Of a stretch of DNA of 64,000 nucleotides, positions 1 through 64,000 are shown piece by piece (positions within the stretch are counted from its first letter, which is position 1; each line of letters opens with the position of its first letter). Source of the stretch: Escherichia phage phT4A; the sequence record NC_055712.1. One strand, written 5' to 3'. The position numbers were made by a program, and so were the translations under genes. The notes under the pieces are model-generated. The model saw only the letters and a list, made by a program, of their open reading frames with translations. It did not search any database and was not told where the DNA came from.

Positions 1-436
1 AGGATTCGGCTTTATGGGTATCACGATGTTAACAGTATTCATCAACTCTGGTTTGTCAATGACTCATAACGAGACAATCATTGATATTCTGAGAAACTAC
101 CGTTTCGATAGTGGTTATCCTAAGTTCTGGCCTGATCGCATTGCGAGTATGGACGGTAACGGAAACCAACAATTCGACCTGGTTACTGGTGAACCTCTGT
201 ACACCGCACACCCGCGAGCGGGGGAACCTTTTGATGTACCTCCGGAATATGACATTGAAGAAAAACCGCTTAACGGTGTTCTTCCTTCTGCGCGACGGTT
301 CGATCAAAGCCCGTTGTTCGATTGCTCAGGCGTTAAATATTCACAGTTCCGTAATTTGGTGGATAAACGACTGAAAGATGATGCAGGAAACCCACGTGAT
401 CCAAATCCTCCATCACAGATTAAGGTAGGAAATTAA
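1..436 (+). CDS. 7: baseplate wedge protein gp7, C-terminal fragment (5' end outside window)
   Basis: ORF runs from the window edge to a stop at 434-436, immediately before the gp8 start; assigned by T4 synteny 7-8-9-10-11-12. Confidence 0.6.
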   Translation, partial: GFGFMGITMLTVFINSGLSMTHNETIIDILRNYRFDSGYPKFWPDRIASMDGNGNQQFDLVTGEPLYTAHPRAGEPFDVPPEYDIEEKPLNGVLPSARRFDQSPLFDCSGVKYSQFRNLVDKRLKDDAGNPRDPNPPSQIKVGN

Positions 437-1429
437 ATGGCACAACAAAACTTGTATCGGTCGGTAATTACTGCAAAATTCCGAACCGAAAACTTGATGA
501 ACTTCAAAGATATGATCGGCGATGCCGCCGATCTAAACACGATTTATATGTCTATTGGGCGAACTGAATCATGGGCGGATAACGAATCCGACCCTAACTT
601 CGCCCCGCCATATCCAAATGATAGCACCGATGGTGTTAGTGATATGTGGACGCATATGATCGGGGCTACTAAAGTTCCTGGTGATATGATAGATGCAATT
701 TTACCACGTAAAGACTGGGGTGATACTCGTTATCCAAACCCGAAAATCTTTTACTTTAACGATATTGTCGTTGTAAACACCGCGCCTTATAACCGTACTG
801 ATCCGGGTAAAGGTTGGATGGTTTATCGTGTAGTCGATGTTCCTGATATCGGTTCTTGCTCCATTTCGAGCATTACCGGAAAACTTGAATGTATCAGGAT
901 CGGCGGTATCTGGAGTCCGTCTCATGAATCTAGTGAACCTCCACGCGGAGAAGCTAACGGGATCGACATGGGCGACGGTTATAAATGGGAATACCTCTAC
1001 ACAATCCCGCCAGATGTCGTGATCAACCGCTGTACAAACGAACATATCGTAGTTCCTTTCCCTGGCGAACTGGAAGAGGATCCGGTACGTTGGGGTTATG
1101 ATAACGTGATTCAATGGTATCCAGGACAATACGATCTAGTGTATCGGTTGAAGGTGAATTCAATGCGTTTTCGTGCATACATGGATTCTCTTTTCTTCCC
1201 GCAATCTACGCTTCCTGGTAACAAAGGGTTCCGTCAGATAAGTATTATTGTAAACCCGTTGATTAAAAAGGCAAGCCCGACCGAACCTGAAAAGAAAGCA
1301 ACTGGTGATTACTATAATGCTAACGCGCTTGAACCTGATTCCGGACGTATGATTTACATGGAAAACAGACAACCTATTATTCGCTCCCTTGATCAGACTG
1401 AGGAAGTGAGTATTGTATTCGAATTCTAA
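437..1429 (+). CDS. 8: baseplate wedge protein gp8
   Basis: 330 aa; co-linear similarity to T4 gp8 (e.g. PPYPxDS..DMWTHM, NRCTNE(Y/H)IVVP, GNKGFRQISII, MIYMENR); synteny. Confidence 0.93.
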   Translation: MAQQNLYRSVITAKFRTENLMNFKDMIGDAADLNTIYMSIGRTESWADNESDPNFAPPYPNDSTDGVSDMWTHMIGATKVPGDMIDAILPRKDWGDTRYPNPKIFYFNDIVVVNTAPYNRTDPGKGWMVYRVVDVPDIGSCSISSITGKLECIRIGGIWSPSHESSEPPRGEANGIDMGDGYKWEYLYTIPPDVVINRCTNEHIVVPFPGELEEDPVRWGYDNVIQWYPGQYDLVYRLKVNSMRFRAYMDSLFFPQSTLPGNKGFRQISIIVNPLIKKASPTEPEKKATGDYYNANALEPDSGRMIYMENRQPIIRSLDQTEEVSIVFEF

Positions 1430-1438
1430 GGAAAAACA

Positions 1439-2302
1439 ATGGCTTACCAAACAGCAAAAAAACTAATTGATGTCGGTGAAATCGGCAACCCATCAACAGG
1501 CGACCCGCTTTATGATGGTGGTGTTAAACTGAACGAAATGATCACCAACGTTTATAATGCGTTTGGTGATGTGCGTATGCTGTCTGCAAACGAAGGTGTC
1601 GGTAACATGGTGATCCATGCTACCGGATACTATCAGAAACTACCACGCACTTACTATTCAAGCACACCGATCGAACTGGGTTCCTTGCATGACATGGATA
1701 CTTCAACAGGTTCGATTACCGTTGTTCTTCCTTCTGGTAAGGTTGGAGAAGGTTGCTACTTCATAAATAGTACGGGTAGTGTCTCTGTTGATCGTCCTAT
1801 CGCGTTTCGTCCTCAAGTTGGCGATACTATCGCGGGGGTTGCAGACCAGTTGTATATCACGTCACCTTACACCTTTGTAAAAATCTGGTGTACCAAAAAA
1901 GAAGGTGCGGTAACAACATGGGATTATTCTGTAGAATCTATGTTCGGTTCTAAAACGATGCCTGTTGACACTACGGCGCTTGTACTGAAAGCAAACCCGA
2001 CTGCTATTCCTATGTTCGGATATAGCGAATTTAGCGGGGCTAAGGTGCTCGTATACGCAGAAAACGTAGCTGGTACAGTTACCAAAATGGCAGAAGTTTT
2101 AATGACCGTGGATCGTGTAAACAAAACGATTTATTCAACGGAATACGCTATTTTGAAAAACAGTGAAGATGAAATGTTTACATTAAACTTTACTGTCGGT
2201 GCTGGTGATGTCGTATACGCTAACGTGCAAGCGATCAAAGAAGATCGAATTAAATTCACGATTAAAGCAATCGATACGATTAAATCAGGGATCGCGTCAT
2301 GA
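1439..2302 (+). CDS. 9: baseplate wedge protein gp9 (long tail fibre attachment)
   Basis: 287 aa; N-terminus KKLIDxGEIGNxSTGD and IHATGYYQK match T4 gp9; synteny. Confidence 0.93.
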   Translation: MAYQTAKKLIDVGEIGNPSTGDPLYDGGVKLNEMITNVYNAFGDVRMLSANEGVGNMVIHATGYYQKLPRTYYSSTPIELGSLHDMDTSTGSITVVLPSGKVGEGCYFINSTGSVSVDRPIAFRPQVGDTIAGVADQLYITSPYTFVKIWCTKKEGAVTTWDYSVESMFGSKTMPVDTTALVLKANPTAIPMFGYSEFSGAKVLVYAENVAGTVTKMAEVLMTVDRVNKTIYSTEYAILKNSEDEMFTLNFTVGAGDVVYANVQAIKEDRIKFTIKAIDTIKSGIAS

Positions 2303-4116
2303 AACAAGAAATTTTAATAGGTCAGGTTGTAGACGATGGTACAGGCGATTACCTGCGTCGAGGTGGTCAAAAGACTAACAGCAACTTTACAGAATTGTAT
2401 AACATGCTGGGGGATGGTGAGATCCCCCATCCAGCAGGTGCCTGGAAAACTTTTGCGGGTACGACGCTATCACCAAAATTTGGTGAATCATGGGCGTTGA
2501 ATACCAGTGCAAACAAAATCACCGTAAACCTCCCGAAAGGCGGCGTAGGCGATTATAACAAAGTTATTCGTCTGCGTGATGTGTGGTCGCGTTGGGCTAC
2601 CAACAACGTTAGACTGATCCCCGCAACTGGTGATACTATCAAAGGTTCCCCAACTCCTAAAGATCTGTTTAAAGATTTTATGGATGTGGAATTGGTGTAT
2701 TGTTCTCCGGGCCGTTGGGAATACGTCGAAAACAAACAGATTGACAAAATCACAACTTCGGATCTGGCAACAGTAGCAAAAGAAACGTATATTGCTACTC
2801 AGGGACAAACTGACTTCCCTAACGTATTCGGTGTTGGTAATGAATACAACCTGCAATCGTTCGAAGTTTACTATCGCGGTAACTTGCTTTTCATCGATGA
2901 GAAAGACGGATTCAATGCTGATAACTCAGACTATGGATCGATTGGTTCTGCTCCTGGTGAACTGGTTGCACTTGATGGTAATTCAGTACGTCTTAAAAAC
3001 CCGTGTAACGCTGGTGACACGCTTCAATTTGTTACCTATCTAGATGGGTTAGCAACATGGCGTTCGAGCTATGAAGCGTATGTGATGCGCATGTATCAGA
3101 CTGGTGATACTTCTCTGGAAACCGTTCCTGGTGAACAGTGGGTAGGTGATCTGGCAACCAAAAAAGAGTTTACACCTGCTGAATTTGGTGTTAACCCTCG
3201 CGTGTTGATTAACCCTAACTCGTTTGAACTGCTTCTCAACGGTAAACAACTGGTTAAAGGCGGTGACGCTGACTATCCGGCGTTTTCCTGTGAAGGTGCG
3301 GAAGGTGTTGATGAAAGTACGTGTGTTGGTAACTCTGGTGTATGGGTTCCGTCAGGACAGGATTATAGTTTAGTATTCACTGATTCTGTAGTGACTTCAA
3401 TCAAGTTTGCTCAGGAACTGGAATCCGGCGACGTTGTAACGATCCGTTGGTTTAACAATGATATTGGTACTCTGATGGATTGGGAAGGAACTGGCGGTAT
3501 TAAAGAAAAAGCTGATAAGGTTTATCTCAATAACGAAGAAGAAGTTATATTGACGAACCGTATCGAATATACCGATTATAATAACCCTTCTCAGAAAACA
3601 ATGCGTAATACAGGGGAAACCTATCAGGGACGTATTCTGGATATTCAGGCTATGTTTGATATTATCCACCCGATCGGAACCATCTATGAAAACGCACACA
3701 ACCCGGCAAACCCTGCTGATTATATGGGATTTGGTGGTTGGAAACGTTACGCAGAAGGTTATTTCCTGGCTGGCTGGACATCAAATGCAGCGGATCCTGA
3801 TTTCGCATTAAACAATAATGATTTAGATAGTGGTGGTCAACCGAGTCATACGGCAGGTGGTACAGGCGGTGATCGTGGTACAGAAATCAAAATCATCAAC
3901 GTTCCTGAACTTGTATCAAAAGATAAAGTTCTGATTGCTGATGAAAATGGTGCTGTGATCATTGGTGGTTGTCAGTTAGATCCTGATGCTTCTGGCCCTG
4001 GATACACTAAATACCGTGAGGATACATTGAAAGTGAATCATGGTAACACATTACCTGATAAAATCAAAACTATTCCACCGTATATGACTGCACATCGCTG
4101 GATAAGGGTTGCATAA
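2299..4116 (+). CDS. 10: baseplate wedge protein gp10
   Basis: 605 aa; MKQ..IGxVVDDGTGDYLR N-terminus and ALNNNDLDSGGxPSHTAGGTGG, YTKYRE near C-terminus as in T4 gp10. Confidence 0.93.
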   Translation: MKQEILIGQVVDDGTGDYLRRGGQKTNSNFTELYNMLGDGEIPHPAGAWKTFAGTTLSPKFGESWALNTSANKITVNLPKGGVGDYNKVIRLRDVWSRWATNNVRLIPATGDTIKGSPTPKDLFKDFMDVELVYCSPGRWEYVENKQIDKITTSDLATVAKETYIATQGQTDFPNVFGVGNEYNLQSFEVYYRGNLLFIDEKDGFNADNSDYGSIGSAPGELVALDGNSVRLKNPCNAGDTLQFVTYLDGLATWRSSYEAYVMRMYQTGDTSLETVPGEQWVGDLATKKEFTPAEFGVNPRVLINPNSFELLLNGKQLVKGGDADYPAFSCEGAEGVDESTCVGNSGVWVPSGQDYSLVFTDSVVTSIKFAQELESGDVVTIRWFNNDIGTLMDWEGTGGIKEKADKVYLNNEEEVILTNRIEYTDYNNPSQKTMRNTGETYQGRILDIQAMFDIIHPIGTIYENAHNPANPADYMGFGGWKRYAEGYFLAGWTSNAADPDFALNNNDLDSGGQPSHTAGGTGGDRGTEIKIINVPELVSKDKVLIADENGAVIIGGCQLDPDASGPGYTKYREDTLKVNHGNTLPDKIKTIPPYMTAHRWIRVA

Positions 4117-4784
4117 TGGCTTACAACAATATTTCAAAAACAAGGGAGGGCGCTCGCGTCCTCTCTAAAGAAGCAGATTACTTACAGTATGATACTTATG
4201 GTAAGTTGCCTCTGATCGGCGGTAAACGTTCGATCGGCGAACCAAACATTGACCAAACAAAACGCGGTGTTCTGTATGGAAACGTACAATCCGCAATTGA
4301 TGACCTGTATACGCTTATCGAGCAAATCCCGATTAACGGCGTTGTTACCATGACTGAGGATGCACCTCCAATCGCCGTACAGCAGGTTGAGAGCGTTTCT
4401 TTTGATGGTATTGTACAGAACATCGATTCAGACCAAGAACAGGCTGTAGTTCACGTATACGGCTTCCCTTTCATCTTTGATAATGGGACTAACGCCGCAA
4501 CCGTTTGTGAAACTGCATACAACAAATTTACTGAATTCGTTGCAGCGGAAAAATATTTCGCAGAAGTTAACCGCAAAGGTGTTGATGGTACGATCCTTGA
4601 ATGTCGATTTATTGATAGTGTTCCGCACCCGGCAACAAATATCTCAGAAAACGGTATTCGTCAAATCGGAACTATCGACGTAGCCGCAAAAAATGGCTAT
4701 GGTTCATGGGTTAAGTTGGGTTCTGGTTTCTTACCTGATGTTACTCCGCAAGTAACCGTGTATTACTTCAAACGAATTGCATAA
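4116..4784 (+). CDS. 11: baseplate wedge protein gp11
   Basis: 222 aa (T4 gp11 219 aa); position between 10 and 12; start overlaps gp10 stop. Confidence 0.85.
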   Translation: MAYNNISKTREGARVLSKEADYLQYDTYGKLPLIGGKRSIGEPNIDQTKRGVLYGNVQSAIDDLYTLIEQIPINGVVTMTEDAPPIAVQQVESVSFDGIVQNIDSDQEQAVVHVYGFPFIFDNGTNAATVCETAYNKFTEFVAAEKYFAEVNRKGVDGTILECRFIDSVPHPATNISENGIRQIGTIDVAAKNGYGSWVKLGSGFLPDVTPQVTVYYFKRIA

Positions 4785-4793
4785 GGATAACAC

Positions 4794-6179
4794 ATGAGTA
4801 ACAATACAATCAACCACGTAAGTGATAAATCCATTTACGTGACATTTGACCCAACAGGTACTGATTGGCCTGATACCATAACCAACGTACAAGATGCGTT
4901 GGAAAAAATAGGTAGTTGGGCGCGTACTGATACTGGGCTTCCTATCGCAACAACTTCTGTTCGTGGTATTGCTCAGATCGCAACCGAAGCTGATATTGAC
5001 GCTGGCACGGATAACACTAAGATTGTTACTCCGAAACTGTTAGCATATCGTATGCAGAACCCTAAAGCATCACAAACCGTATGGGGTTATACGAAGTATT
5101 CGACTGATGCGGAATCTACAACCGTAACTAACGATGCATCGTCTATTACTCCGCGATCTCTGAACTATGTGTTCAATAACCGTAAAGGTACAGAATCGGT
5201 TTGGGGTTCTTCTAAAATTGCTACCACTGCACAGGCGGTTGCTGGTACAGATAACACTGTAACTATGACTCCGCTTAAAGTCAAGCAAGCGATCGCGTCC
5301 CTGGTTCCTGTTCAGTCAAGCGCGACCGAAAGCTCGCAAGGTTTGGTACAACTGGCAACAGTTGCACAGGTTCAGGCTGGTACGATCCGTGAAGGGTATG
5401 CAATTTCACCTTATACGTTTATTCGTTTAACTGCAACTGAAAGCAACCTGGGCGTTATTCGTATCGCATCACAGGCAGAAGCAAACGCGGGTACTGATGA
5501 CACCAAAGCGATTACTGCGAAAAAATTAATCAATACCCGTGCAACTGGATCTCAGTTCGGTGTTGTCAAATTAGCAACAACTGTTGGTTATGTGGCAAAC
5601 ACTGCACTTTCTTCAAACGCTGCTGTATTACCTAGTGATCGAAATGCGGTAATTAACGGTTCTCTTTATGAGAATAGCGCAATATATAACAACAAATATC
5701 AGACGTGGACAGATCTTGATTGGCATTTCCCAGTAGGTGCTATTGTCATGACTGGTTTTCAGACTGACCACGGTAGTTTGTATATTTGTGATGGTCGCTC
5801 ACTGAATAAAAATAACTATCCGTTACTTTTTGAGCGTATAGGTTATACATTTGGTGGTGGCGGTGATTGGTTTAACCTTCCAGATTGTCGAGGCGTTGCA
5901 GTACGTGGTCATGACCGTGGACGCGGATTAAACCCTAATCGTGGGTATGGTACATATGAAGGCGATATGTTGGGCTGGCACGAACACCCATTACAGCTTA
6001 TCTACCAGAACGGCGGTAATATTCCGAAATGGCAAGCAGTTTATGAACTTAAAAGCGCCGAGAAAAACGATCAGAGTGCTCGCGTGTTTGATTCTTCCAT
6101 AACTAAAGCTACTGGTGTGGGCGGAGAAGAAACCCGCATGAAAAACATCGCATTAAACTACGTAATTCGCGTATTATAA
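4794..6179 (+). CDS. 12: short tail fibre protein gp12
   Basis: 461 aa; MSNNT..HVS, SVRGIAQIATEA, ESSQGLVQLATVAQ, REGYAISPYTF repeats and C-terminal NIALNYVIRV match T4 gp12. Confidence 0.93.
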   Translation: MSNNTINHVSDKSIYVTFDPTGTDWPDTITNVQDALEKIGSWARTDTGLPIATTSVRGIAQIATEADIDAGTDNTKIVTPKLLAYRMQNPKASQTVWGYTKYSTDAESTTVTNDASSITPRSLNYVFNNRKGTESVWGSSKIATTAQAVAGTDNTVTMTPLKVKQAIASLVPVQSSATESSQGLVQLATVAQVQAGTIREGYAISPYTFIRLTATESNLGVIRIASQAEANAGTDDTKAITAKKLINTRATGSQFGVVKLATTVGYVANTALSSNAAVLPSDRNAVINGSLYENSAIYNNKYQTWTDLDWHFPVGAIVMTGFQTDHGSLYICDGRSLNKNNYPLLFERIGYTFGGGGDWFNLPDCRGVAVRGHDRGRGLNPNRGYGTYEGDMLGWHEHPLQLIYQNGGNIPKWQAVYELKSAEKNDQSARVFDSSITKATGVGGEETRMKNIALNYVIRVL

Positions 6180-6192
6180 CAGAGGTTATTAA

Positions 6193-7945
6193 ATGATCAT
6201 CGACAAATTAAACCCGTTGCCGAAGATCCCGTTTGTTGATGGCGTCCCAGATGACGCCACGACTCAAACGAAGATTATTTGGATCAAAAACGGTGAAACT
6301 CTGGACGGTTCGCCAGATAAAGTGTCAAACACTGGTAGTCTTAACCGAACTGGTGTAAACATCCAGCAGAACGCGGTTCAGTTAGAACAAAATACCATCA
6401 CCCATAATGATAAAATCAACGAAGTAATCGATCAGGTTAACTTGATTACTGAAAACATTGATGCTATTGGTGATGAGAGCGTAATCAAAAAAAGTTAACC
6501 AGTTGGATCAGGATGTTCAGGCATTAACTTTATCTAACACCCAAACACAGAACAAGGTAGCACAGTTAACCCTTTCTGTAAATGCTCAGAACGATGAAAT
6601 TGGGGAATACGATCCAGAAAAGGATCCTAAACACCGCACAATTCGTAATGATATCATTTACATTAAGAAAGAAGTTGGTTCATATCCTGGATTTAACGTT
6701 GATGGTGATGTTGACCCCTCTTCTACTGGTACTGGCCTTAAATACCGCGTACTGAGTAACCAACGTGCTATTTCTATGCAGGAAACTCGCATAACCAAAC
6801 TGGAAGATGATTGGGCGCTTTCCGAAGTAGGACAACTGACAGAAGAGGTAAAAGAACTTCGTGCTGAAATGGGTGATTCTGGTCTTGCCACAACCCGATC
6901 AATCTATGCGCGAATCAAGATCCTTGAGGATGGTTCTATTGTAATGCAAAATGAACTTGATGCGATTAATAGTTATATCGGTCGCACGTCAGGTTCAACC
7001 AGTTCCATTAACGATCGTGTGAACAGTCTGGAAAACTCCGTTAGTTCTCTGGCTACACAAATCAATGATCCGGTAACTGGTATCACTGCACAAATTGCAA
7101 CCATTAACGGTCAAATCGGTACGGCTTCTGCTCAGGGTAGTATCCGTTATGATATTGCGGAAACTAAACGCAGATTGATGGATATGGAAATGATTCTGGG
7201 TGAATCCGGCGATGATGGATTGCAGGGACAAGTTGCGATCTTAACTGGTGACGTTGGTGAAGATTCAGATCCTACCAGTATCAAAGGCCGTTTGAGTGTT
7301 GTTGAGGGTGAATTACGCACCAACACTAGCGCACTCTGGGAACTGCAAGGCGTTGTAGGTAACTCTTCTAGTGGCCTCGTTGCAACTAGCCAGCAGATTA
7401 ACAAAGAAATCTATGGTGATGGTGTTAGTTCCGATCCTGTTACTCGCGCTGGTTTGAAAACAACAACCCGCAACCTGTTCACTCAGGTAGGAGATAACTC
7501 CGAAGGTAACGAAACGGGCATTTATGCACTGATTGCCGACCTTACTAAACGTGTTGAGGATTTAGAAGCGTTGAACATTGCACAGGCACTTGCAGATCGC
7601 GTAACTATCGAAGATCTGAATGCTAAACTGGCTCTGTACATCAAAGAAGCTGACGCCGATCTCCGTTATGAGAGCAAAAACCCGCCTCTGTCATTCGGTA
7701 CTAACCTAACTGGTGATACTGAATACACTACTGGCGATCCATTGTCTCTAAGCGTAACTATGAATGGTGGTGTTTCTCCGCTGTCTTACCAGTGGACGAA
7801 AAACGGCGTAAACGTTGGTACTGATGCTAACACATTTACCATCGATTCGCTACAGCCTTCTGATTCCGGAACTTACAAAGTAACGGTAACTGATGCAAGC
7901 CATAAAGTCATCGTTTCTGATGAACTGGCGATCACTGTCGCTTAA
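6193..7945 (+). CDS. wac: fibritin (whisker protein), interrupted by a single-base frameshift in an A7 run at 6487-6493; C-terminal Ig-like domain
   Basis: Track ORFs 6193-6498 and 6503-7945 both match T4 Wac (PFVDGxP..WIKNGE; RTIRND..IKxExGxY) and are joined by removing one A from the A7 run. Confidence 0.85.
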
Positions 7946-7953
7946 CGATTAAC

Positions 7954-7974
7954 AAGGGGCTTCGGCCCCTTTTG
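7954..7974 (+). terminator. rho-independent terminator hairpin (ggggc-ttcg-gcccc + T tract)
   Basis: GC stem with ttcg loop followed by tttt directly after the wac stop. Confidence 0.6.
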
Positions 7975-7983
7975 AGGATCTTT

Positions 7984-8910
7984 ATGATTACGAACAACCC
8001 AGCACAATTAAAAGATGAAATTCTGCGCCGTTTAGGTGCTCCGATCGTCAAAATCGAAGTGACAACCGAACAGGTTTATGACTGCATTCAACGAGCATTA
8101 GACCTATATGCAGAATATCATTACAATGGATCTAACAAAGGGTATATCATTCTCACCCTGGGGCCGGACAACCCGAAAAATATTTTCGATCTGAGTAAAG
8201 AACACATTTTCGCAATTACTAAAGTGTTGCGTACTAACATGGGTTCCCTTGTATCGATGGATGGTACTGCGGTTTATCCGTGGTTTACTGATTTCCTGAT
8301 GGGCCTTACTGGTGGTTCTCTGGGCGGTGGTGGTTGTGCATCACGTACCTACGGAATGAACGCATATGGCGCGGATATGGGCTATTTTACCCAGATGATG
8401 AGCTATCAGCGGTCAATGCAAGATCTCCTGTCTCCGCTTCCGGATTACTGGTATAACGACGACACAGGACAGTTTGCAGTATACGGAACCGTTAAAGATG
8501 GTGATATTGTTGTTATCGAAGCAATGATCAGATCCTTTGTTGATGTACCCAGTATGGTCGGTAACGTCGCTGGATACGCTACAGCGGGTTCTGATGGTGA
8601 AGATAAGCCAACTATAGCAGATATATACAATAACCCCTACAAAGCCGTCTCAGGCGGCGTGAAGGCTGGTCAAGGTACAGGCGTTCAGAGTTCATCCTCT
8701 GCGTATAACAACCGTTGGGTGAAAGATTACGCAACTGCTCTTGTTAAAGAGGTAAACGGTCAGGTGCTGGCTAAGTTTCAGGGTATGCAATTGCCTGGTG
8801 GTGTTGCTCCGGATGGAACCAGACTGATTCAGGAAGCTATGCAAGAAAAAGAAAACCTCCGTCAAGAACTTCTGTTACTGTCTGATGCACTTCCAGTGTT
8901 GATGATGTAA
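7984..8910 (+). CDS. 13: neck protein gp13
   Basis: ATG at 7984 (track start 7972 is a TTG); LKDxILRRLGAPIxxxExTxxQxYDCIQRAL matches the T4 gp13 N-terminus. Confidence 0.9.
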   Translation: MITNNPAQLKDEILRRLGAPIVKIEVTTEQVYDCIQRALDLYAEYHYNGSNKGYIILTLGPDNPKNIFDLSKEHIFAITKVLRTNMGSLVSMDGTAVYPWFTDFLMGLTGGSLGGGGCASRTYGMNAYGADMGYFTQMMSYQRSMQDLLSPLPDYWYNDDTGQFAVYGTVKDGDIVVIEAMIRSFVDVPSMVGNVAGYATAGSDGEDKPTIADIYNNPYKAVSGGVKAGQGTGVQSSSSAYNNRWVKDYATALVKEVNGQVLAKFQGMQLPGGVAPDGTRLIQEAMQEKENLRQELLLLSDALPVLMM

Positions 8911-8919
8911 GGGGGAAAA

Positions 8920-9534
8920 ATGCAATTTAGATTATATCTAGTAGAGTTTAAAACTTCTACGGGAATAAAAATATATGGAGGTAAACGCCATTCTCCATTT
9001 AATGATCCTAGACATGATTGTTATTGCGGATCTGGGGTATACATCAAACGAGCATTAAAAAAATATGGAAGAGAATGTATTGTTAATATACAATGGTCAA
9101 AACCGTTTCCAAACAAGGATTTATTAGCGGAAGCCGAAGAATTACTTGTTGATGAGTTGATAGCATCTTATGATAATTGTGTTAATTTAGTTCGTGGCGG
9201 TAAAGGAGGTGCTTCTTTTTATAATCCAGAAGATAACCCTAATTTTGGTTCTAAACGATCTATTGAATCTAAAATAAAGATGTCAGAAAAGGCAAAAAAT
9301 AGGGTTTATAGCGAGGAAGGACTAAAACGAAGACAGGAAGCCACTAGGGTCATGATTCAACACAGAAAGCCTCGTGATGTTTCTGGAAGCAAAAACCCAG
9401 CCGCACGAAGGGTAATTGTGGATGGAGTAGAATACTCAACATTGAAAGAATGTGGAGATCATTACGGGATAACTAAAAACTCCGTCTTTAGTCGAATAAA
9501 ATCTAAGAAATGGGAGGGATGGAATTATGCGTGA
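8920..9534 (+). CDS. putative Seg-like GIY-YIG homing endonuclease (degenerate GIY-YIG N-terminus, NUMOD-like C-terminal DNA-binding repeats)
   Basis: 204 aa inserted between gp13 and gp14 (no gene there in T4); N-terminus YLVEF..GIKIYGGKR, basic C-terminus with IVDGVEYSTLKECGDHYGITKNSVFSRI. Confidence 0.6.
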   Translation: MQFRLYLVEFKTSTGIKIYGGKRHSPFNDPRHDCYCGSGVYIKRALKKYGRECIVNIQWSKPFPNKDLLAEAEELLVDELIASYDNCVNLVRGGKGGASFYNPEDNPNFGSKRSIESKIKMSEKAKNRVYSEEGLKRRQEATRVMIQHRKPRDVSGSKNPAARRVIVDGVEYSTLKECGDHYGITKNSVFSRIKSKKWEGWNYA

Positions 9535-10273
9535 TTGGGATGATAATTTATTCGCACAGTTGGAATCTGGCGAAGGTGTTGATAATAGTTTAAAAACGGA
9601 AGTTACTAACAAATACGTTAACTGGTACAAGTATAACCCTACTCAACAGTTACATGATTCACTAACAGCCGAAGCAATTCAAATGAAATCTCCGGATATG
9701 TATTACGTCCGTCGAGAATTTGTTAATATTGATAAAATTTTGGGTGAAGACCGTGAATCGAAGTTTACAAAATCGTGGAAAATTGCAGCATACATCGATT
9801 CGTATGCAAACTACGAAGGACAGAGAGACTTTTACAGCAAATTCGGTATGATGTCAAACGATGAAATGACACTTGTGATCAATCCTCGTTTATTTGCACA
9901 TCAAACTGATGGCGGGATCCCTGTTCTGGGGGATTTGATTTATTTCCCTATGGATAATAGCCTGTTTGAAATTACATGGATTGAGTTTGATCCGTTCTTC
10001 CAGTTCGGTGATCGTCCTCAACGTAAAATCAACCTCGTTAAATTTATCTATACTGGTGAAGAATTGGATCCTAAACTGCAACGAAATGAAGGGATTAACC
10101 TTGCTCCAGATGCTGATCTGGATCTCGAACCTATTCGAAATCTTGATGGATTGGCTGATACCAATATTGAACAATACGAAGAAGATCAAGCCTTTGAAGA
10201 TGAAGGCGATGAATTCATTGAATCGTTTGATGTTGTTAACGGACGCGGATCACCGTTCGCACAGTTCCCATAA
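9527..10273 (+). CDS. 14: neck protein gp14
   Basis: 248 aa; NLFA(K/Q)LE, FTKxWKxAAY, GDLIYFPxDNSLFEIxW, LQRNEGIN as in T4 gp14. Confidence 0.92.
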   Translation: MRDWDDNLFAQLESGEGVDNSLKTEVTNKYVNWYKYNPTQQLHDSLTAEAIQMKSPDMYYVRREFVNIDKILGEDRESKFTKSWKIAAYIDSYANYEGQRDFYSKFGMMSNDEMTLVINPRLFAHQTDGGIPVLGDLIYFPMDNSLFEITWIEFDPFFQFGDRPQRKINLVKFIYTGEELDPKLQRNEGINLAPDADLDLEPIRNLDGLADTNIEQYEEDQAFEDEGDEFIESFDVVNGRGSPFAQFP

Positions 10274-10353
10274 ATATAACCAGGGGAAACCCTATACATG
10301 TAAGGGTATAAGATTTCTCCTATACCCGCTTTAACCCATACAGGAAAAATAAA

Positions 10354-11174
10354 ATGTTTGGATTTTGGTATAATAGTTCGCTGCGAAATTATATTGTCTT
10401 GATGGGTTGTCTTTTCAATCACGTGCAAGTTAAACGCATTCGCGGCGAACAAGAAAAATTTATCAAGGTTCCGATTACCTACGCATCAAAAGAAAAATTC
10501 CTGGCATCCATGAACAAGCTGAACTATGCATACAGTCAGGAAAATGTTGCTAAAACGGAAACAATTTTACCACGTATGAATCTATCCCTCGTTGATTTGC
10601 AGTATAACGCAATTCGTAAAACGGGGATCGCGGTAAACCAAAAAATGACGCAGTTACGCGCACCTGGAAAAACAGTAACGCAGTTTAACCCTGCTCCGTA
10701 TCGTCTCATGTTCGAACTGGGAGTGTATACCCGTTACGAAGATGATGTGTTTCAGATCATAGAACAGATACTGCCATACTTCCAGCCGCATTTCAACTGT
10801 CGTATTACAGAATTACATAAAAACGACATTAAAATAGACCGAGATATTAAAATATCTCTGCAATCTGTTTCCCCTGATACCACGTTTGAAGGTGATACAA
10901 CGACACGGCGACACATTGAATGGTCTTTAATGTTTGAATTACAGGGCTACCTGTATCCGCCTGTTAACGAGATTAAAGGCGAGATCAGAACAGTATACAC
11001 GGATTTCTTTTCCAATATGAACCCGTTGGACAAAGACAATTTTGAATCCGTTGATGCTCAGGTGGATCCGGTTGATATGCCTATACAGGATTACACGGGA
11101 GAAGAATACGTTCAAACGTATGCTAATGATATCCCAATTCCTAGCGGTGATCAACCTCCTAAACCGAGGGGCCA

Positions 11175-11178
<4 letters not shown>
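10354..11178 (+). CDS. 15: tail sheath stabiliser / tail completion protein gp15
   Basis: 274 aa; MFG(Y/F)(F/W)YNSS, FIxVPITYASKE, FQIxEQILPYFQPHFN, RRxIEWSL match T4 gp15. Confidence 0.92.
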
Positions 11179-13515
<2,337 letters not shown>

Positions 13516-13534
13516 ATTTAGAGGAAACTTAATA

Positions 13535-15526
13535 ATGGCTTTAATCTCTCCAGGCATTGAAACTAAAGAAACATCGGTACAATCTACCGTTGTTCGAAAT
13601 TCAACTGGTCGTGCTGCTATTGTTGGTAAATTTTCATGGGGGCCAGCTTACCAGATCCGTCAGATTTCTAACGAAGTCGAACTGGTAAACTATTTTGGCT
13701 CCCCAGACAATGACACCGCTGATTATTTCATGAACGCTGTAAACTTTTTACAGTTCGGTCAGGATCTGCGTGTTGTTCGTGTCGTCGATAAAGAAGCCGC
13801 AAAAAACGCAACCGCGATCTATAATCAGATCAAAACCACGATCACCGCTGCTGGTTCTAACTATGCAGTAGACGATCAGATCAAAGTTAAACACAATAAC
13901 GTTGTTATTGAAGAAGATGGTGTTGTTACCAGCGTTGATGATCAGGGTAAAATCCTGTCTGTGTTCATTCCGAGCACTAAGATCATCGCACATGCTAAAC
14001 AGGTTGGTGTATATCCGGATCTATCTAGTGGCTGGACTACAGAAATCATTTCCAGTTCTTCTGGTGTTTCTGCTACGATTACAATCGACGGCGTAGAAGT
14101 TGATCCGGGTATTACTCTGCTCAACCTTGATACCGCAAAAGAAACTATTCAGGCAACTGCTTTCCAGGAACTTTGCACCAAATACCAGCTACCGTCTGTT
14201 ATTGCAATTTATCCTGGCGAAATGGGTAGCACCGTAACGGTTGAAATTCTGTCTAAAGCTGCATACGATTCTTCGGCTGTCATTAAGTCTTATCCTTCTG
14301 GTAAGTCTGGTAAAAACAGCGGTCGCAGTTCGATGAACTTTGGCCCTCAGAATGATAACCAATACGCGTTTATCGTTCGCCGTGGTGGTATTATCCAAGA
14401 AACGTTTATCGTGTCAACCGCTAAGGGTGATAAAGATATCTACGGTTCAACGATCTACATGGATGATTTCTTTGCAAACGGTGGTTCGCAGTATCTGTAT
14501 GGTACGTCCCTAAACTGGCCTGTCGGATTCTCCGGCGTTCTGGAACTGGGCGGCGGTACTTCTGCAAACTCCACTGTAGGCGCTGATGAACTCATGGCTG
14601 GTTGGGATATGTTCGCAGATCGTGAATCTCTGCATGTTCCTCTGCTGATTGCGGGTGCTTGTGCTGGCGAAACTGCCGAAATTTCGTCTACTGTACAGAA
14701 ACACGCTGTGTCTATCGGTGAAACCCGTTCAGATTGCGTTGTATTCGTTTCTCCGCCGCGTTCTGCTCTGGTTAATATCCCACTGGCTCAGGCCGTTGAT
14801 AACCTCGTAGAATGGCGTACAGGCTACAAAATCGGTAATACTACCCCAGTTGATAATAACATGAACGTAAGTTCAAGTTATGCGTTCATCGACGGTAACT
14901 ATAAGTTCCAGTATGATAAATACAACGATGTTAACCGTTGGATCCCGCTCGCGGGTGATATGGCTGGCCTCTGTGTTTATACCGATCAGGTATCGCAACC
15001 GTGGATGTCTCCGGCTGGCTACAACCGTGGTCAACTGCGTAACTGCATCAAACTGGCTATCGAACCGACCAACGCGCATCGCGATTCTATGTACCAGGTA
15101 CAGATTAACGCGGTTACTGGTTTCTCTGGTGGTGCCGGATACATTCTGTACGGTGATAAAACCGCAACGACTGTTCCAAGCCCGTTTGACCGTATCAACG
15201 TTCGTCGCTTGTTCAACATGATCAAGAAAGACATTGGCGATAACGCAAAATATAAACTGTTTGAGAATAACGATGATTTCACTCGTTCTTCCTTCCGTAT
15301 GGATGCAGGACAGTATATGTCTAACGTTCGCGCTCTGGGCGGTGTATACGATTACCGTGTGGTTTGTGACACTACGAACAACACGCCGGATGTTATTGAT
15401 CGCAATGAGTTTATTGCATCAATCTACGTCAAACCAGCACGTTCTATCAACTACATCACACTGAACTTCGTAGCAACCTCAACTGGTGCGGATTTCGATG
15501 AGTTGATTGGATCAACGTCAGTATAA
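13535..15526 (+). CDS. 18: tail sheath protein gp18
   Basis: ATG at 13535 gives MALISPGIETKETSVQSTVV, matching the T4 gp18 N-terminus; track ORF start 13466 overlaps gp17 and is rejected. Confidence 0.95.
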   Translation: MALISPGIETKETSVQSTVVRNSTGRAAIVGKFSWGPAYQIRQISNEVELVNYFGSPDNDTADYFMNAVNFLQFGQDLRVVRVVDKEAAKNATAIYNQIKTTITAAGSNYAVDDQIKVKHNNVVIEEDGVVTSVDDQGKILSVFIPSTKIIAHAKQVGVYPDLSSGWTTEIISSSSGVSATITIDGVEVDPGITLLNLDTAKETIQATAFQELCTKYQLPSVIAIYPGEMGSTVTVEILSKAAYDSSAVIKSYPSGKSGKNSGRSSMNFGPQNDNQYAFIVRRGGIIQETFIVSTAKGDKDIYGSTIYMDDFFANGGSQYLYGTSLNWPVGFSGVLELGGGTSANSTVGADELMAGWDMFADRESLHVPLLIAGACAGETAEISSTVQKHAVSIGETRSDCVVFVSPPRSALVNIPLAQAVDNLVEWRTGYKIGNTTPVDNNMNVSSSYAFIDGNYKFQYDKYNDVNRWIPLAGDMAGLCVYTDQVSQPWMSPAGYNRGQLRNCIKLAIEPTNAHRDSMYQVQINAVTGFSGGAGYILYGDKTATTVPSPFDRINVRRLFNMIKKDIGDNAKYKLFENNDDFTRSSFRMDAGQYMSNVRALGGVYDYRVVCDTTNNTPDVIDRNEFIASIYVKPARSINYITLNFVATSTGADFDELIGSTSV

Positions 15527-15533
15527 CATGTAA

Positions 15534-15549
15534 GGGGCTGAAAAGCCCC
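15534..15549 (+). terminator. hairpin after gp18 (ggggc-tgaaaa-gcccc)
   Basis: GC-rich inverted repeat immediately downstream of the gp18 stop. Confidence 0.5.
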
Positions 15550-15557
15550 TATAAATA
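15550..15557 (+). promoter_or_regulatory. T4-type late promoter box TATAAATA upstream of gene 19
   Basis: Exact TATAAATA 18 nt upstream of the gp19 ATG. Confidence 0.6.
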
Positions 15558-15574
15558 CACATAGAGGTTAGAAA

Positions 15575-16060
15575 ATGCTTACTGATATTGTACGCGCCTT
15601 TGAATCCGGTGATTTCGCACGTCCGAACCTGTTCGAAGTAGAGATCCCGTACCTGGGCAAAAACTTTAAATTAAAATGTAAAGCCGCTACTATGCCAGCG
15701 TCTACCGTTGAAAAAGTTCCGGTAGGTTACATGAACCGCAAAATTAACGTTGCTGGTGACCGTACCTATGATGACTGGACAATCACGGTATATAACGACG
15801 ATGCACACACAACCCGTGATGCAATCGTAGCATGGTCAAACATGCTGCATGGTATGGGTGAAGACATTACAGGGGATATCCCTGCAAACTACAAAAAAAC
15901 CGCTACGGTTAAACAAAAAAACCGTAACGACGAAGTAACCGCCGAACATACCATTTATGGCCTGTTCCCGACCAACGTTGGTGAGGTTACTTTAGACTGG
16001 GATAGCAACAACGAAGTGAGCACTTTTGAGTGTACTTTCGCGCTAGACTGGTGGGTTTAA
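15575..16060 (+). CDS. 19: tail tube protein gp19
   Basis: 161 aa; RAFESGDFARPNLF(E/Q)VEI, VGxMNRKINVAGDRT, LDWDSNNE match T4 gp19. Confidence 0.95.
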   Translation: MLTDIVRAFESGDFARPNLFEVEIPYLGKNFKLKCKAATMPASTVEKVPVGYMNRKINVAGDRTYDDWTITVYNDDAHTTRDAIVAWSNMLHGMGEDITGDIPANYKKTATVKQKNRNDEVTAEHTIYGLFPTNVGEVTLDWDSNNEVSTFECTFALDWWV

Positions 16061-16064
16061 ACGC

Positions 16065-16072
16065 TATAAATA
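16065..16072 (+). promoter_or_regulatory. late promoter box TATAAATA upstream of gene 20
   Basis: Exact TATAAATA between the gp19 stop and the gp20 start. Confidence 0.55.
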
Positions 16073-16075
16073 TAG

Positions 16076-16095
16076 GGGTAGCAATACCCCTTATC
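16076..16095 (+). terminator. hairpin (ggggtagcaatacccc) after gene 19
   Basis: Inverted repeat followed by a T-rich stretch. Confidence 0.45.
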
Positions 16096-16115
16096 ATTAT
16101 TTTTCGGAGTTGTAA

Positions 16116-17690
16116 ATGAACTTTTTTGGATTAGACAATGTGTTAGGGTTTTTCAAAAATTTCGCCAAACAGGATGAAATGGAATTTGAAGCCCAATTAA
16201 AAGATGATACAGGTTCGATTGCGCCTCCGAAAAATAACGACGGGGCGCACGAAATCGAAACGGACTTATCAAACCAGCGTTATTCTTCTGTGTTCCAACA
16301 GTTCTATTCCGGACAGGATCCGCGAATTCAGAACAAAACACAGCTAATAAATACATACCGTGGCATCATGACATACCCGGAAGTGGAAAACGCTGTTTCT
16401 GAAATCATTAACGAAGCGATTGTTAATGAACAAGGAAAAGATATTGTTACGATGGATCTTACTAAAACGAATTTTAGTAAAAATATCCAAGATAAGATCA
16501 TGGAAGAACTCGATACCGTAATGAATATTCACGATTTCGATAACCGAGGCTCTCGTTTATTCCGTGATTGGTATGTTGATTCGCGTATCTATTTCCATAA
16601 AATCATGCACAAAAATGAAGCTGACGGCATCAAAGAATTGCGCCAGTTAGATCCCCGTTGCATGGAACTGATCCGAGAATCGGTTACAGAAACCCTACCC
16701 GGTGGGGTTAAAATTTTCCGTGGCTATCGTGAATACTTCGTATACACCGCACCGAAAAACGGTTATAGCTACAACGGACAGATTTATAGTCACAATGACA
16801 AGGTAAAAATTCCTCGCTCTGCGATTGTTTACGCTCATAGCGGCCTTGAAGATTGCGACAACAACATTATAGGCTACCTGCACCGCGCGGTCAAGCCAGC
16901 TAACCAGTTGCGTTTGCTGGAAGATGCTATGGTGATTTACCGTATTACCCGTGCGCCTGAACGTCGTGTGTTCTATATCGACGTAGGTCAGATGGGTGGC
17001 CCTAAAGCTACACAGTACGTAAATAACATTGCACAGGGCTTAAAAAACCGTGTTGTATATGACGCGAGCACTGGTAAAGTTAAGAATCAGCAAAATAACC
17101 TGTCAATGACAGAGGACTATTGGCTGATGCGTCGTGATGGTAAAGCAGTTACCGAAGTTTCAACGCTTCCTGGTGGCACTGCCTTCTCTGATATCGACGA
17201 TGTTAAATGGTTTAACCGTAAGCTGTATGAAGCGTTGCGTATTCCGTTAAGCCGTATGCCTCGCGATGATGGCGGTATCCAGTTGGGTAACGATGGCGGT
17301 ATTACCCGCGACGAATTGAACTTTAGCAAATTTATTCGCGAATTGCAAATTCAATTCAACCCTGTTCTTGCGGATCCGTTAAAAACTAACTTGATCGCGA
17401 AGAAAATCATTACAGAAGATGAATGGGATGAAAACGTAAGTAAGATTGCTTTTGTATATCAGCAAGATTCTTACTATTCCGAAATCAAAGATATTGAGAT
17501 TTTGGAACGCCGTTTAAACCTGATGGGCCAACTTGAAGGAGTGGTCGGCAAATATATCTCCCATAAATACGTAATGAAAGAAGTTCTCCGGATGTCTGAT
17601 GAGGAAATTCAAAGCGAAGCCAAACAGATAGAAGAAGAATCAAAAGAAGAACGTTTTAAAAATCCAGAAGCGGAAGAGGAAAACTTTTGA
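16116..17690 (+). CDS. 20: portal vertex protein gp20
   Basis: 524 aa (T4 gp20 524 aa); extensive co-linear identity (GYLHRAVKPANQL(R/K)LLEDA, NLSMTEDYWL, DEEI(Q/E)xEAKQIEEESKE). Confidence 0.97.
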   Translation: MNFFGLDNVLGFFKNFAKQDEMEFEAQLKDDTGSIAPPKNNDGAHEIETDLSNQRYSSVFQQFYSGQDPRIQNKTQLINTYRGIMTYPEVENAVSEIINEAIVNEQGKDIVTMDLTKTNFSKNIQDKIMEELDTVMNIHDFDNRGSRLFRDWYVDSRIYFHKIMHKNEADGIKELRQLDPRCMELIRESVTETLPGGVKIFRGYREYFVYTAPKNGYSYNGQIYSHNDKVKIPRSAIVYAHSGLEDCDNNIIGYLHRAVKPANQLRLLEDAMVIYRITRAPERRVFYIDVGQMGGPKATQYVNNIAQGLKNRVVYDASTGKVKNQQNNLSMTEDYWLMRRDGKAVTEVSTLPGGTAFSDIDDVKWFNRKLYEALRIPLSRMPRDDGGIQLGNDGGITRDELNFSKFIRELQIQFNPVLADPLKTNLIAKKIITEDEWDENVSKIAFVYQQDSYYSEIKDIEILERRLNLMGQLEGVVGKYISHKYVMKEVLRMSDEEIQSEAKQIEEESKEERFKNPEAEEENF

Positions 17691-17933
17691 TGAAAGAATT
17701 TATCGAAGCAATCAAAAGCGGTAATCTGGTGGAAGCTAAAAAAAACTTTTTACTCCATCATGGAAGACCGCAAAGAAGCGCTTCGTCACGAATTGCGCGT
17801 TGAACTTGCCGAAGCTGTACGCATCGAAGGCGAAGAAGACAAAGAAAAAGACGACGAAGGCGCTGATAAAGATGACGAAAATGGCGATAAAAAGCCAGCC
17901 GAGGATGATAAATCCGATAAAGATGATGAGTGA
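17690..17933 (+). CDS. 67: prohead core protein gp67, interrupted by a single-base indel in an A8-C-T5 tract (17738-17751)
   Basis: N-terminal 24 codons (MKEFIEAIKSGNLVEAKKNF) in one frame, acidic C-terminal part (..IEGEEDKEKDDE..) in the +1 frame; removing one base restores a T4 gp67-like ~81 aa protein. Confidence 0.7.
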
Positions 17934-17941
17934 GGTGTGTA

Positions 17942-18346
17942 ATGCAACTTGACATCGAAATCACCGCCGAAGATCTCCAGGAACATTTAGACGAAGCGAA
18001 AGCCCGTGTAGATATTCTGGGTATCGATGAAGGCACGGTTAAAATCATCGAAAATTTGGCGGTCACCGAACCAAATTTAGCCCTTGCTATGATGGCGGTT
18101 GTTGAAGGTTTAACACTTGATGAGGTAATTGTCAAGCATGTTGATTCCCGTGGCAACGTAGAACGCCTCAAAGACAGGAAAACCCGTGAGCGTAATGCGT
18201 ATCAGACGACCGGATTAACTAAATCCCAACGTCGCCAGATCGCGCGTCGTGCTCTCAAAACAAAACGTGCTAACCCGTCAATTGCTACTCGCGCACAACG
18301 TAAGCGCAAGAAAGCATTGCGTAAACGTGCTGCACTGGGGCTATAA
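17942..18346 (+). CDS. 68: prohead core protein gp68
   Basis: ATG at 17942 (track start 17930 is a GTG); position between 67 and 21; basic C-terminus. Confidence 0.75.
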   Translation: MQLDIEITAEDLQEHLDEAKARVDILGIDEGTVKIIENLAVTEPNLALAMMAVVEGLTLDEVIVKHVDSRGNVERLKDRKTRERNAYQTTGLTKSQRRQIARRALKTKRANPSIATRAQRKRKKALRKRAALGL

Positions 18347-18348
18347 AT

Positions 18349-18996
18349 ATGAATGAATCCCAAATCAACGAAAACGGCGATATGCTTTTAATCGAAGAAT
18401 GGGGTTTACCTTGCGGTGACGTTTCAGAATCTATTTTAGAATCTGTTGGGGAATCAAAAGACGGTAAATTGCGGATCGAAGGTATTTTCCTTCAAGCCGA
18501 AAAGGTTAACCGTAACCGTCGTTTGTATCCTAAAAACGTACTTGAAGAAGCAGTTAACGATTATATTAGAACTCAAGTTAACACCCGTCAAGCATTAGGT
18601 GAAATGAATCACCCTCCGCGCCCGAATGTGGATCCGCGAAATGCTTGCATCCTGATTGAAAAATTGTGGTGGAAGGGTAACGATGTTTGGGGCCGCGCTG
18701 TTGTTGTTGAAGGCGACGGTGGTGATGGTGACAAACTGGCGGCGTTGATTCGTGCTGGTTGGGTTCCTGGTGTTTCTTCCCGTGGATTAGGTAAGCTCTC
18801 CGATTCCGGCAAAGGCTACGGCGTTGTACAAAAGGGCTTTAAATTAGCTGTAGGCGTTGATGTCGTCTGGGGGCCAAGCGCACCTGATGCATATGTTAAG
18901 CCTATAGTGGAAAATCAGCAAAGCAAACCGCTTGTTGAGAATAATAGTGCTGATGACGCTTTTCGGGAATTGTCCGAGCGTTTGAAAGGTCTATAA
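18349..18996 (+). CDS. 21: prohead core scaffold protease gp21
   Basis: 215 aa; EGIFLQAExVNRNxRLYPK, ALGExNHPPRxNVDP, WWKGNDV(W/Y)GRA, GWxPGVSSRGLG as in T4 gp21. Confidence 0.96.
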   Translation: MNESQINENGDMLLIEEWGLPCGDVSESILESVGESKDGKLRIEGIFLQAEKVNRNRRLYPKNVLEEAVNDYIRTQVNTRQALGEMNHPPRPNVDPRNACILIEKLWWKGNDVWGRAVVVEGDGGDGDKLAALIRAGWVPGVSSRGLGKLSDSGKGYGVVQKGFKLAVGVDVVWGPSAPDAYVKPIVENQQSKPLVENNSADDAFRELSERLKGL

Positions 18997-18999
18997 ATA
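18992..18999 (+). promoter_or_regulatory. late promoter box TATAAATA upstream of gene 22
   Basis: Exact TATAAATA about 30 nt upstream of the gp22 ATG. Confidence 0.6.
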
Positions 19000-19028
19000 C
19001 ATTAAACAAAACAACAGGAAAATCAAAA

Positions 19029-19817
19029 ATGCTTAAAGAACAACTGCTGGCGGAAGCCCAGAACCTGGATACTCCGGTCGAGTTAGACAGCATTTTCGAA
19101 TCAGTTGAACTTTCTGATGACGTGAAAGCGACATTCACCACTGTATTCGAACAAGCTGTAAAAGCTGGCGCGGCAAAACTCGCTGAATCCCACATTACCC
19201 AGATCGCGGAACGTTCCGACGAACTGGTCGAAGCTCAGGTAACTGAACGTGCCGCTGAAATCGAAACTAAGCTGTACGAAGATGCTGATAAATATTTTGC
19301 GCACATTTCCGAAGAATGGCTGAAAGAAAACAAAGAAGCCGTTTCCCGTGACATCAAAGCAGATCTGTTTGAATCCCTGATCATGGGCCTCAAAGAAGTT
19401 CTGGTTGAACATAACGTTGTCATTCCGGAAGAACAGGTTGATGTAGTCGCCGAACTGGAAGACGAACTGACTGAGAATCAGCAGGAAGTTAAAACCCTGT
19501 TTGAAGCAAATCAGGAACTGACCAAAGAAATTTCAGAAATGAAACGCAATGCAGTAGTTTCAGAGAAAACTAAAGGTTTGACCGAATCTCAGGTCGAAAA
19601 AGTAGAATCTCTGATTGAAGGGCTGGAATATTCCGCAACCTTCGAAAATAAACTCAGCGCAATTGTTGAAATGGTAGCAACCAAAGCTGAAAAACCCGTT
19701 GACGAGTCTGTAAATACTCCGCAAACGAAAGATGACTTTGTTCCGGTAGTCGAAAGTGTTCCGGCAGAGAAATCCAAGATCAATAAATATGTACAAGCGG
19801 CAAAAGCCCTTTCTTAA
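19029..19817 (+). CDS. 22: prohead core scaffold protein gp22
   Basis: 262 aa; MLKEQL(L/I)AEAQ, KLAESHI, AELFES(L/M), EHNVVxPEExVDVVAE, KLSAIVEMV match T4 gp22. Confidence 0.95.
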   Translation: MLKEQLLAEAQNLDTPVELDSIFESVELSDDVKATFTTVFEQAVKAGAAKLAESHITQIAERSDELVEAQVTERAAEIETKLYEDADKYFAHISEEWLKENKEAVSRDIKADLFESLIMGLKEVLVEHNVVIPEEQVDVVAELEDELTENQQEVKTLFEANQELTKEISEMKRNAVVSEKTKGLTESQVEKVESLIEGLEYSATFENKLSAIVEMVATKAEKPVDESVNTPQTKDDFVPVVESVPAEKSKINKYVQAAKALS

Positions 19818-19836
19818 TTTCAAAAGGTAAGAAACA

Positions 19837-21405
19837 ATGTCTAAGAAAAACGAATTGATGGAAAAATGGAACGATCTTCTGGAGTCTCAGGAAGGCTTAC
19901 CGGATATCGCTACCAAATCCAAAAAACAACTGATTGCTGCCATTATGGAAGCACAGGAAAAAGACGCAGAAGTTGATCCGGTTTACCGCGACGAGAAAAT
20001 CGTTGAATCCTTCGGTGGTTTCCTGGCGGAAGCTGAAATTGCTGGTGACCACGGTTACGACGCAACCAAAATCGCTTCTGGTAACTCAAGCGGTGCTATC
20101 ACCAACATCGGCCCTGCTGTAATCGGTATGGTTCGCCGTGCGATTCCTAACCTGATTGCGTTCGATATCTGCGGTGTTCAGCCTATGACTGGCCCTACTG
20201 GTCAGGTGTTCGCTCTCCGCGCAGTGTACGGCAAAGATCCGCTGGCTTCCGGTGCTAAAGAAGCATTCCATCCGATGTTCTCCCCGGATAGCATGTACTC
20301 CGGTCAGGGCGCGGCTCCGAGCAACGGCTTTAACGAACTGGCTTCCGGTACTGCTATCGCTGACGGCGCTATCGTGTTCCACGATTTCTCTGAAACTGGT
20401 CGTGTGTTCCTCCAGAACGTTTCTGGCTCTCCGGTTACTGTAACTGGTTCTACCGCCGATGCTCTGGATGCTGCTGTTATCGCCGAACAGGAAAAAGGTA
20501 CTCTGGCTGAAATTTCTTACGGTATGGCTACCAGTGTAGCAGAACTGCAAGAACAGTTCAACGGTTCTACTGGCAACCCGTGGAACGAAATGGGCTTCCG
20601 TATCGATAAGCAGGTTATCGAAGCACGTAGCCGCCAACTGAAAGCACAGTACTCTGTAGAACTGGCTCAGGATCTCCGCGCTGTTCACGGTATGGACGCT
20701 GACGCCGAACTGTCTGCTATTCTGGCAACCGAAATCATGCTGGAAATCAACCGCGAAATCGTTGACATGATCAACTATACCGCACAGGTTGGTAAAACTG
20801 GTTTCACTCAGACCGTTGGCTCTAAAGCTGGTGCGTTTGACTTCCAGGATCCGATTGATGTTCGTGGCGCTCGTTGGGCTGGTGAAAGCTACAAAGCTCT
20901 GCTGATTCAGATCGACAAAGAAGCAAACGAAATCGCACGTCAAACTGGTCGTGGTGCTGGTAACTTCATCATCGCTTCCCGTAACGTGGTTTCCGCTCTG
21001 GCTCGTATCGATAGCGGTATCACTCCGGCAGGTCAAGGTCTCCAGAAGACTCTGAACGTTGACACCACTAAAGCAGTATTCGCTGGTGTTCTGGGTGGCG
21101 TGTACAAAGTATACATCGACCAGTATGCACGTGGTGATTACTTCACCGTGGGTTACAAAGGCGATAACGAAATGGATGCTGGTATCTACTACGCTCCGTA
21201 TGTTGCGCTGACCCCGCTGCGTGGTTCTGATCCGAAGAACTTCCAGCCAGTAATGGGCTTCAAAACTCGTTACGGTGTAGGTATCAACCCGTTTGCGAAC
21301 TCTCGCTCTCAGGCTCCGTCCGACCGTATCACTTCTGGTATGATTACCAAAGAAATGTTCGGTAAAAACGCATACTTCCGCAAGGTTTATGTGAAAGGCT
21401 TATAA
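19837..21405 (+). CDS. 23: major capsid protein gp23
   Basis: 522 aa (T4 gp23 521 aa); near-identical blocks (GPAVxGMVRRAIPNLIAFDICGVQPM, GSDPKNFQPVMGFKTRYG). Confidence 0.98.
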   Translation: MSKKNELMEKWNDLLESQEGLPDIATKSKKQLIAAIMEAQEKDAEVDPVYRDEKIVESFGGFLAEAEIAGDHGYDATKIASGNSSGAITNIGPAVIGMVRRAIPNLIAFDICGVQPMTGPTGQVFALRAVYGKDPLASGAKEAFHPMFSPDSMYSGQGAAPSNGFNELASGTAIADGAIVFHDFSETGRVFLQNVSGSPVTVTGSTADALDAAVIAEQEKGTLAEISYGMATSVAELQEQFNGSTGNPWNEMGFRIDKQVIEARSRQLKAQYSVELAQDLRAVHGMDADAELSAILATEIMLEINREIVDMINYTAQVGKTGFTQTVGSKAGAFDFQDPIDVRGARWAGESYKALLIQIDKEANEIARQTGRGAGNFIIASRNVVSALARIDSGITPAGQGLQKTLNVDTTKAVFAGVLGGVYKVYIDQYARGDYFTVGYKGDNEMDAGIYYAPYVALTPLRGSDPKNFQPVMGFKTRYGVGINPFANSRSQAPSDRITSGMITKEMFGKNAYFRKVYVKGL

Positions 21406-21430
21406 GTTATTGAAAAATAACGATATTAAA

Positions 21431-21453
21431 GGGAACCTTCGGGTTCCCTTTTT
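21431..21453 (+). terminator. rho-independent terminator after gene 23 (gggaacc-ttcg-ggttccc + T5)
   Basis: Perfect 7-bp GC stem with ttcg loop and T tract. Confidence 0.7.
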
Positions 21454-21459
21454 CATTTC

Positions 21460-21467
21460 TATAAATA
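21460..21467 (+). promoter_or_regulatory. late promoter box TATAAATA upstream of the seg-like gene
   Basis: Exact TATAAATA. Confidence 0.5.
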
Positions 21468-21490
21468 GTGAAAACAATTGAGGCTATATT

Positions 21491-22126
21491 ATGAAACATA
21501 TTATCTACAAAATAACAAATTTGGTTAATAATAAAATTTATGTTGGTGCTCATTCAACAGAAGACATCAACGATTCATACATGGGTTCAGGGGTGGCTAT
21601 AAAGGCGGCTCAGAGGAAGTATGGTATCGATAAATTTATAAAAGAAATATTACATATTTTTGATACCCGTGAAGAAATGTATGAAAAAGAAAGAGAGATT
21701 GTTAATCTAGAATTTGTTAATAATCCACATACATATAATATGGGTATCGGTGGTGATGGTGGCCCTATGTTGGGTATGTTTCATTCAGAAGAGAAGAAAC
21801 AAGAAATTTCCAAGATTACTAAAGAGAGAATGACAGATGAAGTAAAATCTCGTCTCTCTAAACTTAAAAAGGGTAAACCACAGTCCAAAGAATCCAACAG
21901 GAAGCGCTCAGAGACGTTAAAAGCTAAATATATGAATGGACGTATAGACAGAGAGTATAAACCTCTCACAGAAGCGCACAAGGCGAAATTAGGCCGTTCT
22001 GTATCGATAGATGGAGTTGTATACTCATCCGGATCGGAGGCGGCAAAATCCCTTAGTATGTCCCACTCTGGTTTAAAATATCGGATTAATAGCGACAAAT
22101 ACCCTACCTGGAAATTTGTTGCATAA
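21491..22126 (+). CDS. GIY-YIG homing endonuclease, SegD-like
   Basis: 211 aa; canonical N-terminal GIY-YIG module (IIYKITNLVNNKIYVGAHS ... GSG), basic C-terminal DNA-binding tail; sits between 23 and 24 as segD does in T4. Confidence 0.8.
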   Translation: MKHIIYKITNLVNNKIYVGAHSTEDINDSYMGSGVAIKAAQRKYGIDKFIKEILHIFDTREEMYEKEREIVNLEFVNNPHTYNMGIGGDGGPMLGMFHSEEKKQEISKITKERMTDEVKSRLSKLKKGKPQSKESNRKRSETLKAKYMNGRIDREYKPLTEAHKAKLGRSVSIDGVVYSSGSEAAKSLSMSHSGLKYRINSDKYPTWKFVA

Positions 22127-22158
22127 ATACCATTATACACTTTACGCAGGAACATAAA

Positions 22159-23448
22159 ATGAGTGAAAAATTTTACACAATTAACAAGCTGGTGCGTCAG
22201 TCACAGCTACCGCCTGGCCTGTCTAAAAAGGTTCTTGATGAGGCAACCGGAACAGAAACAATTAACGTAGCTAATACCCGTCCGGATCTGGTATCTCTTA
22301 CCCGTGCGGTAAACAACCTGATCTACGGTGAACTTGTAGCAATTCAGGAAACTAATTTGCCTACCGCAACTCTGTTCGGTGTGCGTTATCGTAACCCTAA
22401 AGGCGATATGACGTTTTCCAGCGCTGCTACCTATTCCGGTAAGTATGCAAGCCGTGATAACATTCCAGTTGGTGCGGTTGGTACTGCCTATACCAAAGGC
22501 CAAGTTTTTAAACATCCGACAAGCGATGTCGTATACGAAGCAACTGATAGCGTAACTCTCGCAGGTGCTGATATTGATGAAGCAATTATGGTCGCAGTAT
22601 TCAGCAATAAATTACGCCTGGCAAGCGAAGCCGCGCCAACAAGTCAGTATGAAACCAGCGAAGATATTAGCACAACTTCTTTCGAAATGGATCGTTGGAA
22701 TATCAACGTTCGTTCCCGTAAATTCAAAACTGAAATGACCGTGGAACTTATGCAGGATCTGGAAGCAAACCAATTCAACGCAGAAAATGTGATTGAAGAT
22801 GTTCTGGGTACTGTTGCCAGCGAAGAAGTAAACAAAGATATCATCCAGACTCTGATCAACGTATCACATCGTTACAACGTTGATGGTGTGGTAACAAATG
22901 GCATTTTCGATGCTACAACCGCATACACTGCAAAGGATGCTCCGGCTTTAGGTCGTTTCCTGTATCAATTAGTGTGTGAAATGGGGCAGGAAATGAATAG
23001 AACGACTTCATTTGAAGCTACCTATGTCCTGGCCTCTTCTCGCGTTGTAAGCGTTCTGTCTGCGTCTGGTTGGATGCATGAAACTGATGAAACCCACCCG
23101 TTAGCAACAGGTCGACTTAAAAACGGTTATTATGTCTATACTGACACCAATACACCGTTTGATTACCTGTTGACTGGTTGCAAGTACGATCTGGGTGAAA
23201 TGGATCATGTTGGCTCTCTGTTCTATACGCCATACACAGAAGCTGATCAGGCAGGTTCTATCAAGATTTCTGTTGATCCTCAATCCTTACAGCCTAAAGT
23301 TGCTATTCTGATGCGCTACGGTTTATCGGTTAACCCGTATACCACTGCTGCTAATGAAAGACTTGTGAAAGGTGATGACTGGGTAAACCTCTCAGGCAAA
23401 TCTAAAATGAGTCAGATTGTTGGTATCAAACTTCCTAAACTGGGTTGA
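22159..23448 (+). CDS. 24: capsid vertex protein gp24
   Basis: 429 aa; TVELxQDLEAN, MVCEM, SIFYxPYTE, VxPYTxA match T4 gp24. Confidence 0.95.
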   Translation: MSEKFYTINKLVRQSQLPPGLSKKVLDEATGTETINVANTRPDLVSLTRAVNNLIYGELVAIQETNLPTATLFGVRYRNPKGDMTFSSAATYSGKYASRDNIPVGAVGTAYTKGQVFKHPTSDVVYEATDSVTLAGADIDEAIMVAVFSNKLRLASEAAPTSQYETSEDISTTSFEMDRWNINVRSRKFKTEMTVELMQDLEANQFNAENVIEDVLGTVASEEVNKDIIQTLINVSHRYNVDGVVTNGIFDATTAYTAKDAPALGRFLYQLVCEMGQEMNRTTSFEATYVLASSRVVSVLSASGWMHETDETHPLATGRLKNGYYVYTDTNTPFDYLLTGCKYDLGEMDHVGSLFYTPYTEADQAGSIKISVDPQSLQPKVAILMRYGLSVNPYTTAANERLVKGDDWVNLSGKSKMSQIVGIKLPKLG

Positions 23449-23481
23449 TAGTATAACCCAACGGGGATAATATTCAATAGG

Positions 23482-23509
23482 TGGAGTAGGGAAACTTACT
23501 CCATCTTTT
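23482..23509 (+). terminator. hairpin (tggagta...tactcca) + T tract after gene 24
   Basis: 7-bp inverted repeat followed by tctttt. Confidence 0.45.
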
Positions 23510-23529
23510 AATAATTATTATAATTAATA

Positions 23530-23735
23530 TTAAATTAGATCTTGAATTTATAAATGATTTATGATAAAATTTATTAATTATAATAATTATAGATCAAACA
23601 ATTTTTGAAATCAAGTAAAAATAAATTTGATTTTATAAATTAGATCATGTATAATTATTCTTTTAATAATATATTATATTAGATCAATTTAAATTTGACT
23701 ACTAATTAATATAGTATATTATAGATCAACTGGGT
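23530..23735. repeat. AT-rich intergenic region with five spaced TAGATC(A/T) iterons (GATC at 23538, 23592, 23643, 23682, 23724)
   Basis: Five copies of the same 7-mer at 39-54 bp spacing in a roughly 85% AT stretch upstream of uvsY. Confidence 0.6.
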
Positions 23736-23752
23736 AAATTGGTGAGTATGTT

Positions 23753-24172
23753 ATGAGTTTGAAATTAGAAGATCTACAAAATGAACTTGAAAAGGATATG
23801 CTGATAGATCCCCTCAAGTTGCAATCAGAATCAGCGGATATCCCGAAGATTTGGGCTAAATGGCTTCGATACCATTCAAACGCTAAGAAAAAATTGATCC
23901 AACTTCATGCGAAAAAAGAAGCTGATGTGAAGGATCGTATGTTGTACTACACCGGAAGGCATGACAAAGAAATGTGCGAAGTGGTGTATACTGGGACTAC
24001 TGAAATTAAAATCGCGATCGCTGGGGATCCGAAAATTGTAGAAACCAACAAGCTGATCCAGTATTATGACATGGTGGTAGATTTCACCAGCAAAGCACTG
24101 GATATCGTCAAAAACAAAGGATACTCTATCAAAAACATGTTAGAGATCCGTAAATTAGAAAGTGGTGCATAA
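23753..24172 (+). CDS. uvsY: recombination mediator protein UvsY
   Basis: 139 aa; LEDLQxEL(E/K)KD, LQxExAxxxxxxxKWL, RxxYYxGR, DxxKxKGxxIK pattern matches T4 UvsY. Confidence 0.9.
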   Translation: MSLKLEDLQNELEKDMLIDPLKLQSESADIPKIWAKWLRYHSNAKKKLIQLHAKKEADVKDRMLYYTGRHDKEMCEVVYTGTTEIKIAIAGDPKIVETNKLIQYYDMVVDFTSKALDIVKNKGYSIKNMLEIRKLESGA

Positions 24173-24348
24173 TGTCTACTGAAAATGAAAAATGTGTAGT
24201 GTGCAAGTGTCCGGTTCCTTCTACTGGTTTTGTGACTGAATCTGGGCGCGTGTGTAGTACTATCTGTGCTGACTACATCGCAGAAAAAACAAAAAACGGC
24301 GAGATCAACGAATCCGATGATCTGAATGAAGTTCAAATGTTGCTGTAG
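24172..24348 (+). CDS. small zinc-ribbon protein (uvsY-adjacent small ORF, 58 aa)
   Basis: ATG overlaps the uvsY stop; CVVCKC...CSTIC cysteine pairs; below the track length cut-off. Confidence 0.45.
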   Translation: MSTENEKCVVCKCPVPSTGFVTESGRVCSTICADYIAEKTKNGEINESDDLNEVQMLL

Positions 24349-24592
24349 GAGGATCTTATGATTGGATACGGTGAAGGAATTACAGATCGTGATGAACATC
24401 CTGATTTTTAGTGCATAAATACTAGCGTACCCGAAAGGGGCTTGATAAAAGAATGCTGGATGATAGGCGTACTCTTTTGCGCCGTCCGATGGAGTTTACC
24501 TTCGGCGGGGTGATTGATAATATACCTTCGATCAAGGGCATGTGAATAGAATAGCCAGAATAGTACAGCACTGGCGTTAAGCAAATGTACAA

Positions 24593-24618
24593 AAGCCCCT
24601 TCCTTTCGGTTGGGGCTT
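24593..24618. terminator. bidirectional terminator between the convergent uvsY operon and uvsW.1
   Basis: aagcccc / ggggctt stem flanked by an A tract upstream and a T tract downstream. Confidence 0.65.
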
Positions 24619-24622
24619 CTTT

Positions 24623-24856
24623 TTAGAACTTTTCTTCTTCTCCGCTTTCGAGTTCGGCCTTTAATTCTTCGGCTCGACCTTTCAGCGCATCGCGCATAGA
24701 AATATCGTCTGACGGCGCAACATCAACTTCTTTTACACGATTTTTGTAATATTTTTCAAGCTCTTTAAGGCCGTCCATAGTACGGCAAGAGGCGACCTTG
24801 CTCATGAAATCATCAATAGCCGCCTCATAAAGTCGAAAATCGTTGAAACTCTTCAT
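24623..24856 (-). CDS. uvsW.1: UvsW.1-like small protein
   Basis: 77 aa ORF immediately downstream of uvsW on the same strand, as in T4. Confidence 0.7.
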   Translation of the reverse strand: MKSFNDFRLYEAAIDDFMSKVASCRTMDGLKELEKYYKNRVKEVDVAPSDDISMRDALKGRAEELKAELESGEEEKF

Positions 24857-24864
24857 TTTGACCT

Positions 24865-26364
24865 CTAAATTTCGATTTGTTTGATCACGTAGTCAAACTT
24901 TTCTTCATTGTAAATGCGTACTCGTTCGATTGCGTGTTTCATACCATAGTTTTTGTATGAATATTTATTTTTAGCATTTTTGGACTTTGCCAGCGTTGCT
25001 AAGTTATCAACCAAATCCCAAACAGTAGCAAGAGATTTAGAATCATGTTTACGCAGTACGCGCCCAATTGACTGTTTGACTATAACAGCAGATTTGCAAG
25101 GATGTCCGAAGATGATGTGATGCAGGTTCTTGACAGAAATACCTGTACTCAGTACACCAATAGAACCGATTACGATCAGTCCCTTCGTTGATTCCGCGAT
25201 CCGTTTCATTTCGTTTCGCTCATCAATCCCCGTTTCCCCAGAAATGTATACAACGTTGTCATATACCTTTTTGAGTTGCTCATACAGCCATTTACCATGT
25301 TTGATCTGATTGAACATCACAAACACGTTTTCATCTTTTTCCCTTGCCAGTTTCAACGCCAGCTTACAGATCCATGCGTTACGCCTGGTATGCGATGTTA
25401 TATACTTGATTTCGCTTTGGTAATCGGCCCCCTTCATTTTCTTAATCTCATCCTCTTTGTATCTCATGAAGATGGTATTAATTCGAAGGTTGGTAACTTG
25501 ACCTTCCTGCATCAACCGATTTGTATCAACTGGCTTGAAGATTTGACCAAAAGCGCCAATGTATTGCATCATGTTTGCTTTGCCTTCTTTCAGAGAACCA
25601 GAAAGGCCAAACTTGAAAATACACTGATCCATTGTGTTGATGATCTTCTGTATGCTTTGTCCTGTTGATTTGTGGCATTCATCCACCATCAAACACATGA
25701 ACTGTTGAAACCACTCAGGAGGCATTTTAACAGCCGATTGCCACGTAGACACGTAGATCAATGCATTACTGTTTTTAGCAGTTCCTGAACGTATTCCAAG
25801 CATTGCCTCGCGAGGTAAAAGGCGATAGTTGACAATATCACCGATCATCTGATCAACAAGGGCGGTTGTTGGGACAATGATTAGTACTTTGCCTGTGTAA
25901 TTTTCCAGACACCAACGAGATATCAACCCCTGGATAAGAGATTTACCCGCTGACGTTGGGAGGTTAAGCACAGCACGGCGGTTTTTAATCGCATGGAACA
26001 CCGATTGTTTTTGATACCAATACGGATCAATCTGCTTGTTTCCGTCGTATACTGGGTGTTCTTCTAACCACTTGTCAAAATCTGGCTGGGTAATTTCTTC
26101 TGTTTCGTGGATCTTAGGATCCATCCAGATAGAATACCCGCGAGACTCCGCGAATTTTGTTACAAGATAGGCTAAACCGTAGGGCAGTTTCCCGTTATAG
26201 TCCATCAAGTATATGTAGCCGTTCCATCCACCATATTTGTATTTTGCCTGGTACTGATAACCTGGCGGCTGGAAGCTGAAATAGTCGCGCAATTCATAGA
26301 CTATGTTAGCCTCTGCCTGAATCTGCACATGACTAGTGTTAAGGAATTTGACTTCGATATCCAC
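24865..26364 (-). CDS. uvsW: UvsW DNA/RNA helicase (SF2)
   Basis: 499 aa; co-linear with T4 UvsW: FSFxxxGYxxxxxYxxGxWxG, NLPTSAG(K/R)SLIQ, IIVPTTAL, DECH, FGLSGSL, SIGRVLRKH. Confidence 0.95.
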   Translation of the reverse strand: MDIEVKFLNTSHVQIQAEANIVYELRDYFSFQPPGYQYQAKYKYGGWNGYIYLMDYNGKLPYGLAYLVTKFAESRGYSIWMDPKIHETEEITQPDFDKWLEEHPVYDGNKQIDPYWYQKQSVFHAIKNRRAVLNLPTSAGKSLIQGLISRWCLENYTGKVLIIVPTTALVDQMIGDIVNYRLLPREAMLGIRSGTAKNSNALIYVSTWQSAVKMPPEWFQQFMCLMVDECHKSTGQSIQKIINTMDQCIFKFGLSGSLKEGKANMMQYIGAFGQIFKPVDTNRLMQEGQVTNLRINTIFMRYKEDEIKKMKGADYQSEIKYITSHTRRNAWICKLALKLAREKDENVFVMFNQIKHGKWLYEQLKKVYDNVVYISGETGIDERNEMKRIAESTKGLIVIGSIGVLSTGISVKNLHHIIFGHPCKSAVIVKQSIGRVLRKHDSKSLATVWDLVDNLATLAKSKNAKNKYSYKNYGMKHAIERVRIYNEEKFDYVIKQIEI

Positions 26365-26434
26365 TATGTGTATCCTATATACGGTTTATATGAATATTTA
26401 TAGGCTAAATAATGATAAACATTGGAGAACTACA

Positions 26435-27058
26435 ATGAGTATTGATTACGAAAAGGTTGAAGGTTTCAAAGCCTTAGAACAAAAAGAAGCCAAATTACAG
26501 CTTGCTACCTACGCGCAAGAAACGTTTGATGTCAAACTGAACCGTCAGAAGTCATTCGAAAATATGCTTGCTGATCTGGAAGCTGCCGTACCGGAAGAAA
26601 AACCGGAACTGTTGATCGACTCCCCTGATCCTGAAATTGTTACATACGAAGGTGAACCATCTGTTCCTGATGTTGTTATTGATGTGACTAACGATTTCAT
26701 GGATTACGTTAAAGAGGTTGCTCCGGAAATCGCAGACCAGATTGAAATTGTTCCCGACGCTCTACAAGCTCCTGTAAGCGATTCTGAGACGGTTTCTGAT
26801 GAACTGGCATGGATGGAAGGGTTTACCCCGTCTATCATCATGATGGGCCGCTCTGTTTCGAATACTGGCTTTTATACGTGTCCGTATTGGATCTATGATT
26901 GGATGAAACAAAATCCGGATTGGTACAAGCATCCTGATGGTTGCCCTCATTATTCAGCGCGTCAAACCCTCAAGTCGCTGGCATGGTACATGCACCGTGA
27001 TGGGATGGTTACTGTACGCGAAACCAGAAATAGCCAGTTCGACACGTTCAAAAAATAA
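26435..27058 (+). CDS. hypothetical protein (acidic N-terminal half, Cys/His/Trp-rich C-terminal half)
   Basis: 207 aa ORF with GGAG RBS 9 nt upstream of the ATG at 26435; divergent from uvsW; no family recognised. Confidence 0.55.
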   Translation: MSIDYEKVEGFKALEQKEAKLQLATYAQETFDVKLNRQKSFENMLADLEAAVPEEKPELLIDSPDPEIVTYEGEPSVPDVVIDVTNDFMDYVKEVAPEIADQIEIVPDALQAPVSDSETVSDELAWMEGFTPSIIMMGRSVSNTGFYTCPYWIYDWMKQNPDWYKHPDGCPHYSARQTLKSLAWYMHRDGMVTVRETRNSQFDTFKK

Positions 27059-27071
27059 TTTTAAAAAGTAG

Positions 27072-27100
27072 TTGACCTTACCCTGCTGTTCGAGTATATT
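27072..27100 (+). promoter_or_regulatory. sigma70-like early promoter (TTGACC-N17-TATATT)
   Basis: Near-consensus -35/-10 pair with 17-nt spacer about 50 nt upstream of the 27151 ORF. Confidence 0.5.
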
Positions 27101-27150
27101 TGTATTCGAAGGCGGGGGAATGGCTCTCGCAGTGAAGAAGGAAATACAAA

Positions 27151-27462
27151 ATGAACATGATGAAAAATGCTTACTACCCAGTTCTGTTTGTTTGGACTAA
27201 TGGTGAAGTTAAGAAAATAGTCAATTCTAAAGCTCCTTATTACACTGTAGGTGAAGCACTTCGCCACGCTGCGGAAGCAAATTATCCTGTTCATGCTGAA
27301 CCTGGTTATGCTCGTTGGAACGGTTCTAAATGGGTTGCTGATACCTGGGACAACTACGAAGAAGAAAGAATGGAGTGTGATCCTGATTACGTATCTCGTC
27401 AAATGGAAGCTCATATGATTGCAGATCGTAGACTGGATAATGAAGCTCGCGGATTTTATTGA
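27151..27462 (+). CDS. hypothetical protein
   Basis: 103 aa ORF with RBS, followed by a terminator; no family recognised. Confidence 0.5.
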   Translation: MNMMKNAYYPVLFVWTNGEVKKIVNSKAPYYTVGEALRHAAEANYPVHAEPGYARWNGSKWVADTWDNYEEERMECDPDYVSRQMEAHMIADRRLDNEARGFY

Positions 27463-27469
27463 TTAACAA

Positions 27470-27492
27470 GGGGCTACGGCCCCTTTTCTTTT
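27470..27492 (+). terminator. rho-independent terminator (ggggc-tacg-gcccc + T tract)
   Basis: GC stem-loop plus ttttctttt. Confidence 0.65.
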
Positions 27493-27501
27493 AGGTGAAA
27501 T

Positions 27502-28071
27502 ATGAACTTAAATCACGAATGTTTAAAAGATTTGAGCGATGGTAACGAGATTGGTAACGTTATTTTTCTTGATATCGATGGCGTTCTAAATAATATGCGG
27601 TGCATGAAATTTGGTGAACATATGGACATCGAATGCGCACGACACTTACGCCGGATAGTGAATCACGCTAATTGTGATATCGTCATTTCCTCTACGTGGA
27701 GAATCGGCAACAGTACCCATAATCTACGTGAAATATTTTATCCGTGGGGATTGTATCGGATCATTGGTAAAACTTGCACTAACTTCCCTCATAGCACTGG
27801 AATGCGTGGTGATGAAATCAAGGCATGGATCGATACTTTCGGATGTAAAAACTATCTCATTCTTGATGATGACACCGATATGCTTTCTTCACAAAAAGAT
27901 CATTTTATTAACACTGATGGGTTTGTTGGGTTGACCGAAGAACAATCCACTTATGCGATCCGTAACATTTTCGGGGTTACTACTCCGTTTTGTCCTGAAT
28001 GCAATGGGTATGGACGTGTTAACGGCTACGACAAATGCGGAACGTGTAACGGTAAAATACTCCGGCTATAA
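27502..28071 (+). CDS. HAD-superfamily phosphatase-like protein with C-terminal zinc ribbon
   Basis: 189 aa; HAD motif I VIFLDIDGVLNN near the N-terminus, ILDDD later; CPECNGYG...CGTCNG at the C-terminus. Confidence 0.6.
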   Translation: MNLNHECLKDLSDGNEIGNVIFLDIDGVLNNMRCMKFGEHMDIECARHLRRIVNHANCDIVISSTWRIGNSTHNLREIFYPWGLYRIIGKTCTNFPHSTGMRGDEIKAWIDTFGCKNYLILDDDTDMLSSQKDHFINTDGFVGLTEEQSTYAIRNIFGVTTPFCPECNGYGRVNGYDKCGTCNGKILRL

Positions 28072-28074
28072 ATA
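28067..28074 (+). promoter_or_regulatory. late promoter box TATAAATA upstream of the hoc-like gene
   Basis: Exact TATAAATA 25 nt upstream of the ATG at 28100. Confidence 0.55.
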
Positions 28075-28099
28075 CCAATAAACATAAGAGGTTAAATTT

Positions 28100-28633
28100 A
28101 TGGCAATTCCTTCTGTAACAATTAGCGCCAACAAAAACGAACTTTTGATTGGTGAAACTTTGACCTTAGAGGTTAAAAATACTGAACTAGATCCGGGTGA
28201 TGTGTTTCTGGCCTACCGTTGGCAAAAAGATGGTGTAGATATTCCAGGCGCAACCGCCGATACTTACACAACTACGGTTGACGGTACAACTGCTGGTGAT
28301 TATACCCTGATCTTAAAACACGGTGCTGATGAAGAATCAGCAACAGAAACCACGTCAGATACAATCACCGTGACCACTTATTCTGATGATCTCGTTTCTA
28401 AATGGACGGTTCACCCGATTCCGTGGCGTGATACCAGCTTTACCCCGATCGGTTATTGGGTACTTGATGAAATTCTGTATCAGAAAGCACAGGGTAAAGA
28501 TTGGAAAACTGATTATGCTGATTACAAGTATAGTGAGGAAGTACAAACGATCCTGAAAGCGTTCATGGAAAACGGTGAATGTGAGATCCAGGATTCACGA
28601 AACGGCTATATTCATAAAATGAGTGAAATCTAA
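28100..28633 (+). CDS. hoc: mini-Hoc: one Ig-like domain + Hoc-type capsid-binding C-terminal domain
   Basis: 177 aa; N-terminal Ig-like segment (YRWQKDG..GATADTYTTTV..GDYTL); C-terminus HPIPWR..S....GYWV(L/M)DEI...GKDWKTD...(Q/I)(D/E)SRNGYIHK resembles the T4 Hoc capsid-binding domain. Confidence 0.7.
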   Translation: MAIPSVTISANKNELLIGETLTLEVKNTELDPGDVFLAYRWQKDGVDIPGATADTYTTTVDGTTAGDYTLILKHGADEESATETTSDTITVTTYSDDLVSKWTVHPIPWRDTSFTPIGYWVLDEILYQKAQGKDWKTDYADYKYSEEVQTILKAFMENGECEIQDSRNGYIHKMSEI

Positions 28634-28643
28634 GAGGCTTTAA

Positions 28644-28919
28644 ATGGCAACTGAAAAATGGACTACGGTTCATCCTATTCCGTGGAGAAATACCAGTTTT
28701 ACATATCTTCCATACTGGCTATACGATATTATCGTTGATGCTTTTGAGAAAGGCGACGACTGGCGCGATTATGCGGAAGAAAAATATAAATTAGAGTTTG
28801 ATACTCTGAAAGAGGCGTTTGAAGATTATGGTGATATTCATGTAATCGAATCTCGTAATGGTAAACTGGTTAGTCTGTTGTCATTGACTCCTGCTCCTGA
28901 ACCAGATCCTGACCAATAA
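28644..28919 (+). CDS. Hoc C-terminal (capsid-binding) domain paralog lacking an Ig domain
   Basis: 91 aa; KWTTVHPIPWRNTSFTYLPYW..DDWRDYAEEKY...IESRNGK is paralogous to the C-terminal half of the preceding gene. Confidence 0.6.
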   Translation: MATEKWTTVHPIPWRNTSFTYLPYWLYDIIVDAFEKGDDWRDYAEEKYKLEFDTLKEAFEDYGDIHVIESRNGKLVSLLSLTPAPEPDPDQ

Positions 28920-28932
28920 AATAAGGCAAACA

Positions 28933-29451
28933 ATGAATACACTTCTTTTTGATTTCGACGACACTTTAGCAGAATTTTCTCAGACTTTTTATGATAAGTT
29001 CGGTGTACGTCCGGAAGGAACGCCAAAAGAACGATATGACGAAATGGCGGCTTCTTTGGTGCGTACTGATTTTTATAAAAACCTTCCCCGTATTCAGGCT
29101 GGGATTGACCTCCTTCAATGGAGTTTCCAACGCCGAATCGGTGATCCTGCTACTTTGCTGCTTCGCGCGGAAGCGGTCAGCCCTCTTTGGGTTATGAAAG
29201 AAAAACTGAACTATACAGATAAGATTTGCGCTGAACTGGGGATCCCTCGTCTCGATTTTAGTCGCATTGACTATCCGGAACAGTTCGCAGAACATGCCTA
29301 TCGTGGTGTTCTGATTTCCCGCAACCAGAAACATCTTGAAATCTGGAACAATTCTCATCTAGCTAATAAAGTTCCTGGTATTTTCCTTGCGGAAACCCTG
29401 GAAGAAAATATTCAGCTAGTCACGGAAGCGCTTGCAAAGGCTAATCAATAA
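28933..29451 (+). CDS. HAD-superfamily hydrolase-like protein
   Basis: 172 aa; N-terminal LLFDFDDTLAEF (DxDx(T/V) motif I). Confidence 0.5.
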   Translation: MNTLLFDFDDTLAEFSQTFYDKFGVRPEGTPKERYDEMAASLVRTDFYKNLPRIQAGIDLLQWSFQRRIGDPATLLLRAEAVSPLWVMKEKLNYTDKICAELGIPRLDFSRIDYPEQFAEHAYRGVLISRNQKHLEIWNNSHLANKVPGIFLAETLEENIQLVTEALAKANQ

Positions 29452-29458
29452 CAAAAAA

Positions 29459-29485
29459 GGGAACCGCAATGGTTCCCTTTCTTTT
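29459..29485. terminator. bidirectional terminator between convergent genes (gggaacc-gcaat-ggttccc + T tract)
   Basis: 7-bp GC stem, A tract upstream, T tract downstream. Confidence 0.6.
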
Positions 29486-29948
29486 ACAATCTTTTTAATT
29501 CATCAAGCGCTGTTTTCTTATCACCAACAAAGAGGATTGCTTTACCTCCTGCTTTTCTGAAAGGCAACACCGCTTTTGCCCGATCGTCAAACAGAATTCC
29601 TTTACCAGCGAATGCTGCTTTTTCATGGCTACTTTTAACGTAGTGGAATTCTGGAACGTAACCCAATACTTTTTGTAATGCTTTACGTTTTTGTTCGGCA
29701 ACACCGTCAGAATTGAATTTACCGACACTGGTTAGTATTGCTACATCACCAAGTGTTCTTAAATGATGGAATAATTCAAATCCTTCTTTGATTGGTTCCA
29801 GATTTTCGTAGAAATCAGTTTTGGCAATTTTTGCTTTGCACTTTTTCAACTCATCTTCTGTCATCATAGAGGGTTCGCCATACATTGGCACAAATGAACC
29901 TTCCCAGTCGAACAATACACCATCCATATCAAAGAAAAACTTATTCAT
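29484..29948 (-). CDS. HAD-family 5'(3')-deoxyribonucleotidase-like phosphatase
   Basis: 154 aa; FFFDMDGVLFDW at the N-terminus, characteristic of NT5C-type HAD nucleotidases. Confidence 0.6.
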   Translation of the reverse strand: MNKFFFDMDGVLFDWEGSFVPMYGEPSMMTEDELKKCKAKIAKTDFYENLEPIKEGFELFHHLRTLGDVAILTSVGKFNSDGVAEQKRKALQKVLGYVPEFHYVKSSHEKAAFAGKGILFDDRAKAVLPFRKAGGKAILFVGDKKTALDELKRL

Positions 29949-29997
29949 ATCAATTCCTCAGTTTGTGTATGCATACTATAATGTTTAATCATTAATG

Positions 29998-30837
29998 TCA
30001 ACCCCAAGTGTCAGTTTTCGGTGCGTATGCTGCAACTTTAGCCACAATTTCCTTATCCAGTTCAGCTACAGATTTCTGAGGCTTACCACGGGCTTTAACT
30101 TTGATGTAGTTTGACTTAACAACAAACATCCCTTTGTTACTTGATTTCTTGATCTCGCTATCAACACCAACTTTGTTAAAGCTGATCCAAATGTCGCCGT
30201 CCATATACTGTTTAAGAGAATCACCCATGTTCAGGATCTTCGCCATAGTAAGGGCCGCGCCTTCGTGGGTATCCATGAGAATTTCTTTAGGAACTACACG
30301 ATCGCGTTTCTGGTTCTGCTGCATAGCAATATGCACATCGTTCATAACCCATACGATATGTACGTTTTCTTTTTTGTATCCCAGCGTTTCGACATCACGT
30401 GCGATGCTTGCCAGCTTGCTCATGCCTTTTAACGTTACGTCAAAGATGAGGTTAGGTTTACGATCTTCTGGTGCTGCCATAATACCGGAATAAACACGGT
30501 TTTGGTTTTTGTTGGAAATGTTGAAAACGTCGGCGATCACATGATGGAGGGTAGATACGTTTTCTGGGTTTTTGAGGTTCATTGTTTTGACATCATGACC
30601 CGTTTGTTTCTTGATCTCTGCTGCGAGTTTATCGCTACCCATTACAAGTTTTTTCAGGGCGTCAACGTCCAGGGTAATACCTTCGATGCCTAGCAGTTTT
30701 TCCAGTGTGAATCCTTTACCGGAACCAGCACCGCCAGCCAGAATAACAACCTGACCGAACTTAGGATAAGCACGGCCCCCGAAGGTGATCAGCGCTTCGG
30801 TTAAGGTGCTTTCTGTGAATTGTTTAAATGACTTCAT
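29998..30837 (-). CDS. glycine-rich-loop nucleotide-binding protein, NMP-kinase-like (function unknown)
   Basis: 279 aa; VVILAGGAGSGKGF resembles the adenylate/NMP-kinase P-loop (GxxGxGKG), later hhhhD (LIFDV) candidate Walker B. Confidence 0.5.
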   Translation of the reverse strand: MKSFKQFTESTLTEALITFGGRAYPKFGQVVILAGGAGSGKGFTLEKLLGIEGITLDVDALKKLVMGSDKLAAEIKKQTGHDVKTMNLKNPENVSTLHHVIADVFNISNKNQNRVYSGIMAAPEDRKPNLIFDVTLKGMSKLASIARDVETLGYKKENVHIVWVMNDVHIAMQQNQKRDRVVPKEILMDTHEGAALTMAKILNMGDSLKQYMDGDIWISFNKVGVDSEIKKSSNKGMFVVKSNYIKVKARGKPQKSVAELDKEIVAKVAAYAPKTDTWG

Positions 30838-30869
30838 GTAAAATTCTCCAGTTTATTTTCTATTATTTA

Positions 30870-30899
30870 TTGACATGCTTTCTGACAGTGGTGTATGGT
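30870..30899 (+). promoter_or_regulatory. sigma70-like early promoter (TTGACA-N18-TATGGT)
   Basis: Consensus -35 and acceptable -10 in the divergent intergenic region upstream of the 30952 ORF. Confidence 0.4.
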
Positions 30900-30951
30900 T
30901 ATGGTGTTCGACGGATAGGCCGGAAGAACTTTAAACCATAAGGTATACGAT

Positions 30952-31827
30952 ATGAAAATCAATTTACATCGCTTCATTGTAGAATTTTCCCGCGACCGCG
31001 ACATGGACTCTTTCAACTACTACTCCCGTGAAATTGAAGATCGTTTTGCGGCTCATGTTGGGTTCCGTCGCCACCATACTCCTAAAATGCGCCCTGACCA
31101 CGATCCGAAGTATAGCCCTATCACATGGCAAGCCCCGATCAATGGTTACGTTGAAGGGATCCGGATCATGACTTTTAACGCGATGTATGGAAACGCTTTG
31201 ATCCATATTGCACGTGAGAAAAGGGCAGAATTCCCTAACGGCTGGCGTATTGATGAAGTGATTCAAACCCTTATGCAGTTACGACGTGAATACAAAGCTG
31301 GTATGTGTCTGCGTAATGAACAGTATCCGATGTATAAAACGTATGCCTATATCTCTAAGCATCTAATTAATTCCATGTTTTACATCGTTGGTAATCATGG
31401 TTCCGCTATAGATATCGGTTCTTATGAAATCGTGGCTTATGCTCGCGAACAAGGAAAGGCCGCTGCACTGAAAATCATTGAATCTGGTGCTATCATTCTT
31501 AACCATCGCATTGATACTATTGCTTACTATGGCGATCAGGTTGAGGTTGAAGGCGTACACCATGAACGATTCAACAAAGCCGTATTTGCTAAAAATGGTT
31601 ATGCTTATGGTAATGACATTATAACTTCTGCTATTCCTTTCGTTCGTCTAACTGTTGAAGGATTTGGAGAAAGGTTGCCTTATAAACTGTCAGAAGCTCA
31701 AATGTGTGCGGCTGCTGAAAGAATCGCCAAAAAGCGGAAAATGTATACCGATGAATACCTGGCGTATGTCAACAAGACAAAAGAAGATGTAGATCGAGAA
31801 ATTTCTTGCATGGATTTGTGCCTTTGA
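30952..31827 (+). CDS. hypothetical protein
   Basis: 291 aa ORF, no family recognised. Confidence 0.55.
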   Translation: MKINLHRFIVEFSRDRDMDSFNYYSREIEDRFAAHVGFRRHHTPKMRPDHDPKYSPITWQAPINGYVEGIRIMTFNAMYGNALIHIAREKRAEFPNGWRIDEVIQTLMQLRREYKAGMCLRNEQYPMYKTYAYISKHLINSMFYIVGNHGSAIDIGSYEIVAYAREQGKAAALKIIESGAIILNHRIDTIAYYGDQVEVEGVHHERFNKAVFAKNGYAYGNDIITSAIPFVRLTVEGFGERLPYKLSEAQMCAAAERIAKKRKMYTDEYLAYVNKTKEDVDREISCMDLCL

Positions 31828-31859
31828 TATAATGTAAGCATCTTTTAAAGGGAGGATGC

Positions 31860-32177
31860 ATGAAAACGATACATTGCAGAAATGAAAACGTTGTTTACTA
31901 TCACGGTTCGTGTACTGCTGCTGGTATTGAAAGCATGTTATTGCCTCCCTGTGATTCTGATACTCTGTCTGAAAAAGGCAGGAAGAAAAATTTAGACCGT
32001 GTTTTCTTTACCGCTGATATCGGGTTAGCTCGTATATACGCTGGAAGGGCCGCGCGTTCTATAGGTGGGGAACCTGTTCTGTACAGGGTTGTGTGTCCGG
32101 TTGATGTTGTATGCATGAACGAAGACAAAGGCGCGAGCGTTTACCATGCAGCATGGGCGTTTTGTGAGGAATTATGA
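31860..32177 (+). CDS. small ART-fold-like protein resembling the NAD-binding lobe of Tpt1/KptA RNA 2'-phosphotransferase (tentative)
   Basis: 105 aa; VYYHGS ... VFFTAD ... RIYAGRAAR...PVLYRV parallels KptA LYHGT ... VHLSAD ... ARKVGARHGSPVILTV. Confidence 0.35.
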   Translation: MKTIHCRNENVVYYHGSCTAAGIESMLLPPCDSDTLSEKGRKKNLDRVFFTADIGLARIYAGRAARSIGGEPVLYRVVCPVDVVCMNEDKGASVYHAAWAFCEEL

Positions 32178-32349
32178 ATGATAAAGTGTTGGCGTATCTC
32201 GTTTTCTTGCTGGGATATCGCTTAGAAGTGATGGGCGCGTATTCATCAATGTATGGTGATTTAACGGCTATCTGGATGGTTGGGTTAGGGGTTGCTTTTA
32301 CATTCCTTTCCTTTGCAATTGTTAATGAATCGGAAAAGGATATTGTATG
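32177..32349 (+). CDS. small hydrophobic protein (57 aa, two predicted membrane helices)
   Basis: ATG overlaps the upstream stop and its stop overlaps the next start; below the track cut-off. Confidence 0.4.
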
Positions 32350-32673
32350 AAACTATATCATGTGATCTACTCTGGTGTTTTAGGCATTGACAAACAAATG
32401 TTAGTTGATGTAATGTGTAAAAAACTCGATGAGCGAATTGGAACCCGATACAAAAATCATGTATCGGAAAGTATCTTCATCAACGTTGACCATCCAAATG
32501 ACATGGAAGAAATGGTTAATACTCTTGATGATCAGCAGATCCCGTTTGTTGACAATTTCAACATGAGCGCTGGAGTGTATACGGTAGTAACTTTTGTTCT
32601 AAAAAATGTTGACAGCCGAAACGATAGCGTGTTGAATGTAGTTGCAAAAATCGATTCTACCAAAGGAAAATAA
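32347..32673 (+). CDS. hypothetical protein
   Basis: 108 aa ORF, translationally coupled to neighbours. Confidence 0.5.
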   Translation: MKLYHVIYSGVLGIDKQMLVDVMCKKLDERIGTRYKNHVSESIFINVDHPNDMEEMVNTLDDQQIPFVDNFNMSAGVYTVVTFVLKNVDSRNDSVLNVVAKIDSTKGK

Positions 32674-32674
32674 T

Positions 32675-33031
32675 ATGAAAATTGTACACCGTAGCATTTC
32701 CGAACTGTCTCAAGCTGAAAAAGTGCAAATTCATTTCAAATTCAATGATTTGCGTAAAGGTTATGCCGAAATTGCCCGTGAACATGGGTTAGATAACGGC
32801 GATATTTACCAGGTAGTACAGGAAATTGAACGTATCCGCGCGTTCCGTTCTGCAAATCTCCCTGTTAAAAATGCAATGCGCCGCGAAGCGATCGAAATCC
32901 ATCGTAAGCGTGTGTACAATTTAGAACGTGCTAAACGTCCGATGAAGAAAGAAAAGAAACCTCGTCCGTTTAAACGTGAACATCTTAACACCTCTATGGC
33001 GCTGGCGTTTCAAGATGCGGGGATTATCTAA
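32675..33031 (+). CDS. hypothetical basic protein
   Basis: ATG at 32675 with RBS; 118 aa, lysine/arginine-rich C-terminus. Confidence 0.5.
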   Translation: MKIVHRSISELSQAEKVQIHFKFNDLRKGYAEIAREHGLDNGDIYQVVQEIERIRAFRSANLPVKNAMRREAIEIHRKRVYNLERAKRPMKKEKKPRPFKREHLNTSMALAFQDAGII

Positions 33032-33555
33032 TGCGTAAATCTGCGATGGATCGTTGGGCTAGTATTGCTACTTCAAACGTAAAACCAAATCAAGCCGCAC
33101 CTGATGTAGAAGCGGTTCGTAAAGCAAAAGAACCTGAGATCGTGGCCCTTAGCCCTGAACTCATCGAGCATCGCCGTCGTGCGTCTGCTATTGAACTGGA
33201 TCTGCGTATTGCGCGTTCATATAATCTCAAGCATGAACACGCCGCAAAGAACAACCATTCTTTTGACCTTACTCTGGAAGATTGGAAAGTGTTGATGACA
33301 ACTGAACGTTGTCAGTATTCCGGCAAGATGTTTAGCAATAAACCAGGTAGCCCATATGCCCGTACAATGGAACGTATTAATCCACGTCTGGGATATACAC
33401 AAGAAAATACAATAGCGGTTATCAACGCCGCTAATGCCGAAAAATCACAGCTTGATGCATTCGTTAAGGGTGATGTCATTCTGGATGAAGTAAAAGTGAA
33501 GTTGCTGCGTAAAGCACTTTATCAAGTCGAAAAACGTGTGAAAATGAAAGGTTAA
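33031..33555 (+). CDS. hypothetical protein, possibly a degenerate HNH-type nuclease domain
   Basis: 174 aa; ERCQYSG...MERINPRLGYTQENTIAVINAANAEK resembles an HNH core with substitutions; weak. Confidence 0.35.
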   Translation: MRKSAMDRWASIATSNVKPNQAAPDVEAVRKAKEPEIVALSPELIEHRRRASAIELDLRIARSYNLKHEHAAKNNHSFDLTLEDWKVLMTTERCQYSGKMFSNKPGSPYARTMERINPRLGYTQENTIAVINAANAEKSQLDAFVKGDVILDEVKVKLLRKALYQVEKRVKMKG

Positions 33556-33558
33556 ATT

Positions 33559-34578
33559 ATGTTTAAGAAATATTCTTCTCTGACTAACCATTATGAAGGT
33601 AAGTTCATCAATGGTGTAATTATGAACGGGCTTACTGGCGGTGTGTGGGTTGCACGTGAAAAGATCCACGGTGCTAACTTTAGTTTTATCACCGATGACG
33701 GTATTACCGTTACCCCCGCAAAGCGTACTGATGTTGTTAAGCCAGCCGAAGATTTTTATGGCTGTTCAGCAGTAGTTGCAAAGTATTCCCCAGGGATCCG
33801 TAAGATGTGGGAAACCCTCAAAAAGACCGGAACTTATGATGATTTGGTTATTCAAGTCTACGGTGAATTTGCGGGGCGCGGTGTACAGAAAGATGTTGAT
33901 TACGGCGAAAAAGATTTCTATGTATTCGATATCCGTGTAAATGGTGAATTCCTTCCGGATAACCTGTGCTCGCTGATCTCTCGATCTCATGGCCTGAAAA
34001 TGGCCCCGCTGTTGGGATATGGTACTTTTGAAGAGATCAAAGAACTGCCGATCACGTTTGAATCTGTTGTGAATAAAGCAAATAGCGGCATTGGTAGCGA
34101 TAATACAGTATATGGTGAATTCGTATATCCTATCATGGAAGTTGAAGAGGGCAACATTGCAGAAGGTTTTGTAATGAAACCTGTTTCACCTGCTTTTATG
34201 CCAAACGGTGAACGCGTTGCAATCAAATGCAAAACAACCAAATTCACTGAGAAGAAAGCGAAGAAAGCAACCCGCTTTAATGCTCCGGTTTCATTGTCAG
34301 AAAAAGACAAAAACCAACTCGATGAGTTTGTTTGTTACCTTACAGAGAACCGTGTGAAAAACGTTCTTTCGAAACTGGATCTGGCTTCGATCACTGCGAA
34401 AGATTTTGGTCGCATTATGGGCTTAACTGTTCAGGATGCTATCGAAGAAATCAGCCGTAATCACGGGCCTTTCCTCGAACAGTTCGAAGACCCAGCAATG
34501 GCTAAGAAGCTGTTTGTAACCGAAGCCCAAAACATGATTCGCCCTGTATGGGGCAAAATCCTGAACCATGAATTTTAA
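33559..34578 (+). CDS. rnlB: RNA ligase 2 (RnlB)
   Basis: 339 aa; MFKKYSSL.NHY..KFI, GGxWVAREKIHG(A/T)NFS (active-site Lys motif), VFGEFAG.G(V/I)QK.VDYG(E/D)KDFYVFDI, VAIKCK, MGLTVQD as in T4 Rnl2. Confidence 0.93.
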   Translation: MFKKYSSLTNHYEGKFINGVIMNGLTGGVWVAREKIHGANFSFITDDGITVTPAKRTDVVKPAEDFYGCSAVVAKYSPGIRKMWETLKKTGTYDDLVIQVYGEFAGRGVQKDVDYGEKDFYVFDIRVNGEFLPDNLCSLISRSHGLKMAPLLGYGTFEEIKELPITFESVVNKANSGIGSDNTVYGEFVYPIMEVEEGNIAEGFVMKPVSPAFMPNGERVAIKCKTTKFTEKKAKKATRFNAPVSLSEKDKNQLDEFVCYLTENRVKNVLSKLDLASITAKDFGRIMGLTVQDAIEEISRNHGPFLEQFEDPAMAKKLFVTEAQNMIRPVWGKILNHEF

Positions 34579-35149
34579 TCAGATTCTGGTTGATGCAAAA
34601 GCGGCTACCCTGATCGGTAGCCGTAAACCTCCTGAACGTATCGCAAACATTGCTGTTAAAATCGGACGTGCTTTGAACGAACGCGGGATCAGGGCTTATT
34701 CTGGCGGCGCTCCTGGTATGGATAGTCACTTTCTGTTTGACTATAGTCCGGATAACAGATGTATAATCCTTCCTGATAACGGGTTTAACGGCCTTTTCTC
34801 AAACGGAAAGGATATCATCGACTTTCGAGATTTAAACACACAGAAAGCTGCTGACGAAGCCAGAAAGGTAGCAGGTAACTTCGATACACAGAATGAATAC
34901 GTTCAAAGAAGGTATGCGCGAAACACGATTCAAGTTCTTCGTGAAAATCTTGACAATCCAACTGATTTTGTTTTATTTTGGGCGGAAGAACGTGAAGGAT
35001 GTGTTAAAGGTGGAACCGCGATCGCTGTAAGATTGGCTAGGTTGTACAGGGTTCCATGTTTCAATCTCTTCAAAGAAAGTGTATTGAACGATGTGTGTGA
35101 TACGTTAGGGATCAATATCAAACCCCCAACGTTGGATTTTTTATGGTAA
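34568..35149 (+). CDS. SLOG/DprA-LOG-like Rossmann-fold protein (putative nucleotide-binding)
   Basis: 193 aa; IRAYSGGAPGMDSHF matches the SGGxxGxD signature of the DprA/Smf-LOG (SLOG) fold. Confidence 0.45.
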   Translation: MNFNQILVDAKAATLIGSRKPPERIANIAVKIGRALNERGIRAYSGGAPGMDSHFLFDYSPDNRCIILPDNGFNGLFSNGKDIIDFRDLNTQKAADEARKVAGNFDTQNEYVQRRYARNTIQVLRENLDNPTDFVLFWAEEREGCVKGGTAIAVRLARLYRVPCFNLFKESVLNDVCDTLGINIKPPTLDFLW

Positions 35150-35661
35150 TTGAACATGCGCCCTTACTTCGTGAAACATACGAAAGATGGGCTGTTAATA
35201 ACGCAATAGGTGAAAATATGATTCATGTACGTAGTATCGGTGCTGACGGCGAAACTCCAGTAGAAGGCCGATCGCCCACTCTCGCAGAACGAGCAAGAGA
35301 AATTATCAACGATCAGAATGCTAAGATGATCGAACATGCGCGGGATACAATCACAAAAGGTGTTCTGAAACACGCGACACAACAAAACCTTATCTATGAT
35401 ATGAAGCACGATATCGGCTCTTGTCTGGGTATTGAATGTACTCGCTATGCATTCCAACGAGTTTCTGAATGGTTGGAAGAAGAAGGGCTAAAATTCGATA
35501 CAGAAGAAAAACGCAACGCCGCTAAGATCACAAATTCTCTGGCTAGTAAGTACAATCAAACGTATAGAAACCAGGAAGAACGTGAAGTGTTCGGTTTCAA
35601 AATTCCTGAAAGGAAAACAGATCGCCGTGTAAGTGAATTCACTTTTTACATTAGTTGGTAA
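35143..35661 (+). CDS. hypothetical protein
   Basis: 172 aa ORF; start uncertain. Confidence 0.45.
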   Translation: MVIEHAPLLRETYERWAVNNAIGENMIHVRSIGADGETPVEGRSPTLAERAREIINDQNAKMIEHARDTITKGVLKHATQQNLIYDMKHDIGSCLGIECTRYAFQRVSEWLEEEGLKFDTEEKRNAAKITNSLASKYNQTYRNQEEREVFGFKIPERKTDRRVSEFTFYISW

Positions 35662-35668
35662 AAAGGTG

Positions 35669-35697
35669 TTGACGGGGGTTGGTTATAGTAGTATTCT
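35669..35697 (+). promoter_or_regulatory. sigma70-like early promoter (TTGACG-N17-TATTCT)
   Basis: -35/-10-like pair upstream of the 35739 ORF. Confidence 0.35.
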
Positions 35698-35738
35698 AAC
35701 TCCCGTAGACAAGACACTAACTCAGAAGGATAAACATC

Positions 35739-35999
35739 ATGGAAATCGTAATGAAAGCAACTTATGCTGGATACTGCCTGGAAGCAAAAGGTGTTGCTAA
35801 CAATGGTAAAGGCTTACGGGCCAATGTTGAAGCAATGCTGGATGAATTACATGCAATGTACGAATATGACAACGTAGCGGGTAGTGTTCTTATCCAGGCG
35901 TTGGAAGTCGATGGTGTTGATTGTGCTGGTTGGTGGGATGCTTACATTGACTACAACGATAACCGGGTTTACCTGTTGAGCAACAAAGATTATTTCTAA
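35739..35999 (+). CDS. hypothetical protein
   Basis: 86 aa ORF. Confidence 0.45.
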   Translation: MEIVMKATYAGYCLEAKGVANNGKGLRANVEAMLDELHAMYEYDNVAGSVLIQALEVDGVDCAGWWDAYIDYNDNRVYLLSNKDYF

Positions 36000-36008
36000 G
36001 GAACCATT

Positions 36009-36458
36009 ATGAGCGATGAAGCTGAGGCTTTAGAAGATTGGGCTGATTTTGATGACGAAGAAGACGGTGAATATTTCTGCGTTAATCGTGGTGCTTATAA
36101 AGACCGTTTAGAACTCCGTAAACTTTTATCGGGTTCCTCTCAAATATCAGGATCCAAACGAAAAAGTAGTAAACAAAAAGTTCAGTATAGTGATGGTTCT
36201 GTACGTGATGAAACTGTTGTTGCTGAATTCCGTGGTCGGGTTATCACAAAAGAAAGACAAATTGATGTAAAGAACTTGTATGAAGTGGCTAAGGCTGCTA
36301 AAATAGGTTCTGTGATTGTTTGCCCTGTGTGCAAAGAAAAACACACAAAGACAACGTATCACAAAGTTTTCTGTTCGAATGGCAGAAAAACCAGTAAGGA
36401 TTGTAAGTCTAAATATCACAATACAATCCATCCCGAACGACTGGATCGGGTATTTTAA
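36009..36458 (+). CDS. hypothetical zinc-ribbon protein
   Basis: 149 aa; acidic N-terminus, CPVCKEKH...C(17)CKSKYHN Cys/His cluster. Confidence 0.5.
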   Translation: MSDEAEALEDWADFDDEEDGEYFCVNRGAYKDRLELRKLLSGSSQISGSKRKSSKQKVQYSDGSVRDETVVAEFRGRVITKERQIDVKNLYEVAKAAKIGSVIVCPVCKEKHTKTTYHKVFCSNGRKTSKDCKSKYHNTIHPERLDRVF

Positions 36459-36485
36459 AATAAACCTAAAACGTGGAGTACGTTT

Positions 36486-37919
36486 ATGAACAACAAAACT
36501 TTCGAAGAACTGAACAGCATCATCACTTCCGTAGATTCCTATAAGGTTTCTCACTGGTCGCAATATCCAACTGGCTCCGAAGAGGCGCTGTTTTATATTG
36601 AATCTCGTGGTGGTAAATTTGATCAAGTAGTTACGGCTGGCTGTAACCGCCTTGCGCAAATCCTATCACGTCCGGTGACTATGGAAAACGTAGATTTTGC
36701 TAATCGGTTGTACAAAATGCACTTTGGGCGCGAAATCTTCAACTACAAAGGTTGGAAAGAAATTGCAGAACTGGGTTACATCCCTCTTGAATTCAGAGCG
36801 ATTCCGGAAGGAACCCCAGTAGCGGTTAAAAATCCGGTTGCAACTTTCCATGCTGGGAAAAATGCGCTGTGGTTAGCAGGACACGTAGAAACCCTGGCGA
36901 TCAGGGGAGTATGGTTCCCTTCAACCGTAGCAACTCTATCCCGCGAATGTAAAAAAGTGTTGAAGAAATATCTCAAGAAAACCTCCGATCTCGAAGGTGA
37001 AGCATTTGATATGGTATTACGTACCCGTTTGCATGACTTCGGCGCACGTGGAACCTCTTCTGCTGAATCTGCTGGTATTGGTGGCCTTGCTCATCTGTAT
37101 AACTTCCTCGGTACTGATACCGTAGAAGCGCTGATTATGGCTATCTCTCTGTTTGAAGATTGTCAGAAAGCGTTTGATGATGGTGAAATGGCGGCTGGTA
37201 TTTCAATTCCTGCTCGCGAACATTCCACTACCGTTTCTTACGGCAAAGAAAACGAAGACCTTGCATACAAAAACAGTATTGAGATCTTCGGTGAAGGGAT
37301 GTATGCATGTGTGTATGATTCCTGGGATTTTAAAGCGGCGGTTCGCCGTATCGCAGAATATAAAGATTCTATTCTTTCTAAGGGCGGTACTCTGGTAGTT
37401 CGTCCGGATTCTGGCGATATGGTAGACAATATCATGTACGCTCTTGAAGAACTGGGCCGTATCTTTGGCTATACAGTGAACTCAAAAGGGTATAAAGTAC
37501 TACACCCAGCAGTAAGGATCATTCAAGGCGATGAAATTCATGGCCCTGAAACAATCAATCGGGTGTTGAACTGGATGGAGTCTAACCGTTGGGCGTCTGA
37601 AAACATCGCGTTTGGTATGGGCGGCGGATTGCTTCAAGAAGTTACCCGCGACACTCAAAAATATGCGATGAAAATGTGCGCAATCAAAATTAACGGTGTG
37701 TGGACTGGTGTGTATAAATGTCCAAAAGGCGCTGAATGGAAAAAGAGTAAAAAAGGGTTGTTAATGACTATCACTGATGGTGTTAACTTTAAAACCATTG
37801 ATACTCTGGAACAGAAAGTGCCGGAAGGCTGGAAAGATGCTATGATCACATACTATGTCAACGGAAAGATTACTGCCCGTGACACTTTAGAGGAAATTAG
37901 GAACCGTGCCGGGATTTAG
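36486..37919 (+). CDS. nadV: nicotinamide phosphoribosyltransferase family protein (NadV/NAMPT-like)
   Basis: 477 aa; N-terminal DSYKVSHW signature, HDFGARG, GxGGGLLQ-type C-terminal block typical of the NAMPT family. Confidence 0.88.
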   Translation: MNNKTFEELNSIITSVDSYKVSHWSQYPTGSEEALFYIESRGGKFDQVVTAGCNRLAQILSRPVTMENVDFANRLYKMHFGREIFNYKGWKEIAELGYIPLEFRAIPEGTPVAVKNPVATFHAGKNALWLAGHVETLAIRGVWFPSTVATLSRECKKVLKKYLKKTSDLEGEAFDMVLRTRLHDFGARGTSSAESAGIGGLAHLYNFLGTDTVEALIMAISLFEDCQKAFDDGEMAAGISIPAREHSTTVSYGKENEDLAYKNSIEIFGEGMYACVYDSWDFKAAVRRIAEYKDSILSKGGTLVVRPDSGDMVDNIMYALEELGRIFGYTVNSKGYKVLHPAVRIIQGDEIHGPETINRVLNWMESNRWASENIAFGMGGGLLQEVTRDTQKYAMKMCAIKINGVWTGVYKCPKGAEWKKSKKGLLMTITDGVNFKTIDTLEQKVPEGWKDAMITYYVNGKITARDTLEEIRNRAGI

Positions 37920-38208
37920 TATCCGCAAAAACGACAAAGGAACCGTGATTTTCTATGACAACATGCCCCTTGTAGCTCGCAAGGGGCTTTTTGCTAAAAT
38001 CGCTGGGTATTCCTTTAAACTGGAAGAAGTCAACGACGAAACACTAAAAGAGATCGTAAGAATTGCCTTACAGTTAAGAGGTAAGAAAGACGAACAAAAA
38101 GCTATTGACATGATCAATAAATTGGGTGAAACTCAATGCTTCATAGTGAATCGTGGTTACAAGTACGATACCATTGCAAAATTTGAAAAAGGGCTTTGTG
38201 AATTATGA
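37906..38208 (+). CDS. hypothetical protein
   Basis: 100 aa ORF overlapping the nadV end; start uncertain. Confidence 0.4.
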   Translation: MPGFSIRKNDKGTVIFYDNMPLVARKGLFAKIAGYSFKLEEVNDETLKEIVRIALQLRGKKDEQKAIDMINKLGETQCFIVNRGYKYDTIAKFEKGLCEL

Positions 38209-39056
38209 GTTATTATGGTGTGATCCCATACACAGGAAACAAGCAAAAGCTACTTCCTGAACTGTTCAAATTATTTCCAGACAGAAACAGCTATATGCGA
38301 TTCATCGACTGTTTTTGTGGTGGTTTGAGTGTGTCGCTAAACGTCCCTAAACCCGTTCTAAGCAACGATTACGATCGGACGTTGATTGATATGTATAAGC
38401 GCCTTCAAATGCTTCCTGACCTCTCTCCTGTGCGAGAATTGATTAAACAGCATGGTCTGGGTAAGAACGAGAAAGAAGCGTATCTCACATTTCGTGATGC
38501 GTATAATAAGAACAAGGATCCTCTATGGCTCTACGTTCTGATCCTTCATTCGTTTAGTAATGTTAATCGAACCAACGATAAAGGCGATTTTAACGCCAAT
38601 TTTGGTTGTAGAACGTTGAATGATTCTACCGTTAAACGGTTTGAACACTTCAAAAATAATGTTCGGGGGATTGAATTCTCTAGCGCATCGTTTAAGGATC
38701 TTGATATCTGTTTGAATGATTTTGTGTACTGCGATCCGCCGTACCTGATCACTGATGCAGTTTATAACAAGTTCTGGAACGAAGAACGCGAGCATGAATT
38801 ATATGATTTTCTCGATAATTTAAACTCTGATGGTATCAAGTTTGGTTTATCAAACGTGACACATCATGCAGGAAAGCAAAATGATATCCTGATCGAGTGG
38901 ATGCAAAAATATAATGTGCATAACCTCGATAAAAAGTATCTGTTAGGCCAGCATACTGATTCTTACGAACAAAATAAAACGCAAGAAGTCTACGTGTGCA
39001 ACTACCAGAAACGCGACGTAAATACATACCCTGAAACACTGGATGACTTAATGTAA
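38205..39056 (+). CDS. dam: DNA adenine methyltransferase (Dam, GATC-specific family)
   Basis: 283 aa; YTGNKQKLLPEL, FxDCFCGGLSVSLN, DPPYLIT, KFGLSNV match T4 Dam. Confidence 0.93.
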   Translation: MSYYGVIPYTGNKQKLLPELFKLFPDRNSYMRFIDCFCGGLSVSLNVPKPVLSNDYDRTLIDMYKRLQMLPDLSPVRELIKQHGLGKNEKEAYLTFRDAYNKNKDPLWLYVLILHSFSNVNRTNDKGDFNANFGCRTLNDSTVKRFEHFKNNVRGIEFSSASFKDLDICLNDFVYCDPPYLITDAVYNKFWNEEREHELYDFLDNLNSDGIKFGLSNVTHHAGKQNDILIEWMQKYNVHNLDKKYLLGQHTDSYEQNKTQEVYVCNYQKRDVNTYPETLDDLM

Positions 39057-39064
39057 GGTAACAT

Positions 39065-39340
39065 ATGTTTAAGATTTTTGGTTATATCCCTTCTGTTTAC
39101 AATTGCGCTCCATGCCTGAATTCTAAACGTCTCCTGGACGCAAAACGAAAAGAATATGAGTTTGTTTCTGTAGCCGATGAAAAAGACGCAGACGGCAAAC
39201 CGATCCTGAATGAAACGGTCATTTCTGAACTCGAAAGCCTGTTAGGTACTCGTAGACTGACCATGCCTCAAATTTTCCACGATGGTAAGCACATCGGCGG
39301 CTTTGACCAACTGCGTGAGTACGTTCGCACGTTGGGATAA
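39065..39340 (+). CDS. nrdC: glutaredoxin/thioredoxin NrdC-like
   Basis: 91 aa; CxxC active site (CAPC), LTMPQIFHDGKHIGGFDQLREY matches T4 NrdC. Confidence 0.88.
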   Translation: MFKIFGYIPSVYNCAPCLNSKRLLDAKRKEYEFVSVADEKDADGKPILNETVISELESLLGTRRLTMPQIFHDGKHIGGFDQLREYVRTLG

Positions 39341-39371
39341 ATATTAACACCTTTATTTGATTGGTGTTATT

Positions 39372-39854
39372 ATGCTCACTAAACGTATTACTAAGAAAGA
39401 TTATCCATCCATTAAACAAGCTCTTTTTGAACAGCAAAACGGCTTGTGCGCGTTATGTGGTCGCCCTTTAGAGGGTGACCTTGAAAAGCATCACCTTGAC
39501 CATGATCATGCTCTATCTGGCTCTAATGCCGGACGTGTGCGCGGCCTCCTATGTAACCTATGCAACGGTACAGAAGGTATTGTAAAGCACAAATTTAATC
39601 GTTCTGGTCTGGTTTCCCGTGATGTTGATTACATCGAATGGCTAGAAAGCCTGGTAGCATACCTCAAACGCGACTATTCACAAAACCGTATGCACGACAA
39701 ATTTATACCCGATAAGGTTAAATGGTTTACACGCCTGACTAAATCGGATATGATAGCCGAAATGATTTCTATGGGCTTTGAGTACTCAGAAACTGAGGAT
39801 CGCAAGGCTTTAGCAAAGAGCTATAGAAGACAATTAATGAAGGCAACCAAATGA
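39372..39854 (+). CDS. 49: endonuclease VII (Holliday junction resolvase gp49)
   Basis: ATG at 39372 (track start 39357 is a TTG); QNGxCxxCxRxL, HLDHDH, (K/R)VRGLLCNLCN, KHKFNRSGL, DYxEWLExL, GFEY match T4 gp49. Confidence 0.93.
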   Translation: MLTKRITKKDYPSIKQALFEQQNGLCALCGRPLEGDLEKHHLDHDHALSGSNAGRVRGLLCNLCNGTEGIVKHKFNRSGLVSRDVDYIEWLESLVAYLKRDYSQNRMHDKFIPDKVKWFTRLTKSDMIAEMISMGFEYSETEDRKALAKSYRRQLMKATK

Positions 39855-40113
39855 AAGTAGAAAAANNNNNNNNNNNNNNNNNNNNNNNNNNNNNNNNNNN
39901 NNNNNNNNNNNNNNNNNNNNNNNNNNNNNNNNNNNNNNNNNNNNNNNNNNNNNNNNNNNNNNNNNAAAACGTAGGTTATGGACAGGATATACCCTGGAGG
40001 CTTTACAGGCCGACCCAGAACGTTCTAAGCTACTTCCTTACATTGATGTTCTGATTGATGGTAAGTATGAAAAAGATTTGCCAACAGAAAAAGCCGTTTC
40101 GCGGTTCAGATAA
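39851..40113 (+). CDS. nrdG: ORF interrupted by scaffold gap; the C-terminal 46 codons resemble the NrdG (anaerobic RNR activase) C-terminus
   Basis: MKVEK start overlaps the gp49 stop; after the gap ..WTGYTLEAL...VLIDGKYEKDL resembles E. coli NrdG ..WTGYKLDEL...VLVDGKF.QDL. Confidence 0.45.
39866..39965. other. scaffold gap (100 N)
   Basis: Exactly 100 N; true size unknown. Confidence 0.99.
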
Positions 40114-40166
40114 TCAACGTATGATCGAATTCGCAATAAAAATTCGATAGAAATTAAAAATATTGC

Positions 40167-40194
40167 TTGACCTAATGTGTAACTATGGTAATCT
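40167..40194 (+). promoter_or_regulatory. candidate early/middle promoter (TTGACC-N16-TAATCT, overlapping a TGCTT MotA-box-like motif)
   Basis: ATTGCTTGACC ... TAATCT about 45 nt upstream of the 40240 ATG. Confidence 0.35.
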
Positions 40195-40239
40195 TACCAC
40201 ATCGTAAATGACGATTAACTTTAATTGAGAGATAATATC

Positions 40240-41208
40240 ATGATCCTGAATTTCAAAACCCGTAAAGAAGCGCGTAACTACTGCTGGAAGTGGAACATTC
40301 CCCTGAAAACCATCCGTAATACAGGGCGCGGTTCTTGCCCGTGGACAGTTCAAGCAAATGAACTGAAAACGTTCGTGGTTGGTAAAACTTACAAACTGGT
40401 TGACCGTGAAGGGTTTACTACCAATTCACACGGCGGATCTAACACCGCAAACACTATCCAGGCGAGACAGATCGAAAAATTCCTGAATAACGAGGTAAAA
40501 ATTATCTCGAAAACCAATTCAGATACTTTCAAAATTGAGCATACTCCGGAAATGACTTTTAGCTCTCTGCGTTCGTGGGAAGCTCGTTATTTCGTCGAAG
40601 TTGGCGCGGCTCCGGTTAAGAAAACGAAAGCTAAACCGAAAAAAGCCAACGTTACGGCTCCGGTCGCACCTGTTGCACCAGTAACAGCAGTAACAGCAGA
40701 TCTTGATCAAATGCTTGATGGTGGTTCGGCAATGTCGGTTGAACTGGATCCGACTAAATTTGTTGAAGGCCGTTCGTATGTTCTGGTTAAACCGCAGCAA
40801 TTTAAAAATCGTTGTGGCGCTAACCACGGGATCAAATCATATACCGATGAACACAGTAATGGTGTATACACCGTTTACCATACGACTTCGCTCGGTCATC
40901 ATCAATTGAGCAAAACGGTAGAAACCATTGATTCCCAGACCGGAAAAGTTGGTTACTATCTGCTTGATTCTGAACGTTCGTTCTTCCGTGAACTGGCGAC
41001 AGGAATTGTTGATGAACCTGTTAGCGTTTCCGGTAATAGCGCTATCGCTATCAATGTAGACGAAGCGGCTAAGAAAGAAGAAATCGCAAAAGCAATGACA
41101 CAGCTTGAAGAAGCGGTTAAGGCCCATGATGACGCTCTTCAAAATCTGCGTACTGCTTCCGACCTGGTTCGCAAAGCTGCTCGAAAAGTAGCAGAAGTAA
41201 GCAAGTAA
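40240..41208 (+). CDS. hypothetical protein with internal tandem-duplicated domain, Pro/Ala/Val-rich linker and C-terminal coiled coil
   Basis: 322 aa from the ATG at 40240; repeats ..FVVGKTYKLVDREGF..SHGGSN.. and ..FVEGRSYVLVKPQQF..ANHG..; linker APVAPVAPVTAVTA. Confidence 0.55.
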   Translation: MILNFKTRKEARNYCWKWNIPLKTIRNTGRGSCPWTVQANELKTFVVGKTYKLVDREGFTTNSHGGSNTANTIQARQIEKFLNNEVKIISKTNSDTFKIEHTPEMTFSSLRSWEARYFVEVGAAPVKKTKAKPKKANVTAPVAPVAPVTAVTADLDQMLDGGSAMSVELDPTKFVEGRSYVLVKPQQFKNRCGANHGIKSYTDEHSNGVYTVYHTTSLGHHQLSKTVETIDSQTGKVGYYLLDSERSFFRELATGIVDEPVSVSGNSAIAINVDEAAKKEEIAKAMTQLEEAVKAHDDALQNLRTASDLVRKAARKVAEVSK

Positions 41209-41216
41209 ATTAAACT

Positions 41217-41239
41217 GGGTGCTCCGGCACCCTTTTTTA
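41217..41239 (+). terminator. rho-independent terminator (gggtgc-tccg-gcaccc + T6)
   Basis: Perfect GC stem and T tract after the stop. Confidence 0.65.
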
Positions 41240-41250
41240 TGAGGTGACAC

Positions 41251-41919
41251 ATGGAATTATTAGAAGGTAAATCTTATACCCTGAACATCGACGCTAAAGA
41301 ATTTGCAGAAAAAACCTGGCGAAATGCTTTAGCTGAATTGATCAAAAACAACGGCTATATTACAATCGATCGTATTGCGATTGGGGATACTGAGGACATT
41401 GCTTATGTTCTGCAAGATGATTTCGAATATGAGATCCCTAGCCATATCTGGAAATACTTTAAACCATATGATTTACCGGAAGAAGAACCGAAGATTGCTA
41501 CTAAAGAAGAAATCGCCGCGCCTGATTTAAATTTCGTATCTTCCGATCCTAAAATGTGGATGACTGTAAAACCTGTTCAACAAGATATCAATGATCTGCG
41601 ATTTGATTATCCTTTTGTCAAGCGGATCACTTCGATTTCTGTACTACCAGCGCCGACGGATTCACAGGCACTTGAATTTGCATTACAGCATGTTTTCGGT
41701 GATAATAAGCTGTACGCGATTGACAAGGAAGCTGCTATTGATGAACAGAAAAAGGAAATCATCAACCTTCTTTCTCTGCATCAACAACTTGAAGCGGTGG
41801 AATTGATTGAGCGTATGCTTTCTGATACAAAGAAAGATATCATTAGCAAAATCACTCCGGCACGAAGGAAAGCAATTGATGAAAATCGAGATTTACGGTA
41901 TTCCCGAATCGCTTCATAA
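41251..41919 (+). CDS. hypothetical protein
   Basis: 222 aa ORF; 3' end overlaps the next gene by 41 nt. Confidence 0.5.
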   Translation: MELLEGKSYTLNIDAKEFAEKTWRNALAELIKNNGYITIDRIAIGDTEDIAYVLQDDFEYEIPSHIWKYFKPYDLPEEEPKIATKEEIAAPDLNFVSSDPKMWMTVKPVQQDINDLRFDYPFVKRITSISVLPAPTDSQALEFALQHVFGDNKLYAIDKEAAIDEQKKEIINLLSLHQQLEAVELIERMLSDTKKDIISKITPARRKAIDENRDLRYSRIAS

Positions 41920-42160
41920 ATGTTATGGTTGTATTGAAGCTCGGAAATTACTTGATGAGCATGGATTAGAATACGAATTTTATTCTGTTCTAAAGCCAGC
42001 AAATAACAGTGTGGGGTTTGATTACGATCGGCCCCGCATTGAAGAGTTAGCGAAACGTGTTCGTAGTCGAAGCATGGCATTTACTTACCCTCGGATCTTT
42101 GTAGATGGTAATTTTATTGGCGGTTATATGCAATTGAAAGAGTATTTGGGTGAAGCATGA
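41879..42160 (+). CDS. glutaredoxin-like protein (possible NrdH-type redoxin)
   Basis: 93 aa from the ATG at 41879; CYGC active site, TYPRIFVDGNFIGGY glutaredoxin signature. Confidence 0.7.
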   Translation: MKIEIYGIPESLHKCYGCIEARKLLDEHGLEYEFYSVLKPANNSVGFDYDRPRIEELAKRVRSRSMAFTYPRIFVDGNFIGGYMQLKEYLGEA

Positions 42161-42456
42161 ATAAAGAATACATTCGCAAAGTAGCAAACGCTATTCACGC
42201 AACAACGATTGATTTTCTGGAAGGGTTTGATCATATTATCCATCCCGAAACGTTGGATAGTTGGGAAGCCAAACTGTTTAAAAGTATCAATGAACAGTTT
42301 CCGGAAAAGGTTAAGCGCTGGTTTATCAGACAGGAAATCGTAGCAACGATCCTTAATGAACGTGGTGTTGAGGCGTTCGGTGTAACCCCTCTATATAAAC
42401 GAAACCAGATTACAGACGAAACAATCAAGAAATATAAAAAGATGGTTCGGAAGTAA
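42157..42456 (+). CDS. hypothetical protein
   Basis: 99 aa ORF, start overlaps the upstream stop. Confidence 0.5.
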   Translation: MNKEYIRKVANAIHATTIDFLEGFDHIIHPETLDSWEAKLFKSINEQFPEKVKRWFIRQEIVATILNERGVEAFGVTPLYKRNQITDETIKKYKKMVRK

Positions 42457-42472
42457 TAAATAATCAGTTAAA

Positions 42473-42492
42473 TGGCCTTCGGGCCATTTTTT
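42473..42492 (+). terminator. terminator hairpin (tggcc-ttcg-ggcca + T6)
   Basis: Stem-loop plus T tract before the gene 34 late promoter. Confidence 0.55.
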
Positions 42493-42495
42493 GTA

Positions 42496-42503
42496 TATAA
42501 ATA
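42496..42503 (+). promoter_or_regulatory. late promoter box TATAAATA upstream of gene 34
   Basis: Exact TATAAATA 33 nt upstream of the gp34 ATG. Confidence 0.6.
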
Positions 42504-42535
42504 TTGGTATTGAATACAATATAGGAAAAAAGATA

Positions 42536-45500
42536 ATGGTAGCTAAATCATTCCGCGCACGAAGTGGCCTTGATGCTGCTGGTGAAAAAGTTATCAACGT
42601 TGGGAAGGCTGATCGTAATACGCTGAGTGACGGCGTTAACGTTGACTTTTTCAATGAATTTAACGGAATCCAGCAGTATGACCCGACCCGTGGTTATTCT
42701 CAAGACATGGCGATCATTTATGCGCGTCGTATCTGGTACGCAAAACAGAATATTGCTTCCCCTGCTGGGGCTTTCGACGAATCCAAATGGATCGCAACTC
42801 GTAATGACCCGAAATGGGTTTATAGTAACGTAACCACTCCGGACGGTAGTATTATCGATTCTGGTAGTTACATTATGGCTGATGGGCGTTTTACCGAACT
42901 TCTGTACCTGCTGCCGGACAACCCGACAGAAGGCGACGTAATCACGTTTAAAGATTGCGGTGGTTTGGTTGGTGTAAACAGTATCCTCGTTAAGTCTAAC
43001 ACTCGTCAGATCCGTTTACGTGCGGTACAATCAGCGCAATATAGATTAACTCATCCTTACATGATCGCAACGTTTATCTATAACGGTAACGTGTGGCGTG
43101 TTTCTGAGGCGCTGGATAACCGTGATTCTGAAATAGTAAATGCAACCGGAACAGGTTCATTCCAGTTACAATCTGGCATGACAGTTTTCCGTAATAGCGC
43201 TACAGGTAAAATCACTCTCCAGTTACCAAAATATGCAAACGACGGTGATGTGATCACAACCTACGACGCTGATAAAATGAACTCTATCAACGTAGCCGTT
43301 TTGCAGATATATCCGGGTAGCGGACACACTATTTCTGATGGTGCAAGTACTGGTGTTACTTCGGTAACTAGCCAGAAATCCGGCTTTGGCATGTTCATCT
43401 TTGATGCACAGAATAGCCAATGGAAAGTATACGATGCGGATAACCGTGTTCGTCTACGTCGTATCTATAGTGATTTAAACGCAGTTCCAAATGATTATGT
43501 TTTTGTTACTGCAAACCCTTCTGGGGCTGTACCAAACGTTACTGTTACTCTCCCAACTGATGTTGCTGATGGTGACCGTGTTTACGTATCCCTGTATATG
43601 ATGGGTAAAAACCAGAACTGTACAATCAAAGTTAAAGATGGTACTACGGATAAGATCCGAACCAATAAAAACATGATGCAGTTCCCGCAGCGCAAAGATT
43701 ATCCGCCCGATGATTGGTTTAGCGTAACGTCTCTTGCTTTTAACGCAGGTAGCGATTACCTCCCTTATATCGAGTTTTCTTACCTGAAAGCTACGAAAGA
43801 ATGGGTTGTTGCTAACTATCGTCCGATTGTTGAACGCGTTGATGCAACAAACCGTACTCGTACTGGTGTTATTGCTCTGGCTGCTCAGGCAGAAGTTAAC
43901 AAAAACCTGGAAGATAACCCGAACGACGAAACGGCTATTACTCCGATGACGTTAGCAAATAAAACAGCTACTGAAACGCGTCGTGGTATTGCGAGACTGG
44001 CAACTACTGCCGAAGTTAACAAACTATCTACAGATACCTATCTGGATGATGTGATTGTTACTCCTAAGAAGCTGAACGAAAGAACAGCTACTGAAACGCG
44101 TCGTGGTTTGGCTGAGATTGCAACCCAGGCAGAAACAAACGGAAGTACCGATGACATTACGATCGTGACTCCTAAAAAGCTGCATAATCGTATCGCATCA
44201 CCAACATTAACGGGGATCCTTGCTCTTGTTGCAACTGGTGGTACTGCAAACACCAACACAGACCGTGCTCAGGCTGGTACTGGAATTTACGATCACTCAG
44301 ATTATCAAAAGGCGGTAACGCCTAAAACACTGCGTGAATATAAAGCAACTGAATTACAATCCGGTGCTGTATGGCTGGCAAACCTGAATGAAGTTATTAA
44401 CGGTACTGTTGCAAGTTCTAACATTCCGACCGTCGTTACTCCGGAAATGTTACACAAGAAAACTTCTACTGATGCGCGTATTGGTTTGATTGAGATCGCG
44501 ACTCAGGCAGAAACCAACGCAGGGACTGATTACACGCGAGCGGTAACGCCTAAAACGCTTAATGATCGTACTGCTACCGAAGGTCTAACCGGGATTATTG
44601 CAATTGCAACCACTGCCGAAGTATCAGCAGGTACTGTAACGAATAAAGCGATCGTACCGTCTAAACTGAAAGGTTATCTGGACGATACAAGTCATATTAC
44701 TGTTGCTACTGCTGACGGGTTAACTCAATCTGGTACTATCTGGACTACGGTTAACATCGGTATTCAATCAGCAACTGAAACTCAACGTGGTACTTTACGC
44801 GTTGCTACGCAGTCTGAGACGAACGCAGGGACATTAGATACAGTATTTGTCACCCCTAAGAAGTTACACGCTAAGAAAGCGACTGAGAGCGCAGAAGGTA
44901 TCATTCAGGTGGCTACGGCTGCTGAAACTACCGCTGGCACCGTTGCAAACAAAGCTGTTTCTCCTAAGAACTTGAAAAATACGATTCAGGTTGATACTTC
45001 ATGGCAAGCTACCGATCTGGTACGTGGTACGGTGAAACTGTCTAAAGGTGCTGGTACTTGGTCTGGTAATGATGTGGCTGGTTCTACTCTTCCTGATGAT
45101 GGTTACGCCGCTGTAGGTGTTGCTGTTTCTCCGTATGAATTGAACTTAACGCTGAAACATTATCTGCCTATCGGTGCTAAAGCTGTTGATGCTGATAAAC
45201 TTGATAATCTGGATTCTTCTCAGTTTATTCGTCGTGATGTTGCACAAACTGTTAATGGTGCGTTGACCCTGACACAAACAACCACTGTACAAGCTAACAT
45301 CAACTCAACTGCTGATGCATCTTTTCGTGTGATGAATGTCAACGGTGATTTAAACGTTGGCGACGGTTCGTCGATGGGTAAACTTCGTCTGAATGGTGGT
45401 TCAGCTAACGACTGGTCTATTCAAGCCAGTGCTGCTTCTGGGCGTATTGCGATGATTTCGACGGGTAATACTAGCACAGTTCATCTTTCTGTGTATAATG

Positions 45501-46309
45501 ATACTCGCGGCGTTGTAGCTAACGTTAAATTTCAGGCTCCTGAAATTCAGGCAACTAGCAAAGTGTCTTTAGGTAGTGATAGCGTTATTTCTGCAAGCGG
45601 TTCTAACCTTTTACTGGGGGTGAACAGTAAGACAACGCAGATCAATACATCCGATGCAGGTAACATTGTAGCGGCTGAATCTGGGAACTCTTACAAAGTC
45701 TTTACTGAGAAGAACGCGCAAACCTTGCTGAATCCTACGTATGTACGTAAAGCAGGTGATACGATGTCTGGACGGTTGACAATCAACAACAGTTCTCTTA
45801 TCATCGCAGGTCAAGCGGCTTGGTCAACTCAGGATGCAGTAAACGAAGCATCACGGGGATACTGGACAGCAGAAATTACCTCTGCTGCACAATACAACTT
45901 GCTTCCTGGTTATGCGGTTCCGGTTCTCGAACCAGATCCGATTAACCCAGATATTATGATTGTAACCCGTTATACCTACGTTAAAGCACCTGGTACGTTA
46001 ACTCAGTTTGGTAACGGAACCGCATACACTTATCAGATTTGGGCACCTCGTCCGACCTCTGGTACTGGTGTTAACGCGTTGGCGCAATCCTTCTGGATCC
46101 GTCAAATGAATCCAATTACAGGTAAATTTGATGAATGGGGCCGCATGTATACGAGCAACAACCCGCCTACTGCTGGTGAAATTGGGGCAACGTCTGCTGT
46201 TGGTACTACGGTTAAAAACATGACTGTTACTGATTGGATCAAAGTTGGTAATGTTAAGATTTACCCAGATCCGGTTACTCAGACAGTTAAATTTGAGTGG
46301 GTGGCATAA
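42536..46309 (+). CDS. 34: long tail fibre proximal subunit gp34
   Basis: 1257 aa from the ATG at 42536; N-terminus GLDAAGEK(V/I)INV..ADRNT.SDGVNVD, QQYDPTRGY, TATETRRG(I/L)A repeats and C-terminal PDPVTQTVKFEWV match T4 gp34. Confidence 0.95.
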   Translation: MVAKSFRARSGLDAAGEKVINVGKADRNTLSDGVNVDFFNEFNGIQQYDPTRGYSQDMAIIYARRIWYAKQNIASPAGAFDESKWIATRNDPKWVYSNVTTPDGSIIDSGSYIMADGRFTELLYLLPDNPTEGDVITFKDCGGLVGVNSILVKSNTRQIRLRAVQSAQYRLTHPYMIATFIYNGNVWRVSEALDNRDSEIVNATGTGSFQLQSGMTVFRNSATGKITLQLPKYANDGDVITTYDADKMNSINVAVLQIYPGSGHTISDGASTGVTSVTSQKSGFGMFIFDAQNSQWKVYDADNRVRLRRIYSDLNAVPNDYVFVTANPSGAVPNVTVTLPTDVADGDRVYVSLYMMGKNQNCTIKVKDGTTDKIRTNKNMMQFPQRKDYPPDDWFSVTSLAFNAGSDYLPYIEFSYLKATKEWVVANYRPIVERVDATNRTRTGVIALAAQAEVNKNLEDNPNDETAITPMTLANKTATETRRGIARLATTAEVNKLSTDTYLDDVIVTPKKLNERTATETRRGLAEIATQAETNGSTDDITIVTPKKLHNRIASPTLTGILALVATGGTANTNTDRAQAGTGIYDHSDYQKAVTPKTLREYKATELQSGAVWLANLNEVINGTVASSNIPTVVTPEMLHKKTSTDARIGLIEIATQAETNAGTDYTRAVTPKTLNDRTATEGLTGIIAIATTAEVSAGTVTNKAIVPSKLKGYLDDTSHITVATADGLTQSGTIWTTVNIGIQSATETQRGTLRVATQSETNAGTLDTVFVTPKKLHAKKATESAEGIIQVATAAETTAGTVANKAVSPKNLKNTIQVDTSWQATDLVRGTVKLSKGAGTWSGNDVAGSTLPDDGYAAVGVAVSPYELNLTLKHYLPIGAKAVDADKLDNLDSSQFIRRDVAQTVNGALTLTQTTTVQANINSTADASFRVMNVNGDLNVGDGSSMGKLRLNGGSANDWSIQASAASGRIAMISTGNTSTVHLSVYNDTRGVVANVKFQAPEIQATSKVSLGSDSVISASGSNLLLGVNSKTTQINTSDAGNIVAAESGNSYKVFTEKNAQTLLNPTYVRKAGDTMSGRLTINNSSLIIAGQAAWSTQDAVNEASRGYWTAEITSAAQYNLLPGYAVPVLEPDPINPDIMIVTRYTYVKAPGTLTQFGNGTAYTYQIWAPRPTSGTGVNALAQSFWIRQMNPITGKFDEWGRMYTSNNPPTAGEIGATSAVGTTVKNMTVTDWIKVGNVKIYPDPVTQTVKFEWVA

Positions 46310-47245
46310 TGTCAAACTTAATGGCGGGGTTCGGCCCCGATTTTGTAGAAACGCAAATTCTATCGGAAACAAACAGCGTAACTTACAGAATAACCGCAAA
46401 GGCAACACATCCCAATGCGGTTCCTAATCAGTATGAGTTTACACTAAATCAAAAGGCGGTAGGGACACCGCCTAGTGTTGGGATCAACGTATGGAGAATT
46501 AACAATGCTGTAGTTGATCCAATTAAAACCTTCACATTATCGAATGATAATTCAGCAACTGCAAACAAAGCGTTTGTTGAATATATGGATGCTCAACCTT
46601 CTGGGCTGTATTTGATAATGACTAACGGTGAATACAAAACAAGCCAAATCGTTGATGATTGGTTTGCTAAAAACAGATCCGTTATGTGGCAAGGCGCTGA
46701 TTTCGCTCAGAGATTCCCAAATTCTGCATATGTTGCATTGTATGGGGCTTCAAAATCTCGTATACTGATTGAATCGTTTTACGCGAACGATGGAGTTTTA
46801 AAAGAAGATTCACGCGCATCAATCGATCTTGTCTATGATAACGTTGGTGATGTTGGGCGAACTGGTGTACCTTTCCGATCTGTTGAAGATACGGAAGAAT
46901 ACAATTCAACCAATGGATCTGAATATAAAGTATATCCTGTTGCAAACCCAGTGATCTCTAAACTGGCTGATTATGGTATGGCTCCTGGATTAGCTATGAT
47001 GATTGCTGGTGATTTTTACGCCAGCAAAGCATTATTGGATGCTGGATCAACAACAAGGGTTACTGTTCGATGGTTTACGGGTACTGCTCAAACTTCATCA
47101 TCGGTGATTGAAGTTCCTGCAAATAAACCTGATGAGTGGTTACGATTTGAACAGTTCTATACGATCCCTAGTGGTTGTGATGGATTTAACGTTGCTGTAT
47201 CTCGTTATCCTAAACCCGCTACGGATAGTTTATCTGCGTATCCGT
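46309..47245 (+). CDS. 35: long tail fibre hinge protein gp35 (3' end lost in scaffold gap), assigned by position
   Basis: ATG overlaps the gp34 stop; 312 codons before the gap (T4 gp35 is 372 aa); the track's 1640-aa ORF is an artefact of reading through N. Confidence 0.55.
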
Positions 47246-47345
47246 NNNNNNNNNNNNNNNNNNNNNNNNNNNNNNNNNNNNNNNNNNNNNNNNNNNNNNN
47301 NNNNNNNNNNNNNNNNNNNNNNNNNNNNNNNNNNNNNNNNNNNNN
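47246..47345. other. scaffold gap (100 N)
   Basis: Exactly 100 N; probably hides the gp35 3' end, possibly gp36, and the first codons of the distal fibre gene. Confidence 0.99.
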
Positions 47346-50300
47346 TTTAGCAAAAATTCAATTCCTACGTAGCACAGTTGCGGGGAAAACACCTACTACA
47401 AGTCAGCTTGCAGATGGTGAACTGGCGATCAACATGGCTGATTATGCCATTTACACGAAAAATGGTTCTTCGATCGTTCAGTTAGCGGGTAAAGGTATCC
47501 CAGAAACAAATACCAAAAAATTAACAGTAAATGGGCCTAGTGCTCTTAATGATACCGTTACCGTAGCGGAAGGTAAAACTATTACTTTCACCAACGCGGA
47601 TTTGAGCGGGGGTATGGTTCGTCATATCACTGGTAAAAACGCGCTTAATGATGGTTGGTACATCGGTTCTGGTGGTGAGAGCAATAAAGGGTTTTTAGAA
47701 ATCGGTACAATTGATGACGGTGATGAAGAGATCCGTTTCGTTTCCCGTGGTTCTGGTGATACTGTTCGTCGTACTCTGAAACTTATTGATTCCGGTGGTA
47801 ACACTCGCGTACCAGGTAACATCTATATTGATGAAGCTATGGGCGGTGGTGGTTCTGCTTTTATTTCAAAAAACAAAGCATATTTCGGTGCTGGCGGTGC
47901 TGATATCTATATGCGTAACACTGCTGGCGGTGCGACAAATCAGTTAACGATCACTGATGGCGGTGAATTGCTGTTTCAAGCAAAACCTGTATACTGGGAC
48001 GGTCGTAAACCGACTTTAACCGAATTGGGGATCGGGCGGGTTGAAAACGCGCGTCAAATGCAGCAAGACAATTGGCCTATAACTACAGGTAATGAAACCC
48101 GATGGGTTAAAGTTGCTCTTTTAAAAGATCCTGGCTCAGGTCATAGTCGCTTGCAACTGATGGTGACTAACGGCGGTAACTATGGTTCTACACGCGGATC
48201 GTTCGATTTTATCGATTGTTCTGCTCGTAGTATGCCTTCAACATTAACGGCTGCAAATATTCGTTCTTATCTGCAAATTCGTCGATTGGGCGATCCGGCA
48301 ATGGATGACACTAACCAGATGCGTTATAGTTTGGTTCGCACATCCGAAGGTTTGGAATTGTGGTTTACTCAAAGATCGTTCATCGGTAGTACAAAAATTG
48401 CTCTGTTATCTACGGCTGGCGTGACTGAATATTATATTCCTAGTGGATATACATCACAAACAACCGCTCCGGATGGTTTGATCGAGAGTAAGCCTATTCG
48501 TATCTATGACGAAATGAACAAACCTAGCCTTGACGATGGTACTGATGGTATTCTGTCTGTTGCTAAAGGTGGTACAGGCGCAAGTACAGCGGCTGCTGCT
48601 CGCACAAACTTAGGTTTGGGTACTGCTGCAACCCGTGATGTTGGTACAGGTTCCGGACAAGTAATGCTTGTTGGTGCTTACGGTTTAGGCGGTAAGGGTA
48701 CATCATATAGCATCGCAAATGCTCGCGACTTCCTGAAACAACTGCGTACTGATGGTTCTCAGTTCATGCGAAATACGCTTGGTACTGACATTAACTATGG
48801 TATGGGCGCAAGTTTTTATAGTTCCGTATCAGATGTTCATGCAGTGATCTCGGTTGATTGGAATACTGGTCGCGTTAAAGTTGGTGCAACTAATGATACT
48901 AACCTTAACTCAGATACAGGAAGAATCAACTTCCAGGAACTGTACGGTACTGCATTTAAACCGACTCCGGATGACGTAGGGGCTGTTGCACGTGCTGGTG
49001 ATACGATGTCTGGTGATCTGACGATCTCTAAAGTGTCGCCTGGTTTCCATTTGAATGCTGAGAGCGGAAACTCCGTAATTTGGTTTAAGTATAAAGGGGT
49101 TGAAAGTGGTGCTGTGTGGGCGTTGCCTAATACTGCCTCTTCTGGTGAAGTTCGCATTCGTGCCAGAACGTCGGGCGGAACGACTGGGGGCGAATTCTCA
49201 TTTAAATCAGACGGTACATTTACATCACCTGGTAATATCAATATTACTAGCGGCGCTTTCAACGGTAAAAGTGTCAATACTCAGTATGCGAACTTTAATA
49301 ACACAAGTTCAACAACAACCGAACAAACCGTTTCTATTAGTGGTTCGCAGCACACTCCTCTGTTACTGAATAGACCGACTAACTCGAACTTGTCTATCGG
49401 GTTTAAACTTTCCGGAATGAACATGAAACGTTTGGGTATCGATGTAAACGGTGATATTCGTTACGGTGAAGCCGAAAACCAGACACAAAACGCATGGCTG
49501 TTGACTTCGGATACCATAAACAGATGGAGTGTTAACTTCGGGCGTGATATTAACGTTGCAGGTGTAGTTAATTCAACTGGTGGATTTACTGGCCCTGTTA
49601 CTGCATATGATTTGACCGGGGTAACTCAGGATCTTGATGCTTTAACATTGAACAATGCCGAACCAGGACATATTAAAGTTTATTCGTGCCGTAGTATGGG
49701 TGGCGGTGATAACATCACCAATAAACCTTCCGGCGTAGGTGGTAACTTTATTGTTATCGTTGAATGTCTCCGTAAAGTCGGCGATACTGATTACACTAAC
49801 CGTCAAGTATTACGCGCATCGGACAATAAACGCAGTTGGGAACGTTGGTTTACTGTTAGCGGTACTGCTAAAGCCTGGACACCGTGGAGAATGAACGTTG
49901 TTAGCGGAAACGATGACGATGTATCATTTAAATCTGTTACCACAACTACAGGAAACCTGAACAGTGGAAACGATCTGATTGTTGCGAACAACGCTCGCGT
50001 AGGTGGCAACTTAGGGTTAGGTGGTGCTTCTTCCACGACATACACTGATAAAGGTGTTGTGATTGGTAACGGTAGTGCGCTGTTAGAATCCACTGATGGT
50101 CGCATGATTATTGGTAGTTCTGGTGCTGGTCGTGCTGTTGAATTGCGTCCTGGTGGCCCAACTCAAACCAACAACGGGATCAAAGTGACTGCTACCTCTG
50201 GAAGTGGTGGTGATACTGCGATCGAGTATGCGCAAGGGGTGAAAATCCGGGCAAATAACGGTGGTGCGTTGATTATTTCTGCTAAAGCTGGACAAACGAT

Positions 50301-51219
50301 TTATCTACGTCCTCAAGGAGATACATCCAGCACAAACGAAACAAGGATTGATTCTAGTGGTAACATGATAGTTAATGGTAATATCAGTGCAAACGGAAAT
50401 ATGTCTGCTACTGGTACGTTAACTGTTTCTGGTGCTACTACATTAAACAACACATTAACGGTTAATAATGTAGGGCCAATCGAGAAACGGGGGATCAGGA
50501 CGTATACAGAAGGTTCTGTTACTGTCAACGAAACCGACGGCATTACGATGTTTGGTAATGGCACAATTCATGGCACAATGCGATTAGTTGAGAGAGTGAA
50601 TAATACTACTTTCATCGGTCTGCAAACTTCCATTAATGACACTACAAACGGTTGGTTTGAATTCCACCACACAGGAAAATTCAAATCAAACAATATCGAA
50701 GCCTCTGGTAATATTGTTAGTTTGACTGGTTCCATTGGTGCTGTTGGTGCATTGACTGTAACGGCTCCTTCTTCTGATAACGGTACTGACCATATTTGGT
50801 TCCGTAACTCTGATGGATCTGAACGTGGTGTTATCTATATGCCAGGCAATGCTAATATTGGCGGTTTCCGCGTTCGTGGTGTGGAATGGCAATTTGATGG
50901 CGGTGCTAGTCAGTTTATCGGCCCTGGTGCTCGTTGGCGTATTCACCCTGATGGTAATATTCAGGCTGATGTTTTTAGCGGTTATCTGAATAACTACATC
51001 AATGATCGGTTTAACGCGTGTGCTCAGTGGGTTCGTACTGGTGCTCAACAGGACTTTGGTCAGATCGGTCGTCCTGCTCCTGGTTTAACAGTTCCTGCTG
51101 GTTGGGTTTTAGTTGGTCTTAACGCCAACGGTAACGAAGCTAACCAGAACATGCAGTTAATCGGTGGTCGTTTGCAGGTATGGAAGAATAACGTTCAATG
51201 GGTTGATTCTGCAACTTGA
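47346..51219 (+). CDS. 37: long tail fibre distal subunit, gp37-type (fibre A; 5' end in gap)
   Basis: Begins (truncated) LAKIQFLRSTVAGKTPT.SQLADGELAINM, matching the T4 gp37 N-terminus MATLKQIQFKRS..AGTRP...LAEGELAINL; about 1290 aa; no C-terminal chaperone domain; followed by a gp38-like chaperone. Confidence 0.8.
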
Positions 51220-51226
51220 TAAAATA

Positions 51227-51240
51227 GGGGCTTCGGCCCC
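51227..51240 (+). terminator. GC hairpin (ggggc-ttcg-gcccc) after fibre A, weak T tract
   Basis: Same hairpin type as other terminators in the window but followed by ttcattc. Confidence 0.35.
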
Positions 51241-51261
51241 TTCATTCTTAAAGGTAAAATA

Positions 51262-51663
51262 ATGATTGTTAAACAAATGAAAGGTATTCGCTGGCATCAT
51301 AATTTTGAAGGTGGTGCTTACTATCGTGATTGTAATGACAAGTGCTGGTATGAATTTCGTAATTCTTTGGATAAAAATTCCCATATCATTATAGTTGATG
51401 CTAAAACCAATAAAATCATTAACTATTATAACGGTGATGATCCTACGATGATTGGATTGTTTGCTGATAAAGAAATGATTCTTAATGTGTATCAGCTATC
51501 AGAATTTCCTGTTAATGACTGGGGAGAATTCTCTAAGCGAGAATTTAAGTTCGAAGATGATAAGGTAGTCATGACGAAAGATGTTGAACTTCCGAAATCT
51601 CGAACAAAAGAAGATATCATGGCAGATTTGATAAAACTTCAAAAAGAGCTAGAGGTAATGTAA
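51262..51663 (+). CDS. 38: tail fibre assembly chaperone, gp38-like
   Basis: 133 aa directly after fibre A; pattern similarity to the T4 gp38 chaperone (..IIIVDAKTNKIINYY.. vs ..YAVVFDERTQDWIY..; ..FPVNDWGEF.. vs ..FDEPGEFDIW..). Confidence 0.5.
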   Translation: MIVKQMKGIRWHHNFEGGAYYRDCNDKCWYEFRNSLDKNSHIIIVDAKTNKIINYYNGDDPTMIGLFADKEMILNVYQLSEFPVNDWGEFSKREFKFEDDKVVMTKDVELPKSRTKEDIMADLIKLQKELEVM

Positions 51664-51669
51664 TTTCTA

Positions 51670-51747
51670 AGGCTACCTATATGGTAGCCTTTTTGTTGTA
51701 TGCTAAATATACCTATAGCAACCTAAGAAGAGTCTTATAAAATGGCT
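51670..51747 (+). repeat. intergenic element copy 1: terminator hairpin (aggctacc...ggtagcct + T5) + AT box + ATGGCT start
   Basis: About 90% identical to 56445-56513. Confidence 0.8.
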
Positions 51748-51847
51748 NNNNNNNNNNNNNNNNNNNNNNNNNNNNNNNNNNNNNNNNNNNNNNNNNNNNN
51801 NNNNNNNNNNNNNNNNNNNNNNNNNNNNNNNNNNNNNNNNNNNNNNN
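51748..51847. other. scaffold gap (100 N)
   Basis: Exactly 100 N; flanks share ggct, compatible with a direct join giving ATG GCT GAT TTA (MADL...). Confidence 0.99.
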
Positions 51848-54800
51848 GGCTGATTTAGCAAAAATTCAATTCCTACGTAGCACAGTTACGGGGAAAACAC
51901 CTACTACAAGTCAGCTTGCAGATGGTGAACTGGCGATCAACATGGCTGATTATGCCATTTACACGAAAAATGGTTCTTCGATCGTTCAGTTAGCGGGTAA
52001 AGGTATCCCAGAAACAAATACCAAAAAATTAACAGTTGATGGGCCTAGTGCTCTTAATGATACCGTTACCGTAGCGGAAGGTAAAACTATTACTTTCACC
52101 AACGAGGATTTAAGTGGTGGAATAACTCGTCATATCGTTGGCAAATGCGCCACTAATGATGGTTGGTACATCGGTTCCGGTGGTACAAGCAACAATGGTA
52201 TTCTTGAAATCGGTACTATTGATGACGGCGTTGAAACCATCCAGATCGTACAGCGCGGCGCAGGCAACGTTGAAGCCAGAAAGTTAGTCTTGCTTGATGG
52301 TTCGGGTAATACGAATCTTCCTGGTGATTTAAGATTAACCACCAATAAAGCTGTTAAAATTTCGAATGGAAGCACTCTTACACTAGAAATGGGCGTAGGT
52401 GCTAACGATGTATACATTAAAAACCTGAAAGGCTCTGGCGTTCTTCAATTAACCAATGATAGTAATCTGTCGTTCAGAAATTACCAGGTTTATTATGCCA
52501 TGAGTGGAAAAGGCCCTGGTAAAGATGGTACTCTTCTGACTAATGTAGAAAACGAGCGCCAACTTAAACAGGATAATTTCCCTATAACTACAGGCAACGA
52601 AGCTCGGTGGACTAAAGTTGCTCTTTTAGTAGACCCCGGCTCAGGGCCGAGTCGCTTGCAACTGATGGTGACGAACGGCGGTAACTTTGGTTCTACGCGT
52701 GGCTCTATCGACTTTATCGATTGTAGCGCTAGAAACTTTCCCGCAACATTAACAAGCAGTAACATTCGTTCTTATCTGCAAATTCGTCGAATCGGCGATC
52801 CTGGACTTGATGGCACAAACCAATTACGTTATAGTCTAGTTCGTACCTCTGAGGGTTTAGAACTGTGGTTTACACAACGCGCGTTTATTAGTGGTGTTAA
52901 AGTTGCTCTGCTGTCTATTGATGGTAATACTAAATATTATCTGCCTACTGGTTACACGACTACTTCAACTGCTCCAGAAGGTTTAGTTGAGAGTACGGCT
53001 ATTCGTATCTATGATGAGGTAAACAAGCCTAATCTCGACGATGGTACTGATGGTATTCTGTCTATTGCTAAAGGTGGTACAGGTGCAAGTACAGTAGATG
53101 CCGCTCGCACAAACTTAGGTTTGGGTACGGCTGCAACCCGTGATGTTGGTACAGGTTCCGGACAAGTAATGCTTGTTGGTGCTTACGGTTTAGGCGGTAA
53201 GGGTAAATCCTATAGTAGTTCAACCTCTCGCGATTACCTGAAACAACTGCGTGCTGATGGTTCTCAGTTCATGCGAAATACGCTTGGTACTGAAATTAAC
53301 TATGGTATGGGCGCAAGTTTTTATAGTTCCGTATCAGATGTTCATGCGGTGATCTCGGTCGATTGGAATACTGGACGCGTTAAAGTTGGTGCGACTAATG
53401 ATGCTAACTTGAACTCAGATACCGGAAAAATCAGCTCTCAGGAACTGTACGGTACTGCATTTAAACCAACTCCGGATGACGTAGGGGCTGTTGCTCGTAC
53501 TGGTGATACAATGTCTGGTGATTTGCTTATCAGTAAAGAGTCACCTGGGTTATTTTTGAATGCCACTAATGATACCGGAAACTCTGTAATTTGGTTTAGA
53601 AACAAAGGAGTTGAGACAGGTGCTGTATGGGCAATACCTAACACCGAGTCTTCGGGTGAGGTTCGAATTCGTGCTAGAACGACTGCTGGGGTCACAGGCG
53701 GCGAGTTCAAATTTAAATCTGACGGTACATTTACATCACCTGGTGATGTAAATATCACCAGCGGTGCTTTCAACGGTAAAAGTATCAACACTCAGTATGC
53801 GAACTTTAATAACACAAGTTCAACCACAACCGAACAAACCGTTACTATTAGTGGTTCACAGCACACTCCGCTGTTACTGGATAGACCGACTAACGCGAAC
53901 TTGTCTATCGGGTTTAAACTTTCCGGAATGAACATGAAACGTTTGGGTATTGATGTAAACGGTGATATTCATTACGGTGAAGCAGAAAACCAGACAAACA
54001 ACGCATGGCTGTTGACTTCGGATACAGTAAACAGATGGGTTGTTAACTTTGGTCGTGATATTAACGTTGCTGGTGTGGTTAATTCGACTGGTGGATTTGC
54101 TGGCCCTGTCGCAGCGTATGATTTGGCTGATGTTAAACTAGATCTTAATGATTTAACGCTAACTGGCGCTACCCCAGGCCATGTTAAAGTTTATTCATGC
54201 CCTAGTATGGGTGGCGGTAATAACATCACCAATAAACCTTCTGGCGTCGGTGGTAACTTTATTGTTATTGTTGAATGTCTCCGTAAAATAAACGATACCG
54301 ATTACACTAACCGTCAAGTATTACGCACATCTGATAGTAAACGCAGTTGGGAACGTTGGTTAACTGTTAGCGGTACTTCTAAAATCTGGACACCGTGGCG
54401 TGTTAATATTGTTAATGGGAATGATGACGATGTATCATTTAAATCCGTTACCACGACTACAGGAAACCTGAACAGCGGAAATGATTTGATTGTTGCTAAC
54501 AACGCTCGCGTAGGTGGTAACTTAGGGTTAGGTGGTGCTTCTTCAACGAAATACGCTGATAAAGGTGTTGTGATTGGCAAAGGTAGTGCTCTGTTAGAAA
54601 CTACTGATGGTCGTGTGATTATTGGTAGTTCTGGTGGTGGTAATGCTGTTGAATTGCGTCCCGGTGGCCCAACTCAAACCAACAACAGGATCAAAGTAAC
54701 TGCTACCTCTGGAAGTGGTGGTGATACTGCGATCGAGTATGAACAAGGCGCTAAAATTCGTGCTAATAATGGTGGTGATTTGATTGTTTCTGCTAAAGCA

Positions 54801-55823
54801 GGTCAAGCAATTTATCTGCGACCGCAAGGTGATGCATCCAGCACAAACGAAACCCGTATTGATGCAAACGGTAGTATCACGATTAACGGCAATATTAACG
54901 CCAACGGTACATTAACTTGTACTGGTGGTGCTGTTAACGGAGACTTGACTGTATCAGGAAAAGTAGATATCACTGGAAACCAGTTAAAAACTACATCGCT
55001 CTGGGTTACTGGAGATGCTGCTGTTAACGGTGTTTTAACTGTTGATGGAAGGGCTAGGTTTAATCAAGAGTTCATTGTATCAACTTCGGTTAACGTCCAG
55101 AACACTGGTAACAGTCATTTGGTCTTCCGTAAAGCTGATGGTACAGAAAAAGGACTTATTTGGGCTGATGAGCCTGGTAGCGTTAGTATAAGAGCAGGTG
55201 GTGTCTCTGGGCCAACGTGGAATTTCTGGAACAGTGGTTCTTGCCAATTCCCAGGTGCTATTAGTAACTTTAATGGTGTTAATAGTACTACTAATTACCC
55301 TGGCGGCGGAAGTGGCGCGTATTTAAATACCGCTGGCTTAACAAGTAGATTTAGTAATGGTGCTTATGTTTCCTTATACTTCCAAGAATATGTAGGAAAT
55401 TATCACCAGGCTATTCTTAATGTTAACGGCTATGGTCGAGATGACAATTTCTATTTCAGGGCCGGCGGTGACTTCTTCTGTACTCGTAACGGTTCTTTTG
55501 ATAACGTTGAGATTCGTTCTGACCGTAGAGCCAAATCGGATATCAAAGTTATTGAAAATGCTTTAGAAAAGGTTGAAACATTATCTGGTAATACTTATGA
55601 ACTTCATAACACTTCTGGCGGTACTACTCGTTCTGCTGGGTTGATTGCTCAGGAAGTTCAAGAAATCTTACCGGAAGCAGTTACTCAAGATAATGAAGAA
55701 GATGGCGGTATGCTTCGTCTGAATTATAACTCAGTAATTGCACTTCTTGTTGAATCTGTTAAAGAGCTTTCTGCCGAAGTTAAAAATCTTAAAGCAGAAA
55801 TTGAAGAACTTAAATCTAAATAA
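51848..55823 (+). CDS. second gp37-type distal tail fibre (fibre B) with C-terminal S74-type intramolecular chaperone domain
   Basis: Reads (M)ADLAKIQFLRSTVTGKTPT... from the gap edge; co-linear with fibre A at 70-95% aa identity over about 1100 aa, then a different tip. Confidence 0.8.
55518..55823 (+). other. C-terminal intramolecular chaperone (peptidase S74-like) domain of fibre B
   Basis: SDRRAKSDIK.IENALEKVETLSG.TYEL......RSAGLIAQEVQEILPEAV...........LNYNSVIALLVESVKEL matches the T5 pb1 / endosialidase CIMCD consensus. Confidence 0.8.
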
Positions 55824-55826
55824 TGC

Positions 55827-55850
55827 ATGGGGCTTCGGCCCCATCTTTTA
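55827..55850 (+). terminator. hairpin (atggggc-ttcg-gccccat) after fibre B
   Basis: 7-bp stem, ttcg loop, then ctttt. Confidence 0.5.
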
Positions 55851-55862
55851 GGAGAAATAACT

Positions 55863-56390
55863 ATGGCAGTAACAGGGCCGTGGGTCGGAAGTTCAGCAAA
55901 GGCTGAAACTGGTGAGTCGTGGATGGCTCAAGCTGGGGCCAAATTAAGAATAGGGACACCGTTTTGGATGTCTAATATGATTGGACAAAGCGTATTCCAT
56001 TTAATTTTCAGAATTAACTATGCACAGGGTTCTTCTGGTGATCCATCTAGATATAGAGGATTCTTTAAAAGAGGGTTAGCAGTAAGTGTAGGAGATTCTG
56101 CTAACCAACCGACGCTGAATGCGTTCCCTGGCGGAGATGTGGGTTCACTAGTAGCTATTACAAATATCAAAGGCGACCCTTATTGCCTTTCTATTTGGAA
56201 TGGTCAAGATAGGCGAGTTAAAGTTTCTATTTTTAGAAGCGATGGAGCCGAACAATACGATGTTTATTTTAGCGGAACTACTATGGCTGACGGGTGGAGA
56301 AGGTATAAATGCGAAGATGCTGGAGGTCTCAATGGGTATTTTGAGGCTAGAATGGATAACCAGTTTGGTGCTTTATTAGAATATGTTTGA
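55863..56390 (+). CDS. hypothetical protein in the gp38 position downstream of fibre B (possible fibre accessory/adhesin)
   Basis: 175 aa from the ATG at 55863 with AGGAG RBS; Gly/Ser/Trp-rich; no family recognised. Confidence 0.5.
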   Translation: MAVTGPWVGSSAKAETGESWMAQAGAKLRIGTPFWMSNMIGQSVFHLIFRINYAQGSSGDPSRYRGFFKRGLAVSVGDSANQPTLNAFPGGDVGSLVAITNIKGDPYCLSIWNGQDRRVKVSIFRSDGAEQYDVYFSGTTMADGWRRYKCEDAGGLNGYFEARMDNQFGALLEYV

Positions 56391-56444
56391 TAGGTAAACC
56401 AACAAATTCACCTCATAATATTAAATAGATTAAAAGGCTACCAT

Positions 56445-56513
56445 ACAGGTAGCCTTTTTGTTGTATCCTAAATATACGTATAGTAACCTAAGAAGAGTCT
56501 TATAAAAATGGCT
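56445..56513 (+). repeat. intergenic element copy 2 (terminator hairpin + AT box + ATGGCT holin start)
   Basis: About 90% identical to 51670-51747. Confidence 0.8.
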
Positions 56514-56742
56514 GAGAGAAATCCCGTAGATAAACTAGCCTTATTTGATCGGGTAATCTCGTTTGTGATGGGTGTGAAAACATGGAAACAATTGCTGATA
56601 AAAATAATTCTAATAATGGTTATGTTTCTTATGGTAGTAACTTGGTACAAATGGACTGATATATTCCCGATGATAAAAGGTGCCCTTGTAGTCGATACAA
56701 GGGCTATCGAAATGGAAAGAACTGAAAAGTTTAATCAATCCG
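56508..56742 (+). other. t: 5' portion of holin gene t, duplicated on the left side of a scaffold gap (probable unmerged contig overlap)
   Basis: 56506-56742 is identical base-for-base to 56843-57079. Confidence 0.85.
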
Positions 56743-56842
56743 NNNNNNNNNNNNNNNNNNNNNNNNNNNNNNNNNNNNNNNNNNNNNNNNNNNNNNNNNN
56801 NNNNNNNNNNNNNNNNNNNNNNNNNNNNNNNNNNNNNNNNNN
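56743..56842. other. scaffold gap (100 N), probably spurious
   Basis: Flanked by a 237-bp exact overlap. Confidence 0.95.
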
Positions 56843-56845
56843 AAA

Positions 56846-57493
56846 ATGGCTGAGAGAAATCCCGTAGATAAACTAGCCTTATTTGATCGGGTAATCTCGT
56901 TTGTGATGGGTGTGAAAACATGGAAACAATTGCTGATAAAAATAATTCTAATAATGGTTATGTTTCTTATGGTAGTAACTTGGTACAAATGGACTGATAT
57001 ATTCCCGATGATAAAAGGTGCCCTTGTAGTCGATACAAGGGCTATCGAAATGGAAAGAACTGAAAAGTTTAATCAATCCGCGTTGGAACAGTTGAGCATA
57101 GTTCATCTTACTTCCAACGCGGATTTTTCAGCGGTATTGGCATTCAGACCAAAGAATATAAACTATTTTGTTGACATTGTAGAATATCAGGGAAAACTAC
57201 CATCCCAGATCGATCCTAAAAACCTCGGCGGTTATCCGATCGATAAAACATCCGAAGAATACACGAATCATATAAATGGCTTGTATTATTCATCCACTAA
57301 AGCAAGTTCCTACCTACCGACACGTGGTTTTGTGCCAGTAGCTTATACTTTTAGTTGCCCTTATTTTAATCTTGATAACTACTATTCTGGATCGGTTTTG
57401 ATGGAATGGTACGCAAAGCGGCCTAATATACCAGATATGAAGCTAAACATCATATGTGGACAGGCCGCGCGTATTTTAGGTCGAGTGAGGTGA
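56846..57493 (+). CDS. t: holin T (lysis/lysis-inhibition)
   Basis: 215 aa; N-terminal TM segment, ALEQL.IVH..S.ADFSAV..FRPKN.NYFVDI..Y.GKLPS, LGGYP.DKT, SCPYFNLDN.Y.G, ICxQAARILGR match the T4 gpt holin. Confidence 0.93.
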   Translation: MAERNPVDKLALFDRVISFVMGVKTWKQLLIKIILIMVMFLMVVTWYKWTDIFPMIKGALVVDTRAIEMERTEKFNQSALEQLSIVHLTSNADFSAVLAFRPKNINYFVDIVEYQGKLPSQIDPKNLGGYPIDKTSEEYTNHINGLYYSSTKASSYLPTRGFVPVAYTFSCPYFNLDNYYSGSVLMEWYAKRPNIPDMKLNIICGQAARILGRVR

Positions 57494-57763
57494 TTAACGT
57501 AATGCTGGTGTTAAATTGTGTGTTCTTCCAATAGCCCGTTTGATTGCTTTAAAGAAGTTCATCACCGGGCTATTTTTCTCGTAAATATCCCAAACTTTCA
57601 ATTTGTCCCACGGATCCGGAACATAATCTTCATTCCTTGCCGAAAACCCCAACGTAACCCGCCTGTATCCAGCGCTGTCGTGATAATACACGAAGAATGG
57701 CCTACCTATTGGCGCAACTTTACAACCTCTCTTAGCGGCTCTCATAGCCTCATCGAACGTCAT
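57494..57763 (-). CDS. small hypothetical protein, possibly DUF2829-like
   Basis: 89 aa from internal ATG; FDEAMRAAKRGCKVA...PWDKLKVWDIYE loosely follows the DUF2829 pattern; low confidence. Confidence 0.4.
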   Translation of the reverse strand: MTFDEAMRAAKRGCKVAPIGRPFFVYYHDSAGYRRVTLGFSARNEDYVPDPWDKLKVWDIYEKNSPVMNFFKAIKRAIGRTHNLTPALR

Positions 57764-58050
57764 TGATACCCCCAAAAATTTCTATGCATGAATGGTCGAA
57801 TTCCGATAGTTTCACTCAAAATGAATATCGGATGATCTAGCTCATCGTGGTTTTCTTCGTCAATGACGATATCCCAATCAGTAGCCTTTTGTTCTTCTAC
57901 CGTGGCAATGAATACCTGGTTTACTTCACACTTGCGGTGTGTACGTCTGATGATTGTATCCCCTTCACGAAACACAATCATATCAGGGTTGGTAGTGCGG
58001 TACGCGGTTTTACCCGCGCACACTTCATTAAGCATATCTTCGTATGTCAT
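57760..58050 (-). CDS. hypothetical protein
   Basis: 96 aa ORF, translationally coupled. Confidence 0.5.
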   Translation of the reverse strand: MTYEDMLNEVCAGKTAYRTTNPDMIVFREGDTIIRRTHRKCEVNQVFIATVEEQKATDWDIVIDEENHDELDHPIFILSETIGIRPFMHRNFWGYQ

Positions 58051-58847
58051 TATAAAACCTTTACACGTTGAACGATGGTTTGTTTAACGTCTTTGTATTC
58101 TCCGTGCTCTTTAACGGTTGCTTTGAAAGTGATTTCATCACCTTCGTTTGCAATGTTATTACCGAAGTAAACAACAACATTACCATCAACATTAATTTTG
58201 GTCATGAATCTTTCTACAGAAGTGTAGTAAGAAACTTGAGTATATCCCAGTGAAATCACTTTCTCAACGGTTCCGGTCATTTCCAGACGCTGTTTGATTT
58301 CACCGATGTGGTTAGCTTTAGAAATGCGTTCCTGACGCTCTTGTTCCCACTGTTCGCGGATTTCTTCGCGTTTGGCGATATAATCCTTCTCCAGTGCAAC
58401 ACCCATGCAGTAAGCACACACGGCGTCAAATACAGGGCTGTTTTTGTTGTCTTCTTTAGACTGGTCAGCCCACCAAAGAACAGTAAACATTGGCATTTCT
58501 GCAATTACTTCGCCTTTACGCTTGCCAATCGGCATGATCCCTTTTTCCAGCAGTTCCAGTTTTTCAGTATCGAACACTGACAGTTTACCGCGACGTTCGA
58601 ACAGATCGAAATCTGCAAAGCCCTGGAATACCATTTTGAAAGTATCAGTTTCAGTTAAACGGGCTGAAACACGGTCGAAATACTCACGCGCTTTCGCTTC
58701 CGCTTTCTCCGGATCGGTAGATAAGTTGCAGATATAGTTATCAGAAGTATAACCGCCACCTCTACGCTCAACACGCAAGGTGTACATTGCATTTTTACGA
58801 CCAGAAGAAATGAAGTAAGTGGTAGTAACTACGGTTGCGTTAGTCAT
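58050..58847 (-). CDS. hypothetical protein
   Basis: 265 aa from the ATG at 58845-58847 with AAGGAG RBS 8 nt upstream; no family recognised. Confidence 0.55.
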   Translation of the reverse strand: MTNATVVTTTYFISSGRKNAMYTLRVERRGGGYTSDNYICNLSTDPEKAEAKAREYFDRVSARLTETDTFKMVFQGFADFDLFERRGKLSVFDTEKLELLEKGIMPIGKRKGEVIAEMPMFTVLWWADQSKEDNKNSPVFDAVCAYCMGVALEKDYIAKREEIREQWEQERQERISKANHIGEIKQRLEMTGTVEKVISLGYTQVSYYTSVERFMTKINVDGNVVVYFGNNIANEGDEITFKATVKEHGEYKDVKQTIVQRVKVL

Positions 58848-58897
58848 GGTATTTCTCCTTAAAGGGTATCTCGTTTCGATATGGCTAATATAGCAAA

Positions 58898-58925
58898 AGC
58901 CCCTGACCGAAGTCAAGGGCTTTTT
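58898..58925. terminator. bidirectional terminator hairpin (gcccctgac...gtcaagggc) flanked by A and T tracts
   Basis: Imperfect 9-bp inverted repeat with flanking A4/T5. Confidence 0.5.
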
Positions 58926-58927
58926 CA

Positions 58928-59155
58928 TCATTCATTCGAATCTTTCATTGTTTTATGAAGATGAATATCAAAAATTTTCCAGTACGCCTTTCCGCGAGGA
59001 TAAATTTTTGCTTTGTCAATATCGTTGTTGCTTCCCCATGTGTTGTTTGGGCCACGACATCGATTTTTTATATAATCTGTATGCCAGAATAAGCGCTGAA
59101 CCGATGATTCCGTACCTAATGGATCTTCTTTACTGAACAGAATTTGTATACTCAT
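58928..59155 (-). CDS. small hypothetical protein
   Basis: 75 aa ORF between the terminator and the upstream gene. Confidence 0.4.
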   Translation of the reverse strand: MSIQILFSKEDPLGTESSVQRLFWHTDYIKNRCRGPNNTWGSNNDIDKAKIYPRGKAYWKIFDIHLHKTMKDSNE

Positions 59156-59571
59156 AAGAAGAACCCTGTTCTAACTACTAAATCGATCTGTTTTTCCGGT
59201 ATCAGTGGCACATCTGCATCAACGTTGCACTGATAATACATCCCGACATACTCATGAGGAATGTTGGATTCACTCGCCCATGCCAGGTTGTCGTCTGTAC
59301 GCGGCCCTAACATGAGGTTAACGATATCGACAGCGCGATCCTGTTCTGGGGTGTTGTTGCATCCGTTCACATAATGCCCGTGAGCGGTTTTGAGGATTTC
59401 AATGATATCTTCGTCGGCTTCAACGAGATACAGCCCCGTGTTTTCTGGGATTTCCTCAAGAATAATCAAAGCGGTTTTCATCACACTTACCTTTATGTTT
59501 CTGCTTACGTTTTGCTTCTTTAAGTGCTCGCTTGCGATCGCGGTGAGTAGAAGCGCGGTTAATCCATGCAT
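59152..59571 (-). CDS. hypothetical protein (start uncertain; alternative ATG at 59481)
   Basis: 139 aa ORF; acidic. Confidence 0.45.
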   Translation of the reverse strand: MHGLTALLLTAIASEHLKKQNVSRNIKVSVMKTALIILEEIPENTGLYLVEADEDIIEILKTAHGHYVNGCNNTPEQDRAVDIVNLMLGPRTDDNLAWASESNIPHEYVGMYYQCNVDADVPLIPEKQIDLVVRTGFFL

Positions 59572-59589
59572 GTTTCGCTACCAGATTGT

Positions 59590-59820
59590 TCATCGAGGAT
59601 ATAATGGCACATGATGTTGAATACTGACTTCACCATACATTTTTACGATAGTTAAGCTATCAGATCCTTTAACAATTCTGTATTTTTCTGGAACAACGCG
59701 GTCGATTTCTTTTTTGACGAAGTTAAGCAATCCGAAGTCATCTATATCTTTTGGTGCTTTGGAAATAGAAGACAGTGATACTCGTTGACGCGAATCATAG
59801 TACGAAGAAATTACAAACAT
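59590..59820 (-). CDS. small hypothetical protein
   Basis: 76 aa ORF. Confidence 0.4.
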   Translation of the reverse strand: MFVISSYYDSRQRVSLSSISKAPKDIDDFGLLNFVKKEIDRVVPEKYRIVKGSDSLTIVKMYGEVSIQHHVPLYPR

Positions 59821-59864
59821 ATATTATTTTCCTTATTGGGGCTTTTCAGCCCCATTTTAGAGAA

Positions 59865-60113
59865 TTAATCCAGCAATTTGCGGATCTTGTCTGCGATACG
59901 TCCGGCACGGGTTGCGCTTTCGGTATGATTGCTTTCTTTGGTAGCCAGTTCAGCCAGCTTACGCTGATGTTCTTCTTCTGCTGCTTGGCGATCTGCTGCA
60001 ACCTGTGCAACCTGCTCATTATCGTGAGCAATACGCGCTTCCAGTTCAGACAGGGTTTTGTCGAAAGTTGCTACGATTTCATCTACAGAACGAATTTTAT
60101 TAAACAGTTTCAT
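59865..60113 (-). CDS. small coiled-coil protein
   Basis: 82 aa, Ala/Glu/Arg-rich heptad-like sequence. Confidence 0.45.
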   Translation of the reverse strand: MKLFNKIRSVDEIVATFDKTLSELEARIAHDNEQVAQVAADRQAAEEEHQRKLAELATKESNHTESATRAGRIADKIRKLLD

Positions 60114-60149
60114 AATTTATCTCAATTGGTTAGTTTTAATCAGTATACA

Positions 60150-60587
60150 TCAATACGGCTGGAATTCAAAATCATAAATGTCATTCAGTGCGCGGTTCCA
60201 CTCGGTGTAGTTTTCACCAGCACCATAACGCATTTGAATAGCACTTTCGAACGTTGATCCGTTGAGGTTCGGGAAACCGAACAGGTTTTTGATTTTGTCA
60301 TGTGCTACATAGTACAAAGAAGCACTTTCCAGCATCGCAACCATCGCAGACGGTTCGTGTTCGCGGCGCTTGATACGTAACAGAGTACGACTAGCACCAG
60401 TTTTACGGCGTTGATTTGGTGCTACGTAGAAACGGAATACTACGCGCCCTGTTTTATCATCAACTACCAGGTAAAACCCGTTTTCTTTCAGATCCACGCC
60501 TTCGAATTTCTTGAAGGTTCCGCGTTTCATGTCACCAATTTTAATTGCATATTTGTGAATGTCAAGTCTTGTCAGAATTCTTTTCAT
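60150..60587 (-). CDS. ndd: nucleoid disruption protein Ndd-like
   Basis: 145 aa; FYLVVDDKTGR..FRFYVAPNQRRKTG and C-terminal YTEWNRALNDIYDFEFQPY resemble T4 Ndd (FYFLVSKLDGR..ARFYVGNQRSKQG; ..FKFVLQAY). Confidence 0.6.
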   Translation of the reverse strand: MKRILTRLDIHKYAIKIGDMKRGTFKKFEGVDLKENGFYLVVDDKTGRVVFRFYVAPNQRRKTGASRTLLRIKRREHEPSAMVAMLESASLYYVAHDKIKNLFGFPNLNGSTFESAIQMRYGAGENYTEWNRALNDIYDFEFQPY

Positions 60588-60936
60588 ATTTTTTAGATAC
60601 CAGTTTGCCTAATTTTGTAATTTCGCCTGTTTTTACGTTAACAAACAAGGCGATGCTCAGAAATGGGATGCTAATCACTACGCTGATCAATGTAAACAGA
60701 AAACGTATCACAAAAAGAACAGCACGTTCAAGATATCGTTGCATCCACGCGATTCCTAAACAACTATACCCTACTATAAAGGTGGTTGCAACATAAAATG
60801 CACCAAATCCTTTACGAAATACGTAACCTTTCCCGGATTCTATCCGGTCGTCGGCCCACATTTCACGGGCAGTTTTCAGAATAGATTCACCACTAGCGCG
60901 AGTTTCGTTAGCCGAAGGCATGTTTTTAAATTTCAT
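60562..60936 (-). CDS. hypothetical membrane protein
   Basis: 124 aa with two hydrophobic segments. Confidence 0.5.
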   Translation of the reverse strand: MKFKNMPSANETRASGESILKTAREMWADDRIESGKGYVFRKGFGAFYVATTFIVGYSCLGIAWMQRYLERAVLFVIRFLFTLISVVISIPFLSIALFVNVKTGEITKLGKLVSKKYEKNSDKT

Positions 60937-60981
60937 GATAGTCTCCTATGCGCCCAGAACTCTCCAGGCGCGGTTGTTTAG

Positions 60982-61890
60982 TTAGTAATGGCTAAAACCA
61001 TATGTAACATCAATCATGACTTTATAACGGCATACACGCATTTTTGCGTTATTGTAATCCACTGGGATCGCTACCACGTCAGCAGGATCCACCTTTACCT
61101 GAATGACTCTACCAACACCGCCCCCGTAGTGTGGAAGGTATGATTTAGCCGCAACGTGTAGGCCAGTAGAACAGGTGCGCGTTTTATCTTCGTCTACCAT
61201 GTTTCGAGGCATGGAGACAGTCACACCAGGACTATTATCAAATTTGCCAGTAGCGAGATCTTTATAGTTATCGCGTACACGTTTCCAGGCAAGAAAACAA
61301 CCATCATCGGTCAGTTCAATGTCATTATGTACAAGGAACCCATAAAGCTGGTATACAGCATCGCGTGAAGGGTTTCGCATCAACCGTTCAAAGAAGTTCA
61401 CCAGATGTTCATACGGACGATCGTTATACATTTCGCGAATGATTCGTTGAGTGATATCAGAATCAAACACTACATCTTTATATAGAAGCTGATGACCAAT
61501 GATTTTAATGTTGCCTTTGCTATAGGTTCGGATCGCTTCTTGAGTATCCAAACAAGTTACAGCACCTTTGACATCACCAGCTTTCAGCATTTCATGCGCT
61601 TTCTTAAAGTTCGGATGTGTTTCACCCGCCATGAAAACGCGCCCTTCGTATACAACCGTAATGAACGATTCAGATCCGATCATACGCGGTACAGTGTCTG
61701 ATACTTTAGGCTTTTGTTTTACATCCCTTTTCTTAGGGAATTCCGCTAACTTGCGGTTGATAACGCGCCCAATGGTTCGGGCGCTTACGTTGAACTGTTG
61801 GGCCAGTGCTGTTTTACTTGCCCCCGTCAACCATCCATTATAGATAGCTTTCTGTTGTACTTCGTCAAGAATTTTGACCATTATTTCCAC
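60982..61890 (-). CDS. rIIB: rIIB protein
   Basis: 302 aa; N-terminal HTH-like, F.FLV.NDIE(L/I)T(D/E)DG.F.AWK.VR.NY, DNSPG, TCS(T/R)GLHV, SYL/IPH(Y/F)G, VKV.P.DVV.IP.DYN.AKMR.C.Y.V match T4 rIIB. Confidence 0.93.
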   Translation of the reverse strand: MEIMVKILDEVQQKAIYNGWLTGASKTALAQQFNVSARTIGRVINRKLAEFPKKRDVKQKPKVSDTVPRMIGSESFITVVYEGRVFMAGETHPNFKKAHEMLKAGDVKGAVTCLDTQEAIRTYSKGNIKIIGHQLLYKDVVFDSDITQRIIREMYNDRPYEHLVNFFERLMRNPSRDAVYQLYGFLVHNDIELTDDGCFLAWKRVRDNYKDLATGKFDNSPGVTVSMPRNMVDEDKTRTCSTGLHVAAKSYLPHYGGGVGRVIQVKVDPADVVAIPVDYNNAKMRVCRYKVMIDVTYGFSHY

Positions 61891-64000
61891 CGTATTAATT
61901 TCTTAAACTCACTGAGATTCTTTTCGTTGTTGTAAATCGGACGAATTGAATAAGAATCGCTATGTTCAACAAGTGAAGCCAGTAACGGGTTTAGTGATTT
62001 AAAGATTTCCCATGCCTGATCAACACGTTTTTTCATATTGCTGCGTTTAACGCGCATTGATGCTACAGATTCACGCAGAATCGGACAACGCGCCCTGGAA
62101 AGATTTTTACCATCTTTCTCATACCCTTCCAGACACACTATACGTTCGAGGGTATCAACAATCTTATACAGTTTTTCATTATATCGGTTTTTCACAATCC
62201 GATCAAGCGATACACCAAAACGGCTATGCAATGCGTCTGTTTCTGTTGAGTGTTCCTTACCAATCCATCCAGGCAAGCAATTATCTTTCAATGCCTTTTC
62301 GGATTTAACATACTGCTTGCACAGCATATCATCAAAGCATACCAGATTTGAATCCGGGATCCACTTCCAGAGGCTGTTACGGATAGCAAACACAACAGGG
62401 ATCCCAGTATGGCGCATGATACGCGATAAAGTAGATTCTTTCATTGCTGAATCCATAGACAACCTGGAATTTTCACCATCTAAGCGGCTATATTCATCAA
62501 TACCATACAACCGAACACCTGGGGCTTTATCCAGTGATAAAAACTCTGATTTTGTCATAAACAGAGAAGTTTTTGCCAGATTGCCGTTACTATCCAACTC
62601 ATAACGATATACGGTCGGGGTTTTTGGGCGCGGTTCTGAATTTTTCGGTGCATATAGCGCTTTTGATTTTTCGCGATCTGCATCATAGATCTCTTTTTCT
62701 TTTGTCATTTCACTGGTACGGAGATACACAATTTCCGATTCATCAAAATGACCTTTCCGAACGATATCATTAACAATCTCACGCTTTGAATCACTATCGT
62801 AATATGCAACAAAGCTAACACGGCTTAGGTTATGCATTTTAGCATACCCGACGATATACGGTTTAACCGTGTTGGTATCCACTTTTAACAGAATGAGTTT
62901 CTTCTGTTTCCACGGATAATAAATGCGTGTGATGTCCTGGCGTTTGGTTGTTTCTGGCTTATACTTGCTCCAGCGGCCTCCGCTACCCGTTACCTGATAC
63001 CATGCATCTTTACCGTCGTATTCGTTCGCCCAATACCCAGCAACATAATCATCATTATATTTGTTTGGTTTGACTAGTTCGCTATGGATCCAGCCAATAG
63101 AATCACCATTGATGCGAAAATTAGCATCTTTACCAACAAAGTTTTGTACCATTGAAGGCAGAGAATGGAACCACGTCAGTTTATCACGAACGGTTTGTAA
63201 CTTATCGAATTCTGATTTAACTCGATTGAAATACACCCGGCTGATTTGTTTCAGACGTTCTTTAACAATCCCTACTGTCATTTTATCCATACTCAACTCT
63301 TCGCGAGAAGGCATGAAATCAAGTTCACCGATCGGGAAGTCAATAATATACGTATACTGGCTTTCGGTATAACAATAGAACATCGATGTATCATACAAAT
63401 CTTTATCCAGGGGATAAATGATGTTACCCATGCGAGCATATACACCGCTCGTGTATGCTGATTTGTGACGGATCACCCCACTATCGTTGGTTGCTTCTTT
63501 CGGCTGATAGTTGATTTTGAGAATAGAAGCACCAACAAAGTTAGGACGAATATCAGTAAATGATTCGTATACCCTTGCTGCTTCGTTTTCCCATTCTTTG
63601 ATATCTTCAACCTTAACCGGAACCGTGATAGTAACCCCGTTAGGTTCATCGCTTTCAATCTCATACAGAGGATCGCAGAACGGTTCCCCATCATCCATAT
63701 AGATTGTATAACCGCATTTGATACCGTCTTTTACAGATTCAACTGTGAACGCATCGGAATAGCAAAGCGGAGATTTGCAACCCAGACCCATAGAACCGAT
63801 CAGGTCGTTTGAATCATTTTTAGTTGATTCGAAGTAAACGGTAAACGCATCACTAACGAAATCAGGAGACATACCGATCCCGTAGTCACGAATAACAAAA
63901 CGAGGATCAACAGCAGTTGGCAACTGGACATCAAACGGGTTCTGATTTCCCGCTTCTTTGTGTCCATCGATCGCATTACAAGACAGTTCGCGAATGATTG
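61881..64000 (-). CDS. rIIA: rIIA protein (N-terminus beyond the window edge)
   Basis: ORF stays open to position 64000; RDYGIGM (GHKL ATPase-like G1 box) near the N-terminal end; upstream of rIIB as in T4. Confidence 0.85.
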   Translation of the reverse strand, partial: IIRELSCNAIDGHKEAGNQNPFDVQLPTAVDPRFVIRDYGIGMSPDFVSDAFTVYFESTKNDSNDLIGSMGLGCKSPLCYSDAFTVESVKDGIKCGYTIYMDDGEPFCDPLYEIESDEPNGVTITVPVKVEDIKEWENEAARVYESFTDIRPNFVGASILKINYQPKEATNDSGVIRHKSAYTSGVYARMGNIIYPLDKDLYDTSMFYCYTESQYTYIIDFPIGELDFMPSREELSMDKMTVGIVKERLKQISRVYFNRVKSEFDKLQTVRDKLTWFHSLPSMVQNFVGKDANFRINGDSIGWIHSELVKPNKYNDDYVAGYWANEYDGKDAWYQVTGSGGRWSKYKPETTKRQDITRIYYPWKQKKLILLKVDTNTVKPYIVGYAKMHNLSRVSFVAYYDSDSKREIVNDIVRKGHFDESEIVYLRTSEMTKEKEIYDADREKSKALYAPKNSEPRPKTPTVYRYELDSNGNLAKTSLFMTKSEFLSLDKAPGVRLYGIDEYSRLDGENSRLSMDSAMKESTLSRIMRHTGIPVVFAIRNSLWKWIPDSNLVCFDDMLCKQYVKSEKALKDNCLPGWIGKEHSTETDALHSRFGVSLDRIVKNRYNEKLYKIVDTLERIVCLEGYEKDGKNLSRARCPILRESVASMRVKRSNMKKRVDQAWEIFKSLNPLLASLVEHSDSYSIRPIYNNEKNLSEFKKLIRWK

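Follow-up and report, generated by a model that had tools for sequence, protein, structure and literature searches.

Single-base extensions of A-runs that split wac and gene 67 in a draft T4-type phage scaffold are most probably homopolymer over-calls

Homopolymer-length errors are a known feature of draft assemblies produced by pyrosequencing, semiconductor or single-molecule long-read sequencing, where the error profile is dominated by indels and artefactual frameshifts result. In T4-type phages, runs of six or seven A are also classic sites at which replication slippage produces real frameshifts, and the Streisinger A-run hot spots of the T4 rII and lysozyme genes correspond to real mutations obtained by selection or screening. 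A further group of described systems comprises the sites of programmed frameshifting or transcriptional slippage, such as the A AAA AAG of E. coli dnaX, the A6G or A7 of IS elements and the G/GT site of the phage tail chaperones. These known sites are conserved, mostly of the -1 type, usually accompanied by stimulators, and give rise to two useful products.

The two loci considered here, in which the genes for the fibritin Wac and for the prohead core protein gp67 are each split at a run of A, can be compared with all of these systems. They resemble draft homopolymer errors in that the apparent over-call falls in the longest runs, is private to one sequence and can be corrected to a conserved ORF, and in that the substitutions, unlike the indels, are clean and further errors pile up at contig ends. 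They differ from them in that the change is confined to 2 of the 43 long runs, which suggests a largely polished consensus in which some errors persist, from whichever platform. With the T4 Streisinger cases they share the A6-A7 context, the kind of phage and the +1-base outcome, but here a head-assembly gene is hit, two events occur together, and neither is found in more than 100 relatives. With regard to the programmed sites, the likeness lies in the presence of an A-run at the frame junction, and none of the other properties listed above is seen.

The 64-kb stretch of DNA that was analysed (hereafter, the window) shows a T4-type gene order, with gp7 to gp12, wac, gp13, gp14 to gp20, gp67, gp68 and gp21 to gp24. 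Megablast searches with the wac and gp67 regions hit over 100 Klebsiella phages from the genus Slopekvirus at 98-100% identity, and by sequence comparison the window belongs to this genus, as a KP15-like Klebsiella phage of the Straboviridae. The features under discussion are collected in Table 1.

Table 1. Coordinates, within the window, of the split genes, the extended A-runs and the indels close to contig ends.
Feature	Position	Strand	Details
wac 5' fragment as read	6193..6498	+	frame 0, 101 codons, TAA stop 6496-6498
A7 run, one surplus A	6487..6493	+	A6 in all relatives
wac 3' part	6494..7945	+	+1 frame, 483 aa + stop; Fibritin_C and C-terminal Ig domain
gp67 5' fragment as read	17690..17803	+	frame 0, 37 codons, then stop
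A8 run, one surplus A	17738..17745	+	A7 in all relatives; sole A8 in the window
gp67 3' part	17745..17933	+	+1 frame, 62 aa + stop; conserved, acidic
Contig start after the first N gap, nrdG 3' end	39966..40140	+	window-unique -T at 39974, +A at 40086, +AA at 40135
Window-unique +T in gp35	47239..47245	+	7 nt from the end of the contig starting at 39966

In wac, the stop codon of the 5' fragment comes just 3' of the A7 run, with positions 6481-6498 reading GTA ATC AAA AAA AGT TAA, and residues 1-100 of this fragment are identical to the Wac protein of phage VAC13. Deletion of one A yields a Wac of 583 aa that is 100% identical to its VAC13 counterpart. Against the PHROG fibritin profile, residues 2-579 of the corrected protein are covered and the break is spanned; it also matches Pfam Fibritin_C plus an Ig domain. 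The original prediction had placed the split at the A7 run and had held that the removal of a single base would restore the protein, and on both points the coordinates, the anatomy of the fragments, the alignment (A7 against A6) and the profile that spans the break are in agreement with it. Apart from the extra A, the wac DNA shares 99.9-100% identity with VAC13, PTP25 and KP1LMA, and the gene shows no decay besides the indel. In T4, wac is dispensable; by analogy, a real frameshift in wac alone would probably be viable.

The tract in gp67 consists of the A8 run, a C at the following position and a T5 run (17747-17751), and the ORF reads GCT AAA AAA AAC TTT TTA at the junction. The 37-codon fragment contains only 18 authentic residues, which are the first 18 of the protein. 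The break had been attributed to the A8-C-T5 tract as a whole; the split does lie there, but the T5 is unchanged in comparison with the relatives, so that the claim can be narrowed to an extra base in the A8 and not in the T5. As had also been proposed, the removal of one A restores the protein, giving a gp67 of 80 aa that is 100% identical to VAC13 gp67 and matches the PHROG prohead profile (1-80 of 81) and Pfam GP67 (1-80 of 80), both of which extend across the break. Gene 67 was reportedly described as essential by Volker and colleagues in 1982, and a true gp67 null would be unlikely in a viable phage, because T4 head assembly needs gp67. In a review of the T4 head, IPI-III, gp68 and Alt are listed as not essential for assembly, a list from which gp67 is absent, and gp67 is present at ~340 copies in the prohead core (PMC9958956).

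The distribution of the extended runs was investigated with queries of 81 nt and 91 nt that lie across the wac and gp67 sites, with the run at their centre. An ungapped match was found at the wac run in none of 107 related phage records and at the gp67 run in none of 111, and among the matches listed at both sites, all span one base fewer. The exact A7 (wac) and A8 (gp67) strings are absent from IMG/VR. When the length of the run was allowed to vary, the patterns gave no match in the genome collection; the wac pattern was found in IMG/VR in KP15 only, with A6, and the gp67 pattern was found in three metagenomic contigs, all three with A7. Additionally, an exact-sequence look-up of the truncated ORF products in a large public gene-position index returned none, a string scan for a window-private hairpin flip gave no match, and a literature search for frameshifts in Slopekvirus or in fibritin returned nothing relevant. 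As far as these collections reach, the extra-A state is private to this sequence, with no independent isolate or contig carrying it.

Alignment with VAC13 shows exactly one surplus A in each run (A7 against A6 in wac, A8 against A7 in gp67), and no single-base indels other than these two were found over the first 28 kb of this comparison. In the corrected window there are 43 mononucleotide runs of at least six bases, the longest being of 7; the gp67 run, as the corrected A7, is one of five A7 runs, the longest in the window. Were two insertions placed at random, the probability of both lengthening such a run would be about 1e-6 to 2e-5, and the events are therefore homopolymer-driven; each indel does lie within a mononucleotide run, as the original prediction had stated. 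Such a placement fits in vivo polymerase slippage and length miscalling alike, and by itself does not separate them. A census against four relatives, with mainly VAC13 as reference beyond 47 kb, detected an indel-type length change in 2 of the 43 runs, on which grounds the occurrence of widespread homopolymer errors was rejected. The A7 runs at 1456, 9057 and 15893 are the same as in the relatives, and a third private A7 (15915-15921), considered as a possible indel, proved to be a synonymous G-to-A substitution.

With regard to the quality of the assembly, the window is interrupted at 39866, 47246, 51748 and 56743 by four N gaps, each exactly 100 long, the first of which coincides with the absence of ~5 kb of VAC13 comprising nrdD and neighbouring genes. 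The end of the fourth contig and the start of the fifth share an overlap of 238 nt that is 100% identical and was not merged. Moreover, the distal tail-fibre region (gp37) is present in two versions, 85-92% identical, placed in tandem as the third and fourth contigs. The window is thus a reference-ordered draft scaffold, and the sample probably held more than one strain. Close to its start, the contig that follows the first gap carries three indels in nrdG, all within 170 nt and in DNA that is otherwise identical to four relatives; their effect is to put 37 codons out of frame and then to shift the last ten codons again. These indels constitute independent evidence of indel errors in the assembly. 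Window-unique small indels in coding DNA amount to six, all of which break the frame, none being a multiple of three, and four of them are located no more than about 170 nt from a contig end.

The behaviour of substitutions is different. These were counted at positions where the window differs from relatives that agree among themselves, the relatives being VAC13, KP1LMA (its first 50 kb), phi_KPN_S3 and Earwig_ER32 for 1-47 kb of the window and VAC13 only beyond 47 kb, plus KP1LMA aligned at one site. The 77 window-unique substitutions comprise 60 synonymous, 12 non-synonymous and 5 non-coding changes, a pattern that points to real divergence under purifying selection, with the genes of the lineage functional and the base identities trustworthy. 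The anomalies are confined to the indels, as is typical of a sequencing or consensus process prone to this class of error.

Taken together, these observations make it very probable that both broken genes are artefactual and represent homopolymer over-calls in a draft scaffold, because the extra base is private, both genes once corrected match their counterparts in relatives exactly, other frame-breaking indels are present and the substitutions are clean. The original prediction had favoured sequencing error over biology, and the private A's, the identity of the corrected genes to VAC13, the gapped draft, the indels at contig ends and the clean substitutions all bear it out. The draft consensus would have over-called each A-run by one, reading A6 as A7 in wac and A7 as A8 in gp67, and the error may have originated in base-calling, in the consensus or in polishing. 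Most likely, the genes of the phage itself for fibritin (583 aa) and gp67 (80 aa) are both intact, as they are in all relatives. Against an artefact, it can be noted that only 2 of the 43 long runs are affected, and that both lie within the interior of a long contig, both are +A and both are on the same strand. In a rival reading, one or both indels would be real and very recent, the product of Streisinger-type slippage in the phage stock or in a mixed population, and A-runs are indeed where real slippage concentrates. The wac allele would then be a whisker-less null, and gp67 would be rescued by co-infecting wild type or by weak slippage, either +1 on tRNA-Lys or by RNA polymerase on the A-run, regenerating the wild-type sequence. 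The two gp37 alleles suggest that at least two related strains were present, so that complementation could be possible, and a +1 shift on AAA-AAA-A reads IKK-VNQ in wac and AKK-TFY in gp67, which is the wild type in each case. Such a real origin is nevertheless unlikely, though somewhat less so for wac, since over 100 independent isolates and every other collection searched lack the extra A's, and it is improbable that a single genome would have fixed two independent frameshifts, including one that hits a T4 head-assembly gene. Furthermore, four more frame-breaking indels near contig ends, in DNA otherwise identical to that of relatives, cannot be functional, and the substitutions show continuing purifying selection. 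Two fixed real frameshifts are less economical than over-calling. Were the extra A's real, this would be a rare T4-like phage with a frameshift in a head-assembly gene, and nothing here supports that.

The slipperiness of A-runs also bears on programmed recoding, in which a +1 ribosomal frameshift or transcriptional slippage would yield both a short and a full-length product. The AAA-AAA-A sequence permits +1 re-pairing of tRNA-Lys, and the resulting full-length proteins are predicted to be wild type. A recoding site would be expected to be conserved, yet the run is in frame in every relative, and the 80 nt that follow each site give no stronger fold than their shuffled versions (z = -0.01 and +1.39). 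The zero-frame products would be stubs of 101 aa and 37 aa, neither of which is found as an exact sequence in the public gene collection, and the ~340 copies of gp67 per prohead, a figure for T4 (PMC9958956), are far above what unstimulated +1 slippage would supply. Programmed recoding was rejected as extremely improbable, the arrangement being neither conserved nor followed by a downstream structure. A related idea, in which truly length-variable A-runs would heritably turn the whiskers and the head-core protein on and off by phase variation, with residual +1 slippage on Lys codons producing the exact wild-type proteins, is very improbable as well.

The main value of these observations is that of a quality flag. 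Were the sequence annotated unchanged, fibritin and gp67, plus nrdG and gp35 at contig ends, would be recorded as false pseudogenes or split genes, in an N-gapped scaffold that mixes two tail-fibre alleles. Claims of truncation, gene loss or recoding in this sequence should first be compared with the finished Slopekvirus genomes, of which there are more than 100. The extent of the problem was assessed with a census of truncations, in which every ATG-ORF of at least 45 aa from the same four relatives was mapped onto the window, with the same change of reference beyond 47 kb as for the substitutions; wac and gp67 are the only genes broken against all four. The concern raised at the outset, that other apparent truncations might be false, thus holds at contig ends and gaps, but not elsewhere, no other ORF of at least 45 aa being broken against the four relatives. 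The remaining sequences flagged by this census were dismissed as broken genes and correspond to unannotated alternative-frame or antisense ORFs.

The scaffold of phT4A is interrupted by four gaps of identical length, and for the first two of them the loss can be estimated by comparison with the related phage VAC13.

Scaffold gaps in the window and sequence lost relative to VAC13
Gap	Coordinates	Length	Loss relative to VAC13
1	39866-39965	100 N	~5 kb, nrdD and neighbours
2	47246-47345	100 N	~0.9 kb, end of gp35 to gp36
3	51748-51847	100 N	
4	56743-56842	100 N	

The distal tail-fibre region, gp37/gp38, is present in the scaffold as two alleles placed in tandem (47346-51747 followed by 51848-56742), which share 85-92% identity with each other. 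Moreover, the end of the second allele (56505-56742) recurs exactly at the beginning of the contig that follows (56843-57080). The tandem alleles, together with this repeated contig end, suggest that the sample contained more than one strain or that an assembly bubble was left unresolved.

Several private indels, that is, differences seen in the window while the relatives carry another version, are located close to contig ends. The 3' end of nrdG (39966-40140) contains a -T, a +A and a +AA, and gp35 presents a +T at 47239, all of which break the reading frame within DNA that is otherwise the same as in the relatives. With regard to A-runs, an A5 is found at 56504, directly upstream of the start codon of the holin gene, where both VAC13 and the contig with the other allele (51735-51738) have an A4; since this site is intergenic, the additional A may be a variant or a further +A miscall. 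In gp19, an A7 run (15915-15921) is seen in the window only; an indel was ruled out as its source, as the run derives from a synonymous G-to-A substitution (CAG AAA to CAA AAA).

Between gp14 and gp15 lies a hairpin (10304-10327), GGGTATA-AGATTTCTCC-TATACCC, whose loop is present as the exact reverse complement (GGAGAAATCT) in all relatives compared. None of the 110 phage records matched the window version, which represents either a small inversion private to the window, with the 7-nt inverted repeats as its borders, or a further irregularity of the assembly.

Between gp13 and gp14, the window carries an additional gene of 204 aa (8920-9534) that most relatives lack, with 99.6% identity to its counterpart in the related phage Earwig_ER32 and ~79% in 13 other records. 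Its product is classified as a free-standing homing endonuclease because the N-terminus is GIY-YIG-like and the C-terminus corresponds to an I-TevI-type DNA-binding domain. A second free-standing GIY-YIG homing endonuclease, with Pfam matches to GIY-YIG, NUMOD3 and I-TevI DNA-binding, is encoded between gp23 and gp24 (21491-22126). This gene is absent from VAC13 and present in many relatives, including KP15, whose GenBank record annotates it as SegD homing endonuclease.

Follow-up and report, generated by a model that had tools for sequence, protein, structure and literature searches.

Evidence for an immunoglobulin-like domain in place of a T4-type foldon in the fibritin of Escherichia phage phT4A

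The wac locus and its reading frame

We analysed a window of 64,000 nucleotides from Escherichia phage phT4A (NC_055712.1), in which two consecutive open reading frames are flanked by a gp12-like gene for the short tail fibre (4794..6179) and a gp13-like gene for the neck (7972..8910). According to the ORF list, the first (6193..6498, + strand, 101 aa) is an N-terminal wac fragment that encodes the neck-attachment domain and the first coiled-coil segment and is truncated by a frameshift. The second (6503..7945, + strand, 480 codons, frame +2, open from 6485) carries the remainder of wac, comprising the segmented coiled coil and a C-terminal immunoglobulin (Ig)-like domain. Its product ends in ...NPPLSFGTNLTGDTEYTTGDPLSLSVTMNGGVSPLSYQWTKNGVNVGTDANTFTIDSLQPSDSGTYKVTVTDASHKVIVSDELAITVA, the peptide quoted in a preliminary description of this DNA and located exactly where that description had put it, and the stop codon occupies 7943-7945. 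In relatives, intact wac encodes a single 583-aa protein, and the order gp12-wac-gp13 is also annotated in VAC13, RB43, leN, and T4. Directly 3' of the wac stop, we read from the sequence a terminator-like GGGGC-TTCG-GCCCC hairpin followed by TTTT (7956..7973, + strand); a terminator consensus scan made no call at 7956-7973, because the T tail is only four bases long. Between gp13 and gp14, which adjoin in VAC13, the window also contains a 204-aa ORF (8920-9534) that is absent from VAC13. It matches an I-TevI-type DNA-binding domain at 25.4 bits, just under the Pfam cut-off of 27, and is likely an insertion of a GIY-YIG/Seg-like homing endonuclease.

A megablast search with 6193-7945 matched 109 phage records, nearly all of them Klebsiella phages of one close group. 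The best matches, PTP25, VAC13, and KP1LMA, are 99.9% identical and are all annotated as fibritin or neck whisker, and the VAC13 record is classified as Straboviridae; Slopekvirus. A homologue search with full-length Wac returned, among the 120 matches listed, only Slopekvirus variants at least 98% identical. BLASTP aligned residues 9-489 of intact Wac with residues 6-466 of T4 Wac at 28% identity over 490 columns (E 1e-46), and residues 275-380 of the 6503..7945 product matched Pfam Fibritin_C at 48.8 bits against a cut-off of 21; homology of the shaft to the segmented coiled coil of T4 was taken from these two results and not from heptad periodicity. The N-terminal neck-attachment domain of about 50 aa is present, with LPKIPFVDGVP...IIWIKNGETLDG pairing with T4 LNDLPFVDGPP...ISWIKNGEEILG, and its conserved motif PFVDG...WIKNGE is encoded within 6193..6498. 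Judged by its sequence and its position, the gene is wac, a member of the T4-type fibritin family.

The break in the reading frame falls at an A7 homopolymer (6487..6493, + strand), which in the alignment with VAC13 (A6) is one A longer than in relatives. The extra base brings in a stop at 6496-6498 and shifts translation to frame +2, so that the sequence as it stands strictly does not encode the full-length protein. Taken at face value, this difference between A7 here and A6 in VAC13 would mean that wac is truly inactivated and that full-length fibritin and its Ig tip are either missing or made only through slippage on A7; the phage would then be a whiskerless variant, a state consistent with the viability of T4 wac mutants. 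We consider this unlikely. A 76-base query across the A-run had an exact match in none of the 107 deposited Slopekvirus records (best 75/76), and the rest of wac is 99.9% identical to its relatives, with no further lesion. Errors in homopolymer length are more common than any other sequencing error, and the sequence is a draft of limited quality, with a gp37-like block that occurs twice and four runs of exactly 100 N (39866-39965, 47246-47345, 51748-51847, and 56743-56842), which mark the window as scaffolded. Because the extra base appears in none of the 107 relatives and the scaffold contains such runs, the one-base insertion is most likely an assembly error, and we therefore used intact Wac for the analyses below.

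Other parts of the window are affected by its draft state. Across the first N gap, about 5 kb of the nrdD region is gone in comparison with VAC13, and the second gap removes the end of gp35 and the entire gp36. A "1640-aa ORF" at 46297..51219 is an artefact that reads through N. The two gp37-like (distal long tail fibre) blocks, at 47346-51747 and 51848-54863, both align to the single gp37 of VAC13, with identities of 94% and 86-92%, so that a true duplication seems less likely than variant contigs misplaced in the scaffold or a mixed population of phages.

The C-terminal domain and its junction with the shaft

The C-terminus of Wac consists of an 84-aa I-set/Ig_3 Ig-like domain without a Cys pair (7691..7942, + strand), identified by Pfam, AlphaFold2 (AF2), Foldseek, and PDB sequence matches. 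It is preceded by the last predicted shaft helix, which includes LYIKEADADL (7607..7663, + strand; residues 3-21 of the modelled fragment 7601-7942, block-mean pLDDT 86-90), and by a short non-helical linker, RYESKNPPL, from shaft to Ig (7664..7690, + strand; residues 22-30). Three Pfam families exceeded their gathering cut-offs in 7661-7942, namely Ig_3 (PF13927; 38.7 bits, cut-off 30), Ig_2 (PF13895; 31.9, cut-off 27), and I-set (PF07679; 28.4, cut-off 23.7). Modelled with an 82-row alignment of related Ig domains, the fragment 7601-7942 had a mean pLDDT of 94.2, and its residues 31-113 (7691-7939) formed a beta-sandwich with pLDDT 95-98; AF2 on 7481-7942 as a single sequence, without an alignment, gave a pLDDT of 45. 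The top Foldseek matches in the PDB were Ig-like domains only, led by the decoration protein of phage N4 (9LBZ, 9E99), Shigella phage Moo19 (9D7Z), Sidekick, and titin, and the match to the Ig-C2 domain of MALT1 (3BFO) had a TM-score of 0.90 and an rmsd of 1.5 A. A sequence search of the PDB with the Wac Ig retrieved a four-Ig phage protein (9NCF, 2e-17), T5 pb10 (8ZVI) and the isolated pb10 Ig domain (5LXK; both about 1e-11), a "putative neck whiskers protein gp24" (9OCC, 2e-8), and RB49 Hoc (3SHS, 4e-4).

Hallmark residues of the fold are present. All 82 rows of the alignment have the core Trp (YQW), and the D-x-G-x-Y motif is found as DSGTY, with its Tyr in at least 90% of rows. The canonical disulphide is missing, as there is no Cys in the 84 Ig residues and Val takes the Y-x-C position (YKVTV). 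A missing Cys pair is usual for phage Ig-like domains, and the Pfam Ig models do not demand one. Precomputed database annotation already contains PF13927/PF13895, and one UniRef cluster is named "Ig-like domain-containing protein". Outside phages, the closest Ig relatives in the representative search (P0121, P0123, P0124, P0164, and others) are giant proteins encoded in unannotated genomes and metagenomes; they are 2,000-7,400 aa long and repeat the Wac-type Ig unit (consensus ...PLxYQWxKNG...DAGxYxVxVTN...) 20-70 times in tandem.

The preliminary description had read roughly the last 85 residues of Wac as Ig-like, and had named structure prediction beyond the coiled coil and comparison with Wac of related T4-like phages as checks. 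Its reading agrees with what we found. The prediction gave an Ig beta-sandwich, and neither a foldon-like hairpin nor the lack of an Ig fold; in the comparison, RB43 and leN proved collinear with Wac through the coil-Ig junction. The same description had seen no resemblance to the T4 foldon, which is borne out by a pattern search, a profile, and the structure model. With intact Wac as query, a search among 1.84 billion representative proteins yielded about forty diverse Wac relatives, and 43 sequences (42 diverse relatives and T4) were searched for a foldon-like pattern, [..]P.D[G]..Y.R..G.W. The pattern occurred as 41 motifs in 27 of the 43, right after the shaft and often followed by other C-terminal domains, and was missing in this set from Slopekvirus-type Wac and from the RB43-type sequences P0122 and P0125. 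Inspection of the Slopekvirus, RB43, and leN coil-Ig junctions found no foldon-like motif. With a profile of the 41 motifs, the Slopekvirus, RB43, leN, and P0125 junctions scored -0.5 to -2.2 bits, which 0.13-0.55 of 2000 shuffles equalled; the profile returned no score for the P0122 junction.

The alignment with T4 Wac stops where LYIKEADAD faces GYIPEAPRD, and the Fibritin_C match extends to position 81 of the 93 in its profile. For these reasons we tested the idea that a degenerate foldon survives between coil and Ig (LYIKEADADLRYESK compared with T4) and nucleates trimerisation, the Ig having been added to the foldon instead of replacing it; YIKEADADLRYE would then be the stretch for any hairpin propeller. 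The conservation of Y-I/T-x-E/T-x-x-A-D-x-K/R-Y/F in Slopekvirus, RB43, leN, P0122, and P0125 Wac, together with the extent of the two alignments, speaks for such a remnant. However, the stretch lacks the hallmark P-x-D-G as well as the turn Gly and the Trp, the profile does not distinguish the junctions from shuffled sequence, and the AF2 model runs the helix on through this stretch at the block-mean pLDDT given above for the last shaft helix. We give a surviving foldon very little credence and, on the grounds of the profile-versus-shuffle comparison and the modelled helix, rejected LYIKEADADL as its remnant, its likeness to GYIPEAPRD being superficial. Since the foldon pattern is absent, the profile does no better than on shuffles, and the model shows a helix leading into an Ig sandwich at the junction, we place the protein in the Wac family and outside its T4/JS98 foldon subtype. 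Taken together, the Pfam profiles, the confident structure model, the fold search, and the negative foldon profile support an Ig-like domain at the Wac C-terminus instead of a T4 foldon.

Origin of the Ig domain and its relation to Hoc

Wac aligns collinearly with the Wac proteins of RB43 and leN (762 aa each) along the shaft, across the junction, and over the first Ig domain (Ig1), after which the latter two carry two further Ig domains. The Wac Ig is 53% identical to Ig1 of leN Wac, 47% to Ig1 of RB43 Wac, and 46% to the Ig of P0125, a 572-aa single-Ig Wac. Among decoration proteins, identity is 45-46% to Ig3 of VAC13 Hoc (E 4e-23), 38% to T5 pb10, 34-35% to VAC13 Hoc Ig2, and 26-29% to Hoc Ig1. 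In a neighbour-joining tree of about 89 columns, computed with no bootstrap, the Slopekvirus Wac Ig grouped with Wac Ig1 of the RB43/leN type, and Hoc Ig3 grouped with pb10. On these comparisons, we assign the Wac Ig as the orthologue of the first of the three Ig domains in the RB43/leN fibritins, although its similarity to Hoc Ig3 of sibling phages (46%) is about as high as that to RB43 Wac Ig1 (47%), which counts against this account.

The hoc gene of the window (28100..28633, + strand, from the ORF list) encodes a short form of 177 aa with one Ig-like module and a capsid-binding domain. It is collinear with the three-Ig Hoc of VAC13 (353 aa) minus Ig2-Ig3, which corresponds to an in-frame loss; both forms occur among Slopekviruses, the short one in KP27 and Miro. 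As a one-Ig form, it leaves the genome with only the Hoc Ig that is most distant from the Wac Ig. The preliminary description had credited this Hoc-like protein with a similar Ig-like module. An Ig-like module is indeed present, and the similarity is detectable by pairwise BLAST (E 1e-5) and also in an iterated profile; however, it amounts to only 28.8% identity, and no Pfam family reached E 0.01 on the window Hoc. A phmmer search of all window ORFs with the Wac Ig found no second copy.

Outside the Ig module, the two proteins differ. The C-terminal capsid-binding domain of Hoc has a conserved E-S-R-N-G region (PMC10385173), present as DSRNG in the window Hoc and as ESRNG in the adjacent 91-aa ORF; an ESRNG-type motif is absent from Wac, which ends with its Ig domain. 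Hoc and Wac have only the Ig module in common. The 91-aa ORF (28644-28919), next after hoc, encodes a paralogue of this capsid-binding domain of Hoc (WTVHPIPWR...ESRNG). RB43, with its three-Ig Wac, retains no more of Hoc than a remnant of 61 aa (L006 7353-7538).

A further proposal in the preliminary description was domain shuffling among surface-display proteins. With the Wac Ig as query and a threshold of E<=1e-6, tblastn matched 869 phage records, the matches lying in Wac, in Hoc-like and T5 pb10-type decoration proteins, in lambdoid tail proteins, and in other "whisker" proteins, so that the general part of this proposal stands, as a broad and ancient process. Its recent form, in which the Wac Ig would be an intragenomic copy of a Hoc Ig exchanged between the two display proteins, fits the fact that one Ig family serves both Wac and Hoc, as well as the resemblance to the three-Ig Hoc of sibling Slopekviruses, whose Ig3 is 46% identical (E 4e-23) and whose Ig2 is 35% identical. 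Yet Wac Ig1 of another genus matches the Wac Ig equally well or better (leN 53%, RB43 47%, P0125 46%), neighbour joining sets the Wac Ig with Wac Ig1 and Hoc Ig3 with T5 pb10, and the coil-Ig junction is collinear in RB43 and leN. Moreover, the window Hoc is without Ig2-Ig3 altogether, and Letarov & Krisch concluded that C-terminal swaps in fibritins are ancient. We judge a recent copy from Hoc to be quite improbable, chiefly in view of the Wac Ig1 identities and the neighbour-joining grouping. The exchange of Ig domains among display proteins is genuine but ancient, and the Wac Ig, which groups with the RB43/leN Ig1 and not with Hoc, looks vertically inherited from an RB43-type ancestor.

Architecture and comparison with known fibritins

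Letarov & Krisch sorted fibritin C-termini into about eight types and described RB43-like fibritins with one Ig-like domain in KP-15 and three in RB43 (2013, PMC3797505); the three Ig domains of the RB43 fibritin are cited there as reported by Letarov et al. in 2005. According to the same review, folding by foldon motifs alone is confined to fibritins of the T4 and JS98 types, trimerisation and folding in RB43 depend on the C-terminal module, and Ig-bearing fibritins such as that of RB43 may act as accessory adhesins. The Ig-tipped RB43/KP15-type fibritin was therefore already described in 2005 and 2013, and our finding is correct but ordinary. KP15 is a member of this same genus and of its close group of Klebsiella phages; the Ig segment of KP15 is 97.9% identical in protein sequence to that of the window, and KP15 Wac is about 99% identical to VAC13 Wac.

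We assign the feature with high confidence to the Slopekvirus fibritin (Wac, the neck whisker or collar fibre), which represents the single-Ig KP15 variant of the RB43 type. The chain runs from the neck-attachment domain through a T4-homologous segmented trimeric coiled coil and a linker of about nine residues to one I-set Ig, which occupies the place of the 27-residue foldon hairpin of T4. With one Ig per chain of a trimeric fibre, each whisker would end in three independent Ig domains. Fibritins with one and with three Ig domains differ by a deletion or duplication of tandem Ig units. This architecture shows that a trimeric coiled-coil fibre can dispense with the foldon kept by most Wac relatives; by analogy with what is reported for RB43, registration of the trimer may proceed through the terminal coil, the C-terminal module, or both. 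The Ig tip may work as a weak accessory adhesin, probably directed at carbohydrates of the capsulated host or its environment, and keep the virion close to the host surface. Weak glycan-directed adhesion is also the general view of phage Ig-like domains, as reported by Fraser and colleagues. For Klebsiella phage therapy, exposed whisker Ig tips and the polymorphism between one-Ig and three-Ig Hoc would be plausible modulators of adhesion and immunogenicity. The value of the finding is confirmatory, both for a fibre that dispenses with the foldon and for the placing of the domain as the orthologue of RB43 Ig1 and not as a recent Hoc copy.

In T4, the C-terminal region of fibritin touches the long tail fibre near the knee (PMC3797505). 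The window gp36 falls in the N gap 47246-47345, and we used VAC13 for comparison of this protein. VAC13 gp36 (L002 33449-34117) is 56.8% identical to T4 gp36 (L008 241-906) over all 222 residues, whereas the RB43-type phages leN, whose Wac has three Ig domains, and Dev_CS701 have a 759-aa gp36 (in leN, L009 15443-17722) of which just the first ~77 residues are shared. As gp36 is of the T4 type at full length in Slopekvirus and not in pseudotevenviruses, the type of Wac tip (Ig) and the type of gp36 are uncoupled in Slopekvirus. The C-termini of gpwac and gp36 reportedly co-vary invariably, a statement ascribed to Letarov and colleagues in 2005. Provided that this statement is right, Slopekvirus might, tentatively, be an exception to the co-variation, with a foldon-less Ig-tipped fibritin beside a fully T4-type gp36. 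If so, the Ig tip would not be the docking element for the long tail fibre and could serve instead as an adhesin for capsule or glycans; alternatively, an Ig domain could stand in for the foldon in pairing with a T4-type knee. The long tail fibre may dock on the shaft and not on the tip.

Several known systems resemble the fibritin described here in part. In PDB 9OCC chain A, "Putative neck whiskers protein gp24" (238 aa), the C-terminal ~87 residues are homologous to the Wac Ig (E 2e-8), but the protein is much shorter, the whisker name is that of the depositors, and the homology to Wac is seen in the Ig part; a literature search for a paper on the 9OCC whiskers with Ig tips found none. The Ig domains of Hoc and T5 pb10 (5LXK, 8ZVI) belong to the same Ig sequence family and are likewise exposed on the virion surface, but these proteins are held on the capsid by a capsid-binding domain, whereas the Wac Ig sits at the tip of a trimeric neck fibre. 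T4 fibritin shares with Wac the genomic position, the Fibritin_C match, and homology that begins at residue 9 and extends through the shaft; where T4 has the foldon, an 84-residue Ig follows the last helix here, and there is no foldon hairpin. The closest counterpart is the KP15/RB43-type fibritin, which has the same conserved N-terminal domain, the same segmented coiled coil, and Ig-like domain(s) replacing the foldon, and from which the window gene differs by its one-base insertion. Within this type, the fibritins of RB43 and leN carry three tandem Ig domains in 762 aa, whereas that of the window has the first Ig only and measures 583 aa when intact.

Follow-up and report, generated by a model that had tools for sequence, protein, structure and literature searches.

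In phage T4, oriF and oriG each combine a promoter with an A+T-rich unwinding element of approximately 100 bp, the promoters being MotA-dependent middle promoters, and oriE relies on an early promoter (PMC3016281). The same review describes 12-nt iterons of undefined role at oriE, the lack of a common motif among the T4 origins, and origin choice as an open question (PMC3016281). According to the T4 record, oriF is located at 115321, beside the uvsY start codon (115327) at the gene's 5′ end, and the primer RNAs of oriG and oriE are antisense to late genes 34 and 5. In RB43, Nolan et al. found no motA orthologue and no consensus for middle promoters (PMC1524935). In Escherichia coli, GATC over-representation and SeqA sequestration are established at oriC and the dnaA promoter, and the sequestration of hemimethylated GATC by SeqA confines firing to once per cycle (PMC4285127). 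Furthermore, the PeSL cassettes of T4-like phages are repeated intergenic modules bearing sigma70-like early promoters (PMC4122927).

We analyzed a window of 64,000 nucleotides from Escherichia phage phT4A (NC_055712.1), a T4-like phage of the genus Slopekvirus (KP15/KP27/Miro type). Between late gene 24 and uvsY, this window contains an A+T-rich island in which five GATC sites coincide with promoter-like elements. The features discussed below are as follows.

23479-23506, + strand: Rho-independent terminator hairpin of late gene 24, a 12-bp stem followed by UCUUUU, forming the left edge of the island
23506-23735, no strand: A+T-rich island, 87.8% A+T, homologous to KP27 134959-135252
23536-23542, + strand: unit 1, TAGATCT, its GATC directly abutting the P1 −35 hexamer (GATCTTGAAT)
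23542-23570, + strand: P1, sigma70-like promoter, TTGAAT-17-TAAAAT with TG upstream
23586-23614, − strand: predicted leftward promoter, cTTGATT-N13-GATC-TATAAT, of an island-specific class
23590-23596, + strand: unit 2, TAGATCA, reading TGATCTATAAT on the − strand, its GATC running directly into the leftward promoter's −10 hexamer
23627-23655, + strand: P2, sigma70-like promoter, TTGATT-17-TATAAT
23641-23647, + strand: unit 3, TAGATCA, its GATC in the P2 spacer, 3 nt upstream of TATAAT
23673-23701, − strand: second promoter-like site pointing left, TAGTCA-17-TATAAT, a poorer match that the KP27 record annotates as a promoter
23680-23686, + strand: unit 4, TAGATCA, reading GATCTAATATAAT on the − strand, its GATC inside the second leftward site's spacer
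23695-23722, + strand: P3, predicted proximal uvsY promoter, TTGACT-16-TATTAT, annotated as a promoter in KP27
23722-23728, + strand: unit 5, TAGATCA, overlapping the last P3 −10 base and the region where the uvsY mRNA is predicted to start
23753-24172, + strand: uvsY, recombination mediator (Pfam PF11056, E = 2e-37)
24172-24348, + strand: uvsY.-2 homologue (DUF2685), predicted to be co-transcribed with uvsY
38205-39056, + strand: phage Dam, GATC N6-adenine methyltransferase (Pfam PF02086)

The first-pass annotation had reported five TAGATC(A/T) copies at 39-54 bp spacing, and these were confirmed on the + strand: TAGATCT at 23536 and TAGATCA at 23590, 23641, 23680 and 23722, with start-to-start distances of 54, 51, 39 and 42 bp, equivalent to 5.14, 4.86, 3.71 and 4.0 helical turns. 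It had placed them in a 300-bp region of roughly 85% AT; the A+T richness held (87.8%), but the length did not, as the A+T-rich intergenic region extends over about 240 bp from the gene 24 terminator hairpin to the uvsY start codon, which lies 18 bp beyond the island end. Within the window, a single long segment of at least 80% A+T was detected, 274 bp in length; it is located at the array and is the most A+T-rich stretch, making the island at 23506-23735 a candidate DNA-unwinding element.

The island contains five GATC sites against 0.16-0.39 expected, and 10 of its 28 G/C bases lie within them. With a first-order Markov model built from the island sequence, the motifs left in, the mean was 0.39 GATC, and five or more were reached in 0 of 20,000 simulations; five TAGATC in a single orientation appeared in 0 of 20,000 such simulations, and mononucleotide shuffles of the island likewise attained five GATC in 0 of 20,000. 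The clustering is thus not attributable to chance. Across the whole window, the 7-mer TAGATCW was not enriched (13 observed against 15.3 expected), whereas the extended form [AT]TAGATC[AT] occurred six times on the + strand, with five of the six in the array, and never on the − strand. The density comparison proposed earlier also singled out this locus: the window averages one GATC per 165 bp, and its densest 900-bp stretch, with 17 GATC, starts at 23538. Total GATC in the window amounted to 387, compared with 232 in dinucleotide shuffles. Under maximal-order Markov expectation, however, the ratio for the KP27 genome was 0.99, and therefore the local clustering of GATC alone is special, not its genome-wide abundance.

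Several further patterns around the array were considered. All four spacings are divisible by 3, keeping phase with gene 24; we judged this pattern to be chance (approximately 1 in 81, post hoc), and it is broken by an insertion in Matisse. A sixth TAGATCT is located on the − strand at 23770, inside the uvsY codons Glu-Asp-Leu; we rejected it as an array member and regard it as a coding coincidence, because T4 uvsY carries the identical GAAGATCT. An ACGGGG motif at the island edges is common, with 40 copies genome-wide, and an Rfam scan of 23300-24700 returned no credible match.

The sequence common to all five units is restricted to 7 bp. Two longer subtypes could be distinguished, ATATTAWATTAGATC in units 1 and 4 and ATTATAGATCAA in units 2 and 5, and the subtype blocks, in two copies each, comprise 15 nt at 93% identity and 12 nt at 100%. 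The island also harbors an internal duplication, the source of part of the repetition, whose aligned segments match at 56 of 97 columns, as against 93-100% for the motif blocks. Read on the − strand, all five units take the form GATC+TAnnnT, that is, GATC followed by a −10-like hexamer; the TGATCTATAAT signature occurs at units 2 and 5, the copy at unit 5 being without a −35 hexamer.

Every GATC of the array falls within or next to a core element in a set of five sigma70-like matches, three of them pointing right (P1, P2 and P3) and two left; at unit 4, the distance to the −10 hexamer is 3 nt. GATC thus falls in or abuts a predicted −35 hexamer, spacer or −10 hexamer at all five units, an arrangement that could render these promoters Dam-sensitive. 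Sigma70-like matches numbered 14, compared with 4.7 ± 2.6 in shuffles. P1 is paralogous to P2 and to one promoter of a second KP27 island (island 2, described below), in which the unit 1 module also occurs; the RB16 counterpart of that module reads GATCTTGAAA. P2 resembles the uvsY promoter of distant relatives, such as TTGATTttatgtttattGATCtcTATAAT in locus L013, and the −35 hexamer and position of P3 are conserved in Pseudotevenvirus. The leftward promoter at 23586-23614 faces A+T-rich DNA, antisense to gene 24, and has no downstream gene. DNA downstream of P1, P2 and this leftward promoter is 88% A+T. Promoter-like hexamers arise readily in DNA of such composition, so the pairing of GATC with promoters could be partly fortuitous. 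A scan of the island for a Mot box, the T4 late promoter TATAAATA and an IHF site gave no matches in the array.

The terminator hairpin bordering the island folds as RNA at −18 kcal/mol (z = −5.4), and the Miro and KP27 annotations list it as a terminator. On the other side, uvsY is preceded by a Shine-Dalgarno sequence, GGTGAG, at 23741-23746, and its coding region is GATC-dense as well. The island's neighbors encode gp24, UvsY, the DUF2685 protein and UvsW, and no Rep-like or initiator gene was identified adjacent to it. The phage does encode its own Dam at 38205-39056, as the first-pass annotation had stated; comparison with the T4 Dam structures 1YFJ and 1Q0S (E = 1.5e-84) identifies it as a close homologue. 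This enzyme presumably acts in trans to modify the GATC sites of the island. A local GATC excess and a T4 Dam homologue, two hallmarks of Dam/SeqA-type control, are therefore both present, with methylation of the sites themselves being presumed.

The array island belongs to a family of three. In KP27, islands of 270 bp or more with an A+T content of at least 80% number exactly three, at rnh/55 (island 1), gp3/orf (island 2) and 24/uvsY (island 3), carrying 9, 8 and 5 GATC, respectively. Although they account for 0.5% of the genome, they contain 17 of its 28 TAGATCW motifs, in mixed orientation in islands 1 and 2, where GATC pairs 5-14 bp apart also occur. Three of the four densest 900-bp GATC windows of KP27 overlap islands. 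The TGATCTATAAT signature and other modules are common to all three: GATCTATAAT is present six times in 174 kb, five times inside islands, and four of these five copies have an upstream cTTGAyy at a 17-bp spacer; all five occurrences of the 11-mer ATTATAGATCA are in islands. Moreover, the islands contain 16 of the 111 sigma70-like matches in KP27, and a GATC was included in 9 of these 16 compared with 9 of the 95 elsewhere. Islands 1 and 2 are situated at divergent gene junctions, before gp55 and an ORF (KP27_206) that has no Pfam domain and matched only PHROGs of unknown function. The other divergent junctions of KP27 (gp27/gp28, gp4/gp53 and uvsW/inh) are short gaps, and none coincides with an island of 80% A+T or more.

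Conservation in relatives, which had been suggested as a check on the array, extends through the genus and stops there: all three islands were present in about 112 Slopekvirus records, with the 24/uvsY array in all 112 found, whereas the TAGATCW array was absent from the compared genomes of the sister genus Pseudotevenvirus. An alignment of 17 Slopekvirus copies of the array island contained about a dozen variable sites, one of them in a motif, giving low power for a selection test; the substitutions show no visible avoidance of motifs, and the divergence of island 3 is close to the genome average. In Matisse and Snake_ER16, unit 3 is gone (G to T, TATATC) and a 5-bp insertion shifts the spacing. 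The CPRSA copy departs precisely at the G of two GATC sites, but its assembly looks error-prone. A literature search for Slopekvirus transcription-start, origin or methylome data found none.

At the positions of the three Slopekvirus islands, RB16 carries exactly three copies, by blastn place count, of another element of approximately 130 bp (rnh/55, gp3/p185 and 24/uvsY). This element, present in two to three copies per Pseudotevenvirus genome, consists of inverted GAGCGAAGCGA and CGAACGAAGTGAG repeats flanking a hairpin with the conserved loop TATATTTTATATATAGAGAAAA. A direct stem search recovered four stem sequences around the conserved A/T loop, indicating that the stem covaries between lineages; because the MAFFT alignment changes register from one lineage to the next, this covariation is given without a formal statistic. 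For the RB16-type element, RNAalifold returned no structure owing to the long A/T loop, Rfam gave no credible match to the RB16 element, a search for the hairpin element in KP27 was negative, and no published description of it was located. A sigma70-like promoter follows the element, often with GATC. In UvsY-based scans covering 11 loci in viral contigs and 7 in metagenome contigs, and in reference genomes, GATC inside the uvsY promoter recurred in RB16, GAP161, JC221, L013/L014 and Phynn.

Given these observations, we consider it most probable, albeit tentatively, that the array represents Dam sites within a promoter and unwinding island that would be methylation-sensitive and would also act as a T4-type transcription-primed origin. 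The three islands are, on sequence grounds, the best-defined candidates for the replication origins of this phage. We favor this reading because none of the 20,000 simulations reproduced five GATC, because the three islands have common modules and GATC-rich promoter matches, and because RB16 has its three-copy element at the same three positions. The recurrence of GATC in uvsY promoters of relatives, the T4 Dam homologue, the T4 precedent (the oriF site, a promoter with an unwinding element, and antisense primers) and the SeqA precedent of oriC/dnaA argue in the same direction. The reading is weakened by a spacing wider than the reported limit for cooperative SeqA binding, the loss of unit 3, the average divergence of island 3 and the internal duplication, as well as by the location of islands 1 and 2 at divergent junctions, where one would expect A+T-rich promoter regions in any case. 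The alternatives offered by the first-pass annotation, a replication origin or a methylation-sensitive element, hence remain the best readings and have been strengthened by the three-island family and the RB16 comparison. Sequence analysis establishes the motif statistics, the promoter-like anatomy, the island family, the positional equivalence with the RB16 element and the Dam homologue; promoter activity, R-loop and origin function, and control by methylation or SeqA are inferred.

Mechanistically, early transcripts would be started by host RNA polymerase at the island promoters, from which uvsY would also be expressed, and would invade the highly meltable downstream DNA; the resulting R-loops could prime replication, as at T4 oriF, oriG and oriE. 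The GATC sites might tie promoter or origin firing to their methylation status. Phage Dam would have fully methylated the infecting DNA, whose sites would be hemimethylated after the first replication pass, and hemimethylation could alter promoter strength or recruit host SeqA, either of which may switch origin firing off as the phage turns to recombination-dependent replication. A broader and rather doubtful extension is that RB43-like relatives (Slopekvirus and Pseudotevenvirus) have dedicated, sequence-defined origins at three conserved positions, that Slopekvirus swapped an ancestral hairpin origin element for Dam-site promoter islands, and that phage Dam methylation gates origin firing together with uvsY and gp55 expression.

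It is also quite possible that the islands are promoter clusters only, in which tandem P1-P3 would provide early control of uvsY, perhaps with antisense "anti-late" promoters directed against gene 24, and there would be no origin; GATC would then affect transcription alone or ride passively in duplicated modules. The threefold excess of sigma70-like matches over shuffles, the conservation of P3 across genera and its annotation in KP27, the P1/P2 paralogy with the internal duplication, the divergent junctions before gp55 and an ORF at islands 1 and 2, and the lack of visible extra conservation of the motifs in the genus all fit such clusters. Left unexplained, however, are the exact number of three islands, the different, structured element of RB16 at the same sites, and the GATC enrichment in 88% A+T DNA; moreover, no other divergent junction of KP27 is an A+T island, and the leftward promoter with the best match faces no gene that it could express. 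Duplication is likewise the starting point for the explanation to which we attach the least credence, a functionless relic left over from local duplication in a fast-evolving A+T-rich spacer. The internal duplication, the dispensability of unit 3 in Matisse and the near-average divergence of island 3 would suit a relic, yet the duplicate segments have diverged far beyond the motif blocks, the same motifs occur in two further islands tens of kilobases away, and the island has been kept in 112 of 112 Slopekvirus records with a GATC count that 0 of 20,000 simulations attained.

True iterons or operators are unlikely. A protein would bind TAGATCW, or the longer ATTAGATC/TATAGATCAA, and coat the island, thereby starting replication or controlling uvsY; five copies in a single orientation, the conserved subtype blocks, the motif enrichment in all three islands and the precedent of the T4 oriE 12-nt iterons (PMC3016281) speak for such binding. 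Nevertheless, the common core is restricted to 7 bp with a palindromic center, the motifs of islands 1 and 2 point both ways, the uneven spacing can accommodate a 5-bp insertion, and a viable lineage has dispensed with one unit; neither neighbor of the array encodes a DNA-binding protein or an initiator, the island 2 ORF is without a Pfam domain, and there were no DnaA, IHF or Mot-box matches. Against an iteron-type reference set (RK6 gamma, P1 incC, lambda ori and the T4 oriE repeats), the array has neither three or more direct repeats of approximately 12-22 bp, nor helically phased spacing, nor a cognate initiator gene nearby. For these reasons, and with its units lying in sigma70-like promoters, we abandon the earlier designation of an iteron-like array. 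Another type of Dam-dependent site, whether for P1-pac-like packaging or cleavage, as a SeqA or nucleoid-protein sink, or as a MutH nicking zone loading the gp45 clamp for late transcription, is very improbable, even though each genome has three GATC clusters whose flanks are rich in GATC as well. The pac site of P1 consists of clustered TGATCA/G hexamers whose methylation gates cleavage; no TGATCR hexamer was found in 23440-23780, where the − strand units read TGATCT or AGATCT. T4-type packaging is headful, with no unique pac site known, the islands are far from the terminase genes (122.6-125 kb in KP27), and the SeqA-sink and MutH variants are without known precedent.

What the Dam methylase of T4-family phages does biologically has, to our knowledge, been obscure for decades. 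If the broader extension to both genera holds, it would give Dam in T4-family phages its first clear biological function and the group its first origin family recognizable from sequence alone. Three look-alike islands, which unite promoter matches, the most readily melted DNA of the genome and clusters of Dam sites, would, together with the RB16 element, make origin choice and the role of Dam directly testable. In addition, Slopekviruses are in wide use as candidates for phage therapy against Klebsiella, and origins and early control regions matter for their engineering. If the islands are only promoter regions, the outcome is a modest improvement in annotation.

Among known systems, E. coli oriC and the dnaA promoter resemble the island in combining GATC excess in A+T-rich unwinding or promoter DNA with Dam. 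They differ in that oriC has tight GATC clusters, whereas the island has 39-54 bp spacing and belongs to a lytic phage with several candidate sites; the array contained no DnaA box (TTWTNCACA, up to 1 mismatch), and no + strand unit matched the oriC 13-mer (GATCTnTTnTTTT/GATCTNTTNTTTT) at up to 2 mismatches. Cooperative SeqA binding reportedly needs GATC pairs approximately 31 bp or less apart on the same helical face (Brendler and Austin, 1999), a limit that the spacing in the array island exceeds. The P1 oriR core, in the work of Abeles, Brendler and Austin, is said to contain 7-bp GATC repeats that must be methylated, and thus shares with the island short GATC repeats of about 7 bp in A+T-rich DNA; oriR reportedly also carries RepA 19-bp iterons and DnaA boxes, neither of which is present in the island. 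PeSLs and the islands are both repeated intergenic modules bearing sigma70-like promoters, but PeSLs are short, numerous and located in hyperplastic regions, with a stem-loop and one promoter, unlike the islands, which are about 270-300 bp, three per genome, and endowed with multiple promoters and GATC clusters. The Pseudotevenvirus element is alike in position, as seen in RB16, and entirely different in sequence.

The T4 origins provide an architectural parallel. The first-pass annotation's appeal to T4 oriF stands as to position only: both oriF and the island lie immediately 5′ of uvsY, with the UvsW helicase gene adjoining in T4 and in the window phage, and oriF has a MotA middle promoter with an unwinding element and no GATC cluster. 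The T4 spacer between gene 25 and uvsY measures 76 bp and, unlike the Slopekvirus island, has neither a GATC cluster nor an extreme A+T island; because these were absent from oriF, oriG and oriE alike, the T4 analogy is architectural only. The positional match of the islands to oriG and oriE is loose, at about 2-4 kb. No motA is annotated in KP27, and the five sigma70-like matches that might start R-loops in the island are unaccompanied by a Mot box. The direct repeats of oriE, at a T4-family origin, recall the units described here, although they are 12 nt long, evenly spaced and inside gene 5, in contrast to a 7-bp core with irregular spacing and promoter overlap. As at oriF and oriG, promoters are followed by easily melted A+T-rich DNA, and the predicted leftward promoters, antisense to a late gene, resemble the oriG and oriE primers. 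Unlike the T4 origins, the three Slopekvirus islands have common motifs.

All five TAGATC(A/T) copies that the first-pass annotation placed between gene 24 and uvsY were located on the + strand, and the Dam gene it assigned at 38205-39056 was confirmed as a close homologue of T4 dam. The surrounding 1.5 kb shares 99.5% identity with Klebsiella phages PhiK2046, KLB15 and PMBT1 and 98-99% identity with Miro, KP27 and KP15 (Slopekvirus, Straboviridae). Local gene order is gp23, a GIY-YIG homing endonuclease, gp24, the island, uvsY, a uvsY.-2 homologue, a bidirectional terminator, and uvsW.1 and uvsW on the strand opposite to uvsY. The island begins directly after the gene 24 terminator hairpin.

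Features of the 24|uvsY region (window positions; promoter-like sites from a sigma70 consensus scan)
22159-23448, gp24
23479-23506, gene 24 terminator hairpin, -18 kcal/mol
23536, +, unit 1, TAGATCT
23542-23570, +, P1, TTGAAT-17-TAAAAT
23590, +, unit 2, TAGATCA
23614-23586, -, first leftward site, TTGATT-17-TATAAT
23627-23655, +, P2, TTGATT-17-TATAAT
23641, +, unit 3, TAGATCA
23680, +, unit 4, TAGATCA
23701-23673, -, second leftward site
23695-23722, +, P3, TTGACT-16-TATTAT; annotated in KP27, position conserved in Pseudotevenvirus
23722, +, unit 5, TAGATCA
23753-24172, uvsY (Pfam UvsY, E = 2e-37)
about 24594-24618, bidirectional terminator, at the end of the uvsY.-2/uvsW.1 gap

The SegD-like endonuclease gene (21491-22126) lies between major capsid gene 23 and vertex gene 24, an insertion shared by Miro, KP27 and RB16. 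Downstream, the roughly 270 bp from the uvsY.-2 stop to the uvsW.1 stop (24349-24622) hold no confident gene and no Rfam match; Matisse annotates a tiny ORF there.

Across the whole window TAGATCW is not enriched (13 matches versus 15.3 expected). The extended form [AT]TAGATC[AT] has six + strand matches, five of which make up the array, and no - strand match. No other long segment of the window reaches 80% A+T, and the core of the island (23506-23735) stands at 87.8%. With a Markov model fitted to the island's own sequence, 0.39 GATC were expected in the core, and none of 20,000 simulations of island composition gave five. A - strand TAGATCT at 23770, considered as a further unit, encodes Glu-Asp-Leu of UvsY and was rejected as a coding coincidence because T4 uvsY has the same GAAGATCT. 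The unit starts are all congruent to 1 mod 3 and keep the phase of gene 24, each spacing (54, 51, 39 and 42 bp) being divisible by 3. We take this for a probable coincidence (about 1 in 81, post hoc), and the pattern fails in Matisse and Snake_ER16 through their 5-bp insertion. The uvsY and uvsY.-2 coding region (23750-24400) is itself unusually GATC-dense, and the 900 bp from 23538, with 17 GATC, are the densest in the window and in the KP27 genome.

The consensus scan returned 14 sigma70-like sites in 23300-24700, compared to 4.7 +/- 2.6 in shuffles, and every one of the five GATCs touches such a site. Among the rightward sites, the GATC of unit 1 adjoins the P1 -35 hexamer, that of unit 3 stands 3 nt upstream of the P2 -10 hexamer, and unit 5 shares sequence with the P3 -10 hexamer at its end. 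In the first leftward site the GATC of unit 2 runs straight into the -10 hexamer, and in the second that of unit 4 precedes the -10 hexamer by 3 nt. Read on the - strand, all five units carry GATC followed by TAnnnT (TAATTT, TATAAT, TAATTT, TAATAT and TATAAT for units 1-5); units 2 and 5 share the exact 11-mer TGATCTATAAT, and the units split into two longer subtypes. The order TCTTTTAATAAT, ATATTAWATTAGATC, ATTATAGATCAA is present twice through an internal duplication, whose aligned segments match in 56 of 97 columns, with motif blocks 93-100% identical. Unit 1 and P1 lie inside a perfect 19-nt inverted repeat of A and T only (23511-23529/23572-23590), a potential cruciform. KP27 and most other relatives have the repeat in imperfect form, so the perfect version may be peculiar to phT4A.

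The array recurs upstream of uvsY in Slopekvirus relatives as one of three islands, all found in about 112 records of the genus. KP27 (NC_020080.1), whose 24|uvsY region shares 98% identity with that of the window, was assembled for a whole-genome scan. At a threshold of at least 80% A+T, the scan returned three long islands and no more; those outside the window (loci L034 and L036) are described from this genome.

A+T-rich islands of KP27
31191-31461, island 1, rnh / gene 55, 9 GATC
100483-100752, island 2, gene 3 / ORF of unknown function, 8 GATC
134959-135252, island 3, counterpart of the 24|uvsY array, 5 GATC

These islands, 0.5% of genome length, contain 17 of the 28 TAGATCW sites and five of the six copies of GATCTATAAT in 174 kb, four of these five having cTTGAyy-N13-GATC-TATAAT in common. 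Sigma70-like matches number 111 genome-wide, 16 of them in islands, and nine of these 16 contain GATC versus nine of the 95 elsewhere. GATCTTGAATTyATAAAT is common to islands 2 and 3 and TTTAGATCTGATCT to islands 1 and 2, and three of the four GATC-densest 900-bp windows overlap the islands and their flanks. Copies at least 99% identical were found for island 1 in 108 and for island 2 in 88 of the 112 records.

Islands 1 and 2 also have GATC-dense flanks and tandem cTTGAyy-N13-GATCTATAAT promoters, and island 1 holds a perfect palindrome of 18 bp with GATC at its centre (CTACAATGATCATTGTAG). Genome-wide in KP27 (loci L034-L037), CTAG is strongly avoided (observed/expected 0.40), AGCT is depleted (0.59) and GATC is at expectation given trinucleotide content (0.99). 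Many of its annotated "putative middle promoters" overlap terminator hairpins and resemble PeSL cassettes.

Variation among 17 aligned Slopekvirus copies of the 24|uvsY island is sparse, with no extra conservation of the motifs visible. Unit 3 is missing from Matisse and Snake_ER16 through a G-to-T change, and both have 5 bp inserted between its position and unit 4; therefore, neither five copies nor their spacing is strictly required. In Klebsiella phage CPRSA (OM971648), whose record has fragmented CDSs, units 1 and 4 have a base change at precisely the G of GATC, unlike every other copy. Speculatively, the base calls there may be wrong because GATC is methylated; if so, they would hint at methylation of the sites.

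Beyond the genus, the array is absent from the 24-uvsY spacer of Pseudotevenvirus RB16, RB43, GAP161 and JC221, and from Phynn and uncultured contigs, more distant relatives with 64-74% UvsY identity. The spacer there holds a different element of about 130 bp, present in two to three copies per genome, in which inverted GAGCGAAGCGA and CGAACGAAGTGAG repeats surround a hairpin. Next come TTTTTAACCA and a sigma70-like promoter, usually with GATC. The stem of the hairpin varies by lineage with complementarity kept (AACTACAT/ATGTAGTT, ATGTACTGTTT/AAACAGTACAT, AAATGTCCACT/AGTGGACATTT and TATGGGTATTTT/AAAATACCCATA) and its loop, TATATTTTATATATAGAGAAAA, is conserved. The element, seen in RB16 loci L003:2095-2275, L158:4140-4345 and L159:2780-2965 and in relatives' loci L004, L005, L013, L014, L022 and L163, has no Rfam match, and we found no published description. 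RB16 has exactly three copies, at rnh|55, gp3|p185 and 24|uvsY, the positions of the Slopekvirus islands, and KP27 has no trace of it; therefore, each of these positions is occupied by a special cis element in one genus as in the other. Judging from sequence, Slopekvirus appears to have replaced a widespread hairpin type by islands of A+T-rich DNA and GATC.

As read from these comparisons, the Dam sites of this Dam-encoding phage form a non-random set embedded in promoter-like elements, within the most meltable DNA of the genome, and their island belongs to a three-member family. We tentatively favor a composite model, which we consider possible rather than probable, wherein the islands would act as T4-type transcription-primed origins and double as early promoter regions (for uvsY, in the case of 24|uvsY), with firing gated by GATC methylation, possibly read by host SeqA. 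Its main weaknesses are that promoter-like hexamers arise easily in A+T-rich DNA, that GATC spacing in the 24|uvsY island is wide, and that the motifs lack that extra conservation.

That the islands are purely promoter clusters is a serious alternative, which we place only slightly below the composite model; the three-position correspondence between genera argues that the array is more than a uvsY promoter. True protein-binding iterons are unlikely given the unit loss and insertion in Matisse and Snake_ER16, so the iteron framing of the first-pass annotation is not supported, whereas its origin-or-methylation idea is in part. Other Dam-dependent functions seem very unlikely, and a functionless relic is the least credible reading. 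Being defined by sequence, the islands offer a way to test how T4-like phages choose their origins and what role Dam plays in them.

Promoter predictions and the Dam and Dcm genes appear in the KP15/KP27 genome paper, which does not describe the islands (PMC5219037), and we found no transcription-start, origin or methylome data in the Slopekvirus literature. Nolan et al. found neither a motA orthologue nor a middle-promoter consensus in RB43 (PMC1524935), and the KP27 annotation lists no motA. The 24|uvsY island itself had no Rfam match and, when scanned, no DnaA box, IHF site, oriC 13-mer, P1-pac hexamer, T4 late promoter or Mot box. In the T4 GenBank record, oriF is placed at the uvsY 5′ end and primed by the uvsY transcript. 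The record puts oriG within gene 34 (2.2 kb away from rnh) and oriE within gene 5 (some 3.4 kb away from gene 3), both with primers antisense to late genes. T4 origins have no motif in common; oriF and oriG require a promoter and an A+T-rich unwinding element, nothing more, and oriE has an early promoter and 12-nt iterons of unknown role (PMC3016281). Unlike the 24|uvsY island, they are without GATC clusters and extreme A+T content. GATC over-representation with SeqA sequestration is established at oriC and the dnaA promoter (PMC4285127). Under the composite model, the array would be akin to two kinds of known system: origins made of a promoter plus an unwinding element, and origins or promoters under Dam control.

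What the first reader, a model, noticed from the sequence alone, without database searches (positions are those of the whole stretch)
27502..30837. Cluster of three HAD-family phosphatase-like genes and a convergent kinase-like gene
Three ORFs begin with HAD motif I (FLDIDGVL, FDFDDTL, FDMDGVL), and the NT5C-like one lies immediately downstream of a 279-aa protein with an NMP-kinase-like glycine loop (GGAGSGKG). Together with RnlB and the Tpt1-like ORF this could be a split RNA end-healing/sealing toolkit or a dNMP-pool module; the redundancy is unusual.
Basis: partly seen in the sequence, partly recalled or inferred. Interest (0 to 1): 0.5.

Follow-up and report, generated by a model that had tools for sequence, protein, structure and literature searches.

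The report
Phage kinase–nucleotidase pair plus stray HADs
In this T4-like Klebsiella phage the three HAD-type genes are not one toolkit: one active nucleotidase is a conserved, sometimes fused, partner of an uncharacterised sugar-hydroxyl kinase, most likely for nucleotide salvage; the second is a catalytically dead paralogue, and the third is unlinked.

Summary
In this Slopekvirus (KP27-like) window, four ORFs sit at the stated coordinates with the stated motifs, and all have strong profile support.

They are three different things:
- **Conserved module (29484-30837, minus strand).** It pairs a P-loop kinase with an NT5C-family HAD nucleotidase. The kinase's nearest structures are AvrRxo1, zeta toxins and polynucleotide kinases, not NMP kinases. 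In distant T4-like phages the two genes are adjacent in either order. In seven protein clusters they are fused, again in both orders. The same kinase is also fused to HD, Nudix and nucleotidyltransferase-like domains, and carries inteins in its P-loop.
- **Degenerate NT5C paralogue (28933-29451).** It has lost motifs II-IV, and motif I in sister genera, yet is under strong purifying selection. It is a pseudo-phosphatase.
- **Capless HAD_SAK_2 phosphatase with a zinc ribbon (27502-28071).** It lies beyond the late hoc genes and is not linked to the others outside close relatives.

The phage already encodes canonical PseT and RnlA, so a "split RNA end-healing kit" is not supported. A small-molecule nucleotide kinase/phosphatase module fits best. 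The substrate is unknown and the family is uncharacterised.

The parts
29998..30837 (-). 279-aa P-loop kinase (KP27_252 family, PHROG 5268). Conserved residues: Walker A GGAGSGKG with K41, D57-V-D59...K62 after strand 2, D133 in the Walker-B-like LIFDVT, and R178/R180. A C-terminal beta subdomain spans about residues 215-279.
29484..29948 (-). NT5C_B: 154-aa capped HAD phosphatase of the 5'(3')-deoxyribonucleotidase family with all four catalytic motifs (D7/D9, T73, K110, D121-D122). Conserved partner of the kinase.
   Evidence: Pfam NT5C above cut-off and PHROG 2643. Motifs conserved in the alignments. AF2 model pLDDT 97; the top 16 PDB matches are all 5'(3')-deoxyribonucleotidases. Adjacent or fused to the kinase in 21 of 80 loci.
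29973..30001 (-). Sigma-70-like promoter (TTGACA-17-TAGTAT) overlapping the kinase stop codon, upstream of NT5C_B.
   Evidence: Consensus scan, 10 of 12 positions. Annotated as a promoter in KP27. This is a consensus match only.
29453..29483 (.). Hairpin terminator, 13-bp stem, between the convergent NT5C_A and NT5C_B genes.
   Evidence: Terminator scan, minus strand. Annotated on both strands in KP27.
28933..29451 (+). NT5C_A: 172-aa degenerate paralogue of NT5C_B. Motif I (D7, D9) is kept here, motif II T is replaced by L, the motif III K is lost, and motif IV DD is replaced by SR. Probable pseudo-phosphatase.
   Evidence: PHROG 2643 at 2.5e-50 with no Pfam hit. 32% identical to NT5C_B over 75 aa, E=9e-10. 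Alignments. Karamvirus-type orthologues read E-F-N-D at motif I. dN/dS 0.02-0.07.
28644..28919 (+). 91-aa stand-alone paralogue of the Hoc C-terminal domain. Not part of the enzyme module; it separates the HAD genes.
   Evidence: PHROG 14282 'Hoc-like head decoration', 2.5e-62.
28100..28633 (+). Hoc-like head decoration gene (late gene). It separates HAD_SAK_2 from the NT5C genes.
   Evidence: PHROG 1149 at 1.5e-45. T4-type late promoter TATAAATA at 28067-28074.
28067..28074 (+). T4-type late promoter box TATAAATA in front of hoc. NT5C_A lies downstream with no predicted terminator before 29453, so late co-transcription is inferred.
   Evidence: Pattern search, 8 matches in the window. Terminator scan.
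27502..28071 (+). 189-aa capless HAD phosphatase of family HAD_SAK_2, with a C-terminal four-cysteine zinc ribbon (CPEC...CGTC). Motifs: D24-x-D26, S63-S64-T65, D122-D123-D124.
   Evidence: Pfam PF18143, E=5.4e-29, covering profile positions 1-138 of 139. DnaJ CXXCXGXG-like stretch at 154-185, below cut-off. PHROG 1818 at 5.5e-53. dN/dS 0.03-0.16.

Best explanation
The core of the finding is a two-enzyme module, the 279-aa kinase plus NT5C_B. Both act on a small-molecule nucleotide or nucleoside rather than on RNA ends. The kinase uses ATP to phosphorylate a sugar hydroxyl. An invariant Asp (D59, or D57) just after strand 2 serves as the general base, as in polynucleotide kinase, zeta toxins and AvrRxo1. 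NT5C_B is a capped Mg-dependent HAD nucleotidase that removes a monophosphate.

The two are repeatedly fused into one polypeptide, in both orders. The same kinase is also fused to an unrelated HD phosphohydrolase. They therefore most likely act in sequence on different positions of one metabolite, not antagonistically.

The chemistry I consider most likely is PNKP-like but at the mononucleotide level: 5'-phosphorylation followed by 3'-dephosphorylation. This would convert 3'-(d)NMPs from nucleic-acid breakdown into 5'-(d)NMPs for phage DNA synthesis. A nucleoside-kinase/nucleotidase pool-editing pair is the nearest variant.

NT5C_A is a catalytically dead but selected paralogue. It may be a nucleotide-binding or regulatory partner, for example by heterodimerising with NT5C_B, and is probably expressed late with hoc. 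HAD_SAK_2 is a separate, independently inherited phosphatase that probably acts on a macromolecular substrate.

- **Shown:** folds, motifs, adjacency, fusions, selection.
- **Inferred:** substrate class, order of reactions, roles of NT5C_A and HAD_SAK_2.
For: **Coupling of kinase and NT5C_B**
- An NT5C_B-like gene lies 30-82 bp downstream of the kinase on the same strand, or directly upstream, in lineages where kinase identity falls to 52-63% and HAD identity to 30-40%. This holds in 21 of 80 loci. Whenever the HAD is within 8 kb it is adjacent or fused.
- Seven protein clusters carry both domains. Six are HAD-kinase and one is kinase-HAD, at 32-67% mutual identity, from JGI, ENA and Logan data.

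**Substrate class**
- The kinase is also fused to HD (P0250), Nudix (P0310) and a cytidylyltransferase-like protein (P0227). The free form of that last protein neighbours the kinase in 7 loci. All are nucleotide-metabolite enzymes.
- NT5C_B carries a helical cap, and its best structural matches are human, mouse and staphylococcal 5'(3')-deoxyribonucleotidases.
- hhalign against PseT shows the cap has no counterpart in the PNKP phosphatase.

**Kinase type**
- hhalign pairs D59/K62 with the PseT catalytic Asp34 and Arg37 (T4 D35/R38), but at only 19% probability.

**Context**
- The fused genes lie between regA and a gp1-like dNMP kinase within gp45-gp44-gp62...gp43-uvsX-gp41. The dNMP kinase is 29 bp away in L028.
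- tk lies 1.3 kb away in Aeromonas phage 65-like genomes. A staphylococcal-nuclease-like gene lies about 0.8-1.2 kb upstream in 20 marine loci.

**Other evidence**
- All four window genes are under strong purifying selection.
- Canonical PseT and RnlA exist elsewhere in the genome.
Against: - No substrate has been tested and there is no literature on the family.
- Only 11 of 70 distant loci have the HAD next to the kinase. In Aeromonas phages both genes exist but lie far apart.
- One fused gene (P0139) sits directly beside a canonical PNKP. This also fits a nucleic-acid-end role.
- Kinase matches to solved structures are remote: 11-16% identity, Foldseek TM 0.4-0.46.
- The 20 SNase-linked loci are probably one lineage and lack an adjacent HAD.
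- No SNase homologue was found in the 114 kb of this phage type that I could search.
- Fusion does not strictly exclude antagonistic enzymes; PFK-2/FBPase-2 is a counter-example.
Confidence: 0.5

Rival explanations
1. Polynucleotide end-healing. The kinase phosphorylates 5'-OH RNA or DNA ends and NT5C_B (and/or HAD_SAK_2) removes 3'-phosphates. This would be a second PNKP that feeds RnlB or RnlA to repair tRNAs or mRNAs cut by host anticodon nucleases.
For: - HAD-kinase is the domain order of mammalian PNKP.
- One fused gene lies next to a canonical PNKP.
- HAD_SAK_2 is named for RNA-repair proteins.
- RnlB is 2.7 kb from the kinase in this phage.
Against: - The phage already has PseT and RnlA.
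- NT5C_B is a capped, small-molecule-type HAD. Its fold matches are nucleotidases, not PNKP phosphatases.
- RnlB linkage is limited to close relatives.
- Other fusion partners (Nudix, HD, nucleotidyltransferase-like) point to small molecules.
- HAD_SAK_2 homologues in other phages are not near ligases.
Confidence: 0.15
2. NAD-type cofactor metabolism or counter-defence. The kinase phosphorylates a ribose hydroxyl of NAD, nicotinamide riboside, ADP-ribose or an immune signalling nucleotide, as AvrRxo1 does with NAD or the NadR kinase does with NR. It would work with the phage's NAMPT/NMNAT-Nudix salvage genes, and the HAD would trim a phosphate.
For: - Fusions to Nudix and to a nucleotidyltransferase-like domain recall NadR and NadM-Nudix.
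- NAMPT lies 5.6 kb away here and 4.4 kb away in L042.
- This phage group has a NatV-like NMNAT/Nudix.
- The HAD_SAK_2 homologue in Vibrio phage VH7D lies directly upstream of NatV.
Against: - The nucleotidyltransferase-like partner is not detectably NatV (BLAST E=0.011 over the HxGH region only).
- Fused HAD-kinase genes sit in replication and dNMP-kinase contexts, not NAD contexts.
- There are no PADLOC hits, and no anti-defence label I could trace to a source in the papers searched.
- NAMPT linkage is confined to relatives plus one locus.
Confidence: 0.15
3. Zeta-toxin-like host-takeover enzyme. The kinase poisons the host by phosphorylating UDP-GlcNAc or NAD, and the HAD acts as an antidote or limiter.
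For: Pfam Zeta_toxin hit above cut-off. Zeta and PezT are among the top structural matches.
Against: - No epsilon or PezA-type antitoxin gene is present.
- Fusing a toxin to its antidote activity in one polypeptide, in both orders, would be self-defeating.
- P-loop inteins and very low dN/dS suggest a housekeeping-type enzyme for the phage.
Confidence: 0.05
4. No functional unit at all. These are unrelated accessory genes that accumulated in the plastic hoc-rnlB region of T4-like genomes.
For: - This region varies between T4-like phages.
- HAD_SAK_2, NT5C_A, RnlB and NAMPT are co-located with the kinase only in the roughly 10 close relatives.
- The genes lie on two strands and are interrupted by late hoc genes.
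Against: This reading holds for HAD_SAK_2 but not for the kinase and NT5C_B. Adjacency in two orders and seven fused clusters are very unlikely without functional coupling.
Confidence: 0.1

Closest known systems
T4 polynucleotide kinase-phosphatase (Pnkp/PseT) and mammalian PNKP
   Same: A P-loop kinase of the same structural clade combined with a DxDxT HAD phosphatase. In relatives the two are on one polypeptide, in HAD-kinase order as in mammalian PNKP. The Asp...[R/K] motif after strand 2 aligns with PseT D34/R37.
   Different: - No significant sequence similarity (hhalign 19% and 38% probability).
- The HAD is the capped NT5C type, not the capless PNKP type.
- Walker A reads GKG rather than GK[ST].
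- There is an extra C-terminal beta subdomain.
- The phage also has a true PseT.
- The substrate is probably a small molecule.
Zeta/PezT toxins and AvrRxo1 (Pfam Zeta_toxin, PF06414)
   Same: Best structural neighbours and a Pfam hit above cut-off. These are kinases that phosphorylate a sugar hydroxyl of a nucleotide-containing metabolite (UDP-GlcNAc, NAD).
   Different: - 11-16% identity.
- No antitoxin or chaperone gene.
- Phage-encoded, paired or fused with phosphohydrolases.
- Highly conserved across T4-like phages, with P-loop inteins.
5'(3')-deoxyribonucleotidases cdN/mdN (Pfam NT5C, PF06941)
   Same: NT5C_B has DMDGVL as motif I, the DFY.NL cap motif, all four HAD motifs, and a matching fold (TM 0.63-0.69, 21-22% identity).
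   Different: Shorter (154 aa against about 195 aa, with a smaller cap), and genetically coupled to a kinase. NT5C_A keeps the scaffold but lacks motifs II-IV.
NadR (NMNAT plus ribosylnicotinamide kinase) and CoA synthase (PPAT plus dephospho-CoA kinase)
   Same: Some relatives fuse this kinase to a nucleotidyltransferase-like domain (P0227) or to Nudix (P0310). This is the same logic as these bifunctional nucleotide-cofactor enzymes.
   Different: The kinase family differs. The nucleotidyltransferase-like partner is not detectably NMNAT. No such fusion occurs in this window.
HAD_SAK_2 (PF18143), the HAD domain of 'Swiss Army Knife' RNA-repair proteins
   Same: ORF 27502-28071 matches the whole profile at 101.8 bits and has all the HAD motifs.
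   Different: It is stand-alone with a C-terminal zinc ribbon. In phages it is not linked to ligase or kinase repair genes.

Membership tests
HAD superfamily (all three ORFs) | Motif I DxD, motif II S/T, motif III K/R, motif IV acidic pair. | tested here: met
   Met for ORF 27502-28071 (D24/D26, SST63-65, DDD122-124), apart from motif III, which I could not assign with confidence there. Met for NT5C_B (D7/D9, T73, K110, D121/D122), read from sequence and alignments. Not met for NT5C_A; see its own row.
HAD_SAK_2 (PF18143) | Profile score above the Pfam gathering threshold. | tested here: met
   101.8 bits against 27.5, profile positions 1-138 of 139.
HAD_SAK_2 (PF18143) | Association with RNA-repair partners (ligase, kinase, nuclease domains). 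| tested here: not met
   Homologues in phages S13, VH7D and RHph_I34 neighbour hoc/inh, NMNAT-Nudix, and thymidylate synthase/DHFR. Linkage to RnlB is seen only in close relatives.
NT5C 5'(3')-deoxyribonucleotidase (PF06941): NT5C_B | Profile score above the gathering threshold, matching fold, and catalytic motifs. | tested here: met
   26.0 bits against 24.8. The top 16 PDB matches are all cdN, mdN or a bacterial dNT-like protein. Motifs are conserved.
NT5C 5'(3')-deoxyribonucleotidase: NT5C_B | Hydrolysis of 5' or 3' (deoxy)nucleoside monophosphates. | not testable with these tools
   Needs an enzyme assay.
NT5C 5'(3')-deoxyribonucleotidase: NT5C_A | Catalytic motifs II-IV and a Pfam score above threshold. 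| tested here: not met
   No Pfam hit. Motif II T is replaced by L, the motif III K is absent, and motif IV DD is replaced by SR. Sister-genus orthologues also read E-x-N at motif I. Homology itself is clear: PHROG 2643 at 2.5e-50, BLASTP to NT5C_B at 9e-10.
Zeta toxin family (PF06414): 279-aa kinase | Profile score above threshold, Walker A, and a catalytic Asp after strand 2. | tested here: met
Zeta toxin family | Cognate antitoxin (epsilon or PezA type) encoded alongside, and toxicity through UNAG or NAD phosphorylation. | tested here: not met
   The neighbours are NT5C_B and unrelated phage ORFs, with no antitoxin-like hit. Toxicity cannot be tested here.
Polynucleotide kinase-phosphatase (T4 Pnkp type) | AAA_33-type PNK kinase plus HAD_PNKP phosphatase domains. 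| tested here: not met
Tpt1/KptA RNA 2'-phosphotransferase (the neighbouring 'Tpt1-like ORF') | Match to PF01885 or to solved Tpt1 structures. | tested here: not met
   The 105-aa ORF 31860-32177 and the ORFs flanking rnlB give no Pfam, PHROG-function or PDB sequence hit. By eye, only a YHGS...RVFFTAD resemblance to the Tpt1 C-lobe is visible.

The most novel reading that the evidence does not exclude
The kinase/NT5C pair, and its fused forms, would be a previously unrecognised bifunctional enzyme of T4-like phages. It would perform PNKP-type chemistry on free nucleotides, as a 5'-kinase plus 3'-phosphatase that converts 3'-(d)NMPs into polymerisable 5'-(d)NMPs. This would be a new nucleotide-salvage route. 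A dead NT5C paralogue would have been retained as a regulatory subunit. Alternatively, the pair could be a new NAD or signal-nucleotide-modifying counter-defence enzyme.
Probability: 0.2. Interest if true: 0.7.

Novelty: new variant of a known kind. Interest (0 to 1): 0.5.

Why it matters
The kinase family is large. There are 1611 clusters at 90% identity, and about 231 representatives at 50% identity with E<=1e-30. It is highly conserved across Straboviridae-like phages of enterobacteria, Aeromonas, Vibrio and marine hosts. It was important enough to acquire P-loop inteins. Every database still labels it 'hypothetical' or 'zeta toxin domain'.

Showing that it works with an NT5C nucleotidase gives a concrete, testable biochemical hypothesis for a widespread phage auxiliary function. 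It would also add a second, structurally distinct solution to the kinase-plus-phosphatase design known from PNKP. The selected pseudo-phosphatase NT5C_A is a tidy example of a phage pseudoenzyme.

For annotation, the result corrects three misleading labels: 'three phosphatases', 'zeta toxin' and 'anti-RM protein dam3'.

Tried and rejected
- **PDB sequence searches.** Single-sequence searches for all four proteins, and a profile search for the kinase, found nothing significant. Fold searches were needed instead.
- **NCBIfam and PADLOC.** Nothing useful for the four genes.
- **Source of the GenBank label 'anti-RM protein dam3' on Roth phages.** I searched four ways and found nothing. The label sits on the kinase in Roth23 but on NT5C_B in Roth22, while the true Dam is annotated separately. 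I therefore treat the label as mis-transferred.
- **Literature on phage zeta/AvrRxo1-like kinases and on HAD_SAK.** Nothing relevant was held.
- **Link to the 'unknown DNA modification' of KP27.** The paper offers no link to these genes.
- **Tenacibaculum phage PTm5 long ORF and several long homologues as informative fusions.** These turned out to be inteins in the P-loop.
- **The conserved 291-aa and 209-aa neighbours in marine loci.** No homology to window ORFs and no family hits.
- **SNase, dNMP-kinase or tk homologues in the window or in KP27 1-50 kb.** None found. KP27 50-111 kb was not searched.
- **Promoter for the kinase itself.** No clear sigma-70-like or TATAAATA late-promoter match in its 114-nt upstream region.

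Full report
**What the window is.** The region is 99.5% identical to Klebsiella phage KP27 and about 110 other Slopekvirus genomes (T4-like, Straboviridae). It lies in the variable zone between uvsW/inh/hoc and srd/rnlB. The four genes of the finding correspond to KP27_247, _250, _251 and _252. All are 'hypothetical' in the original record and partly '5'-3' deoxyribonucleotidase' in later annotations.

**Observation.** Each has significant profile support:
- ORF 27502-28071: HAD_SAK_2, E=5.4e-29.
- The 154-aa ORF: NT5C, E=9.7e-6, above the gathering score, and PHROG 2643 at 1.5e-57.
- The 172-aa ORF: PHROG 2643 at 2.5e-50.
- The 279-aa ORF: Zeta_toxin, E=2.8e-7, above the gathering score.

**Layout and transcription signals.**
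- A sigma-70-like promoter (27072-27100) and a hairpin (27468-27485) precede the HAD_SAK_2 gene.
- A T4-type late promoter box, TATAAATA, sits at 28067-28074, directly before the hoc-like gene.
- After hoc come a stand-alone paralogue of the Hoc C-terminal domain and then NT5C_A, with no predicted terminator until the hairpin at 29453-29483.
- On the other strand, the kinase (29998-30837) is followed after 49 nt by NT5C_B (29484-29948). A sigma-70-like promoter overlaps the kinase stop codon (KP27 features).

These are consensus matches only. They show that the 'cluster' spans at least three transcription units, interrupted by late structural genes.

**The kinase.**
- Thirty-one homologues down to 54% identity share invariant G35, G36, S39, G40, K41 (Walker A), D57, D59, K62, D133, R178, R180 and many other basic residues.
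- The AF2 model is confident (pLDDT 84.9, pTM 0.81).
- The P-loop wording GKG is adenylate-kinase-like. The invariant Asp directly after strand 2, followed three residues later by an invariant Lys, is the arrangement of the catalytic base and phosphate clamp of PNK. hhalign pairs D59/K62 with PseT D34/R37, at low probability.

I conclude that it is a hydroxyl kinase of the zeta/AvrRxo1/PNK clade. This is an inference from fold and motifs. No solved structure is related at the sequence level.

**NT5C_B.**
- All four HAD motifs are invariant across its family.
- The model has pLDDT 97.
- The best 16 PDB matches are all 5'(3')-deoxyribonucleotidases: S. epidermidis 3bwv, human mdN 1mh9, and human and mouse cdN.
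- Against PseT's phosphatase domain, hhalign finds only generic HAD similarity. The NT5C cap segment has no counterpart there.

It is a bona fide NT5C-type, capped, small-molecule phosphatase.

**NT5C_A.**
- It is a paralogue of NT5C_B: 32% identity over the first 75 residues, E=9e-10, and the same PHROG.
- It retains only motif I. Motif II Thr becomes Leu, the motif III Lys is absent, and motif IV Asp-Asp becomes Ser-Arg.
- In the sister lineage of RB43/Karamvirus-type phages, even motif I reads E-F-N-D.
- Yet dN/dS among those orthologues is 0.02-0.07, as low as for the kinase.

It is therefore a maintained pseudo-phosphatase, not a decaying gene. Its role is unknown. The options I can offer (inference) are nucleotide binding through the retained cap motif DFY.NL, or heterodimerisation with NT5C_B, since NT5C enzymes are dimers by established knowledge.

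**Is the kinase-NT5C_B pairing meaningful?** I fetched 80 viral contigs encoding kinase homologues.
- In all 10 close relatives, and in 11 of 70 distant loci (kinase 52-63% identical, HAD 30-40%), an NT5C_B-like gene is present. In those it is 30-82 bp downstream on the same strand, directly upstream, or in the same reading frame.
- Database searches with a fused protein recovered seven clusters carrying both domains. Six are HAD-kinase (P0121, P0122, P0139, P0308, P0337, P0354) and one is kinase-HAD (P0218). Mutual identity is 32-67%. P0122 was seen on nine contigs from independent projects.
- Named isolates show the same adjacency, for example Pectobacterium phage POP12 genes 045 and 046.

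Two gene orders plus fusions in both orders make strong Rosetta-stone evidence for functional coupling.

By contrast, NT5C_A, HAD_SAK_2, RnlB and NAMPT accompany the kinase only in the close relatives.

**What kind of substrate?** The same kinase is also fused to three other domains:
- an HD phosphohydrolase (P0250);
- a Nudix domain (P0310);
- a cytidylyltransferase-like protein (P0227). Its free homologue (L065 8377-10146) neighbours the kinase in seven loci.

All of these are enzymes of nucleotide-type metabolites.

The genomic contexts point the same way:
- The fused HAD-kinase genes lie inside the replication module, in the order gp45, gp44, gp62, regA, fusion, small ORF, gp1-like dNMP kinase, gp43, uvsX, gp41. 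In L028 the dNMP kinase follows after 29 bp.
- Aeromonas phage 65-type genomes have tk 1.3 kb away.
- Twenty marine loci have a staphylococcal-nuclease-like gene about 0.8-1.2 kb upstream.
- One fusion (P0139) is followed directly by a canonical PNKP.

Two structurally unrelated phosphohydrolases (HAD and HD) fused to one kinase argue for a sequential kinase-then-phosphatase pathway, not an antagonistic pair.

My preferred concrete mechanism is PNKP-type chemistry on mononucleotides: 3'-(d)NMP to (d)pNp to 5'-(d)NMP. I base this on three points, and it is inference only:
- NT5C enzymes hydrolyse both 5' and 3' monophosphates (established knowledge of cdN/mdN).
- T4 PNK accepts 3'-NMPs as minimal substrates (established knowledge).
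- The nucleases named above produce suitable substrates.

**RNA-repair reading.** The Slopekvirus genome already encodes canonical PseT (KP27_082), RnlA (KP27_078) and RnlB, so no split kit is needed.

HAD_SAK_2 is a full-length member of PF18143 with a C-terminal CxxC...CxxC ribbon. Its homologues occur in 329 phage records. Their contexts are:
- hoc/inh in Cronobacter phage S13;
- directly upstream of the NMNAT/Nudix gene in Vibrio phage VH7D;
- directly upstream of thymidylate synthase/DHFR in a Rhizobium phage.

None lies next to a ligase.

The 'Tpt1-like ORF' is most probably the 105-aa ORF 31860-32177. By eye it shows YHGS...RVFFTAD motifs resembling the Tpt1 C-terminal lobe. It has no Pfam, PHROG-function or PDB support and lacks an N-terminal lobe.

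**NAD reading.** The top structural match is an NAD 3'-kinase. The Nudix and nucleotidyltransferase-like fusions recall NadR and NadM-Nudix. The phage has NAMPT (window 36486-37919) and a NatV-like NMNAT/Nudix. However, the nucleotidyltransferase-like partner is not detectably NatV, and the best-resolved contexts are replication and dNMP genes. I keep this as a serious rival.

**Comparison with what is known.** The module works like a PNKP built from different parts, or like a zeta/AvrRxo1-type kinase domesticated for phage metabolism. It is a Pfam-level member of Zeta_toxin and NT5C. It fails the defining contextual features of toxin-antitoxin systems (no antitoxin) and of PNKP (no HAD_PNKP or AAA_33 match above threshold). 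I found no publication on the family. PHROG 5268 is 'unknown function'. The one functional label in GenBank, 'anti-RM protein dam3', moves between adjacent genes in sibling genomes and is probably an annotation slip.

**Verdict.**
The kinase/nucleotidase module and the nucleotide-pool reading hold. The triple-phosphatase redundancy and the RNA-repair kit do not.
- Novelty: a new variant of a known kind, namely a coupled kinase/phosphatase.
- Interest is moderate at 0.5. The family is widespread, conserved and uncharacterised, and now has a clear biochemical hypothesis, but its substrate remains inferred.

Noticed in passing
Proteins P0222, P0271, P0282, P0304, P0332 (also P0235, P0300); L007 3005-4846 (Tenacibaculum phage PTm5 ORF-187): Inteins, either mini or with a LAGLIDADG homing endonuclease, are inserted in the kinase P-loop exactly between GGAG and SGKG (GGAG|C...HN|SGKG). 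This occurs in at least five protein clusters and in one isolated phage.
   Followed up: partly
Window 28100-28633 and 28644-28919: The hoc-like gene is followed by a 91-aa stand-alone paralogue of the Hoc C-terminal region. Many sibling genomes (Roth, phi_KPN_S3) carry about 527 bp more in hoc, giving 353 aa against 177 aa. This points to variation in repeat-domain number.
   Followed up: partly
PQ657796.1 143149-143988 (Roth23) versus PQ657795.1 142729-143190 (Roth22): The GenBank product name 'anti-RM protein dam3' is attached to the kinase gene in one Roth phage and to the neighbouring NT5C_B gene in another. The real Dam methyltransferase is annotated separately. The label is probably mis-transferred, and I found no literature source for it.
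   Followed up: partly
Window 31860-32177: A 105-aa ORF (PHROG 2110, unknown function) has YHGS and RVFFTAD motifs reminiscent of the NAD-binding C-lobe of Tpt1/KptA, but no profile or PDB sequence match. A 70%-identical homologue lies 4.3 kb from the kinase in Aeromonas phage 65 (L025 13175-13513). That is much better conserved than the kinase itself (58%).
   Followed up: partly
Window 34568-35149: The DprA-like protein downstream of rnlB (PHROG 768) weakly matches the PADLOC models ShosA and PsyrA (E=3e-5 and 4e-4), both components of anti-phage defence systems. A decoy or antitoxin-mimic role would be worth checking.
   Followed up: no
Window 36486-37919, and elsewhere in the genome: The phage encodes NAMPT. 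Slopek- and Karamvirus genomes also encode a NatV-like bifunctional NMNAT/Nudix, labelled 'cytidyltransferase' by PHROG-based annotation. Together these form a complete two-step NAD salvage route.
   Followed up: partly
L006 (Cronobacter phage S13, 124408-133229): Here the kinase homologue is embedded between tRNA gene clusters. It lies about 1.5 kb upstream of a 467-aa DUF2828/DUF7788 protein annotated as RNA-binding.
   Followed up: no
L038-L088 subset (e.g. L082 6760-9745): About 20 marine phage loci share a fixed block: a staphylococcal-nuclease-like gene, a 209-aa unknown protein, the kinase, and a convergent unknown protein of about 291 aa. The two unknowns have no Pfam or PHROG hits.
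   Followed up: partly
L008 (Vibrio phage nt-1, 3956-5401 and 7739-8239): KVP40-like vibriophages carry a distant (about 25% identity) kinase domain at the N-terminus of a 481-aa protein (PHROG 14490). An NT5C-like deoxyribonucleotidase lies 2.3 kb downstream. The C-terminal 270 aa have no family match.
   Followed up: no
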